Assembly: GCA_030704615.1 (NCBI GenBank)
Contig: CM060734.1
Span: 61,380,001 to 61,444,000, forward strand
Length of the DNA stretch: 64,000 bases
Source of the DNA: Takakia lepidozioides
Lineage: Eukaryota > Plantae > Bryophyta
Reading direction: 5' to 3'
A model generated the notes under the pieces. The model worked only from the letters and a program-made list of their open reading frames with translations, made no database searches and was not told the origin of the DNA. The translations under genes and the position numbers were made by a program. Positions 1 to 64,000 of the stretch are shown here, one piece after another (the first letter of the stretch is position 1; each line of letters begins with the position of its first letter).

Positions 1-1449
1 GTCTGACTGGACTGCATGAAGTTGTACAAAATGTCATCGACATGGGGCTCATAGGGGGGGTTGACGAAACAACCCTGGTCAGAAATCTCAAAGCTGCGGA
101 TGGAGGATGGTGTCTTTGAGGTGCGAATCCTCCGCAGGCAGATCGCCTCGAACATCCTCGTCTGCCAAAGATAGCAGGTTAGTGTGGTAAACACAATCTA
201 TAGTGGAAGTGTGTACATCGGCTATTCAGAACTCAGACACAAAAAAATCATGAATCGGTGATGATCGGTGTCGATCATAACACATTCTACTAGAGTGGAG
301 CTGCAGAGAAAATTGAAACTCATGATCAAAGCACAAGCAGAAGGGAGACGGCATACCAGCTGACCAGGGAAACCCCCTTTCACAAGGTAGAGGCTGTTCA
401 CACAATTCCATGTGCGCAAAACTTCAAACCCTGAAGACTTGAGGTATGATGCCAATGCCCGACGACTATCATTGTCACATGACTGAAAAAGCAGAAGTGT
501 CCCTGCATCAGAGAGGAAGTTGTTACAGAACCCGAACACCCAACTCCAGTAGTTGTCCTCGAATTTGTTCCAGCCTGGCGTCTTGCCCTTTGGAAGAACT
601 TCTGGCACAGCCTGGCCATCCGGGATGTCGAGAATGACAATGTCGGCCGCATAAGTTTTCTGCACACCGCACACGAAGGTGGGACCTGTGCTCACCTACA
701 ACAGACATGTTTTTTATAAGAACGATGGCAAGATTGTTTTCAAAGAACGAGACTGAAATACTGCCAACGAAACTTTCAGAGAAAAAGGAAAGAAACTGGA
801 ATTCTCACCAGATTGAGGAATGAGATTATATTGTCCCAGGTAGGGGATGGCACCCCAGTGTATCCTCTCTTTCGACTCTGCATCATCGAAAGCCAACCCT
901 CATTAACAATTTTCATCTCTCCTGCTGAATCAGAACGGGAAGGGTGTGGCTTGGCATCAAACACGCACTGAAGAGTGCGGGTATATCTTCCAGCAGTAAA
1001 GTCCTGCCCACTCTCCATCTTCTTTTCATTCTCCTTCCCCTTGTCCTTTTCCTTCTCTTTGGACTTGTCTTTGTCCTTTGGCTTTGCTGGTGAGATGGCT
1101 ATGACATCAACAGCCTTGTCTTTTGGTTTGCGGCCCGCCTTCTTTCCCTTCTGCGGCGTTCCCTGAGCATCAGGCTCCTTGGCAGCCAATGTTGCTATGT
1201 TTCGTTGATACTCTTCGTCAGTCAAAGGCGCCAGCATCTCAGCGTTATTGTTCAAGTATTTCATATGCTGTCGTGTGCTCAGGTGGGCAGTCAAGGTACC
1301 ACCCACAGTCTCTGAAGTGAGAAGGACTCCAGTCCTTCAATATCCCTGCAGTATACATGGTTGGATCATTTGCAGGGTCCGACCACATGTCAAGATAGTC
1401 GGAAATTCCGCTCAGGTGATTTCTTTCCATAAGCACATATTTCGTGTAC
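1..1449 (-). pseudogene. 3' part of ParB-MTase-like gene of element A (exons ~1449-800, 695-357, 161-<1); frameshift near 1260
   Basis: Exons align with element B exons 6-8 (YTKYVLMERN, GWYLDCPP, ADIVILDIPDG, WNCVNSLYL, TRMFEAICL). The frame changes between ORFs 1245-1715 and 776-1306. Confidence 0.85.
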
Positions 1450-1589
1450 CTGAAAAAAGGAGATAAATCCCAACCCACAAAAGCGCTCAGTGAGTAAGAT
1501 GCAAGTAGAACAGAATGAAAAAAACATAGATTGAAATGGCTCTGAGAACTGCTCCAAGGACCTTTCAGGACCACACTACTGCTCCAGAT

Positions 1590-2313
1590 ATGAATGTCGT
1601 CAACGCCATTCAAAACATTCCATTCAATGATACTGTAAATACACCCTAATCCAGGTGAATGCAAATTATCGTTTAGGAATGACACAGACATAGAAGTGAA
1701 TGTCGTCAACGACATTCACTAATGAAGCCTAATTATTACTTAAATGAAGCAAAATCACAGGATGGAAATCAAAAAATCGAGTAAGGAGCCCTCCAGGAAA
1801 ACTCAATGCACATTCATAACGAACATATCACTGAGGACCTCACAACATCACTGTATGTGAATGGCGTCAACGCCATTCACAAAAATACCAAAAAGAAACC
1901 AATTACTTAGCTCCCAATCCATGTAAATTCAATTTGTCGCTGTTGAATAATACAGACACAGCAGTGAATGTCGTCAACGACATTCACTTTGGATTTCTCA
2001 TAACAGAGCTTATCAAGCCTCCAGATTCCTCGCAAGAGGCAAAAACAATGCAGAACAACTGAATGTCTGCATTGACATTCAGCAAAATGAAGTGAGGAAC
2101 CCTCACTGTAACCTCTATGGACATTACAAATATTTACATAACTCTGAGGACCTCTCAACAACTCCGTATGTGAATGTCGTCAACGCCATTCAAGGACATT
2201 ATCAATTCTAATCAGGGACACTATAATTGCACCCTTAGATCCTAACCAGGTGAATTCATATACACGCTTAAGAATGACTCAGACAAAGAAGTGAATGTCG
2301 TCAACGACATTCA
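1590..2313. repeat. Six dispersed 24-bp palindromes GTGAATGTCGT-CA-ACGACATTCAC
   Basis: Copies start at ~1590, 1696, 1857, 1964, 2170 and 2291; arms are reverse complements around a CA spacer. Confidence 0.9.
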
Positions 2314-2318
2314 ATTCA

Positions 2319-3882
2319 GAGGCTACATAGACAATATTTTGGAATTGAAACGAGTGAGCAAGTACGATTACATCCAGGACAATGTATTCCCAGGTCAAGG
2401 TGCCATCAAAGTTTTTCTTTTCAAAATGTCGACTGTTGGGGAGGGCAGTGGGGTTAGCCTCGTGAAGCGGATGCAGAAGACTGGGGACTTGCAGAACTGT
2501 TTTCTTATGTTTGATCATGTGAAACGAGTGAAGGATTGGACGACAATGGCTTGTCATGTCTACGATCCAGTGTACCAACGAGTTATGACAATTGCAGTTT
2601 GTGACATGCAATCCGAGGATACGGAATCCCAGAAGCTCATGTGAAATTCCCTGATACGTGTCATGGGCTGCCATGGGCTGCCATCTCCAAATTTCGCAGG
2701 TTTCATGGCGGATAGTGCTCAAGCAAATTTCAATGCTGTTCGTATTGTCTTCGGATCGAGCGACCCAAAAGTGCCTATGCCAGGAAGAGAGCGTACATGT
2801 CTATTCCATTGGACACAATCTCTGGAAAAACATACAAAGTCGGACATCAAACCAGAGATGCAGACTCAGCACCGTAAATTGTGCAAAGAGTACAAAGATG
2901 CTAGAACAATGAAGGAGGTGGACACTTTGTTCCAGACAATTCGTGCATGGTGGTTCTCTTCTGGAGCTGCATCACTTGAGAGTATGAGAGCATTGGAAGA
3001 TTGGCTGGCGTTTTGACACTTCCGGTATAGACAGTGGGGAGCAGCCATGACAATGGTACGAGGCTTCTATTTCATGCTTTATTCATATATTTGCTTTCCA
3101 TATTTTTGACTCATTGCTTTCTTTATGTTGTTTCCTGTGCACTGTTCTGAAGTGTGGTTATCCTCTTTGCAGAACATGTCCATTGAGGAAATGGCGGACA
3201 TGCCATCTTGCAATTTGGCAGAAACTGTGCACAACGCATGGTTGCAACAGTATGGGAAACGAGGTCGGGATTTGTATGTGGCAACAACAGATGATTTGAT
3301 ACGTGCCTTGCAACAACAAACCCGATACCGTGATTTCTTACGAGGTGGGGTTGGTGGCAAGGGTCCGGACAAATGGGAGTTGATGTTGCGTGCTCCAAAC
3401 AGATCTGGGGATCCAATCAAGATAGCACGGGCGGTGAGCATGTATGCCCAGGGAACGCCACTTGTTTCTAGAGTTCCACATCTTGAAGGGGAGGAGAGAT
3501 TCGGCTCCTGTAAGAGGAAATTGAACACTCCACCTGGTTCGGATTCAGATTCCCACAGGGCAGACCGTGATAACTTCTCGAAGCCTCGTGTTCCCCTGCA
3601 TGACAGCTCCATGTCCGGAACCTCCATTGTGGAGGAACCTCCAACACAACGGCAAGCTCCAGCATCAAACAGTGCCACTGAAATGGTGCAGGAGAGAAAC
3701 AACCCCCTTGATGTGCTTGAGTCCGCATGCCCCGACCACGTTTGGCACATAGAACGCACAAGTGTAGGGTCTCGTGTGAAATGTACAGCGATCAGGGCAA
3801 CTAATTTCGAGAAGTGCACTTCATCTATATCCAGAGGTGGTGCCCGAACTCCTGCTCCGACTTTCACGGGCTTGATGCGTCC
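2319..3882 (+). pseudogene. MULE DDE transposase of element A, middle part (5' deleted, nonsense codons)
   Basis: LMFDHVKRV, FMADSAQA, CLFHW and CNLAETVHN motifs; TGA in place of Trp at 2642 and 3014; intron ~3056-3172; interrupted at 3882 by element B. Confidence 0.9.
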
Positions 3883-3979
3883 GGGGGGTGCTATTCCGTG
3901 AGCCTGGAGGCGTGAGCCTGTGAGCCCAGGAAAGCGTGAGCCCAGCACAGGCTCACGCCACGTCAGCATGCAAACAGTG

Positions 3980-4033
3980 CCTATTTCCGCGGATGTCACC
4001 TATTTCCGAGTGGGGTCACCTATTTCCGCGGGT
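3980..4033 (+). repeat. Three ~20-bp subterminal direct repeats (CCTATTTCCG...GTCA)
   Basis: Seen directly just inside B's left end. Confidence 0.75.
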
Positions 4034-4285
4034 TGATGTGGGGAGAATTGAGAATTGAGAACAAAGTGGTTTGTTTGTTTTTGCAATGTACTCAAGTCTG
4101 TGAGGTCCACAAAACAACAAATATATTGAAGGAACAATCCGGGCAGTCCATGCAACCCCCATCTCCAACAATAGTTTGGAACCATGAATGTGAATTCCAT
4201 GCACACATTGCAAAGAGGACAATAAGGACACACAACCATCCCATTTCAAATTTGTCCCAGAATTAAACCAAAAGAATACTTCATA

Positions 4286-7200
4286 TCAAGTGTCGCAGTC
4301 ATCACAATCAATGTCCACCTCCTGTGCTATGTCATCTACAAAGATTCTGGCCCCAACACCACGTGTTCTACGAAGGCCATCGCAAGGTGGACTCTGAGTG
4401 CCATGAACGGACATGCTTGCTGCGAGTGCCTCCGCATAGACAGGTAGCACACAAGACCGAGGAGGACTGAAAACAAGTCCAAATAGGTGTGATAGCCCAG
4501 GAGGGCAAGTGGAAGCACGCGGACTCCTACACATGTCCACAAAATTCCATTTTTAACACAATGATGCAATGCACAAGTCCAACGAAGAGGATGTCTCCCA
4601 TTTGCACTTTGCCTCAAGAACAGCGATTCTCGATAATGAAACAACAATGCAAGCATGCACAGGTTCAACTTACTCACAGGCAAAGTCGGAGTCCAGCTCC
4701 TTGTCAGAAGTCTCCTCTGTACCAGTATCAGCGGGACGGGGCTTCGGAAGGACCTGAGAAGTGTGTCCACCCAAACCCATCAGGAGGTTCTTGTAAATCT
4801 CAGCATCCCCTTCAATCCCAAAGACATGTCGCGCACTGGCCTTGCAAGCGTGGTACGAAGCACCTGCAGTGGAATAGAATGAAGTAAGCAGACATTGAAG
4901 ACACATTCGGAACGGTGGAAAGTGCTGAAAGTGCAAGCTCAATCAAACCTCATGAAATGTGAATGTTGAAGGGACGAACCTGTGCCCATCGACAAATCCA
5001 GAACTCTGGCGTCTGTGTAGGTGCAGCACTCCACAATCGTTTGAATGAAAGCCGGGCTCCTCTCCCTCGCCCCTCTCCAAGGAACCCCATTCCCCCTTCG
5101 CAAGCACACGTTGCTGTCGACGTAGTTGTGATGCATGTCATCCGTGGGAGGATCTGTCCTGTCATCTATGAACTTGCCCCCGTGAGTGATGGCAAACTCC
5201 GTAATGCCGGCCGGAGTCGTTGGTGGATGCACCCGGACGAGACAAACAGCTTCAAACAGACGAGTCTGCGAACATGACATCCAGAAGGAACTAAGAACCA
5301 AAATAAAATCGGGCCCCTACATATGAGTTTGAGCGACCTACACAACACAATCCCAGAACAAAAAAGAAGAGGAAGAAGAAGGGAAACTCACCATCTCTCC
5401 CGGACGATCCCCCTTCGTAAGGTACATGCTGTTCACACAATTCCATGTCTTCAGGACTCTCATGCCCGAGGCTTTCAAATAGCTGGCAAGGGCACGGCGA
5501 CACCGAACATCGATGGACTGGATGAGAACCAAAACACCTGCATCGGAAAGGAAGAAGTTGCAAAAGGAAAAAACCCACCGCCAGTAGCGCTCATCAAATG
5601 CATTCCAACCCGGACAAGCACCCGATGGTGGGATATCCGGGACTGCCAACCCATCAGGGATGTCCAAGATGATGAGTTCCGCTGCATATGGCTTCTCCTT
5701 CCCGTTCACCCACGATTTGGTCATTTTAGCCTGCAAACAAAAATACAATGGAATTCTGACAAGTTTATAAACGATCCATGCCCACAGCAGACAAAGAGAG
5801 CAGAAGCCACAGAACCCAAAGAGAACACGCACCGTGCTGAGGAACTCGACAATCCTCTCCCACACTGGTGATGGCTCGCCCTTGTAATCAGATTTCTTCG
5901 ACTCCATCATGGCAAGGAACCCGACGTTGGCAATCTCCAACCTGGTTGGACGAATGACCCTCGTGGGATGTTCCACTGCATGGTACGGGTCCTTGGGATC
6001 AACCACACCCTTGTTTTTTCTCCCGGATCCCCTACCATGCGGTGGAGTCTGCTGGACATGCTCCACAGGGCCAATAGCTGCAACACTTCCCTGCCCTTGT
6101 GCCACCTTCCCTCTACCCCTTCCCGTCCCCACAACACCAGCAACATCTTTTCCCTTTGCCTTTCTTCCTCTACCCGGGGTATCCTGAGCGGGAGGCTCCT
6201 TCTCTGCAAGAGTCCTCAGATTACGCTCATGAATGTCGAGGTCCGCTGCTGCGGCAGTGGCTGCAATACGGTCATTCTCTCTCCTCAAAGACAACTCTAC
6301 AGCTGGGGTCTCTGAAGGAGGGCAATCCAAATACCAACCACAAGAAGAAAGATGGTCCGGACCCCAGTCATGCAAGATCCCAGCAGTGAACATGGTCTGG
6401 TTGCCAGCAGGGACAAGCCAAAGGTCCACGAAATCTGGATGTTTGTCCAAGCAATTCTCTTCCAGGAGAACAAACTTAATGTACCTGCACGAACAGACAC
6501 AGCCTCATTATCCAATGCACATATTGTGTCCCAGCTTTTTCAACACACCAGGAAGACCCCCTTAAACAGTATGCCACACAACACATTGCAACCACAACAC
6601 AAGCAAAGAGTGCAAGGGTGTGCACCTGTAAAGGCATCGTTTCCAGGCTTCCTCTCCTTTTTCCTGCTGGTCAAGCTCATTTGTTCGACTGATGCCACCC
6701 TCCTTGCTGAACTCTCTAAAGAAACCAGAGTGCCACACTGTGGCTCTCCATTTCCTCATGTATGCTTCGAAGGAGACCTTCGGAGCTGTCATAGTGATGC
6801 CATAGTCAGCCAGCTGAGTATGCAGAACCGATCGGGCCCTTTCTTCCAACTGCAAAAAAATTGAAATGGAAGAATGAACCCAAAAACAGTCACAGCGAAT
6901 GTAAGAGGCAATGGGAAGAGAAGGACAGGAAAAGAGAAAAGAAAGTGAGATACGAGAGGACATCACACCTGGCTCCAGTAAGTGGCCTTGTGAAGCCAGT
7001 TGTCCAGCACATTGTCACTGACAGGAACGACACGCTGGGTCTTCTTCTCCTTCTCTGGCCTTGGGAACATGTGGGTATCCCTAACTGTGGGATCGGAGTT
7101 CCATATCTGCAGCCACTTCACCTTCTGTTCAGAAGACACGACGGCGGTAGACAACCTGTGCAACTTCTCCTGGGCCATCTCCGGCTTGCCTGGCTTGTTA

Positions 7201-10200
7201 TAATGGTTTTTTATCTCCAGCAGAAACTGCGGCCCGAATGATGGGTCGGCCATTCTCAACTGCTTCACAAAAGCACTCATTATTGTCCTTCTTGTAGCGT
7301 TCATCTCCTTCTGGATGTGACTTTCAACTCCCTTTGCTGTCCTTCTCTCCTCAGGGGTAGAGCTGTAGTATTCCAGTTTGCCACGCTCCCCTGCATCTGC
7401 AATGTCTTGCTGCAAGGGAATGCAAGAGAGTTGCATCAATCCAAGGTCAAGGGAGACAGAGAGAAACAAACATGTGGAAGCAGGAATATGGAAAGGCCAG
7501 ATGAAGGAAGATGTATCTCACCGTGTACATGTACTCCATGAAAGCCTCACGGGTCAACGAGTACCATGTTTCCGAAGTCTTGGAGCTTTCGCATTTCTTA
7601 TACATCTCTGCCGAAAGGATGGTCTTGAAGTTGGTCAAGGGCATCTGCCCGATCCTTTGTATCCTATACAGTGTGTGAACCAGACTCGTTTTGACATGCG
7701 ATGTCTCCGTCCCTCTGCAGAATGATATCTGAATTTCAGAATGTAATTCAAGGACTTCAATCAAGGAAGAACGGAACCAGAAGTGCAACGTGTACAATGA
7801 GAAACCAACCTGTTCACATCATTCATTGCCGTCAGAAGACCCATCATGTTGTCGTCACAATCAAGCACCATCGATCGAACAGAGTAATGCCACTCTTCCT
7901 CCTGTGAGTGCAGCCTCCCAATGACAGCCATCCATGCAAGCAACCGGTGGTTGCCATCCCAAACGTGAAACATCTTCCCCGAGAATACCTGGGTGGAAGG
8001 TTTTCTGGAGAGAAGAAGTTCGAAGGATTCGTTCACCTGTCTCCAAATGGGGTCCCAGGAGTCGACGATTGACTCATCAACAAGGAGCTCGTTACCTCTT
8101 GAATCCCTAGTAGAAACGTAAAAGACCGCGGATCCATCCAAATACCCATGAACAAACTCGGCCTCCAGCTTGAGAATGTCTTTGACAAGGGGTGGACGAA
8201 CGACGGGCATGGAAACCAACCTACACAGGGGAATCTTCAACCTCCCACCAGGAGCAAGCATACTTTGAACCACAAGCTGAGAGTTCACCTTTTGACCCCC
8301 CAGCATCTCAGCGGCTTTGCTTTCATAAAACTCATCGTCAACATCATCTTTGGTCTCCTTCCCCTGACCCTGAGGGACCTCATCCGCCACACTTTGCATT
8401 TTCCCCTGCAAGGTTGTTCACTCAAATTCTTATAAGAGAGGAATGAAACGTCGACCGATGCATGAAAAAGTGGGATAAAAAGGGAAGTGTTCTTTGAGCT
8501 GCCAGATAAGTGTTCATTGATCCTCACGGACATGCACTATGTTCCCGATTTACACAGGGAAAGAACATTGAAAAGTTCTGCTCAAATATCTGCCCATGAG
8601 GGCCGAAAGTTGCGCCCTTCCATATTCATATGTTCTGCCTACACAGTGTGCGGTTCCGCAGACTGTTTGAGCTGACAGTGAAGGGTTCATTTTATACTCA
8701 AAAATGTGCCCATGAAGTCCAAATTTTGCACCCAGAAACATTGAAATGCTCAGCTCAAACAGTGTGCGTTGCCGCACACTGTCTGGGCTGGCAGTGAAGG
8801 GTTCTTTACACACTCACACAGGTGCCCCTGAAGTCCAATTTTTGCATCCAGAAACATTGAAATGCTCAGCTCAAACAGTGTGCGTTGCCGCACACTGTCT
8901 GAGCTGGCAGTGAAGGGTTCATTTCACACTCACACAGGTGCCCCTGAAGTCCAAATTTTCACCCAGAAACATTGAAATGCTCAGCTCAAACAGTGTGCGT
9001 TGCCGCACACTGTCTGAGCTGGCAGTGAAGGGTTCTTTTCACACTCACACAGGTGCCCCTGAAGTCCAAATATTTCACCCAGAAACATTGAAATGCTCAG
9101 CTCAAACAGTGTGCGTTGCCGCACACTGTCTGAGCTGGCAGTGAAGGGTTCTTTTCACACTCACACGGGTGCCCATGAAGTCCAAATTTTGCACCCAGAA
9201 ACATTGAAATGCTCAGCTCAAACAGTGTGCGTTGCCGCACACTGTCTGGGCTGGCAGTGAAGGGTTCTTTCACACTCACACAGGTGCCCCTGAAGTCCAA
9301 ATATTTCACCCAGAAACATTGAAATGCTCAGCTCAAACAGTGTGCGTTGCCGCACACTGTCTGAGCTGGCAGTGAAGGGTTCATTTCACACTCACACAGG
9401 TGCCCCTGAAGTCCAATTTTGCATCCAGAAACATTGAAATGCTCAGCTCAAACAGTGTGCGTTGCCGCACACTGTCTGAGCTGGCAGTGAAGGGTTCTTT
9501 TCACACTCACACGGTGCCCATGAAGTCCAAATTTTGCACCCAGAAACATTGAAATGCTCAGCTCAAACAGTGTGCGTTGCCGCACACTGTCTGGGCTGGC
9601 AGTGAAGGGTTCTTTTCACACTCACACAGGTGCCCCTGAAGTCCAATTTTTGCATCCAGAAACATTGAAATGCTCAGCTCAAACAGTGTGCGTTGCCGCA
9701 CACTGTCTGAGCTGGCAGTGAAGGGTTCTTTTCACACTCACACAGGTGCCCCTGAAGTCCAAATATTTCACCCAGAAACATTGAAATGCTCAGCTCAAAC
9801 AGTGTGCGTTGCCGCACACTGTCTGAGCTGGCAGTGAAGGGTTCTTTTCACACTCACACAGGTGCCCCTGAAGTCCAAATATTTCACCCAGAAACATTGA
9901 AATGCTCAGCTCAAACAGTGTGCGTTGCCGCACACTGTCTGAGCTGGCAGTGAAGGGTTCTTTTCACACTCACACGGGTGCCCATGAAGTCCAAATTTTG
10001 CACCCAGAAACATTGAAATGCTCAGCTCAAACAGTGTGCGTTGCCGCACACTGTCTGGGCTGGCAGTGAAGGGTTCTTTTCACACTCACACAGGTGCCCC
10101 TGAAGTCCAATTTTTGCATCCAGAAACATTGAAATGCTCAGCTCAAACAGTGTGCGTTGCCGCACACTGTCTGAGCTGGCAGTGAAGGGTTCTTTTCACA

Positions 10201-12361
10201 CTCACACAGGTGCCCCTGAAGTCCAAATATTTCACCCAGAAACATTGAAATGCTCAGCTCAAACAGTGTGCGTTGCCGCACACTGTCTGAGCTGGCAGTG
10301 AAGGGTTCATTTCACTCTCACACAGGTGCCCCTGAAGTCCAAATATTTCACCCAGAAACATTGAAATGCTCAGCTCAAACAGTGTGCGTTGCCGCACACT
10401 GTCTGAGCTGGCAGTGAAGGGTTCTTTTCACACTCACACAGGTGCCCCTGAAGTCCAATTTTTGCATCCAGAAACATTGAAATGCTCAGCTCAAACAGTG
10501 TGCGTTGCCGCACACTGTCTGAGCTGGCAGTGAAGGGTTCTTTTCACACTCACACAGGTGCCCCTGAAGTCCAAATATTTCACCCAGAAACATTGAAATG
10601 CTCAGCTCAAACAGTGTGCGTTGCCGCACACTGTCTGAGCTGGCAGTGAAGGGTTCATTTCACACTCACACAGGTGCCCCTGAAGTCCAATTTTTGCATC
10701 CAGAAACATTGAAATGCTCAGCTCAAACAGTGTGCGTTGCCGCACACTGTCTGAGCTGGCAGTGAAGGGTTCATTTCACACTCACACAGGTGCCCTGAAG
10801 TCCAATTTTTGCATCCAGAAACATTGAAATGCTCAGCTCAAACAGTGTGCGTTGCCGCACACTGTCTGAGCTGGCAGTGAAGGGTTCTTTTCACACTCAC
10901 ACAGGTGCCCCTGAAGTCCAAATATTTCACCCAGAAACATTGAAATGCTCAGCTCAAACAGTGTGCGTTGCCGCACACTGTATGAGCTGGCAGTGAAGGG
11001 TTCTTTTCACACTCACACAGGTGCCCCTGAAGTCCAATTTTGCATCCAGAAACATTGAAATGCTCAGCTCAAACAGTGTGCGTTGCCGCACACTGTCTGA
11101 GCTGGCAGTGAAGGGTTCTTTTCACACTCACACAGGTGCCCATGAAGTCCAAATTTTGCACCCAGAAACATTGAAATGCTCAGCTCAAACAGTGTGCGTT
11201 GCCGCACACTGTCTGGGCTGGCAGTGAAGGGTTCTTTTCACACTCACACAGGTGCCCCTGAAGTCCAAATATTTCACCCAGAAACATTGAAATGCTCAGC
11301 TCAAACAGTGTGCGTTGCCGCACACTGTCTGAGCTGGCAGTGAAGGGTTCATTTCACACTCACACAGGTGCCCCTGAAGTCCAATTTTTGCATCCAGAAA
11401 CATTGAAATGCTCAGCTCAAACAGTGTGCGTTGCCGCACACTGTCTGAGCTGGCAGTGAAGGGTTCATTTCACACTAACATAACAGACATCAAGACCAAA
11501 TTTTGAACCCTAAAACATTGAAAAGGTCTGCTCAAACATTGTGCGTTGCCGCACGCTGTTTGAGCTGGTTTTGAAGGGTTCATTTCAACCTCAGATAACA
11601 GACAGCAAAGACCAAATTTTGCACCCAGAAACACCGAAATGCCCAGCTCAAACAGTGTGCGTTGCCGCACACTGTCTGAGCTGGCAGTGAAGGGTTCATT
11701 TCACACTCACACAGGTGCCCCTGAAGTCCAAATTTTGCACCCATAAACATTGAAATGCTCAGCTCAAACAGTGTGCGTTGCCGCACACTGTCTGGGCTGG
11801 CAGTGAAGGGTTCATTTCACACTCACACAGGTGCCCCTGAAGTCCAAATTTTGCACCCATAAACATTGAAATGCTCAGCTCAAACAGTGTGCGTTGCCGC
11901 ACACTGTCTGGGCTGGCAGTGAAGGGTTCGTTTCACCCTCACATAACAGACATCAAGACCAAATTTTGCAAGACCAATGGTTCTTTCTTTCACAAATACC
12001 TGCCATTCAAAGCCGAATTCTTCACAAATATGGGTCGTGTGGATTTTACCTTTTTCGTAGCTACTCGAGAAGACTCCCCAGTTGCCGGGGACGCTTTCCG
12101 CTTGGGGCTGCTCTCTTCGCCGACTATGTAGGTGAGCCTCTCCCCCTTCCTCTTTCCCGTGGTCAGATCGTTCGTGAGGCCAGTGTCAACATCTTCCTCC
12201 ATGTCGTCTGTCTCTCCCTCAGACGCAGTGTCCTCCTCGCCTGTTCCTGGAACTATGGTGGGTTGTTGTTCTTCTCCAGATTCCTGCTCCTCCATCGCCA
12301 CACTTTCCTGTATTCCCTCTTCTTCCTCCTTTTCCTCTTCCTCCACTCTTTCCATCCTCAT
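4286..12361 (-). CDS. ParB/Srx-like domain + beta-class N6A/N4C DNA methyltransferase-like protein (10 exons, ~1157 aa)
   Basis: Exons 12361-12050, 8405-7810, 7714-7522, 7409-6969, 6849-6626, 6484-5833, 5730-5392, 5265-4980, 4863-4674, 4526-4286. All have GT-AG boundaries with compatible phases and total 3474 nt. Motifs: FHVWDGNHRLLAW (ParB/Srx), LIILDIPDG (motif IV position) and RSPAFIQTIVECCTYTDARVLDLSMGTGASYHACKASARHVFGIEGD (motifs X/I/II). Exon 1 and exon 10 assignments are less certain than the core. Confidence 0.8.
8560..11970. repeat. Tandem array, ~29 copies of a 116-bp unit each containing a 40-bp hairpin
   Basis: GAAGTCC recurs at 8714, 8830, 8946, 9061 and onward with period 114-116. 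Hairpin CAGCTCAAACAGTGTGCG-TTGC-CGCACACTGTCTGAGCTG has 18-bp arms with 1 mismatch. Edge units are degenerate. Confidence 0.97.
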
Positions 12362-13303
12362 TCTATATCTAGCTCTATTCCTGTTTCTAGAACTCGTGAA
12401 GTATAATGACTTCCTTCTCTTTCTCCTCCGCTGGAAACAAGGGCTCCCCACGATGCCCCTGGAGCTCTCCAGTTTGACGTTTGCAACAAGTTCTGGTATC
12501 GCATGTAACAAAAATAAAAATGGACGTTGTCAACCGTATTTGGATGCGGGTGTTCATATTGTGTGCGAACGGAATTCATCCATTTTGTCGTCTTTGTATT
12601 ACCCAGCTAATAAAGCGCCGAAGAAAAAGAATATCCGTTGCATGCATTTGCGATATATGTCAGATGTGCTTCGCCGCCTGCCAATACATGGCGGCCTCCT
12701 TGCCTTCTTTCAAATTCGAATGCGCCGTAGAAATGTAGTGCTTTTTCAATTCCGAGCAGTTCTTCCAGATTCGCAATAATTGTTATGCTTCACATATGCA
12801 TCCACGTGTGTTGTGCTGCATGCCCTGTGGTTTTTTTTATGCCGTGACCGTCCCCATGGGGTCATTCGGTATAAAGGATTGTGTCGGATATGACCATGTG
12901 TTGCACACATTCGTGCGAGGTATCTCTTGAAGTGTCGGTGTTTGTTCTGTGCTATTCTGGCGCAACACAATCTCATTACAATCGGATCTTCCTGTTTACT
13001 GCTCTCCAGGGTTGTTGCCGTCATTTCATAATGGATGGTTTCATGTCAATTTCAGGGTTTGTTTTCCATCCAAAAACAGTACGGCTTCTTGTGGCTCTGG
13101 TCTTTCAAAACCGTTTTTCTGGTTGGTGGGAGGTGAATGTGCACGTCATCCCTACATCCTTGGCATGCATCGCCGGCAGCCTTGGGTTTGGTGCTACCCT
13201 TGTTGACCTCAGTTTGCTGGTGGTATTTCCACTTTCGATAATTACGGGCTCTCAGTTCGGGGATTCCGTTCTGCATCGGCAGTTTCGTTCAGTGCTGGAA
13301 AAC

Positions 13304-16300
13304 ATGTCGAGGGAGCGAGATGCACTCGCTCGATTCCATTCCAATGCAGGTACTCTTCCACTGACTGCCACTGCAGACGACGATGGGTATGCAGTTGTTC
13401 ATGAGGATGAGCTGGTTACAGTGTTCCCGCTGGAGTTGGGTTCTCTGCTTGTTCAGAAAGAGGTGTATGACGAGGATGGGAATTTGGATTCTGGGCACTT
13501 GGAGAAACCCATGGTTGGCGAGTGTGGAAGGAAGTGGAGAGTCCTTCCAGGAACATACCGTGTCCTTGGAAAAGAGAGAAGACAATCAGCAGGATCAGTC
13601 GTTACCCCTGGCACTGCAGCATCGGTCGTGCAACAGAAGGGCACAGTTCCTGTGAAACAAGAGGTGAGCACATCCACTACCTTCGTTACTCTTTCGGACT
13701 CGTCCTCGGAGGATGTTTCTGAGATTCCTCCGCCAGTGCAAACTCCCTTATTGGATGATGACGAATTGCGCGAGATAACAAGTGTCATTCCAAAATTGAA
13801 AGCCCTCGCAGGTGTGCCTGGGTGCAAGAGCGAGCTACGTTTTGTTGATTGGGAGTCCCTTCCAGTGCAACGTGTTCAATACGTGCCAGCTCAGTTTGAT
13901 GGGGACATCTTGTTTGAGCTCAACCCTCCCACGTCTTCCAGTGGACTGGCTGGGCTTCTGCAGGGCATGGACAAGAGACATGACGGACATCCTTGGTGCA
14001 GGACAAAAACTTCGAACATCCATAACGACATTGGCTTGAAATTTCGGAGGTCGGTTTGCGTTGGGCATTGCAAGTGCCTGAATATTTCTTGCCCTCGGCT
14101 GAGAAACAGCGCTCAGCCAAACGAAAGTGAGTGGGAAGGTGTGCCCCTGAATCCTTTCACCCCAGGGCTTGCACCTCCCAATACCAATACTTTTGTGTGC
14201 AGGTTCTGCAAACTTTCCCCGTCCTGTGTTTCTGTTTGCCACGCTCGTATGTATCAGGTGGCACATCGATGCAAGACAATGACTCGTGCCTGCATTCATA
14301 TGGGTGCACACGAGCATCCTGTGTCCAAAGGGAGTTGCAGGGATAGCGTGGACATCGCTAGAAATCTACTGAAGCAAGAGTTCCATAATGCCCCTTCTGC
14401 AACACCTTCTGCTATAGCGCTTGCAGCTAGCAAGGCATTCCTGGAAAAACACATACTGGGTGAAGGGGATTCGACACAGCCAATGCTGGATGCAGATTCC
14501 CTTGAGGCAGTCATGGACCATTTCTCCGTGTTGAGCTCTCCCAATATTCGAAACCAGGTGAATGCACTCAGAATGGGCACAGGCACTGCTGGATTCATGG
14601 ACAACATTATGGACCTCAAACGGAGGAGTCGCTATGAATTCATTCAAAACAGTATGTTCCCTGGCCAGGGCTCGTCCAAAGTGTATTTGTTCAAGATGTC
14701 CGCTGTGGGCCAAGGCAGTGGTGTGAGCATTGTCCGCCGAATGCAACCTGGAGGAGATTTGGCTAAATGTTGGTTAATGTTTGATCACTGCAAACGGGTG
14801 AAGGGTTGGACAACCATGGCGTGCCATGTGTATGATCCAGCGTACCAGCGTGTGCTCTCCATAGCAATTTGTGATATGCAGTCGGAGGACACTGAATCCC
14901 AGATGCTCATGTGGAAGTCCCTCCTGACCGTCATGCAGCGCAATGGAATACAGAACACAAACTTTGCGGGCTTCATGGCTGATAGTGCACAGGCAAATTT
15001 CAATGCAGTGCGGCGCGTGTTTGGTTCTGGGGATCCTAAGGTCCCCATGGAAAATAGGGAGCGCACATGCCTCTTCCATTGGAGTCAATCTCTGGCACGT
15101 CATACAAAGCGCTGCATTCGCCCTGACCTTCAGTTGGAGCATAGAAGGCTCTGTCTGAAGTACAAGAATGCCACCTCAATGGGAGAAGCAGAGAGCACTT
15201 ACCAGGCAATCCGGGCTTGGTGGTTCTCCGCTGGTGCTGCTACAGGTATCCACCTGAAGGAGTTGGAGGACTGGTTGGTTTTCTGGCACTTCAGGTACAG
15301 ATAGTGGGGAGCTTTCATGACGACGGTAAGCCTCACAAGTTTTCCTTAAACACAAATTGCACTTTGCATCGTGCCTGTTCATTTGGGGTTGTTCGATTGT
15401 CACTTGAATAACCTCTACCATTTCTTTTCCTTCCTCACATTTCCATGCAATGCCTCCTGCAGGACATGTCCTTGGAGGACTTGGCCGACATGCCATCGTG
15501 TAATTTGGCAGAGACTGTTCACAACGCCTGGATGCAACAGTCTACCAAAGCAGGTCGTGACTTGTATGTGGCCACTGCTGATGACATGGTGCGGGCATTT
15601 ACACAACAAACCAGGTACCGCAATTTTCTGATGGGACGGGGTGGAGGGAAGGGCCCCGATTCGACTTTGTTGATGCTAAGGGCTGCGAGTAGGTCCGGAG
15701 ACCCGTCAAAGATGGCCAGAGCTCTAAACAGGTGCACTGAAGGTTCCCCTCTGCAATCCAGGCTCCCCCATTTGGAAGGCGAGGAAAGATTTGGATCATG
15801 CAAAAGGAAATTAAACACTCTTCCAGGGTCAGATGGAGATTCCCATAGGCCAGACAGGGTCAATTTCTCTGTGCCAAAGGTGTCTCCAGTGCAGACTAAG
15901 TCCTGTGCCGGCCCCTTCCCAGGTGGGTCCTCCTCCTGTGGAGCAGGTGCGGAACATGCAAGCATAGCAGCGGAAATCCCATTGGAGGAGGTGGTGGCCA
16001 TGGTGCAGGAATCTGATTGCATTGATAGTGACTGGCATATAGAACGCACCCCACCAGGATCTAGAGTGGCTTGCATGGCAATTCGGACCCCCTCTTTCAA
16101 GAAATGCAAATCAAAAATATGCAAAGGCTCCAGGGGGACTCCAGCTCCAACATTCACAGGGTTGTTCCGACCTTATCATAGTGGGGAGTCAAAAGAGCAC
16201 AAGTTTTGGTTCTGCCCAGACGATATGGCACGATGCGTGAAGGGAACAGTTCGTCCTTCCGTGATAATGAAGCCCCCTCCCCCCGCAATTTGGCCTGTGC

Positions 16301-16875
16301 AAATTGGGACATCGCTGTCCTCAACCGAGATAAGCATGCTGGAGGAGGGAGGGTTTTGTCTTGCACGGTCCCGGGTGGTGCCCTTATGCACTGTCGGCAC
16401 AGATGTGCCACATGCTCCGACAATGCCTCCACCCGGTGCCAACTCCCACCCAACAAAAAGAGATGGAAAAACAGTGCGCCGTGTTGCTTCGGGTGCAGAT
16501 CACGAATGCAAGATGGAATCGGCTAGAATTTTGCAGGCTACGGTGGCTCGTATCACCGAAGTCCCTTCCCCGGGGTATGGACGGATTTACACAGTGCTGT
16601 CAATTGGCTCAGTTCTTCATGCCAAAGAATATCAAGTTACCATTGGGAATTTCCCATCGTGCACTTGTCCGGATTTTGTAACGATGCGTGAGGGCGCTCT
16701 CGGCATGAGAGGGAAGTGGGTCCCCTGCAAGCATCAATATTACATATACCTTGTAATTATGTGTTGCGACGGTAAGAGAGACCAATTCATTCACCAAGCC
16801 ACACTAGGCTACGGAGAAGTCATCACCCTTCTGCAGCGGGACACCTCGCGTAGAGCTCCGCCAACTTCTCTTTGA
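13304..16875 (+). pseudogene. MULE transposase of element B: GCM-like Zn DNA-binding domain, DDE core, C-terminal SWIM finger; one premature stop
   Basis: GCM-like HDGHPW..FRRSVCVGHCKC..C..CRFC..C..GAHEHP; D (LMFDH), D (FMADS), CxxH (CLFH), E (NLAET); SWIM CTCPDF..CKH. Intron 15326-15462. TAG at 15302-15304 where element A has CAG. Confidence 0.9.
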
Positions 16876-17303
16876 ACACATACGAGCCATGCCCGCTTCC
16901 CATGCTGGTTTCCAGGTTGCCGTGTGAAGACTTTTCATTTTATGACAAACATATACATTTCGTTCACTTGTGAGGGCAAATGCACTTGCGATTCATTGTA
17001 AGCGTCTCTCTGTGAATTGAAATAAACTGTGTCAATCATTCTGAGCTCAAATCTGACATGTTTACATATTCCTCTTTTTTGGCACGCATTGCAGACATGG
17101 TGCATGGTGGCCTCCTTTGTTTTGTCCACGGTAATAGGCCCTCTTCCTGCAATCCTCGCCTATAGGACCTGCTTCTCCAGCAGATTCATGCCGCTCACGC
17201 TTCCCTGAAGCGTGAGCTCAGCTCACGCTTCAAAGCTTGAACGTGAGCTCAGCTCCCAGGCTCACGGGGCTGGGCTCACGCCGTAGCTACGCTGGATGCG
17301 TCC

Positions 17304-17978
17304 ATACGGTCAACCAGAAGCCAAGAACCACAAGTTCTGGTTCTGCGCAGATGATTGTGCCAGATGTGTGCATGGAACTGTGCGTCCTTCCGTAGTGATG
17401 AAGCCACTCCTCCAACCGTTTGGCCCGTGAAGGTGGGAACACATCTCAGCTTTCAGGAGATTGAAATGCTGGAGGAGGCAGGTTTTTCCCTTGCGAGACA
17501 ACCCCAACTCCATGCATGTGCTACTACTTCTGCGTCCTCCCGGGTCCCCCCGGCAAATCCTGACTTGTGGCCAACCAAACGAGATGGAAAGCTCGTTCGG
17601 CATTTCCCTCCAACCGCTAAACACTTTGGCAAAGTGGAGTCCGCAAGAATGCTCCAAGCTCGTGTTGGAAGCACCACGGAAGTACCCGATCCAAGATATG
17701 GTCAGGTATTCACAATCATCACTTCCACATCTGCTGTTCATGACAGGACCTACGACATCACGGTTTCCAATTTCCCCAATTGCACATGTCCTGATTTTGT
17801 GAATATGCTATCAACCAGTTTGGGCAAGAGAGGTAAATTCATACCCTGCAAACATTTGTATTTCATATTTTTGAGGAGGATGGTTTGCGATCCCAAACGT
17901 GACAACTTCATTCACCAGGCCACTATGAGTTTCAACGAGGTCGATACTCTTTTGCAGCGGGATACAACACATGGGTAG
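17304..17978 (+). pseudogene. 3' end of element A transposase with SWIM finger
   Basis: HKFWFCADD...CTCPDF...CKHLY, colinear with B's C-terminus, resuming right after the TSD. Confidence 0.9.
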
Positions 17979-18558
17979 CATGAACTATGTAATGTGGTAT
18001 GTGGATGACCATGATTTGAAATGTGTAATTCACATCAATTCGTCGGCTGTGCAATGATATGGCCTCCAACTATACGGAGTGAGCTCTGAGTGACAACTTT
18101 TAGGTAGTGCACATTTGTCATTGCACCGTTCGAAGTCTACATGTCTTGCTGTCGCTATGCACTACAATCATCTTTTGAAGATGATCCTAACTCTCATTGT
18201 TATTTGAGGAGGGAGGAAGGTCTTCCCGTGGCAGCCTTTATGGCGCACACTTTGTGAGGATATTTTGTCATCCTCGTAATTGTAAAAGTGAAACAAGCAT
18301 TTGTAATTGCACAATGTTGGATGCTGCAATTGTAGGCCTCAATGCTCGTCTTGATTCTATTTAGGCAAGATTCCCTGCATTAATTCCACGGTCATAGGAC
18401 CATCCACGGTTATAGGCGGCGCATGTTAATGGTGACGTGGCAGATGACGGACAGTGCCATGTCATCATTTACCGCCACATCAGCATGCTGACATGACGCT
18501 CACGCCACGTCAGCGTGTGTACAGGCTCACGCGCAACTCTCACGCCATTGCGTCGTTG

Positions 18559-21500
18559 CATGGATGTCATGGCCCTGCATCGTGTGATCATGTGTGGTGG
18601 AACCCATACTTTGTCAAGTAGTTAAAAGCTTTTCATGTGTTGTCTCTTGATCAACTTTTAGCTCGCAAACCAGATTTCTATCTTGAGAGCATTAAGTTAC
18701 TACGAATTGAATGAGATGTGGGCAATGGATAGTCAATGTGCAAGTGCTTCTATGCATGATTTGGTTTCTGATCACTCTACCCCTATAGGGAATCTTTAGG
18801 ATCTGTCAACAGTAACCATGCTACAGAATCATTGAATTGACATGTGGAGATTGGGAGTTTTGGGGGGCCCACGGAGAGCCAGGGACCAAGTGAGTAAGTG
18901 GTGTCATCTAATGATGAGGAAGGGGAGCGACTATTGTTGGACAATCAGCTACGACTCTTGCGTGAACAGGCTCGATTCTGGAAACTTCACAATCGAAACT
19001 CTCCAACATGGGCGTTTTACAACATCAATGACAACATGCCAGTGGATGTAGCTAAGCCTCAGGTGATGCGATGCATTATTTGTCATACTGCCACAGTTGG
19101 TCCCGCCATATTAGCATTACGCACCAGATGTCAAAAAGGTCTCATCACGTACTTCAAGGCCAACGACATCACAACGATGAGAAAACACGTTGAGGTAGAG
19201 CACTTGTTGGTGTCTTCAAAATATGAAGATGAAATAAATAGTAGAGAGATGAACCCTTTGGATCAACAGCCTGCTAAAAAACGTCCTGGTGTCAGTCCAA
19301 CTGCAATTTCAGAATATTTTGGGGCTGTCAACCCATTCAAGAAAGATGACCCAGTCCAAAAGGCCCTTTTGGAGGATCTGGTTTTGATGGTCATTAAACA
19401 GTATATGCCTCTTAGGACAGTCGAGTCGATCTGGCTACAAAGAATGGCCCTCCGTCTATGTCCCAGGGTAGTCTTCCCAAGTAGGAAAGTTTTCATTGAT
19501 GAGGTGCTGCCTTCACTAGTTGAGAGAACCTTACAAACTTTTGTTGTTCCTACTTTGGCCTCTTGTGTCTCGGCTACAGCGAGCTTTGATTTGTGGATGT
19601 CCAAAGGAGCCTATGATGTTTTTGCCCTCGTCATTAACTTCTTGTCATCTGATTGGGAACCAAAACATGTAACCATAGGCCTGTTTGAAGCCACAAAAAC
19701 AAGTGGTCAGGCCATGACCATGAAACTTCAACAACTTCTTGCTAAGTTCTCTTTGACAAAAAAGATACTGTGCTATGTAAAAGACCAGGGTTCAAATTTG
19801 GCAAGCATGACACAAGCACTCAAGTCAGTTGTGAGTTTTGACAATTTACAGTTGAAGGAACCTTTCTCTGGATCATGCTTTGGACATGCTATGTCAAAAG
19901 CATGCCAATACGCCACCACGGATGAGAAAGTATGTACAGGGTTATCTTATGTCTCCATCAAGGCTGCCCAAAGTGACATACAAAAATGCATTACATGGCC
20001 TAAGAAGTCAGGTAAGGGCCGTCAGGAATGACAGAAGGCATGCATAGATTCTGGCATGCGGCCCCGCAAGCTTAATACTCCCGTCAAAACAAGGTAAGTT
20101 TGTTATTTTATGTTTGTTTGTACTATGATCATAATTAATGCATCTGTAATCTGATGTAGGCCTAGTAATAATTATGTCTTTACTGTGTATACTACTTTTG
20201 ATGCTTTGTGACAGTCTGGTCATCACTATTAATTACTGTAATCTGGTTAGAATTATGTTTTGTAATCTGGTTGTTTATTGTTTATAACCTAATCAATTTT
20301 CCTGCAATATTGTGGTCACCATTAATTGTTCATGATATTTGCTATGTGGTCACTCGTTGAATTTTGATGTAGTATTTATGGGGAGGGTGCAGGTTTGCAA
20401 GTAGGGTGCTGATGTTTGAGGATGCTCTACATTTCCGAACTGCCATCAATTTATGCTACAACCATTAAACACTGGTCTTGCAAGCTCGAGTTCCCACCAG
20501 TAAAACTTGGGCTATTGCTGGGGCTATGTGAAAACACTATTTCCTGTTGTCACTAGTTGTGTGCTCAACCAAAGTCGAGGCCATTGGTTGCTCACCGACG
20601 CTTTGAATGTGGCAATAACCATGTCGTTGCAATTCCAGCGAGAGATTGCAGCGATTACGATTGAAAACAGGTTTGTCGAAGCCTCACAAACCAATGGCTT
20701 TGACCGGGAGTTGACTGATTTGAGTGTTGCAATGATGAAAGAAGTGATTGGTGTTTTGTCACCTTTCTTGGCTTTCATGCATAAGTACGACAAGTTAAAA
20801 GCCCATAATATGCTTGCTTTGATGCTTGATCCTCGCTTCAAGGGCATGGCTTTGGTTTCGGAGTATGTAGGCCGAGAGGTGGCCCTCCGAATCGTGGAAG
20901 AATCTGACACGAAATCTTTACATCCTTTACTTCTCGCATGTTTCCAAGCTTTGGTACCATCTAGCCCCTTGGAAAGTGATTGTGGTCGAGTGCATGGCAA
21001 CATTCATGATTTATTCACGACCTCCGAAACAACGGCTGAAACCACTAAAGACATTGTCATCCGAGAATTGGCTTTGTTCCGACGTTTTGCAGTTGATGTA
21101 GAGAATTGCAGTAACCCTCTGACCTGGTGGAGGTCTCATGAACTAAAGTTTCCAACTATTGGTCATCTGGCTGGGCAGATATTGGGAATTGTTGGAAGCC
21201 AAATTGAGACAGAATGAATATTTTCTATTGCTGGAATCCTCACTGCTTTACGTCGTTGTCGTTTGCAAACAAACAATCTTGACAAGATGATCTTTGTTGC
21301 AAAAAATTGGCCTAATGATCCGAGAGAGGGTTGCAAGAGTTTCAAAGTGTTGGCTGATATGAAGGAGCTTGAGGATGAATTGGAAGAGCAGCTTGACGAG
21401 GAATTTGATGATGAAGTTGAACGTGAGGAATTTCCCGAGGGCGATGAGACTTTCTAGTGTTGTGCTAATGGTAAGATTCATTTCACTTTTTTTAGTGTAC

Positions 21501-22202
21501 AATGTTGTTTAGCAATCTATCCATTTATATTAAAATTATATGTGCTGATTGGGTTGTTTTGGCTGCTTTGTCTTGACAGAAATCTGAAGCAACAAGAAGG
21601 CTCTACAATGAAAATCCTTGCCATGGGATTATGGTAGCTGCCTAGAGTGTGTAGGATATACAAAAATCAGTGTATGTGAAGAAGGTATTGATGGATGCCG
21701 TAATATTCTTCAAATCATTGAATAACTTACCCTACATAATGAAAAAATCTATATGAAACCAATCTGGTAACTAAGATGTCCATTATTGATCATTGATCCA
21801 GTTTCAAGGGCTAACCATCTTGCATGGTTGGTCAATCCCTGCTTGGCATTTATTTAAGTTTAAAAAAAAAAATCTCATCATTTCAATATATGTAAATTTT
21901 TATTTTATAAATAGTTCATTTACATGACCGCAATATAACCGTTTTAAGGACCGCCGGTTATCTACCGGTTATGAAGTATATTGAACTTCCAGAACTAGTT
22001 AAAAAAACCGCCTGTGCAAAGGTCTTTAATAACCGGAATTGAACTTAACCGGGTTTTTTGAAAACATCAAAGAACCGCCTCCGGCGATTATTTAATTTTT
22101 TCTTTTGTCCATTTAACCGCTCCGGAGGTTCAAAAGAAGGGGCAATTGGCAAAGAACCTGCACCGGAGGAGCTCACGAAAACCTCATAACCGCCCAACAT
22201 TG
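18559..22202 (+). mobile_element. hAT element, right portion with right TIR
   Basis: Ends AACCGCCCAACATTG (22188-22202), one mismatch from the TIR of the MITE at 60778. AACCG subterminal repeats at 21930-22190. Left end not in window. Confidence 0.85.
18898..21456 (+). pseudogene. hAT transposase pseudogene
   Basis: BED-like finger (W..CIIC..H..H), SFDLW, KDQGSN, CFGH, MLDPRFK and C-terminal dimerisation motif NPLTWW..FPTI..SQIETE*IFS. Intron ~20094-20392; stops at ~20029, 20466 and 21215. Confidence 0.92.
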
Positions 22203-25200
22203 GTTGGCAAGTTCAGGCAGATGTCCCCTGGAAAAGGCATGACCTCCAGTAGAGGCATGACCTCCCTGCTTCTTACGACGCCACGTTGCTGGTCCACTGG
22301 CTGGTCAACCGGCGCGGCGTCCCGCTGGCCATGCAATTTCTGTACCCCCTGCATCCCATAAAAGATTCTGGGCAGCGCATTTACGCAATTTGCATGGTGT
22401 AAAGCGCGTTGGAAAGCTCTCTTGAAGCACCACATTTCATCTTCAGGGTGCTTCTTCATCCCAGTTCATCTGTAGGAGTGGTGGGCCCCACAAAATCTGG
22501 ACCCAATCTAGTCCTTAAGTAGGGCAATCGATATGGGATAATAGAAACGCTGGAAGAAAAGAAATCGCGGTCACGGGCTTTACGCAGTGGGAGTCCCCAC
22601 CTATTGGGTATACCTTGGTATTCGGGTCGTATGCAGGCTACGAACCCTCACACCGCGGAACACCCTCGTGGCCGGGACTCCCCCTATACATCTCATCACC
22701 CGCTTTCCCATACACTCTCTCTAAAGTATATGGCTCAATCTGCTGCACCTGTTCATTTTTCAACATTTTGGTTTTGTATGTGTGTATGTTTGCGAATAGG
22801 TATAGGTTCGGTGTCTCCGAAGTATGTCCGTTTTGTTTTTGGAGAAAGGGAGGAAGGGGCCCTGGTGTTTGGGCTACGGTGTTTTGTTTTCCCTTCTCTT
22901 TGCCTGAAGGGCACCACAGTCTTGCTGCCTTCTGTCTGCAGCTCAAATCAATCGCGGAGGTCCTCCTTGATGATGCAGCTCCTCCATCTGGGATTCAGGC
23001 AGTGGCCATTAACATCTCCCTGATCCTCTTTGGTTTCTCTGATGGGACCCCCTTCTATCCTTTTTACTGGGGTCAACATGCAAAGTCGTTATGTCCTGGC
23101 AAGGAGTTGGACCTCATCATCAACAAAATCAAAGACATGTTTGATGCTTTTCTACCTGACTTGGAACTCACTTCTGATACATGCAGTTGAAGCTCCTTCA
23201 TGAAATTTATTGGAATACTTTAGTCACTTGTTAACATTCCGTATTGAGCCTCCTCGATATTAGCACTTGTCCTGGAGGTTCAAGTCCAAGAAATTAGATA
23301 GATCCACAAGCTCATCCCCTGTAGCAAGAGACTTCGGTCAGCACCCAATGGAAGTGGATCCCAGATCCCTAAGGAGGTCTGTGGCAGCTAATCGTGGAAG
23401 ATGGAGTTCGTGAGGACGTACAAAAAAAAATGTAGCAACCAGCTCCCATCAAGATGATACTTCTAGTCTGTTGCTGGCATGGAATCTGCCAGCTGCAAAG
23501 CTTGATCATCAGCTGATAGGCAGTGGCTAATATTTCCAGCCATCAACAAATGTAATCTGCACCTAGATGTAATAATCTACACCTAGTTCTGCAGCCTACC
23601 GGCCATGCTCTATGGAACACATGCCATATTCCCAATCCCTCTGTGCCATACCTACATGCCCTTCTAGTGTTAATGCGCTTATACCACAGCTGAGGAATGG
23701 TGCAGAGTATTGCAACATGCAATTCACAGATAAATAGACACAAATAAAGGCCACTACTGACTAGAAACCAGATGAGACAAATGTAACAGTAGGGTCAGCC
23801 GCACACAATGCTCAAGCAGGAAAAATTAGGTACATGCCAATTCAGGACACCAACACAGCTCATCTGATTAAATCCACACAATCTGGGTCAAGTGTCCCAC
23901 CCCCCTTTCAGTTCAGAAGACAGGTTGTTTGCACGCAAATGGAAGGCAGCAAGAATGTACCAACGCTGCTGGATGAACTTATATCCAATATGTAAATACT
24001 GAATTGAAAAGAAAATAGTTTGTACCAGCTGCAAAACGTGCACTGGCCCTGCCTGTAGGTCTTCTCTACTTACTCTCAACAGAGGAGAGGCCTATTTAAC
24101 TGAGAGAAAAAAGGAGATGGAGAAAACATCTCATCTTACCCCTACTTTCTTACCTCCCAACCTATGGCACGGCATTCATAGGTGCTAATGCTGGGCACCA
24201 CGACTGGTGGTCAGAAGAACATACTAAAAAAGCGCAATACTCCTTGCTGCTCTAATACAGTGTTAAATCTTGTGCAAGGAAAGAGAAACCAAATCCTGGG
24301 GAAGAGAGGCCCGATAAATGATCATAGGCAGCCGGCCTCCTCCCTGTTCCGTAGAAGGCCCTCAGATCCGTCCCGCGATTCTGCAGCATAAATCTTCCAT
24401 GTGAATGCAATGACTAGCATACAAAGTGTTTCATTTATTACTACAGAAGCTGGTCCTTGGAAACTACACATGAACATGCCTGACCACTCTGACCACAAAC
24501 ACATTCTGTCAGACCCCAATTTATCCCCCTCCCAACCTTTTCAACAAACAGAGTTTCAACAAACAGAGGCCCCTTCCCTCCCTTACCAGATTCAGTCAAG
24601 AAGGATCAAAATAAAGACTTGCAGTAACACTATTGCTGGCATACATCTCCAGTGCAAGAAGCTCAGAAAGAGAAGAATGAACAAGGCTTTCATCACACTT
24701 CTTCCAAATCTAAATCAGGCATGTACGAACCGCTTAAAAGTAGTCGTGGGTGAGAGTGGTAATGCTTCAAACCCCAAAGGTGCCTTTTACCACACAATCA
24801 GTCAGGTGAGCGGAGTGCTGATTACTTCCTCTCATAGCCAACAAGTGGAAGCTTGACTCCTAGGGAGGTTACTCATACGTGTGCACCTTGAACCCCATGT
24901 ACATGTTTGGATGGAGAAGACCTGCCACATTAGACAGGACAATCATGTCAATCAATGCATTTCTTATGTGAGCAACAGGTACACCGCAGACCAAGTTTTG
25001 CCAGGTTAGATCTGACATGTGTCCACTGTCACCCTGCCTTCACCAGACTATGAAATATCACATGTAAGTTGGGATGACCAAGCATTTGAAACTCATGGAC
25101 TTTCAAGAACAGCATGTCACACTATGATCAGTTATCTACATGACACGCCAATTCCTAGGTCTTCTGGCTGAATTGAAGACAAGATTCTTTTCAGAATAAA

Positions 25201-25242
25201 ACAGCATGCTGGAAGTAGTTACCAGATGTAACGTCAGTCTCC

Positions 25243-28200
25243 TTATGACACAAATGGGTCTCGTGAGTGGTACTGCCCAGACCACTGCTGCTGCTGCTGC
25301 TGCTGCTGCTTGTTTTGCTGTTGTTGTTGCTGCTGTTGCTGTTGCTGTTGCTGACGTTGGAGCATCATCAGATGTTGCTGCTGCCAGTGGTGAACATGGG
25401 CTTGCGCTTGGGCCTGGGCTTCATAGAGCTGCCTTTGATGCTGCTGCAGATCATACTTTTGTTGAACTTCACTAGATGATGGCTGTGGCTGTGGCGGGGG
25501 GGTACTTGTGGTAGTTCGGAGATGAGTAGCACCCATGCCCGGGAAAGGAAAGGCTGTGGTCTCAGAGGTTGAGCTTGGAGGGTTGCCACTGGACCACATC
25601 CCATAGGAGCTGTAGAGTGAAGAACTTCCCTGCCCAGGATACCCTGTCTGCATCACTGCAGGCTTTGCACTTTTGTAATCATCCAACCAGCCATAGTCAT
25701 CCACTTGGTGCTGTTCATCTCCCTCATTGTTATCATTCCGGCTCAACTGATTTGACGCAGATTGGCGAGAAATGCCTTGAGGAGTTCCAAACGCGGCATT
25801 TAGCACAGGCTTGGCAGGAAGAGGGCCAAAACCAGGGGGTGGGCGCATGGCCAGAGGCCCTACCCTTTTCACCATCGGGTTCTCTTTAGCACTCCATGTG
25901 CTGCTGACAGAAGGTGTCACAACTCCATTACTAGTACTTAAATACCTAGTCGGCACTGCGATCGTTGGAGACTCAGTTTCATTTGACAGTGGGAGGGCAG
26001 TTGAAATCGGTTTATTCTCTGCAACCAGGCTAGCATTACAAATAGGAGCCCCCAGGCGTAGACTGGACAGGCCATTTGTGGCCAATGCCTCCAACTGGGA
26101 ACTCCATAAAGATGTGCTGGCAGGAGTCTGCTTGGGTTGTCCAATCACTCCAGCCGCTGTTGACACTTTGTCTGGGTTGTTGGCAAACACACTCCTGATA
26201 CCCGGTGCCCACTCCGCAATACTTGGAGGACAGTAGGCAGGTGCAACCACCATCTGATTCAACCAGTCCCCTGCAGAGCTTGCACTGGTGGATGTCGTAG
26301 GGAGCCCAAAAGACCCCATGGGGCCACCTTCCTTCATAGGAATACTAAATCCAGATGATACCAACAATGATAGAGAAGCTGCCACACTAGGCAATGAAGG
26401 TGGTGCAGTGGCTATGCTTCCATTGAGAGAGCTAGAAAGCCATGGTGCAGGGATCGCAAGCTCAACATCATCAGACCTTGTGGATGTCATCAGAGGAGTA
26501 CTAACTAGATAGCTCGAACCCTCAGATGCCATATGAAAGCCCTGGTTACCCTGGCTAGGGCCCTGATTGCCAGAAGTCAAAGACAGCGAATCTCTGTCCC
26601 TAGAAACTTCAGGGACCCAGGGACTTTCAAGACCATTTTTCACCACCAAGTTTGGCTGAGCAGATAATTCAGTAGTCACAGCAGCAGAAGCACTCTCAGA
26701 TGTCCCCGCCCTATCTAGTGCAAGTGATTCTGTACCTGGTGGGGATGTAGGTTGTCTGCCCTTGCTCAAGGGCTTGAATACAATAACTTCCTCATCCTCT
26801 TCTTCCCCTGGGCCAATTTTAAATGAGGGGCCTCTCATGATTGACACTTGCTTCTCTTGGGGGGTCTCCAAACTCCAGCCTCCACCAGTACTAGTGTTTG
26901 GTAGTATATCGGCAATATCCTCAGAGTTGTGAACTCCTTCCTCTCCCAAGTCATTAGGTTCATCCATGTCCAAGCCCATATCTTTCTTCTGGCGCACCTC
27001 TCCAGCCATTACAAACTTCTCTAGTTCATCATCGTAGCATATTCCCCGTCCTGTACTTTCCAGGGCATTGGCAACTGCCTTTCCAGCTGCCAGCAGCCTC
27101 TGAACACGAACATGACGTTCCTTCTTGTCCCCCATACCAACCCGGGGAGGACGTTTCGAATAGTCCAACGCAGTCTGAGCTGGAACAAGAGGAACAAAGC
27201 CTCGGAGTTCATAGTCCTCCCAAAGAGCAACTCCCCCCTCACTTCTATCCTCGCTGAACCCGTCGAGGGAGCCAAGAGTTAGTCCTCCCTCTAGTGCTCC
27301 ATTCATATCACCCAGTACCTTGGAGCTTTCGGCAAAGCTATTTAAAACAGTCAGGCACTGTCTCCAAAAGAAAACTCTGGCGCTTTCCTGTTTTACATCA
27401 ACCTCGCTCCCTACAGCCATTTCAGGCCGGCAAGCTAGCCACTCCATGAAAACAAGTATGGCTGGGAGAAGAGGGCTTTTCGAAGCATCTCTAGCTTCGC
27501 CACAGCGACGCATTAGGCGTCCAGCACACTCAAATGCAGCTGTAGAAGCATGCTGTAAGAGGGCTGAGCGCTGTAAAATTTCTGCATAAGTTGGGTGATG
27601 CATTTCTGGTCCCCAATTAACATTGTGGACAGTGAAGATGAGAATTGCCACTAACTGAAGCACGCCAGATGCACCTGCACTGCCCATCCCTATACCACTG
27701 CGATGGTCTGCCCCTAGGCCCGCCTCCAGGCTGGCATCCTCCCCTGACAATATTTGCTCCAGCTCACGCACTGTCGCTGCATACACTTCCGAAAACATCT
27801 CGAGGCTAGCAAGTAATCAAATGACAACAAGGGTTAGGGGCCTCTTGCCGGTCATTAACAACACAAAGCAATACCCTTGGGACCAATGACAGGAAAGAGG
27901 AGATTAGCTCTTTCAAAAATTACTGACCTGGTTCTTGTGAAAAGTATCCCATTTAGTCGCACAAAGCAAACACGAAAACTCTTCCTAAGTTCAGCATTGG
28001 ATGCCGAGTCCACCTTTGGGTCCGCACCCTCTGCCTTGCAATCTTTCACTGCAAGCTCTTTCACTGCAAGCTTAAGTGCTCCATCTCCAGCAGAAAGAAT
28101 CCGGTTTCCTTTTCCCATTTTCCCATTCTCATAAACCTTTGGTGCTTCTAACTTGAGACCAGAGCCCACTCGTTCATTCGAAGCTGGATGCAGCTGCGTG

Positions 28201-30595
28201 TAGTGCTGTCGATTCTGACACCACAGCATTCACCACCAGAAAATGTTGAGAAAGTTGAGAACATAGGAAGAAGTTTGGTCATATACAAATGGGAACTTGA
28301 AAGTCCAGGATGAGTCTCAGTACAGAAATGACTGAATTTCTGCATCTTTTCATACCTGGGCCAGTTTTTTTCATGCACCCTTATTTAGAAGCAGTAGTTA
28401 TTAAACGGGTCAATGAAGCACCAATTGTAACTAGTTCCACTGTTGGTACTTTATTAATTAGAAACCAATTTTCAAACCAAACAACCGTCAAAACATTATT
28501 GCATTCAAACTACAATACTTTTCTATTCTTATGAAAGGGAGGGTAGCACACCCCCCCCAAAATCAAACGTCAGTTTCAAACATCTTCACCTAACACCTCT
28601 CCAAGCCACAAGGGCCAGCTCTCTCACACACTTTCCCAACATGTAACTCGCTCTTAAGAAACTTGACACATACTCACCTTTTCAAATAAGAGAATAAGAT
28701 TGTCTCTTGCAGTAAGAAATGGAGTTTCCACAGCAATACTGCGGGAATAATGGTACACCGCAAGCAGCTCATCCCCCACGTATGTTGCCAACACAGCCAG
28801 CTGTACCCAGCTCCCATGCAGTAATAAATTGTTTAGAACGCATGAGGCCAACAGTGCAAAGTATAACTGAAGCCTTTCACCCCTTCCACAACTTAATATT
28901 GAGATAACTGAGAAGAAACTCTCCCTCTCCCCCAGATCTCCCTGATATGCTACTGCAGTACATCCTCTCTGCCCAGCCCCTTCAGTTTCTGCCACTCATT
29001 CCTAGTCTTACACACAGGTACCAACCTGATTGTGAGGATTGCCACTGGAAGGCCAAAGAGAAGCTGCCTGAAGATAATATCCAGCAGCTACAGACCAGTC
29101 ATAGCTATGCACATCCTGAGCATCTCCATTCAACTCTTTGTAACGTGCAAGATCGCCCAAGTAGATCAAGCAGCGATGGCAGGAGAGTTGACATCGTTTC
29201 ACTTCAGCTGACCGTTTCTCATCCTCAAATGATATACCAGCCTCTATGCCTTCGAAGGCTGAATAATCCTGGGGCAGATCATGCTTGGCTCGCAACTTCA
29301 ATATTAGGTTATGATAAAACCCTGTCGCCTCCGCAAGGAAGCTCCTGAATATGGCCAGGATTTTGTGGATGGGTTCTCTTCTTGGAACAACTTTGGCTCC
29401 TGGCATGGGTATACTGGGAGCAGCTGCTGCCGCAGCTGCCATTGCATGGCTTTTCTTGATTTTAGCCCGAAACTCCTCAATCTGCTTGTAGTGCAAGCGC
29501 CAGATTGCTTGTTCAACATCGTGGGACTCTGCAAGCTCATGATCCTCAAGAATGACAGCAGCAAAGTTCTCCCGGATGTTGTTGCGCAGCGAAGACACGT
29601 TTGAATCAAATGGCCCCTTGGCTTGAAGCAAAGCACGTAGCTGCTTCTCAAGCTCCAGGGCCTGCAACCAAGAGGCAATGATCACTTCATGTACCCCATG
29701 ATGTTGACATCCATATCAAACACATGTCACAGAAGGAAGGTAAAACTCAACCTATACCAAACACAAGAGCATTCCAGGCCTACATACCTTGCATCATATA
29801 TAGCCTTATCCCACAAACCAAAACCACAACCTTAAATTTCGGTAAATAGTACAAAGTAGTAGAACTTGAAGCCCTAAAAGTGCAGGGAAGGAATAAGGTC
29901 TGAAAGAGTAGAATAGAGAATCAGAGGCTGACCTTGTAGATCTACAACCCTCCAACGTTAGACAACCTTATCTCTCCAGCCAAAACTACACCTTAAAACA
30001 ACGAGTGATAGAAATTGAAATCCCAGATCTCTGAAAGTAAGGGAAAGAACAAGATGTGAATTACCAGTGTGCGGGGATAATTCGATACAGGTGCATTTAA
30101 GAAAAAATGTCTTATGCATGAAAAAGGGCCAGACTCTAATGAACACGGTTTCACAGTAAAATACCCTTGAGGTGCAGGGGAGAAAGGCATTAAAAAGTGA
30201 CAGCACCAAGCTGAGTCACGACAAAGGGGAATAAAAATAAAAATCAACAAGTAGGACAAATCACAATTTAAATTTGACAGAGACATTCTATCGGCGGAGG
30301 GGAAGTTATGAGAGAGCAAGACGAAAAGTTGCTAGGGAGCAAAAGGTGTTCATAACACCCTGCCTGCAGTACACCAGCAGTACACCTTTCAACCGTACAT
30401 CTTTTTCTCACAATTCCTCCCACAAACCAGCCGTATGAAGATAACACGGTTGGAGCGACAAGACATACTTTCTCACTGGAGGGTGCATGCGAAGGGAGGA
30501 AGTAAAGCGCATGAGAAACACACCTGGTTATAGCGTTGTTGCGCCAGGGCTTGCAGCGGAGATGTCTGAGAGGTATCACTTGGCAGGCTCATCAT
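25243..30595 (-). CDS. SMG7: SMG7/EST1-family nonsense-mediated decay factor
   Basis: Exons 30595-30524, 29661-29026, 28800-28678, 28214-27928, 27805-25243. Motifs VEQAIWRLHY, CHRCLIYLGDLARYKE, WPSSGNPHNQLA, LWEDYELRGF, RPPPGFGP. Confidence 0.95.
25284..25385 (-). repeat. CAG/CAA repeat encoding polyglutamine in SMG7 C-terminus
   Basis: Plus-strand (TGC/TGT)n runs; translation RQQQQQQQQQQQQNKQQQQQQQQW. Confidence 0.9.
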
Positions 30596-31299
30596 CCATC
30601 TCTCATGCACCTCTCGGTCTCCACCTATGTCTACCTCCACTGATGTCTTACGATCCTCCCTCTTAAGCTGCTCCCGCACGAATTCCGCCCGTATTCTAAC
30701 CCTACCCTGCGTTTCCCCAACGCACTCGTTAAACCAAACTTCCTCTTTAAAATCAGTATTCCTTCCTCTTACTCTTCCTCTTCAAACTTCCACCACCTTT
30801 TCACTTTGTGGCAACGGCTTGATCAACTCCTATCGAGCGTCCCATACCCCCACCGATCACCGCGAGAAAAAGACGACCGATGACAGCACTAGCCAGTAGG
30901 GCACGAGCCCCACAGGAACGCGCCAATCACCGACACAATCACAGCATCAAAGATTCCCTGTAAGCAGCGGAGAAGGAAAGTGAAAATAAAAGACGCATAT
31001 GCAAGCGTAGAAACTCGAAACAACCTAGTAGGTATGCCAGCAGCCTTCACAAGCCTTCAGACACTCACAGAGCTGAAGCCAGCGCAAATCTCAAACCTAG
31101 GGAACCAGAAAAGAATCCTCCAAAGCAGAAATGGAAGCTACATGCAGCCATACAGATCTGACAATCCACCAACAGATCCCTATAGAAATCGCAGAGAAAG
31201 AAATCGATCGTTGGAAAGAGTCGAGCGCCTCAGACCCTAGTGTGCAAGTTGAACGAGAGAGACGGCAGCCTATCTCTGCATTATTGCGGATCCCACACC

Positions 31300-31440
31300 C
31301 CCTATTCCCGCTCTCTCCTCTCATTGGCTGCTATAAATACCCCCTATAACCGTGGGGCCTTCCTATTCGCTCATTATAAAATACACCGCCTCCTATTGGC
31401 TGCGGCCTTGAGCACGTGGCTTCCTCCTATATGGTGAGAC
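31300..31440. promoter_or_regulatory. Divergent promoter region between SMG7 and KOB1
   Basis: Repeated ATTGG (CCAAT) and TATAAA pairs plus a CACGTG G-box at ~31412, between head-to-head genes. Confidence 0.5.
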
Positions 31441-32088
31441 ATCAATCTCGATGATCTTTTCCTCCACTGTAGATCAACAGAGTTCATCCAACACTGCGGC
31501 TGTTGTCAGTTTGAGGTGAACAGAGTTCGTCGGGCTAGGTCGTCTCTCTCGCAAATCCGTGCGGGGATATTCTTGTCTGTGTCGTTCACAGATCTCTGCC
31601 ATGCAGATTCTTACGCGGTTTTTAATATGATTGCACAGCAGGAAAGGGTGCAAGGCGGGCGACTGGGATAGTTTATGGAAGCACAGGAATGAGATCATGG
31701 TGGGCCTAAGCCGTGGATAGTGTCCCACTGCAACCTCTGCGGGGTTTGGTTGCTTCTTTTTGGAGTTTCTCTGGAGCATATTTAAGGAAGCGACCTGCAG
31801 AGTGCAGGGGTGTTTGTGGCAGCTTGTCCGCTGTGGATTTTTAATAATCCCTAGACTGATTCTTTTCTCTCTCTCGGGGGGTTTCCTCATGTAAATGTTT
31901 TGGCTTCTCTTCTCTCCGCCAGAAGGGCAGTAGGCTCGTTCTTATAAACGGGCCTCCTGTTCAACTTGTATGTGCAAGCAATGTCATCTTGCCAAATGGT
32001 GAACGCGCTTGCAATCGGCCTGGGATAAAGGACAGGGCCAAGAAAGGCATTGACGAGATTGGGAGGGGAGGCCCATGTGCGAAGACAC

Positions 32089-35000
32089 ATGGCGGGAGTC
32101 TACGGTTCTCGGTTTGGGCAGACGCAGACATCGACTTCTTCGAGGATTCTGTTTGTGCTAACGGCCCTGCCATTGTCTCTAGCTATCTTTGCCTTTGCAT
32201 TGCAATGGAGAGGTGGGGAGCTCGCCGATCCTGCACGCATTGGACAGCTGGGGGGGGATAATTCACGGCTTCCTGGCGTCCAGATCAGCTCCCCGGCAGG
32301 TGGGCACTCGATGACAAGCCCCGACTGTGTTAATCAGTTGCATCGAAGTGCAGTTCCCGCTTTTCCTCACCACCCAGGCTGGCAGTATGCGATTCTCGAT
32401 GATGCTCATCCTAAGGTGACTCTCTCTTTTGGCCCTCAATCCTGCGAGTGGGTCGTTGGGGCTGTGAAAGAGCTATGCTTGCCCCCTACTAGTATTCCCA
32501 CCTGCTTCGAGTTTCTGCAATGGTCGCTAATGCTTTTGGGTTCACCCTATAAACTGGAAGATGTTATCTTGGCATCCAAATTCTATCATCTAGGCTGGCA
32601 ATGTGGCAGAATATCATGAATGGATGGCATGGACACAAGCAACAGCATGGATACTATCCTGCGAGGCATTATGTCCATACGCAGTAGTGCAACTATCGCC
32701 CTTTACATGTGCTTGCACTGCAGTTCTATGAAGGGATTGTAGCGCTACTGACACTGATAGAAAACGGAAATGCATAATATGTAGGCAGTGAGTATTTCGT
32801 TGTGCCCATCCCACCCTCTTCTCGGAAGGATGCAACTGGCTTGTGCTGCATTGTCTTCTGGCTACCCTTCATTGCCACTGATGCCATCACTTAGTTGACT
32901 TTGTCTGAGAATAACTTCACAAGCTTTTGCTTGTTGTGTAATCGTCGGCCTGTGCTGTCAGGGAAGAATGCTGGTGTCATTTGGCTTCCATCTTGGTTTG
33001 TTCATCTGGCTGCTTGCCCTGCCAGGAATGTTGTTTGTTGGCTTGCTAAGGGAGTATCTTTTGGACAGGCAGTGGAATTAAGGAAGTACGCCAGAACAAA
33101 GCTTATAAATAAGTAAAGCCTCCACTACTGTGAGTGGGGTAAACACCAGCAAACTAACTACATTGTTCCTCATGTCGCTAGTAAATGCATTTAAAGTCAG
33201 CAGTCAAAATGGAAAGAGAGAAGAGGCTCACATTTTGTTTTGGAATGGATGGGAACAGGTCTCAATAACGACGAGCACTTCAGCAGGATTAGAGCAGATA
33301 TTACCATGGCTATATTACCACCGGGTCATTGGTGTCACCAACTTTTTTCTGTTCGTCGAGGGCAAGGCTGCCTCACCCAACTCAACGGCTGTTCTTGAAA
33401 GCATTCCCGTGTGTAATCCAACTCCAGCACTTGCTTCATGACTCTGATGAATTTCAACCACGAGGCAGGCTTAAGCATTGTTTGCAGGTCCTATCTTAGA
33501 GGATGCAAGATTATGAAGTAAACATGGAACACAGTAGCTTTGTCAGGAATCCATTTATGAATGCCAAAGTTCTCTTCACTCTTCTTTCTTGTAACAAAAC
33601 CAAGGAGAAGTAATTGGCAAGTGCAAATTATGTAGTATAGTTTGTGTGCACATTTGGAATTGATGGTTTCATATCAGGCTTCATATGATTGGCCCTGCAG
33701 TTGATGCACCTGCTATCAACTAGTTTTAGGGGCTTTGCCTTGGATGTATGTTCCTGGTCATAATGGGAAATCAAATCCGGCTGTCTCTACTCTGGGAGGG
33801 ACTAACAGGGATATCTGGTGCAAAACCACTATCCGAAGTTAATCATATGGCTCCAGGGAAATCTGGAACATCACTTCTGAGAATGTTGTAAGTGTGTGCC
33901 GAGTGGCAGATTGAGATATGAGCGGTGTTGATGTGCTTTCGGAGGTCAATTGAGGCTGAATCTGATGCATGGATGCAGGGCGTGAAGGTCATACATCGCA
34001 CCAAGGAGCTAGAGGAGAAGCAGTCTAAAAGGTCCTTGTCATATCCATTTGGGCATGACCATGATGGTCTCTGCCAATCGATTTGCATGCAGGTGTTGAA
34101 GACCATGAGATCTGCAGACTTGTGTGACCAAAAATTGTTGGAACTTAAAACTTTGATGTTTAAGTTTTAGTGGGACAGAACCAGAGAAAGAGAGCATGCA
34201 GTTGTGCATTTAATCTAAGCTTTCACTGAATTTGTGTTGCATGTGCAGTCGAATATGGAATGAGACCTGGTTGTCTGGTTTCTTTTTTAAGCCCTGTAAC
34301 TATGAGCTGTTTGTGAAGCAGTCTCTCAACATGGAGATGGCCATTGTATATGCAAGGGTGAGCCGTGTGCCTCCGTCGCAGTGAATAGAGCAACATGGTT
34401 CTCCTTTCCGAAGGGTACTAGTTTAGTCATTGCCCACCTGTAACTAAGAGATCCTATTGGCTGCTCATGGATATAGATGGAGAGTACCTGTGGAACTGGT
34501 TGCAAGGGTTTACCAGACCTAATGTGATGGCAAAGAATCAGACTGTCATTGAAAGGATTGAGATTGTGACATGTTTGATTTGTTCTTGCAGTAGCCCTGT
34601 GACTAGACAGACTAAAGAACTGGATATCTGAACATCCTGGCTTGGCATGTGGGCCAGGAAGCAGGCATGGATTGGATAATCCATCTGGACACTGATGAGT
34701 TGCTTCATCCCGCTGGTGCCCCTGAGTATTCATTACGACGTCTACTTCGAGATGTTGCCGCTGATGTGGATATGGTGGTGTTCCCCAATTATGTAAGTAT
34801 TTGCTCCTTGTATTTTTGCAACAGCAAGACGAACTGGCTTGATACTTCCAATACTTGCAGATCTTACCACCCTTACTTGTGGTGAGCTTTATTATTTCTT
34901 CCTCCATTGATGCATGGACTTTCAATTGGTGTGTAGCTAGTTTGTGGTTTCAACAAGAGAGCTCAACTAGTTTGCTGAGTATCTTTTTCCAATCATGTGG

Positions 35001-37589
35001 TGATTTTGTGAAATATTGCTAGCAAATTTATACTCCAATTTATTGTAGGGGGTCAGTGAAAATGAATGTGAAGTTAGAATGAACAGTGCTCGTTATTTTC
35101 CAAAATCTTCCCGATATCCAAAGGGAGTAATAATAATCCAGGGGGAGGTGTCTGATGCAGGAGAGTGCGATCGAGCGGGATGACATTAAGGAACCTTTCA
35201 GTGAGGTGCGTGAACTGCTGTTGTTTAGCTTTTGCAGTACTCATGAGTTTCTCATGTAGATAGGCAATTTATGCACGTTCGCACATGCTCATGACATTAA
35301 TTTGTTTCTCTTTGTGCATGAGAGTGCAGGTGTCCATGTTCAAGAAGAACTATGATCATGTAACCAAGGACACTTATTTTGGCATGTATCGAGAAGCCAC
35401 ACGTGGCAACCCGAATTATTTCCTAACATATGGAAATGGGAAGGCAGCTGCTCGCATGCAGGATCACTTACGGCCTAATGGTGCCCATCGGTGGCACAAC
35501 TACATGAAGACACCCAAGTGAGTGAACTGTCTGTTGTATGTCTATGCATGCCGTGTTAGTTAAGATTTTGTGTTTATGCTTGTATTTGCCATTCCTGGAG
35601 AGTTGCACTTAGACCTCTTTGTACCCTTGCAGAACATCAAGGTAATTTGAACACTTCATACACTAAGTGATAGATATGACACCTACCAAGAAGGGAAACT
35701 TGTTTCTTTGCCTAATGGCAGGTTTAGTTTTGTTATTGAACTTCTTCTGTTCTCTCATTGAGATTTTCCGGTTTGGATGCAGTGAGATAAAACTGGAAGA
35801 GGCAGCAGTTTTGCACTATACCTACACAAAGTTTTCAGATCTGACTTCGCGGCGTGACCGCTGTGGTTGCAAGCCAACCAAGGAAGATGTGAAGCGCTGT
35901 TTCATGCTTGAGTTTGACCGTGCGGTACACCTACATTCCTCTGTTGGCTTGGTAGTCAGTCAGTGTATTAAGCGCCATACCTATATGGCTCCATGGTACT
36001 AATGAGGTGCTTTGGATGGTAACTGGTATGAAGTGTCCTTTGTGTGCCAAAGTTGATTTCAATTACACATTGCTACAGCACATGAAATGCAACTGGTGCC
36101 TTGTCGCGAGTTAAAGAAGTTAAGGATTGAAGCATATTCAAAGAGGAAGTTGTAGTTTCATAGCTTCAATAAACTTGTCAGAGGTTGATCATAGAAAGTA
36201 TCTTTCATTTGCTGCTTTCATTTCGGGGGCAGTGATTTGCTTACATTGACAATACTTGCTTCATTCCAGGCCTTCATCATTGCTTCAACAGCTTCACAGG
36301 AGGAGATGCGGCACTGGTATGATCTCCATGACCCATACCAAGTTGTTCCACTTGTTAGACTGTTACTGGATATCATTTCATGTTCAATCACATGCCATGA
36401 TAGGTTGGCTTAAATGTTGCGATTGTTTGCTGATATAACATGTTGTCACATCTGGTGTTTTCTCGATTTTTCCCTGTTCTGCTTCATCCAAACCAGGCAC
36501 GGGGTCTATATAAGGCAAGCAGAGACTCATTATACATCATGGTTTTGCAAGTAGCGTCAATCTGCTATGCTGTTCCAACCTGATGAGGATTAAGAAAACT
36601 TACATGGATTGCAGGTACAAAGAGCATGTTGTTTGGGGAGACAAGGATTTGAATTTGAAATTGATGAGAAAAGGCCTTTTGACACGTATCTATGCCCCTG
36701 GGGTCAGCGCCCTTGCCTTCTACTTGCCTTTACTCAGATCATGTTTCAGATACATGTTAGCATGTTAAACCACTGTGGTAGCATTCTTTCATTTTGTGGT
36801 AGCTTTCATGTCCAGTTTCCTGCGTGGAACAGATAGTCCACTGGGTAGGCACCGTGGTTAACCAAAGGTCCACCAGCGGTCATGCTTGTCTTACAAAAAT
36901 CATAAAACTAAGATGGAATTATTGGTCCTTAAGATTTCGTAGTTCAGAGTTAAGAGTCTCTGTGGGCCTCCAGAGAATTGCAGGGTTGGATTTGGCTTTG
37001 TGGACTTTGGACCCATAACAGGGAGATTTCTTCTATAGTTGACAATATCCCTTCAGAACCGGACTATCAGTTCCCCTAGAATTGTTGTATGGAAGACGTT
37101 TGAGTGTTTTTACCTGGGAGTATAGCTAACTCCTGATGGACATGATTGTGAACATGCTCCACAGACTAGGATGAACATCTCAACGGATGTATGACATTCA
37201 CAATACTGTTGCTGTAGGTGATTGTGCAAGGGCTACGGGAGGCAGGGGTTTTTAGTGATGCATTGCTAGCAGGGCAGGCCCACCTTGAGAAGTCGAGGTC
37301 ACAGGAAGAATTTTTTTCATCAGTAACTCACCCAGTGAGCCATCAAACAGACAATATCACACAGGCTGGGACGAATGTGGGACAAGCTGAAGATGCCGAA
37401 GATGCCGAGGGTGGGGTGAGAGTAGGTGGGCTAGATAATTCCAACAAGACCATTGAGGAGAAAGCGACAGCAAAAAGAAGTCTTCTAGAAATCAGCGACA
37501 TGATAGAGCCAGCCATGGCCCCATTGTCTCCCCCAAGCTTGGACCAGTTGGCCAGAGATTCTTTCAGGACTTATGTCAAGGGTTGGTGA
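32089..37589 (+). CDS. KOB1: KOBITO1/ELD1/ABI8-like glycosyltransferase-family protein (~11 exons)
   Basis: N-terminal TM segment [13 protein letters not shown]; [14 protein letters not shown]; [15 protein letters not shown]; [16 protein letters not shown]; [23 protein letters not shown]. Confidence 0.93.
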
Positions 37590-40500
37590 ATCATTTTTGC
37601 ACAAGCATGCTAGGACATATTCTGACATTCCTTGCAGCTCCGGGGGCGCAGGAAAGCAGTTTCAAGTTTCATCTTCGATTGAATTATCTGGTTAATGGTG
37701 AGTTTGATTTTACTATAATCAGTGTGTATATAATGGCAACTGAAGTCAGGTAGTCAAAAGAGCTGTCTCTCCAGGGGGATCACCAATGTAAACTGAATGC
37801 AAACTTCACATTGGATACTTGTGGTTACCAAGGCTTCAACGTCTTCTCTTAATTCAGGGTTTGCCTTGAAAATAAAAAAGGTACTGTTTCGACTCTGGTT
37901 GCTGGAGGTTGTGGTGATAGACACCAATCCATCAATCCACATGTCTCCAGACACAGCCTGCCCTCTAGTCGGGCCTCAAGGACATTTCAAGGGCAGTGCT
38001 CTGCCCTGACCCACTCTTCAATAGCCGAATTGGGCAGAGAAACCAGGTTAGTCACATATACCCCTAGTTCGCCTTGGCCAAGTACAAATACAGGTCACCC
38101 TATCACTTTGGTCAGCTGCATACCAGCTTCCTTTGCATGTGTTATTGGAAGAAAGGAAAGGCCAGCCATGGATCCTCGAGCTTTGGAGGTATTCCGGATT
38201 TTGTTGATGTCTGATCAAAAAATTTGGATCCCACAATGTGGAGGAAAGGCACCAACTTGTGAAGGTGGTTGCCCCTACATTGCAAAACATATGCCCGCTG
38301 TCTTTTTGTTGTAAGAACTCTTCTATGTCACAAGTTGTACTAGTAAATCTAGCATTTGGTCAACACATATTTGATATCTTGGAGGATTCGGAATGATGTC
38401 CTAATGTTGCAAAATGATTATTGAGACAAGTTTTCACGCCCAAGTATACAACACATGCCAGGATTTAAGGGCTAAGCATAGAAACCCATGTAGTATTATA
38501 CTTATGGCCAGAAAAGCTAATCCAGATCACATGCTTTTCTCCAGTTTGTAGAGATGATTCCAAGGTGACAAAAACCAACTTAACCCGCTGTATTAGGGGA
38601 CCCAGGTTCCATAGTAGGATGCTACTGATTCATATGTGACCAAAGACTGAATGTTCCAAAGATATCACACTGCATAACTTGGAAGGAATATTTACAGTTC
38701 TGAACTGCACAGCTTTTATTCATGAAAGTTCTGTAAGCTCTGCACGCAGATATGAGAGGAAACCAACTGTGTGTCTCTCTGTTTTACAACACAAAAATTG
38801 TGATGGTTCTATGATGTTTGAATATGACCCGCTTGACGTAACTTGGGGATTTTGCCAAGGTTCCTGCACTCCACAAGGCTTAAGCCAAATTTCCAGACAA
38901 GATCCTTCTGGGTTTCACAGTACCTTCATGCTTCTGTTCCCTCATGGCAACAAATGTGAGAGCATCACTCGCTGAGTGGAAACAGTGCGAAGTCACTGGG
39001 ATGTGTGGGACTTCCTCAGTGAGGTCAGAGCGTGCACACCAAACTGAATCCAATGAAGGCTTGGCATAGGCAGGGACAGCAACACATCCTACTCCTACAT
39101 AGTGAAGAGCTGACATTACCACCCCCTGTACTCATAGAGTTGGAACAAACTTATCACCCGGTTCCAGTATTGGAAAGGAGGTGATTTAAGTTAGAGTAGT
39201 AGTGGGCTGTAGTCACCTCACAAATGCAAAGGAAGAGCAGCACACACACGCAAAACCAAAAAAGAAGAGTCAGATTCTGCATGATCCGCAAGAGAGCAAC
39301 CTTCACATCCGCGCTGGCGGCGGCTGTCTACCACCCTGTCGTCAGTTACTAGACTTTTTAGTCGGACGATTACTTGATGTTCAAGCCAGCCTCGCACACC
39401 GATACTCGTAAATCCGCCAACCCAAACCAGAATTGTACGTGTGATCACACGTTTGACGAACGGGATGTATCACTTCACTACTCGAGAGGTTCCGACTTCC
39501 GACGAAGGATTGCCTTTCGGATGCCCCACACTTTTGCTAATTCAGGAACGCTTACTCACTTTTGAGCCCGAGACTTTTACTAATCGAGGAATGTTTTCAG
39601 CGCGAGGTCTTGCTAATCGAGGAATGCTTACTCACTTTTCAATGGCCGAGACTTTTGCTATCCAGGAATGCTCTACTCACTTGCGAGCTGTATATAAGAT
39701 GCACAATCAGATACTTGGTCATAGTTTTCAGGTACGTGTAGACCTTGGAACACCCATCCCAAGGCAATCAGTTTCACACACTCCCTTCCACCTCGTCTCG
39801 GAGTTGCTATGGCTCCTCCACCCGATCGATCACCGCCAAGGATCACACGGCCGCAATGGCTGGACCTCCAGGCCCTGTCACACGGGATGGTCGAATCAGA
39901 CGGAAGATGGCGGACGTCTCTCTGGAGGAGAAGACAGAAGTAAAGCCCACCCGGGGGCTGAAATCCGTGGCAAAGGCTAGCTCGAACGCAAAGAAGGAGA
40001 GGCGTATAGAGCGTCCTTGTGAGATTCCGACAGTGAAAACGCCTACGATCATATCCAAGGATCAGCCAGCTCCAAAGAAGCGGGTGCCAGCTGCAAGGAA
40101 GCGGATCGTGCCGTTGGGAAAATTCACAACTGCAACTGGTATCGCAATGAAGGAGGGATCGATACATGCCAAAAGGAAAATAGGTGAAGCGGAAGAGATG
40201 TCCTGCAAAAGGGAACGGGAAGGGCAAGACCAAGGTTGAGGAGCGTCCTAAGACTATTCACGATCCAGAAATGATCTTCTACGACTGGAGGGACGGAGTT
40301 GGGTGCTCTACGAATGTTACAGACAGGAGCTCCAGAAGCGTGTACAAGCACGCCGATTTCGACAACGCAAGCTTCATGGAGTACATCGTTGCTGAGAATC
40401 GGTTTGCACTACTTGAAATTCACTGGGGAATTCATACTGTGAGGCTCTGATTCATTTTGCCAAGAGGGGATCGTGATTCGTCATGTAAAGCATCACGATT

Positions 40501-41825
40501 AGTCGGTTGAGATAGTGAAGACATTCATGCTTGAGCAAGATGAGATCCAGTGTAGCTCTAGTGGATCACACATGAATTCTGAAGCTTGAGGCTCCAAGGG
40601 TTTAATTAAGAACTTGTGTACATATTGAGCTGATTCTTAATTTCTGTTTACAAATCAGTTTGACACTCCATTTAATTTATCTGTTTACGGATTTATGTTG
40701 GAGTCTTGTCTGGTTGTAGCTGAGCATAAATCTGCAACTTCCAAGGGGGAAGCAGGACTCCCTTTTTGCATTACTGTGGAAAAATTTGCAGTTGACAATT
40801 CATAAGTTCTTTTCTGGACAATTCTTCACACTGATCAATAGCAAATTTTTGGTTGGTAGGCACGCAGATACCAACCGTGTGTACATCTTGATTTGTTTCC
40901 AGACGGTCCCAACGTATGATGTTTGTATCTTCTTTCCTTTATCAATTGCATAAGAAAGAGAGATAGGTACTAAATCAATTTCAGTCACAGCCACAATGGA
41001 ATGTTCGGAGGGTGGATTCATGAGGTATATTGTGAAAGAGGGACTATCCATCAGAGGCCCAGTGCCAATGGAACACATTTTAACAACTGCCTGCAGAACC
41101 ATATCTATACGAGATTGCATGGGAAACATGTGTTTATATTCCTCCAAAGGACTCGGACAAGTAGCAGCTGGTAAGGATTCTTGTATTTCCACGTAGGCCA
41201 AACAACGAACAGTGATCCCGGCTATGGCAGGAGTTCTTCTCAGATCCTTCACTATGGTGGGACAACAGGTTTGATAAGGTGAGGCTATCTTCATTCAGGA
41301 TGTGAGACAGTTTGTGAAGGAGGGCTTCTGTCTGCACCTGGCCTCATTGTGGACTGATTGTATCTCCAGTTGCTTACAGCAATGTAAAATTATTATCCAT
41401 TCTCCATTCTCCAATTCAACTGATTTCTCCTCATGGAAAGTGTCAGCCAGTTCCGATTGGACTCTTTGGATGGAACCCAAGGACAACACAGAGAGATGTC
41501 CATGACCAGTTGAAAATTAACCACAGCTCATCCAAATTTTGCAACGCAGTTTTGCAATTCGAACGATAGACGTTCAAGCAAACACGTCGAACTAAGCAAG
41601 CAACATGTTCATCTGTTGTCAGACAGTGAAGACAATACGCATGAAGATCCCAACTAGCGAACAATGAATTCCAAGCAAAATTGAAAGCAGTTCATCCTAT
41701 TTCTCTGTGAATCTGTTTACCAGTTTTTGTGTCAGTCTTGTTTGTCTCATGGGATTTGTTAAAGAGGGTCCACCGAAATTTGATACTTCTGTGCACAGAC
41801 TGCATGCTGGGGGTGATTGCATTGG

Positions 41826-41965
41826 GGTGATGCAAATCCCAGATTTCTGCATGCAGGAATGTGACTAGAGTAGAAACAGATTTTTAATTTCGCTTGAGGG
41901 TGATGCAAATCCCAGATTTCTGCATGCAGGAATTTGACTAGAGTAGAAACAGATTTTTAATTTCA
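41826..41965. repeat. ~72-bp tandem duplication
   Basis: GGGTGATGCAAATCCCAGATTTCTGCATGCAGGAAT..GACTAGAGTAGAAACAGATTTTTAATTTC occurs twice in succession. Confidence 0.85.
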
Positions 41966-42996
41966 CTAGAGTCAACTGGTTTTGTCAGCCCGTACAGCTA
42001 CAAAAGCTTCAGTTTCTGACTGTCCTTTGCAGCCTTTCATGTGGTTCTCTTATTGTCTGCTTGACGTTTCTGTTTTCCTCTATTTGTTTTGTTTTCCTCC
42101 ATAGTCTTCCACAGCCTGGGGATAGAGACTGGTAGGTGTGACAGCTTGAGGAGCACCTGTGCTAGGACAACAGGAGGGAATTTGAAAATGAAGAACATTT
42201 CTTCTTTTATTGTCCTTCTGCTATGAGAATTGGGAAAAATACTCTTGTCTACTCCGAGATAGCCAATCACACACAGAGGTCTTCCAACACTGGTTTCTTG
42301 TTACTGTAGCTTCGGTTCTCTCCAGATCTCAGCTCTGCTTCTCTGACCTGTGCCCTTCCGGTCTTAGCTTCGTTTGCCAGCTTGTGGCTGTGGCTGTTAT
42401 CAGCAAGCTTGGGCTTCTAGGATACCTCCCCCCCCCCTGCAGCTGCTCTTAGATATGGGCTGCTGCTTCTTCTCTCCTTGCTTTTTTTTCTCTGTTCATG
42501 GCAGATCTCTCCCTCCCTGCTGCGCTGCTTGTTTCCTTCTGTTTTTCTTTGCTCTTCTGCATCTGTCCCTCCCACTTCCCTCGGTTCTGGTCACAAAGCG
42601 ATGCCTTCCTGGGTCAGCCTCCATGGCACTCGTGTAGAGGTTATTTTTTCCTCTTGTTCTTCTCGGACCTTGGTCCTTCTTTAGTAAAGTTCTTACAGGG
42701 CTACAATCCCCCTGTTTTAAAAAAAAAAGAAAAAAACGGATAAGAATAATAACCCAGACAAATAGAATATCATGCATATCACAAAAGAGTAGTGCGTATT
42801 GAATAAAATGTTCTCTTTAAGCCTGCCGGCGGCCACTGGTGACATAGACAATCACCGGATGGACACTTGCTGACTGCATAATATCTACCTTGCAGCAGAG
42901 CCGAAGAGAAATTCGCTTCCAGGGCCAACTTTCACCCTGATACTCAAAACTCCGTATTGTACACATCTCCACTCTGAAATGGAGTAGGATGGACAA

Positions 42997-43031
42997 CTAC
43001 GAAGCCTGCGGCTTAATTTGACTCAACACGG

Positions 43032-43067
<36 letters not shown>

Positions 43068-46000
43068 GGTGCTTTGTAATAAGCTTGTCAATGTCAGGCG
43101 ACAGGACCAAGCGCTGGCCCACATCTCCAAGAAAGCAGCATTGTTTTGACGTAGGATTCACAGCTGCTAGTTCTTGAGCAACTACACACTCTGTGCCTGG
43201 TAGTGCCTGCCATTTGTCACATAATGCATCAGTCACGTCGAATTTTATGACCAACACTACATACATGAATGGTGTGTGACTAGACTTTCACCCTGTAGCA
43301 TGCACAGTTATATAATGATGTGACAACCTTGTCAGTATCACTATGGACTGCAAGCTCATTCACATGTTTCTGAACTGCATTGAAATACTATGGTGTTTGT
43401 AAGCTTGAACAGAATGGAGTCCATCCTGCTACAACAGACAGGGTGCAAGAATATCACAGAAATGCTCTGGTAAGTTCCGGAAAGTCTTCGTATCCAAGTA
43501 CTCATTGAGACTTATATATGATGAGACTCAAATATATGATGACTTGTCCATTGAGGACCTGCCTTTCATCAGGAGTCCCTCCTCTTAGATGTTAAATTAA
43601 TCATTACACATTTGCTTAATTCAGATACATTTTTTGTTAAAGCTACATAGAGCATGAAAATGACGATGCAACTGCGTTTGGGATCTCTGCATGGCACTTA
43701 CATCTAGAATGACATCCCCAAGCTGCATCTTGATGGCTGCACTTTCATAGACCAAAAGCTTGCCCATGCAGCCTTCTGGCAGCTTCTCCAATTTGATGGT
43801 ACCATCACCAATTCTCCGGCCTTCCTTGCTGCCTGCATTGCTGCTGGTGGCCCGATCCACATCCACAACACCTTTCGAGAAGGAACTGAGTGGCAGTGAA
43901 GTAGGAATCTGGGAAAAGAGAAGCCTGTCACCTTCTCGCCTTTCCTGCATGAATATCCATTTGTCTCAGACAACACATCTAACCACCAGTGCAGAGCACA
44001 GAGTGCAAAACAGCACTCTCACACCTTTCACAAGGACACTGGCACCAGGGGGAGACCTGGGTCCCCTCATGTTGCTCTAGATCATAGGAGAACTCACATA
44101 TAGGTCAAGTTCTTCAGCAGGGGCGACTGCATCCTCATCATGAATCCTGCTTGCTGCCTGCTCTCCAAACTCCTCTTCATCCAACAACTCTGGACACCAC
44201 CACATGTCATCCTCAGGATTTCCACCTCCAGTTCAGTTCCAAGTGAACGGGATTATGCACAGTTCTATCATTTCACATGTGACTTACCAAACACGGGAGT
44301 CCTCCTCATGTTATCATAACTGACACCCTCTGTAGCACCAATGTTGCAACACAAGAGTACATAGGCCTTACTGGCTACTGAGTCATTATAGATGCTATGG
44401 TTCCTCATTCTTCTGAATATATCACCCTTAGCTAAAATTAGGGATTTTGTGTAATTTTTGAGGCAGACCTGAAATTCCAGACATTGGTCTTCGAAGTGGA
44501 AGTGTCACAGGGTAATACTTGGAGTCATCCTGCAACCATAACATAAAGCACTCAGAAGGAAACTGCAAGCCAGATGAATCGTAACACTACAATGACGGAG
44601 GTATATTCCAGTGTTGTACTGGTATATGTATTTTTTAATACCAGACTGGTACTGGTATGAAGGATCCCACCCCTTATTCATACCAGGCTGTTATGAGCAT
44701 AGATGTATAAATTCGTGTATCATCTGGTACTATATAAATATGGTATGAGTGCTTGTGAAATGGGTTGTATATGTACTGGTATTGCAGTTTTTGGAATTCA
44801 TATTGGGGGTATATGAACACTGGTATGGTATGGTACATATACCATTGTTCATATACCCCCAGTATACCTTGACATATATATACTGGTATGGTACTTGTTG
44901 GTACAAAATATCAATAGCTGCTTATATGCTCCTGTCCACAACACTCTATTATGAAGCTTGTTTCCCACAGCCACCCTCTCTTTCACAAAATAGCCCTCTT
45001 GTATCCATATGATACAATGAAGCAATTTAAGCACATCTCTTGCTCTTACTCTTACCTAGCTCCAGCCTCTGCCTGCAACCCTGAATACTGGTATGGCAGA
45101 CAGTATCAGCAACGGCACAATAACTAGGCTGATCTGGTATGGAGGCTGTGAACCCTAACTGCATACCCACCCAGTATGTATCTCGTCTACGTATTTAGGT
45201 TCTTCCATACCAGTTGGGTATGTTCTCTCATACCATTACTCATACCCGTACTATATACCCTGGTGCACTGCTGTATACGGGTACAACACTGGTATATTCC
45301 ATGTCTTCAACAACTATGATGTAAGAGAGAACAACATATCTGAATTGCACCCATTGGCTGGTGAGACAGAGATACCGCGTACCAGGGGCTCCACTACGTT
45401 CTTTGACTTTCCCAAGTTTGAATCAAAAAACGGGTCACCTGCAATCACCAGCATATAGGCATTGTTCCACCTGAATCATCCAGAAAACAACCATGGTGTT
45501 GATATAACCTAGCAATGACGACTGATCACAGAGGGACTGACAGTGAGAAAAACAGGTAAAGAGATAACCAAGAGAGCAAAGAAGGGTCTTTCTGAAATGC
45601 CAGTCCTCTGGTTCCTGATGACTTCAACAAACTGTGCCAATGTACCATTCCTCACTATCAAGTTACCCTCATGACAGGACAGCTCATCAGCCCAATTGGC
45701 AGTACTTGGTGAGGGTATAAACTGAAACACCAAATCAACTACTGATTTATATACCGGAAAGACTCTTATCATAGAAACTGAAAACACTATGTACCTTGCG
45801 CAAATGGCTTTTGGTTGGTTCCACTCCGCCCTCCCCCTCCACTACTTTTGTGATTACCAGCACCGCCAAATGCTGCAGCTTGACCAGCAGTAGCTGACCC
45901 ATATCCAAATGCCACCCGCGTTTGGCCTGTTTCCAAAATATAACCCTTAGTTTCTTGAGCACAGTGGGGCAAAGAGGGGCTGGTGCCGCCTGAACAATCA

Positions 46001-48533
46001 CTCATGAACAAAACTTTCAACCATATTTCATATTCTGCTTGTGACAGTTGAAGTTAGCTGGTCCAGCTGTTATGAAGAAGTGCATACAAAAAATGTTGAC
46101 CGCATGTTAGAGGCAAGACATGTCTTCAGTTTCCGCATAGCGACACAATTGGCACACTTGAATTCACAAAGGACTTGCTTTGACACCTGTCTCTTTCATT
46201 TCACCTGGCCTGAGCCAAATGACCAACAACAACAAAATTGGATAGGCCAGGCAAACAGGAAATGTACCCTTGCGGTCAGGCCCAGATCGCTGGCCTTGTG
46301 CCCCGGCATCCTCCTGAGATTGCTGTAGACACTTACAAAACTTCTAATGAGTGAAGTATTTTACTGTGGCAAAATAACTACACTGAAGAAGGCTATCATA
46401 GTTCTGCACCATAGGGCATGAAAATAGGAACTGAATGCAAAGCCACCTGTTCTTTGGGGGCTAGAGGCTAACGTCAGTAAATGTGCAGTGGTGGCATTCA
46501 GCAACAGAGGAGAGGGAGGAAGTGATCTCAAGTGGCAGTGGGGTAGCCAAGAGCAAACTGGCAAGGGCAAAGCACTGGATCTCACTAAATTTTTCCACTG
46601 CAGAGGAATCAACTCCGAGGTTAAGAAAACCATGCTTTGTCGCGTTATTAGACCTGCCTTGGAGTACGCATCTGCAATATGGGTTGATAACTCCAACCAG
46701 GCTAACTCTCTAGAATCCATTCAAGTGGGAGTGCTTAAGGTGTGCATGTCAGCATGCTCCAAAACAGCCAATGTGGCTGTTCGGGGTGAGTTTGGCATAC
46801 CTTCCTTCAGGTCCCGACGAGATGAATTCAAGGTCAGATGGTGGGGTCAGCTGCAACACATGCCCAACACCAGATATCCTAAGTTAATCGCCTCTATACC
46901 TTGGAAACAGGACTGTCCTGTCAAACAGGCTAAGTTCTGGCAGAAGAGATTGTACTCATAAGACGTTGTTTGCCGTAGCCTTGTGGCCATTGACCCCGCG
47001 CCCAGTTTGAGCGGGAACAAAAGGAACAGAACCGACCTCTGTCAGGGGCTGACGTTGGTAGTAAGACTTACCTTCATATAAAGAATTAATCCGGGTTTTC
47101 CAGATATCCTCTAGAAATCCCTTCACACAAGCATCACTCTGCTGTGTGTGATTTGCCCAAAAACTAGGCCTCAGGAGGGCCTGGGCTTTTGGCTCAGCCT
47201 CGAGACTTTCAAAGTTGGTAAACAGGGGTACAGGCACAATTCCCTTGATAGAGTTGAAGAGAGGTCTCTTTGGTGAGAGAACCCCGGACAGTGTATCAGA
47301 AAATGAATACTGTCTTCAGATTGCCCACACAACGGGCAATTGCACTCTCCCTTTCCTCTCTGCTTCTGTTTGCTGCTCAAAGGTAGGCTTCCTGGCAGAA
47401 GAGAGTAGAAGAGATTCTCAAGGATCTGAATCTGGATCCGCAAGTCTTGACCCTGCTGGATAAACCTGACTTAGAGGCTGTGCCATGTCTGTTGCCATGA
47501 AATTGTCTGACAAAAATGAAACTTGCCTGAACTTGTCTCCAGTCTGCGACATGGGGGAGGACATCATGGATGACCTCAAGGGTCTACCCACTCTCGGCAC
47601 TAGACTGAAATTTAAACTCAGGGCAGGAAGCCTACCTTTGAACAGCAAACAGAAGCAGAGAGGAAAGGGAGAGTGCAATTGCCCGTTTTGTGGGCAACCT
47701 GAAGACAATATTCATTTCCCGATACATTGTCCGGGGTTCTCTCATCAGAGAGACGCTCTCCTCAAATCTATCAAGGGAATTGTGCCCGTACCTCTGTTTA
47801 CCAACTTTGAAAGTCTCGAGGCTGAGCCAAAAGCCCAGGCCCTTCTGGGGCCTAGTTACTGGGCAAACTGCACACAGCAGATTGATGCTTGTGTGAAGGG
47901 ATTTCTAGAGGATATCTGGAAAACCCGGATCAATGTATTATATCAAGGTAAGTCTTACTACCAACGTCAGCCCCTGACAGAGGTAGGTTCTGTCCCTTTG
48001 TGTTCCGCTCAAACTGGGCGCTGGGTCAATGACCACAAGGCTACGGCAAACAACGTCTGATGAGTACATTCTATGTCCAGCAAGTGCACTATTACAGGTT
48101 TTAAGTTTTAAGTGAATCCAGCAATTACATCAGACAACACACAACTCCCAGAAACCGGATTGAATGCTCTGGCAATTTCGGGTTAGAGCTCAAATACCCA
48201 GTGAGGTTGCTAGGGAATGGGATATCTCCTTGAGGATAAATTACAGCTAAAGTTTTCAGGGGGTTCTTTCAGCAAGACTTCTCTTAACATGCAGACAGCT
48301 TGCAACTCTTGCATCCTGCATCCCATACAGATTCCTGGGCACAGAAATCCACAATGAGAGCCGACAATTCCACCATGACTTGTAAAATCACTCCAAAAAA
48401 AGACACACAATCGCCGAAAAGAACACCACCTTGCGAACGCCGCCACGAGTGAATTGTTCAGGAGGTGGAGCGGTGTCCCATCACCATTGCTACCATTCGC
48501 TTGCCCCCCACCTCCTCTTGATGCTTCTGCCAT
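42997..48533 (-). CDS. RPC4: RNA polymerase III subunit RPC4 (RPC53)-like gene, possibly degenerate
   Basis: Exon pieces RVAFGYG, YYPVTLPLRRP, ELLDEEEFGE, LPEGCMGKLLVYESAAIKMQLGDVILD, ECVVAQELAAVN..CCFLGDV..LSPDID. First-exon frame is uncertain. Confidence 0.8.
43003..43067 (+). pseudogene. 65-bp 18S rRNA fragment
   Basis: AGCCTGCGGCTTAATTTGACTCAACACGGGGAAACTTACCAGGTCCAGACATAGTAAGGATTGAC is a conserved eukaryotic SSU rRNA segment; the flanks are not rRNA. Confidence 0.92.
44609..45291. mobile_element. Non-autonomous hAT MITE (683 bp) in RPC4 intron
   Basis: TIR CAGTGTTGTAC; 8-bp TSD GTATATTC at 44601-44608 and 45292-45299; internal TGGTAT repeats. Confidence 0.92.
46456..48068 (+). mobile_element. 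5'-truncated LINE (RT end + CCHC finger), split by a nested antisense copy
   Basis: Near-identical to 53017-54255, with small deletions; ends ..TGAGTACA. Confidence 0.88.
46950..47391 (-). mobile_element. Short LINE 3' fragment inserted antisense in the preceding LINE
   Basis: 13-bp TSD CTGGCAGAAGAGA at 46937-46949 and 47392-47404; begins with the reverse complement of the LINE 3' end. Confidence 0.88.
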
Positions 48534-49290
48534 AGTGCCCTCCCTACCCGACAATTGTCTCGCCTTACTCGGATGGCCGCGATCTTATAAACTCACGTGA
48601 TGCAGTTGAGATGGTACATATGTTCGGAATTTGACACTAGAGAAGTGTGATCATCAGTTGTTGTCATCTTTGGGGAGGCCATTTCAATTGCTCAATTTGT
48701 GTGCAGCGCACGGTATTCAGGAAAGTTCTTTGGGGCACACTGTGCTCTCAAATATCAAGATTGTGTTCTTACCGGTGAGCATTTTGCGGGGAGTGTGAGG
48801 AGAGGGAGGGGTTAAAGGCAATGGGAGGCTCTGGGCTGAGATAGCCTGAGCTACTTTTAGAGTGGTGGAGAGATAACATATGAGGTTTACGACCACCGCG
48901 GCACCTGTTGTTCCTGCTAATCGTGCGGTTATGAAGTCTGTGCTTTGGGCATCTGTAAGAAGATATGTATATCCCATGATGACCCTTTCTCACACTTCAC
49001 AGGAGGATTGGCAGTGTGAATCCTTACATTTTCCTGGAGCCCAGACACTCCTTGAGCACCTTGAGGAGTCCAAAATTCGCCCACACTGACAGGCAAGTAG
49101 CGCTAATCAGAAGTCCACCAACTTGGTTCCCTTTTTATACAAGCAGCAATGGCTGCTATGGTTAAAACATGCCTCCTGCCGACGATTCAGGTGGCACTCA
49201 CTCACCCCTAATCAATATACAAACCAATCTTGCCAACTAGCGTAGTGTTGACATCTACTTTGAAGCCTTGGACCACATCTATTTGATGAT

Positions 49291-52200
49291 CTACTTTGAA
49301 TGTGACCCAAAAAAATCACTAATAGTGGCACGCTTGACAGCACGTGAGCGCTTCAGCCCCAGCTGATCTTGCAGCTCTCTCTGTATCTCTATTGGAAGTT
49401 CTGACAGGACCCCTTGGTCGATCTCTTCCTGCTTGTATTGCCAGCTGCCAGTATCACTCTGCGCCCTCTTGACAAGTGACGTGGCACGAAGGGTTGGTTT
49501 CCTCTGCCACAGATCCTGCAACCTTCCTAGTCCTGTCACCTTACTAACCATGGAATCAGGCTTGCGCAATGGCTGATTGCTGCCACCAGGGCTGTTTTCA
49601 GTTTGCTGCTTGGTCTCAGGTAGTGACATGTCCGATTGTAGGTCTGAAGCTGCCTCAGAATATGATCCCTCTGTACTATTGTGTTGTGGATGGGGTTTGG
49701 GTCTACCAAAGTTTGCAGGTGGCACCAAGTCGTCTTCACATTCTGTACTCCCACCAACTGCCTCAATATTGGTCTCCATTAACCTGATTAGGTCCACCGA
49801 TGGAGTAACACCAGCTGCTTGGGCGCTGTCTTTATGTAAATATGATTGTCTTTTGATTCCACCTGTGCCTACTGGATCTTCTACTGGGGAACATAAGATG
49901 ACAGTCCCCGCACTTGGAGCACATTCCTCGACAGATTTCTCTTTGCGGAACGAGGACAGAGAGGCCTCACTAAGGATCCCCTCTTCAAAGAAATTGCTTC
50001 TAGGTTTTGTAGGGCTAGAAAATCTACCAAATTGAGGTGTGCAGTCAAATTCTGAATCAGAAGTACCGTCATCATCTAATCGGCTGGAGGCGTGTGTTTG
50101 ACCACCTGCTTCCAAAAGGCCACCATGTGCCCAGCAGTCCCTATGCTCAGTACCGTCCATTACTTTGAAAGATGAAGACCCTGTGTAAGTAGGACTTTCC
50201 ATTGATGCCGATGTTCCACAGCCCCCTAAAAGAGAAAAAAACGCATATATCAGGTTGCCTGCATTGTCGGATAATCTGAAGCAGGCTGGTGGTGAATGGA
50301 AACCCTCTACACTCTCCATGTCTCCTACAAGAACTTGTTTCAAAACCTAGATCTTATGACATTGCTTAGATAAGGAAACATGAATGTCTTCCATATTGAG
50401 AGGACACAGACATGCACAGAAAAACTGAAGCAAAATCAAGTCATGAGGGCCTTGAATATTAGGCAGACAGAGAAAAAGTTCATCAAAATGTTGGCTTCTA
50501 CGGAGAAGGGAAAAGAGAGTTGAACTCAAACCTGCGACTATAAGAGCACATCTTTGTGCAATGAGAAGCCCACACTATTTCCTGTAGTATGCTGAGGGAA
50601 GTGTTACAGGTTTACCAGGATTTGGGCATTGTGGGGCTCCTCACCTGATTGATTAATCAAGTTGTCACTTTCTATCAGTGCAGAGCTGGCTCCTGCTCCT
50701 TTCTCCTCTGTCATCCAAAAACTTCCAGGAGCATTTGCTTGTTGCCCCTGTGACTCGAGGGAAGATAAAGTCTGGGAGGGCGAGATCGGGGGTGATGGAG
50801 GCGGGCTGGAGAAGCTCCCTAGTTCATTCAACTTGGGCTTTACAGGTGTCGAGAAAAACTTTGTGATGGGGTTCATACCCTACAAAGAAACAAAGCTGTT
50901 AATTTGGTTTGAGCAAGTCATGGTCATGTCATCTTAGCACATCAGAACAAATGTCACACAACCCCATTACAACTCATAACTGATTGAACCAGAGATTTGA
51001 GTGATAAACTAGTTGTTGGTACTTGAAGGCATGGATACCAAGTTCACAACCTGGAAACCAACTCTGGAGACTATTGCCAAATAGAGCTTAGGAAAACTTT
51101 GGGAATTAGTTAGAAAAACAGATGATGGAGCAACAGACAACGCACCGAGGGTACTGCCACAATATTGGATGCCCCAATTGAGAGTGAGGTAACTGCCCAA
51201 TGGCATCTGCCGCTTCCATCCCCCTTGACAGGAGAGAGACTCTCAGAAGGAGGACAAAAGTCGCGTAGACCCCGTTCAAAGAGAGCACGTGCATCCGCTA
51301 GAATTTTGTCTTTCCCATACCTCAAAGCACAAGACTTTGAGGGAAACTTACGTGTTGCTTGTATCCCTCCTTTCTGCGACCCAGATAGCCGTATAGATAA
51401 AAGAATGCTGGGAAAAAACCCTACTATTACAAAAGAACCACGGTGTAATTGAAAACTCAGCCTCATAATCCCAGCTGTAAGACAATGCAAGAGAGATGGG
51501 CAGTTGTCATGTACCAGATGGCATCCTGCATGGACAATAAGGACCCGAGCAGTGCGATTGTTGTTCTCTAGATCTAAATCCAGGCGGTCCTGCAGCTCTT
51601 CCGCCATCTCTCCCAACCAATGAATTACCTGCAATACTGGAGTATCATGACTTACTGGAGCTCATTGTAGAGGAAGTCCACATGACCATTTAAATGAACC
51701 AGTACTCTTGTCTCATAGACAGTCATACTGATACTCAATACAGCAAGGAAAATCAAGATGTACAGGAGAATTGGGGACTCATGGGCACCCACCGAAGTGA
51801 AGTCCTTGAGAGCTTTAGGGCCTGCGAAGGTTTTGCCGCAGCTGTGGCTTTTTGGAAGTACGCGTCCGTGGACCTCATCTCCACTCCTGCCTCTCGCTAT
51901 GTTCCATAACCATGTACTGAAAGAGGAAAATTCCAGAGACAAACACCACCACAAAGGGAACCATAAGGTCATGAATGTGTTCAGGCTGGCATATATTTGG
52001 TACGAGAAGCAAGCACAGAAGAGAGAGAGACAACCATCATGAAATCATCTGTTAAAGAAGACGAAGACCAGAAAATGTCCTTCAATGAACAGGTTGAAAT
52101 GACATCAGTGATACCCAGTATTTATGCCGTAAAGTTCTTGCAACCTCGTCTCCGAAAATGGCAGCAGGTCGCTAGGGGTCTTCACACCAAGATCTTCTTC

Positions 52201-55200
52201 CAGGGACTTGCCAAGTTTCCCGCCTAGCTGCCCACTGAAGCATACAGAATTCCCCATTCAGCTCCCACAAGCACTATATTTCGTAACAGAAAAAGATAAA
52301 AAGCCGGTCACCACCACTAACCTGCTTGGGCACGTCCTGTTATCATTTTGTAGCAACACTTACTGTCCAATGTACAGCGATTTTAGGTGAGTCCAACTTA
52401 GACACTCAAAGCTGTACACTGTGATTTAACCTCACATGTGGTTGATACTTGATACAGCCCAACTTACAGTACTTAATATGACTCCACCAGACACTTCCTT
52501 CCATCTTCCTCAAGACACATCAAAACCAGACCTGCCATATGAGAAGTAACCGTCAAGAGTAATTCATATAATGCAGTTTCTCGTTTCTTCTGTGAACCAT
52601 GCTCTGCTGCATTTATTTCTAGGCAGTGGGAGGTTGGGACATCAACGAGTAGAGGCTTGACCACCAACCTAATTTCAAACATGACTGGACCGTAGGACTG
52701 GCCTTTTCAACATATTTTTCTACGGATCTTGAGAAAAGAACAACTCACATTTTCTTGATTGGCAGGGAAGCAAGCAGTGCAGGGACAGATGATGAAGGCA
52801 CCAGTGTCTGCTGTGCAGGCTTGTGCATACTGCTTGAAAGCTTTGCCAGCATCTGGCAAACAGAACTCACCAAGACCAGATGTGAAAACACCTTGGAAAC
52901 TTACACAATGGCAGAAGTGAATCTACACTCTCTGAAGGTCCAACACCGTTCTTGTCTGTCTGCCTCCTTCCCCTATTGGTATCCATATCTCTCTAGTCCT
53001 TTTTCTATTTTCACACAGTGCAGTGGTAGCATTCAACGACAGAGGAGAGGGAGGAAGTGATCTTAAGTGGCAGTGGGGTAGCCAAGAGATCCCGGTCCTC
53101 CCTTCCTACACTTACCTGGGTGTTGAGTTTTCCTCCAATTGTAATTGGGATGCACATATCCGGAAAGTTGTTCAAACTGTCAAGGGCAAAGCTCTGGGGC
53201 TCACTAAATTTTTCCACTGCAGAGGGGTCAACTCTGAGGTTAGGAAAACCATGCTTTGTCGCATTATTAGACCTGCCTTGGAGTACGGATCTGCAATATG
53301 GGTTGATAACTCCAACCAGGCTAAGTCTCTAGAATCCATTCAAGTGGGGGTGCTTAAGGAGTGTATGTCAGCATGCTCCAAAACAGCCAATGTGGCTGTT
53401 CGGGGTGAGTTTGGCATTCCGTCCTTCAGCTCCCGACGAGATGAATTCAAGGTCAAATGGTGGGGTCAGCTGCAACATATGTCCAACACCAGATATCCTA
53501 AGTTAATCGACTCTATATCTTGGAAACAGGATCCCCCTGTCAAGCAGGCTAAGTCCTGGCAGAAGAGAGTAGAAGAGATTCTCAAGGACCTGGACCTGGA
53601 TCCGCAAGTCTTGACCCTGCTGGATAAATCTGACTTAGAGGCTGTAGTGTCCAAAGCCATGTCTGTTGCCATGAGATTGTCTGATGAAAATGAAGTTAGG
53701 CAGAAAACTTCCCTGAACTTGTTTCCAGTCAGTGACATGGGGGATGACATCTTGGATGACCTCAAGGGTCTACCCACTCTCGGCACTAGACTGAAACTTA
53801 AACTCAGGGCAGGAAGCCTACCTTTGAACAGCAAACAGAAGCAGAGAGGAAAGGGAGAGTGCAATTGCCCGTTGTGTGGGCAATCTGAAGACAGTATTCA
53901 TTTTCTGATACACTGTCCGGGGTTCTCTCACCAAAGAGATGCTCTCTTCAAATCTATCAAGGGAATTGTGCCTGTACCCCTGTTTACCAGCTTTGAAAGT
54001 CCCGAGGCTGAGCCAAAAGCCCAGGCCCTCCTGAGGCCTAGTTTTTGGGCAAATCACACACAGCAGATTGATGCTTGTGTGAAGGGATTTCTAGAGGATA
54101 TCTGGAAAACCCGGATTAATTCTATATATGAAGGTAAGTCTTACTACCAACGTCAGCCCCTGACAGAGGTAGGTTCTGTCCCTTTTGTTCCCGCTCAAAC
54201 TGGGCGCGGGGTCAATGGCCACAAGGCTACGGCAAACAACGTCTTATGAGTACAATCTATTTTCACACTGTGCTTTGGGCATTAGTTTTATTCACGAAAG
54301 TGCAGTCTTTGGATTAAACAGGTACATAGTGCTCTCCGTCACCCACCTCTGTAATCAGCTTACACAGTCTGGTCATATTCTAATTGAAAGACAAGTCTTC
54401 AGTACAATGCTCAAGCAAAGTAGGTTATCTGCTTACCTTGTTGTGAGCAATGCCCGCTGAGCATGTGAACTGGGTCTCTGCCAAAACTGCCATACGCAGC
54501 TCAGCAATTATTAGGGCTCCACATGCCAGCAGCTCATCACTCCTGGAAGCATCCCTTCGACATAGCCACTCTCCGGAAGTCATCCCCTCTTCACCATCCT
54601 TTACAAAAGATCAAGAGAAAGTCAGAAAACCCTGGAAATTACTCACCCAGAATTTAATTGTAGTACAGTAAACATAAGCAGGATTCGATATGTCCAGTAA
54701 AACATAAATCTACAATGTGAGCTATGAGAAGGTAAGGAAAAGATCTAACTGAAAGCTGGACACAATGACACCCAGTTCTCATACATCCAGCAAACCGAGG
54801 AGAGAGAAAGAGAAGAGGGAAAGGGCTTCCAACCACAAATCTTGAAAAGGGATGGATACTACCCTACCTTGCCAATTCCAAGTACATGGGTCTTGAGGAC
54901 CTCTTCAGGAAGGGACTCCACCAACAGGAGAGGGTCCTGGAGTAGCCGCGTAGCAGCAGCTTCTGTGATATCCAGATATACTTCATCAATGGACGCCCTC
55001 TCACACGTACCCATACGGGACATAATTGCCACCACCTACATCTCTTCATCCAACAACAGGATCAACAAAATTACTGCTCTAACCCTGGCCCCATAGGCAA
55101 ACTGGTATGCTTCTTCTATTCCCTTGCAACATCCAAACTGAGCATCAGATTCATGACTCCATCAAGCAATGGGTTCACATGAAATGTGTCTGTCTGTCGG

Positions 55201-56427
55201 ACACATCCTGACACTGCATGACAAAAGACTACAGCAAGCAGTCCTTTGAACAAACTTTCTGTTGCCCTCTCTCCTTACCTCAGCGCCAGCATCCCTATAC
55301 GGGGCGAGAAAGGCATGGCCATGAGCCACAGGGACTTGCACAAGCTCTATATCCGGGCACACCTTCTTTGCATCATCCCCACGCATATTCCTGCCAGTTA
55401 CAAAACACATTGAATCTCGAGTGACATGCTACGCTACTGGCCTGTACCACAGGTTCCATCGCCACCCCGTCCCCCTCCCCCCCCCTGCCCCCCCCCCAAC
55501 AACAAAATTCGGATTGTAGGGCAACTCAAACAACAGCCATATGGGTTTTAGCTGCTGCAAAACAGTGTAATATGACTTGGTCTTCAAATCACTTTAAAAG
55601 ACACACAGCAAGTAAAGCCAAATAATTTACAGAGGTACACACACACACACACACACACTCTCTCTCTCTCTCTCTCTCCCTCCCAAAGCTGCAGCAAAGT
55701 GTTATGAGTACATTCTCTCTCCCACCCCACAACATAACCCTGCTATCCCCTTTCTGTCTGTAGATAAACCTCATACTGAACAGTCATCTGAAAGACCAGC
55801 TCTCTTGAATTCAAGATGCAGATTGAGGAGACCACAAACCGGGAGACACCACAGCGCCGAGCCTCGTAGCTGACAGCTATGAGACCTCCACCCTTCCATG
55901 GATTATATTGGACTACCGCTGAAGGTTTTCCCCGAAGCTCCGGTCGCTTCCGCTGCTCCACTACCATTTCGGATCCATGTCCAACCCATAATTAATGACA
56001 ACAGTGCGTACAAGGACGACCAGCACCCCGACGGCAAAAAAGGAAATCCGCTATCGTTCTTAGCAGGTTTGAAGTCCTAGTTTCTTGATAGTCCTTTCCA
56101 AGCCTTCCAATATGGCTAATTACTGGGTGCTTGGTGAGACCGAGTGCCCGATCGGACTAAGGTAACCATCTAGTGCTAATGCAACTAAAGAATACAAGGC
56201 ATGATTCGCCTAAGGATGCCTGCTGCTCCCGTAAATCGAATCGTTACAGCAGCCTATTCACTGGAGAGGTCCCTCAGGAAACAGAGACAGCAAAACTTGC
56301 ACATGAAAGGGGAGACTCACAACACAACAGAGAAAAGCGGAGGAAAGATACCTTGCACATAAAAACAGTCAAGATCCACATGGGCAATGACCCTGGTATC
56401 CGGAGGCTCGGGCCTGGCCACCGGCAT
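49291..56427 (-). CDS. POLH: DNA polymerase eta (Y-family translesion polymerase), ~12 exons
   Basis: MPVARPEPPDTRVIAHVDLDCFYVQ, VEQRKRPELRGKPSAVVQYN, ERASIDEVYLD, CSAGIAHNK, LGGKLG, PKSHSCGKTF; C-terminal EIDQGVLSELPIEIQ and PIP-like TISDFF. Confidence 0.95.
53017..54255 (+). mobile_element. 5'-truncated LINE in POLH intron with open 408-aa frame
   Basis: YTYLGVEF (RT thumb region), CPLCGQSEDSIHFLIHC finger; 13-bp TSD TCTATTTTCACAC at 53004-53016 and 54256-54268. Confidence 0.92.
55637..55680. repeat. Compound (CA)n(CT)n microsatellite
   Basis: Seen directly in POLH intron 2. Confidence 0.95.
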
Positions 56428-56700
56428 TTCGTTTCCTGTGCTCCTGAGCTCGAGTGTTATTCAGAGCTCCATGGAAAAGGGGGCCAACAGACTTATGCCC
56501 AATCTTCTTGGAAGATGAAGAGAAAAGAGATTAGATGTAGCCCAACCAGCTATGGCGCTGAGAAGAACCCAACATCCAGGGGAATGACAGGAAAGTCCGC
56601 TTTTGGCGTACGTGGCGCAGAAGACCGGAGGTTTCCTGGGGTGAGCTGGGCTGCTATATAAACCAGCAGGACTTCTTGTCTCTCCCTGCGGCATTTGGTC

Positions 56701-59576
56701 ATGGATCAAGCACTACAGGCGACGTCGTCCGTGTCCGCTACCTCGGTCACTACAGGGTCGATGGCGCCCACAAGCCCTGAGGCATCGCCTACATCAACAG
56801 CAGATTCTGGAGGTCTAGTGCTCTCAGTGGAGCATCCCTTACCACCTCGTCGCCGTCTTGTGAAAGCTGCTGCGTACGTTTATGCACACCTTTTTTTGTG
56901 TCATCTTGACTGAACTCCCTTTTTCTTGTATACATTCTGAAGAATCAGTCCTTACAGGCAATTTAGTATCGTCGACCCATTGTTTTCTTTATGTTTTTCC
57001 TTGTTGTCTCATTCCCATGTGAGTCCTGAGTAAGATCAGAGATTCCCCCACTACGTTAGTTTCAGTATTTCTACCGTGCAGCCGTCTTTTCCTTCCTGCT
57101 GATGTTGTGGAAAGTCGTAGAAAACTATTTCTGAATCGGCTGGGGGCGTTAGAATGGTCTGCCAGTTGTTGGTCTTTATCAATCAATCATGCAGATGTCG
57201 GCGCTTTCCACAAATGAACACTCCTGGATTCCCCCTGGCCACTGTCAACCCCTTCCCCGTTGTCTGCATGTCCTTCAGTTCGATTCACATCGATGTAGGT
57301 ATGACAATTCAATGCGAATGCTTGAAAGAAGTGGACATCTCATCTGGTTCCCTCAATCAATTGATTGAGTGCCCTTCCAGTACGTAATTAGTTCTAATCA
57401 TTTATACCTTCTAGGATCCTCCATTGATATCTGTGTAACTGAAAGGGGTTTTCACACTCCATTGAGATGGATTTGTCCAGCGTTTGTATAAGGATTATGT
57501 TTTGGACAGGCTCGCAAAGAGTACGCAAGTCCAGAAGAAACAGTAGAACTGGAAGTTCTGAGGCTCCATGACCAATGATGAACACCTGGTTGAAAATCAT
57601 AGTCTATACTAAGGACATGTCGAAATGAGCCTAGAATTGGATCCAAACGTCTGAAGGGGGGTGCACGTACACATCAGCGAATGTTCAAGTGTAATGTGGT
57701 GCATATTTTCGACTTGATTATAATGTTGTTTCTGACAAAAGAATAATTGTCTCCCTCTGGATGCCTGACAGGGCAGCCGTGCTCATTCAGAAACAAAGAG
57801 AGAAGGGATGGGAGGGCCACCAGGGTTTGGTGGTGCTGGAAATTATGATCGGTTGCAAAATACATCTCCAGCACTCTCAGGCAGTGCTGCTGCATTGACG
57901 GGTATCCCTTCCGGAGGGACAGCAATGCCTTCTGGCAGCCTCCAGACTGGCTTCAGAGAAAGAGGTCCCCTTCGGACGGCTTCCAAAGGTGCTGACAACT
58001 GGTCCTCCATTTCCAGATCCGATGAAAGCTTGAATGAAAACTGGCTGTCGAAGTTTATTGCTTTGTGTGCACACATTCTTTCAGAGAAGTTGTTACTGCT
58101 AATTCAGGCACACACCCAAGAACCTCATTGACTGTTCCAGACCAACATTGTGTACCATGTGTACCTTGAGGTCATAGTCTCTGTAATATACCAAGCCTCA
58201 GGGTGCTCCTGCCAAAACAAAAACTGAAACTCAGCGCAAAATCTCCTCGAGCTGATTCCCAGTGCATGATAACCTGGTTGCAGGGGTCGGATTCTTACTT
58301 TTAGAGCAGGCGAATACATTAATTGTGCTCCATACCATATCCGTTGGAATGTTGTACAGGGGTTTAATACTCTATTGTCCATGATGTGATTTGAGGTAGT
58401 AGAAATAATTTTCAGGCGCCTAGATGCAGATGCTCGTCAAGTTTGTCTGTATGCATCAACTGTGCCTATTTGCTTTTGTGGCAGCAGACATGGGAGGAGA
58501 CCAGTCAAATGTGCCACATGGAGGTAGTGGACCTGCTAAATTAGGACGGTGCGTCTCTTCTACCTCTTTGTGCGTTTCATTGACAATGCCTTCTTCCTTT
58601 TCCCTCTCTTCCCCATCTACGTCAAGCTTGCCCTCACTCTCATGTTGACAAGTGGGACACAAGGAGTACCTCAGGCCCTCTCACTTTGGGTAAAGTCAAA
58701 CTGAGAGAGGTTGCTTACCTTCCAAGAATAAGCACCTGCAGCTGAAGACTCCCAAGTGGCATGCTTCTAAAACAGACTACTCCTACACTTATTTTGATCA
58801 GTTTTGTGACAGTGTCAAAACATGTGACATTCCTTGGGCTGAATCCGGAGTGACTGCTTTGCATCCAGATGATCTTCAGGTAAGCAACAGTGTGGAGGCC
58901 ATAGGAGCCAGAGTCCACCTCATTTACAATGGTGAATTCACTGGTTTAGCAACCCTTGAGTGATGATAGGTCCTGTTCTGCTGTTCTTACCCCCACAGCA
59001 CCTTTTGTCTCACAAGGTCATTTCAGCAGGCATGGGTTCGGTGCCCACAAGCTTATGGCTAGCAAATAACTTCAATCTTTCAATTTTTCATAAGAAAAAC
59101 CACGTTTGTCTCACATCCCCACTGCTGCACATTTAACTAGTTATACTTGATGTAATGTTGCTCCAAACCTCTGTTCTGGCGCTAAGTTTTGCAGTGGAGA
59201 GGGATGCAGAGCTCCATATGCAAATGCAGGAGCAATGGAGACACGACCCCTCGGACGCCGACCTGAGGTAATTTGCTACAACTTTGCCGAGATTTCATTT
59301 TTGTTTTTGCTGTTGGACATATATTATCCATTCAAGGGGGATTGTCAAGCAGTCACGTATTCGTGTTTTCTGGCTCTTTTCTAGGTGAACTTGCGGAGGC
59401 AGGAAGCACTTGCTGCTCAGAAGCATGCAGATGAGATGAGAATGCAGCAAGCCAAGCGAGCCGCATTATCGCGTGCTCAGACAATGGGAGCCCCTGGAAA
59501 TTACAAAAGTTTTGACTCTCCTTTCGGTAATTTTATGGTGCCAGTCATACCCCAGCAATTTTTGAACAAGCCCTAG
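56701..59576 (+). CDS. Uncharacterised multi-exon protein, head-to-head with POLH
   Basis: TATA at ~56655. Candidate exons ~56701-56872, ~57770-57988, ~58487-58548, 59194-59267, 59385-59576 ending YKSFDSPFGNFMVPVIP. Internal exon boundaries are approximate. Confidence 0.6.
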
Positions 59577-60777
59577 CCCCACTTTCGCCCAGAAACATGC
59601 AGCTGAGTCAAGCAATCCTTACTGTTGTGTGCACAGACAGTGGGTGCCTCCAGATATCACAAAAGTTTTGTAGGTGGATATGCAGTGCCACTCCTACCCC
59701 GCCTTGAAATGGTCCTTGGCCCCCTTGCTTCTGCTACTTGCAGTAGTTGCTCCTCTGATGCCCTTGCCCCTCTGAGGGGGTGGTCATTTCAGAAAGATTT
59801 ACACTTCGGTATAAGTTGCCAATGCATGCATTTCAATCACTAATTTGAGGCGAGTGGCCTGAAATGGCCTTAATCCCACTGCTCAAAGATTTGTAATTAG
59901 TAGGCCAGCCCAGGCTTGGTGTGGGTTCAACGGTGGTCTGGAACACTGCTAATGTTTGTTAGTTGTAGCTTCTCCAATCTGGGCTTCAATTATTTGTGTT
60001 CCCAGGGAAGAACAAAAGACCTCGACCAGTTAAAGAAACAGCACATCTGATCAACTGCGACCGCAGTTTTTTCTGAAGTTCTTCTGGGGAAGTTGTGTAT
60101 CTGACATTTCCTGTTTAAATGCAAGTTTCAATGTGCCAATGCCCCTGCACTTATGGGAAAAAACAGGGGCTAATTCAGACTGCAGGTGTCCCGGTGTTGG
60201 ATGTGCTGGGCTGGGCCTAAGGGTCACTAGCTACATTATGATGCCTTAAGGGGGCTCTTGGTGTTTATCTGTGTTTACATTGGACCTTAAAATAACGGGT
60301 ATCTGATTTTTATTATGATGGTGTTATGCACGGTAGAGGGTATGAATTCTCTGCAAATTGTGAAGGCCTTGCAGCTCAGAGCAAACCTTCTGTTTGGATT
60401 GGGTGCAGCGGGTGGCTCTACACAGAGACAGCAAGGGAGAAAAGAAAATGCACGCTTTTGTACCACAGCAATCTTAAATGAGTGGGTAGCATTGAGCAAG
60501 GAAACATGTGCTTAGACTAGACGGGACCTTGAGATTAAGGTGCACTTTGATCTCGGAACTGCTGTTCTTCTGATGCCACCATTTGATGCCCTCCCCGCCA
60601 TCTCTCGGAGACCAGGGGTCAGGAGATCCACCCACATGAGAGTTTGTAAGTCCAAACCAAGCCTTTCGTGTCAATGCCTTACTAAAGTGAATTCACAGAG
60701 CAGCTCTTCTCCAAGTGCTAGCCAACAAACAGCATGACATTTTTTAATTTTCTTTCCCTAGAAAAGGTGAGGGAGAC

Positions 60778-61709
60778 CAGTGTTGGGCGGTTAACCGGCG
60801 GTTCAGGTTAACCGGAACCGGACCCATTCCTCGAGAACCTGACCCGGAACTGGAACCTGCCAATGGGGATCGGCGCAGAACCGAACCGGCGGCTCCTGCT
60901 GGGTGTGAGAACCGGAGAACCGGGGATAAGATCGGAACCGGGCCCATTCCTGCATATCCTGACCTGGGTGTGAGAACCAGAGAACCGGGGATAAGACCGG
61001 CGGTTCGTGCTGGGTGTGAGAACCGGGTAACCGGGGATGGGGATAAAAACAGGTTCCGTTCTTGAACCCTTGGTGGGCCCTTGGCATAACCTGGAGAGCC
61101 GGTGGGCCCATGGCAAAACTTCTTTAATGCTCTCAAGCTCCATGAGATCTTGGGTTCAATGCTTGAAGGCCATGACATTTTATGTTCAATGCTTCAACGC
61201 CATGAGATCTTGGGTTCAATCTCCAGCTCCATGATATCCTGGCTAAGTTCATTAATCAAAATGTTGGAAGATGCCAATACTTGCGAGATAGCTGAATAGT
61301 AATTTCAAGCCATGAAATCTTACCCATTTTCTTCTACTAGTTTATTTAGAGTAGTTTTTTATTTTTTATTTTTTATTTTTTATTTTTTTGTTAGTGATAA
61401 CTAATAAAATCGTTGGATTTTAGTTCAAATATGTGAATACATTGCTATTTAATCTCCCGGACTGATAAAATATTTTAAATCTAATTAAATTAAAAAAATT
61501 AAAATAGAACCGAACCTAACCGGAACCGGTTGTTTTTATCAGCAACTATTCGTAACCGGAACTGCCCCCATGTTTAAAAGTTGGATCCGGAACCGGACCG
61601 GAACCAGCTCAATAAAAAAAACCGGAACCGGATCCGGAACCGTCTCTTGAAATAATTGTGGAACCGGAACCGAAGGTTTCTTCACAAACGCAAGAACCGC
61701 CCAACACTG
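60778..61709. mobile_element. Non-autonomous hAT MITE (932 bp)
   Basis: Perfect 15-bp TIR CAGTGTTGGGCGGTT; 8-bp TSD AGGGAGAC at 60770-60777 and 61710-61717; many AACCGG subterminal repeats. Confidence 0.96.
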
Positions 61710-62077
61710 AGGGAGACCCTACTAATAAGGTGTTATGGAAAACATAACCGCAATAAGAGATTGTGAGGAATGTCAGTATGTATCATAGAGACAGTAACCT
61801 TCCCCAACTGCCAAGCTTTACCAAACAAGTTTGGAGCATTGTACCATCTGATGACCTTTTATGTCATCAATGCCTTTATTCACCCAGTGTATATAGTGCA
61901 GCCGCCTCTCTGCTTGCTTCTCTCTTTGTCGCTCCTTGCAGCCGTCACTTCGTTGGAGCAGGATCCCCTCCTCGAGTGAAGGTGACCTCTAACGTTAGGC
62001 GTGCTTTCAAAATGGCAGCTGCATCTCTGCCTGCAGGTCACGGTAAGGGGTTAAGATGGTGGGGCGTGGTGGGCAGG

Positions 62078-62166
62078 ATGGCGTCTTCGGACCTGATCTG
62101 GTTGTTGGTAAAGAGAAATGGAAACGGCAATGCCTCTATGACAACTTGAACACGCTTAAATATGCA
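62078..62166 (+). pseudogene. RPL28: Ribosomal protein L28 (eL28) first-exon remnant
   Basis: MASSDLIWLLVKRNGNGNAS..NLNTLKYAG followed by a GT donor resembles the eL28 N-terminus with internal deletions; later exons were not found. Confidence 0.65.
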
Positions 62167-62504
62167 GGTACATGCCAAAGATGTTCGCGTAGAAACTAGT
62201 GACATCTCGGTTTCCTGTTTTGCCGTTCTCCCAAGAGTGGATCACCTTATTGGGTTCCGTACTCCCACTTAAGCGTGCTAGAGGAGGGATGTAGGCCCCG
62301 TGCAGTGATGAAGACGGTGGGATCTGGCTGGCAGGGACTTAGAGTGTCACACTGCTGTCTTTCATGCCTGCATTCAAATGGTGTTTACCTCTCTGTCTAT
62401 CATGATTGTGACTGGAAGTGCTTGGCTGTGGGAATCGTTCTTCTCAAGTCAAAGTGGGTGGTTTACCCATAGAGCCCTCCTCCCAACCAGAGGAACACAA
62501 GGTT

Positions 62505-62590
62505 TGTTATGTGCCGCCCCGAGCTCATCGGATTTTGAACCCAGCACCTCCACGTTAGGGCAGCAGCACGCTGTCCAAGAAGCTACGACC
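62505..62590 (-). mobile_element. tRNA-derived SINE-like or tRNA pseudogene head
   Basis: Minus strand GGTCGTAGCTTCTTGG (A-box-like) ... GGGTTCAAAATCC (B-box-like) at tRNA-like spacing; no good cloverleaf. Confidence 0.4.
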
Positions 62591-63343
62591 ATTACAATAT
62601 ATCAAGTCCAATCAATTTATTTATACACATATAGTAAACAATTATTGATGGTTTGTGTTTATTAATTTTGGTGATGCGACCTATTAAAACACCCGAGTAG
62701 GCTAACGGCATCTAGAGAGACGCACTAACCTTATCGCAAGACTTTAATCAGACCTTGGGTTTCACAAACTGAAAGTTAACTCTAGCTTTCAGAGCTTCCA
62801 TTCTCCTTCTATTTTCCGTCACGGTTTCTTCGTTCAGATTGAAGACGTTATGAAAAGTCACCGTTTCAAAATTCTTACTGCACATTAGGTTTATTATGCT
62901 GAAGAATTGGGTGAGGGATGATTTCTACATCAACTGAGCTGCTCCCTGTGCATTCTAGTAGTGGGATCCCTCTCCATCCCCATGCGGAGTTAAATTTAGA
63001 AATGAATGAGGTCCATTTGCCTTAAGCACATCTGCATATAGCTGAGCCCAGAACCCCCATGCTTTTGCACCCTCCACTACTAAAGCTGCATAGATGAATT
63101 GAAAGTTGATGCCAGAGAGGGAGCAGTTTCAAAGCACATCTGGGCTTCCCAACATATCATAGTGTCAATGTTCTAATGTTTACCCACATATATGGCCACT
63201 GTGCAAGGTTGAGCAAATGGGCAGTCATTAAACCAACCAAGATGACTTTCCAAGTATAAAAGGCACTGATTTTGGACCAAACAATGGAAGCAAAGCAGCA
63301 TTGGACCAAACATTGTTCAACTATTTCATCTGAACCAGTTTGC

Positions 63344-63667
63344 TTCTTCTCAGCGCCATAGCTGCTTGGGCTACATCTAATCTCTTTTCTCTTCATCTTT
63401 CAAGAAGGGTTGGCCAGTTTGGGCATAAGTCTGTCGGCCCCCTTTCCCATGGAGGTCTGAATAACACTCGAGCTCAGGAGCACAGGAAACGAAATGCCGG
63501 TGGCCAGGCCCGAGCCTCTGGATACCAGGGTCATTGCCCATGTGGATCTTGACTGTTTTTTTGTGCAATGTAGCTTCCTCCCCTTTTTCTCTGTTGTGTT
63601 GTCAGTCTCCCCTTTCATGTGAGCGGCAGGCATCCTTAGGCGTATCATACCTGTATGCTTTAGTTGC
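63344..63667 (+). pseudogene. Inverted partial duplicate of POLH 5'UTR, exon 1 and part of intron 1
   Basis: Reverse complement of ~56181-56567 with substitutions, an altered donor and a ~90-bp deletion; ATG copy at 63494. Confidence 0.92.
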
Positions 63668-63743
63668 CAATTGTGCCAGAACTAGTCCTCTGCTTGATTC
63701 ATGCCACACTCGTCTCACATGGTACTGGTGAACGGATGCTGCA

Positions 63744-64000
63744 ATGGCTTCCTCATCAACCAAAGCGAACCTGGGTCAAACATCCCTGATTGACGAACTG
63801 CGGCCCACTCTAAACGAACAGGAAAAGTCACAGACAGTTGCAGAAGGTGGCCCAGTCTATCCATTCAACCCTGCCCCGCATAACACCCAGATTTCAGAGG
63901 AGCCAGAATCAGGAAGGGCAAGAAAAGTGGACAGTGATACTGAACAAATCATGGCGAAGGGAATTGCGGCGGTGCTGGGTCCAGTGGTTCGAGATTTCGA
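63744..64000 (+). CDS. Snapin (BLOC-1/BORC subunit)-like ORF, truncated by window end
   Basis: Open frame MASSSTKANLG...IMAKGIAAVLGPVVRDF resembling the start of the conserved region of plant Snapin homologues; only a short conserved part is visible. Confidence 0.55.
   Translation, partial: MASSSTKANLGQTSLIDELRPTLNEQEKSQTVAEGGPVYPFNPAPHNTQISEEPESGRARKVDSDTEQIMAKGIAAVLGPVVRDF

Follow-up and report, generated by a model that had tools for sequence, protein, structure and literature searches.

Organisation of the locus

Analysis of the window, the 64-kb stretch of Takakia lepidozioides DNA studied here, revealed two nested transposable elements, each with a transposase on the plus strand and a methylase-like gene on the minus strand (Table 1). 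Element B is inserted in the transposase of an older, broken element A; that transposase also carries stops, and excision of B in silico restores its reading frame at the joint. Gene B is whole in its predicted splice model and lies head-to-head with the element B transposase, with palindromes between the two; gene A survives as a remnant.

Table 1. Features of the locus, with positions in the window
Feature	Position	Strand	Description	Basis
Gene A remnant	1..1451	-	lacks its 5' exons; frameshift near 1260; continues beyond the window	
DIPD of copy A	618..629	-	codons 629-618, within predicted exon 695-357	six-frame scan
Element A array	1592..2312	.	20-bp palindrome unlike that of element B, in 7 copies; CG-N4-CG core in 6	
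Element A transposase	2291..3882	+	broken; interrupted by element B, resumes 17304-17978	
Left target-site duplication	3874..3882	+	9 bp, GATGCGTCC	
Element B	3883..17294	.	13,412 bp; short degenerate terminal repeats with GCTCACG/CGTGAGC motifs	
Gene B	4286..8399	-	9 predicted exons, all introns GT-AG, 1051 aa, no internal stop	splice prediction
Gene B, last exon	4286..4526	-	predicted last exon and stop	
Gene B, exon 8	4674..4863	-	predicted; motif II acidic residue (GIEGD)	
Gene B, exon 7	4980..5265	-	predicted; rewritten motif X (WRGARERS) and motif I (DLSMGTG from 4998)	
Gene B, exon 6	5392..5730	-	predicted; motif IV, near-invariant PxWN loop, LSDAG strand, WxxxN loop	
DIPD of gene B	5653..5664	-	codons 5664-5653; motif IV position (DPPY in active beta-class enzymes)	six-frame scan; aligned to DPPY
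Gene B, exon 1	7810..8399	-	predicted; ParB/DUF3723-like domain, DGNHR at 7958	six-frame scan, language-model similarity
Element B array	8643..11943	.	28.5 tandem units of 116 bp, 29 palindromes, CG-N4-CG core, all 58 CpG intact	
Element B transposase	12881..16875	+	predicted intron 15326-15462, SWIM finger at 16660, one premature stop 15302-15304	
Right target-site duplication	17295..17303	+	9 bp, GATGCGTCC	

Residues 289-1050 of gene B align with the Ceratodon protein KAG0624017.1 (25%, E 1e-55), and the named relatives of the gene are Ceratodon purpureus proteins only. The gene model places DIPD at residue 723, motif X at 880, motif I at 903 and motif II at 924, which is the permuted order of the beta-class methylases (motif IV before X, I and II); the final Gly codon of DLSMGTG is split by a predicted intron. 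The 361-bp exon region containing DIPD matched 700 and 725 contigs in two DNA sequencing runs of one sample, which may be the source of the window, indicating that the family is multi-copy. Two other runs, presumed to be RNA, gave short matches, mostly below 90% and lacking splice joints, which have no bearing on expression either way.

A D-D-CxxH-E pattern, which we take to be that of the MULE consensus, was read by eye in the transposase. The SWIM finger profile scored E 0.0025 and 0.086 on the transposases, both short of the cut-off, and the Pfam MULE domain had no match on them; a Pfam search at E<=1 over 13 stretches returned SWIM plus one stray match and nothing else, and a PDB sequence search with the transposase had no match. 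The 9-bp target-site duplication of element B fits the range of 8-11 bp given for Mutator-like elements (PMC6446971).

Clusters of GCTCACG/CGTGAGC at 3897-3957, 17193-17280 and 18498-18531 correspond to the ends of A and B and are candidate transposase sites; these end clusters are common to both elements, though the internal palindromes differ. An apparent duplication of a SWIM-type tail (16198-16364 and 17329-17494) represents the 3' end of A's transposase, displaced by the insertion of B. Just past the likely right end of A lies a broken hAT-type transposase (18898-21217; hAT dimerisation domain, E 7e-4), and of the 52 related loci of a second plant host, 5 had hAT matches no more than 10 kb away. 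Additionally, the window holds an SMG7-like host gene on the minus strand (25243-29715), with EST1 and EST1_DNA_bind domains and a poly-Gln tail, and rearranged fragments of a LINE-like element (46428-48074 and 52936-54260) with a weak zf-RVT match and direct and inverted duplicates. The GT-AG introns and the EST1-domain gene rule out a bacterial source for the window, which is plant DNA with spliceosomal introns.

Conservation of the DIPD motif

The initial annotation of this DNA had described DIPD as common to both diverged methylase copies, and the six-frame scan bore this out, with the motif lying within ELIILDIPDG in copy B and DIVILDIPDG in copy A. The two exons show gap-free homology, with 68 of 113 residues identical and synonymous sites saturated (pS 0.82, pN 0.29), so that the shared DIPD is not a matter of chance. 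Moreover, 22 of the 33 variants listed among copies were synonymous, against 22% expected (binomial p 6e-8, indicative only, as the variants are related and thresholded), and none of the 33 fell in the DIPD codons. The DIPD exon is under purifying selection, and the motif is therefore not a product of decay; since copy A is itself broken, its DIPD is a record of past selection.

A HMMER search over 1.84 billion representatives gave 81 matches, from which one repeat protein and one spurious match were removed; 77 of the remaining 79 cover the motif, and the median pairwise identity within the family is 32% (78 rows). The first residue was D in 61 and E in 10 of the 77 relatives, the second was mostly hydrophobic and never P, and the third was P in 65. 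At the fourth position E (46) and D (24) accounted for 70 of the 77, followed by S (3), K (2) and N (2). The canonical DPPY or SPPY was accordingly absent from this family alignment, PP and an aromatic fourth residue each being found in 0 of the 77 homologues. The acid at position 4 was equally common among weak (38 of 39) and strong matches (32 of 38), which argues against query bias. These data modify the proposed change from Tyr to Asp: the aromatic residue is indeed lost, but residues 2 and 4 both depart from DPPY, and the family favours Glu over Asp at the latter. The proposal that the change predates the A/B split and has been maintained agrees with the results, the replacement being far older than the split.

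In a second plant host, searched with a narrower alignment, 80 loci representing 52 distinct sites were found, most of them decayed copies. The commonest motif there was EVPS, and an aromatic fourth residue occurred in 0 of the 38 distinct sequences with a residue at that position; this lineage carries Ser as the fourth residue and frequently Glu or Lys as the first, in copies that are decayed. Since EVPS predominates in this host, an acid at position 4 is not obligatory: across the data the aromatic residue never occurs, and the acid is frequent without being universal. A ParB-like exon lay upstream of the motif exon in 24 of the 52 sites, transposase pieces were present in 7 and the head-to-head layout in 4, many of the contigs being short.

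A word-based search of longer proteins with the DIPD exon and a single-exon scan of metagenome contigs yielded no match, and the same was true of viral contigs and PDB sequences searched with a Ceratodon relative, P0071. A phage tblastn with P0100 returned 171 records, mostly annotated methylases (best listed E 8e-3), and one with the ParB-like exon returned four chance-level matches only; no close prokaryotic donor was found by these two phage searches.

Predicted fold and the remainder of the pocket

An AlphaFold model was obtained for the domain of P0071 (281 aa, 68 rows, pLDDT 74.9, with residues 1-18 unreliable). Its best comparison was with beta-class DNA methylases, which filled the top 11 structure rows; CcrM gave Z 13.9 and rmsd 4.2 over 210 aligned residues (Foldseek E 8.7e-11), and M.BceJIV, M.MboIIA, N4CMT and M.PvuII were also matched. 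In the ESM Atlas, 10 of 10 structure rows were PF01555, and the Pfam profile of PF01555 scored 15.7 bits against a cut-off of 26.7. A beta-class fold is predicted for the helper protein encoded by gene B, as modelled on this Ceratodon relative. C5 methylases, with Z 5.9 or less against the model, were ruled out, and m1A58 enzymes reached Z 4.4 only. Strand 59-65 of the model ends at the Asp of motif IV, which puts DIPD directly after the catalytic strand and not away from the active site, and in profile alignments DIPD fell on the DPPY of two phage methylases and, weakly (E 0.23), on that of M1.HpyAVI. By its position in the model, DIPD occupies catalytic motif IV.

For comparison, cofactor contacts in N4CMT are the motif III Asp, Trp142, His253, Phe280, Ser283/Thr285 and Asp301, its Tyr110 was modelled as stacking the base, and CcrM recognises DNA through loops in the WxKxNP part, according to one structural account (PMC10406627). 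In H. pylori HP0593, the Y107G change in DPPY is described as inactivating (PMC3036652).

Motifs X and I were compared in 20 distinct family sequences covering the region, several of them near-copies. HPTQKP of motif X has become WRGxxE[K/R/L], with the His absent in 20 of 20; in motif I the Pro-Phe is likewise absent in 20 of 20, Thr-Gly is present in 18, and the first Gly is kept in four, including copy B of the window, which retains G-T-G. The SAM contacts named for N4CMT in motif X (His) and motif I (Phe) are thus replaced in all 20. The description of motif I as DLSMGTG in place of DPFxGSG holds for copy B, and in copy A motif I falls beyond the left end of the window. The acid of motif II is kept in the 5 of 5 sequences that cover it, a Trp-Asn pair aligning with the WD of CcrM and HpyAVI is 99% conserved, and the W and N of the WxxxN loop, which aligns with the WxKxNP loop of the same enzymes, are 89-91% conserved.

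None of the tested beta-class motifs, (D/N/S)PP(Y/F/W), DPFxGxG and HPxQKP, is present in the helper, and by these sequence motifs it does not belong among the active beta-class methylases. The joint loss of catalytic and cofactor contacts, with the scaffold and the likely DNA loop kept, favours a pseudoenzyme. A rewired enzyme would also be expected to keep the first Asp/Glu (71 of 77), the third Pro, the cage Trp, the motif I Thr (18 of 20) and the motif II acid, and to conserve WRGxxE.

The ParB-like N-terminus and the palindrome arrays

DGNHR in exon 1 agrees with the GxxR motif, for which a role in ParB/Srx-fold domains has been described (bioRxiv 10.1101/2025.10.10.680097), and is partly kept in relatives. 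In language-model similarity the exon reached 0.95 with DUF3723 clusters, and a further cluster, 11% of which carries ParB_N, scored 0.92; the region had no profile match in Pfam, PHROG, NCBIfam or PDB, and the domain model had a pLDDT of 40.5. The ParB-like assignment is based on DGNHR together with this language-model similarity. Members of the DUF3723 family occur on fungal Starship elements (bioRxiv 10.1101/2021.12.13.472469), and ParB-N6N4 fusions are described as common in phages (bioRxiv 10.1101/2025.10.10.680097). The exon 1 region (7812-8402, minus strand) also resembled unnamed eukaryotic clusters, the commonest from Cnidaria, at 0.95, which hints at DUF3723/ParB-like domains in animals.

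The palindromes of the element B array are spaced at 115-116 bp, the unit of 116 bp corresponding to about 11 helical turns, and 27 of the 29 are identical. Differences per site amount to 1.1% in the palindromes against 3.9% in the rest of the unit. One copy of the element A palindrome carries a compensatory change in both arms. Neither the A-type nor the B-type palindrome occurs elsewhere within the 64-kb window; the B array is internal, and the element termini carry their own motifs. Among the four head-to-head loci of the second plant host, three had tandem repeats between the genes and one had none, and a clear palindrome series was seen in one. In locus L031 (6950-7202) of that host a palindrome of different sequence recurs every 116 bp, matching the period of the array in the window, and L037 (6286-6907) and L048 (5730-5946) contain related 46/93-bp tandem repeats, with inverted sub-units, upstream of the ParB-like exon.

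Comparison with known systems

A close layout is that of the accessory gene of Sola1-1_Ec32 in Ectocarpus, likewise a DNA transposon gene on the strand opposite the transposase, whose product of about 1100 aa combines a ParB-like and an N4/N6 methylase domain, much like the 1051 aa of gene B; that helper is a predicted 4mC or 6mA writer proposed to bind and modify its own element (PMC12477816). Gene B shows this transposon-borne layout of a ParB-like and a predicted methylase domain. The Ectocarpus carrier is described as a Sola-1 element with a 4-bp target-site duplication and a 282-bp terminal inverted repeat, whereas element B has a 9-bp duplication and short degenerate ends, which rule out a Sola carrier. 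Element B further differs in its SWIM-type transposase, its land plant host and a catalytic motif replaced family-wide, the Ectocarpus domain being described as predicted to methylate (PMC12477816). ParB-methylase transposon helpers are already in print from Ectocarpus; the lineage without the catalytic motif would be a new form of them. No account of such a land-plant lineage was found in the literature searched, mainly non-subscription papers, with terms other than the literal motif.

Red algal Plavaka PAG2/PAG3 likewise pair a ParB-like accessory protein with inverted-repeat tandem arrays and have an N6 methylase in the cassette, but in the available account separate genes on an EnSpm-type carrier encode a fusion of ParB with a 2OG oxygenase and one of the methylase with a SET domain (bioRxiv 10.1101/2025.02.11.637652). 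CcrM, M.BceJIV, M1.HpyAVI, M.MboIIA and rotifer N4CMT (PF01555) share with the helper the predicted fold, the order IV-X-I-II, the WD/WN loop and the WxxxN loop; they differ in having the DPPY/SPPY, HPTQKP and DPFxGxG that the helper family has replaced, at 8-16% identity.

VANC of the Arabidopsis VANDAL elements is also an accessory protein of a Mutator-like element, the type to which element B probably belongs, and is directed to family-specific motifs in noncoding tandem arrays, and its targets differ between VANDAL families as the palindromes differ between elements A and B (PMC5735166). Unlike the helper, VANC is described with DUF1985/DUF287 domains and 8-9-bp non-palindromic motifs (PMC5735166); these domains had no Pfam match on eight gene B stretches or nine relatives. 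METTL14 and the methyltransferase of the DIRS1 retrotransposon likewise keep an N6A-methylase fold with a disrupted active-site motif, and DIRS1 is transposon-borne, but in the source they belong to other clades with other partners and are given neither a ParB fusion nor a palindrome array (PMC4738411). Marchantia MpDN4MT1a/b are, like the helper, beta-class bacterial-type methylases in a bryophyte; they are presented as host genes with an intact TSPPY and demonstrated 4mC activity, and not as transposon-borne (bioRxiv 10.1101/2021.02.12.428880). Membership of gene B in DN4MT1 was ruled out by the absence of TSPPY.

Function of the helper

On balance, we consider it somewhat probable, by analogy with VANC, that the helper is a non-catalytic DNA-binding factor which recognises the palindromes of its own element and resists host silencing. 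The ParB-like and helical N-terminal part would dock on the element's own palindromes, and the methylase fold would grip the DNA, with contact probably retained through the WxxxN loop. Methyl transfer has probably been lost, given that the aromatic residue which would stack the base has been replaced along with several SAM contacts. The complex of helper and palindromes may then shield the shared promoter region from host 5mC silencing, an anti-silencing role modelled on that of VANC for VANDAL (PMC5735166). The earlier view that the protein is an inactive binder or has another chemistry, and is not decaying, is supported. The parallel rewriting of motifs X and I and the EVPS lineage without the acid favour the former of these. 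The recovery of transposase matches in so few loci of the second host, and of a palindrome series in a single head-to-head locus, count against self-recognition, and the transposase could instead be the binder of the array.

It is possible, though we think it rather unlikely, that the helper is still an enzyme with a rebuilt pocket, in which the acidic fourth residue takes a different acceptor (a ring nitrogen, a base that is already modified, or a protein amine, for example on a lysine of a histone or of the transposase); it might use a SAM analogue, and the palindromes would direct it to the element. An acid at that position in 70 of 77 relatives at a median identity of 32% speaks for such a change, as do the retention of Asp at position 1 and Pro at position 3 of motif IV, of the cage Trp, of Thr in motif I and of the acid in motif II, and the replacement of motif X by a new conserved string. 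tRNA m1A58 methyltransferases offer a precedent, having a D-x-P-x motif without the aromatic residue, but they compare poorly with the P0071 model (Z 4.4). Moreover, position 2 and motif I are widely variable, and the lineage of decayed copies with Ser at position 4 often has Glu or Lys at position 1. A more specific form, which we hold to be doubtful, is a new enzyme type: a ParB-guided, beta-class-derived transferase with a [DE]xP[DE] plus WRGxxE pocket, marking DNA or chromatin at its own CG-N4-CG palindromes. If this were true, mosses would possess a modified base or a histone mark of which no land plant example has yet been described.

There is only a slim chance that the helper is a non-catalytic transposition factor like maize MURB, binding the transposase or holding element DNA at integration, with the palindromes serving as transposase or promoter sites. 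The head-to-head layout of two genes is that of MuDR-type elements (PMC6446971), and binding between MURA and MURB has been reported (PMC12973397). The B array, however, is internal, the termini having their own motifs, and ParB-like helpers adjoin inverted-repeat arrays in red algal transposons too (bioRxiv 10.1101/2025.02.11.637652).

We give slightly less credence to the idea that the helper is an ordinary methylase of N6-adenine or N4-cytosine, with the flipped base stacked by some other aromatic residue that the loop or a partner subunit supplies. Such an enzyme would be in keeping with the predicted beta-class fold and motif order, with several conserved aromatic columns after motif IV and with the writing of 4mC or 6mA predicted for the Ectocarpus helper (PMC12477816), but motifs X and I also depart from the canonical form. 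Nor can the near-invariant Trp stand in for the missing Tyr: its counterpart in the alignment is the WD Trp of canonical enzymes, and these have the Tyr too.

Neutral decay of a dead methylase is very improbable: copy A is broken, the element B transposase has a premature stop and the relatives in the second host are mostly decayed, but the same motif type persists across a family of 32% identity and past saturated synonymous sites, with an excess of synonymous variants and an open frame of 1051 codons in gene B.

To return to the non-catalytic, palindrome-recognising factor, VANDALs are, according to one account, the only elements for which binding and modification of their own DNA has been described (bioRxiv 10.1101/2025.02.11.637652). 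If a bacterial ParB-methylase has been turned into a conserved pseudoenzyme, with palindromes particular to each element, this would be a second solution unrelated to theirs and would illustrate how self-recognition evolves in transposons. Mosses allow this to be tested directly, and annotated members of the family exist in Ceratodon. If the pocket proves to be active, it would point to a new modification chemistry.
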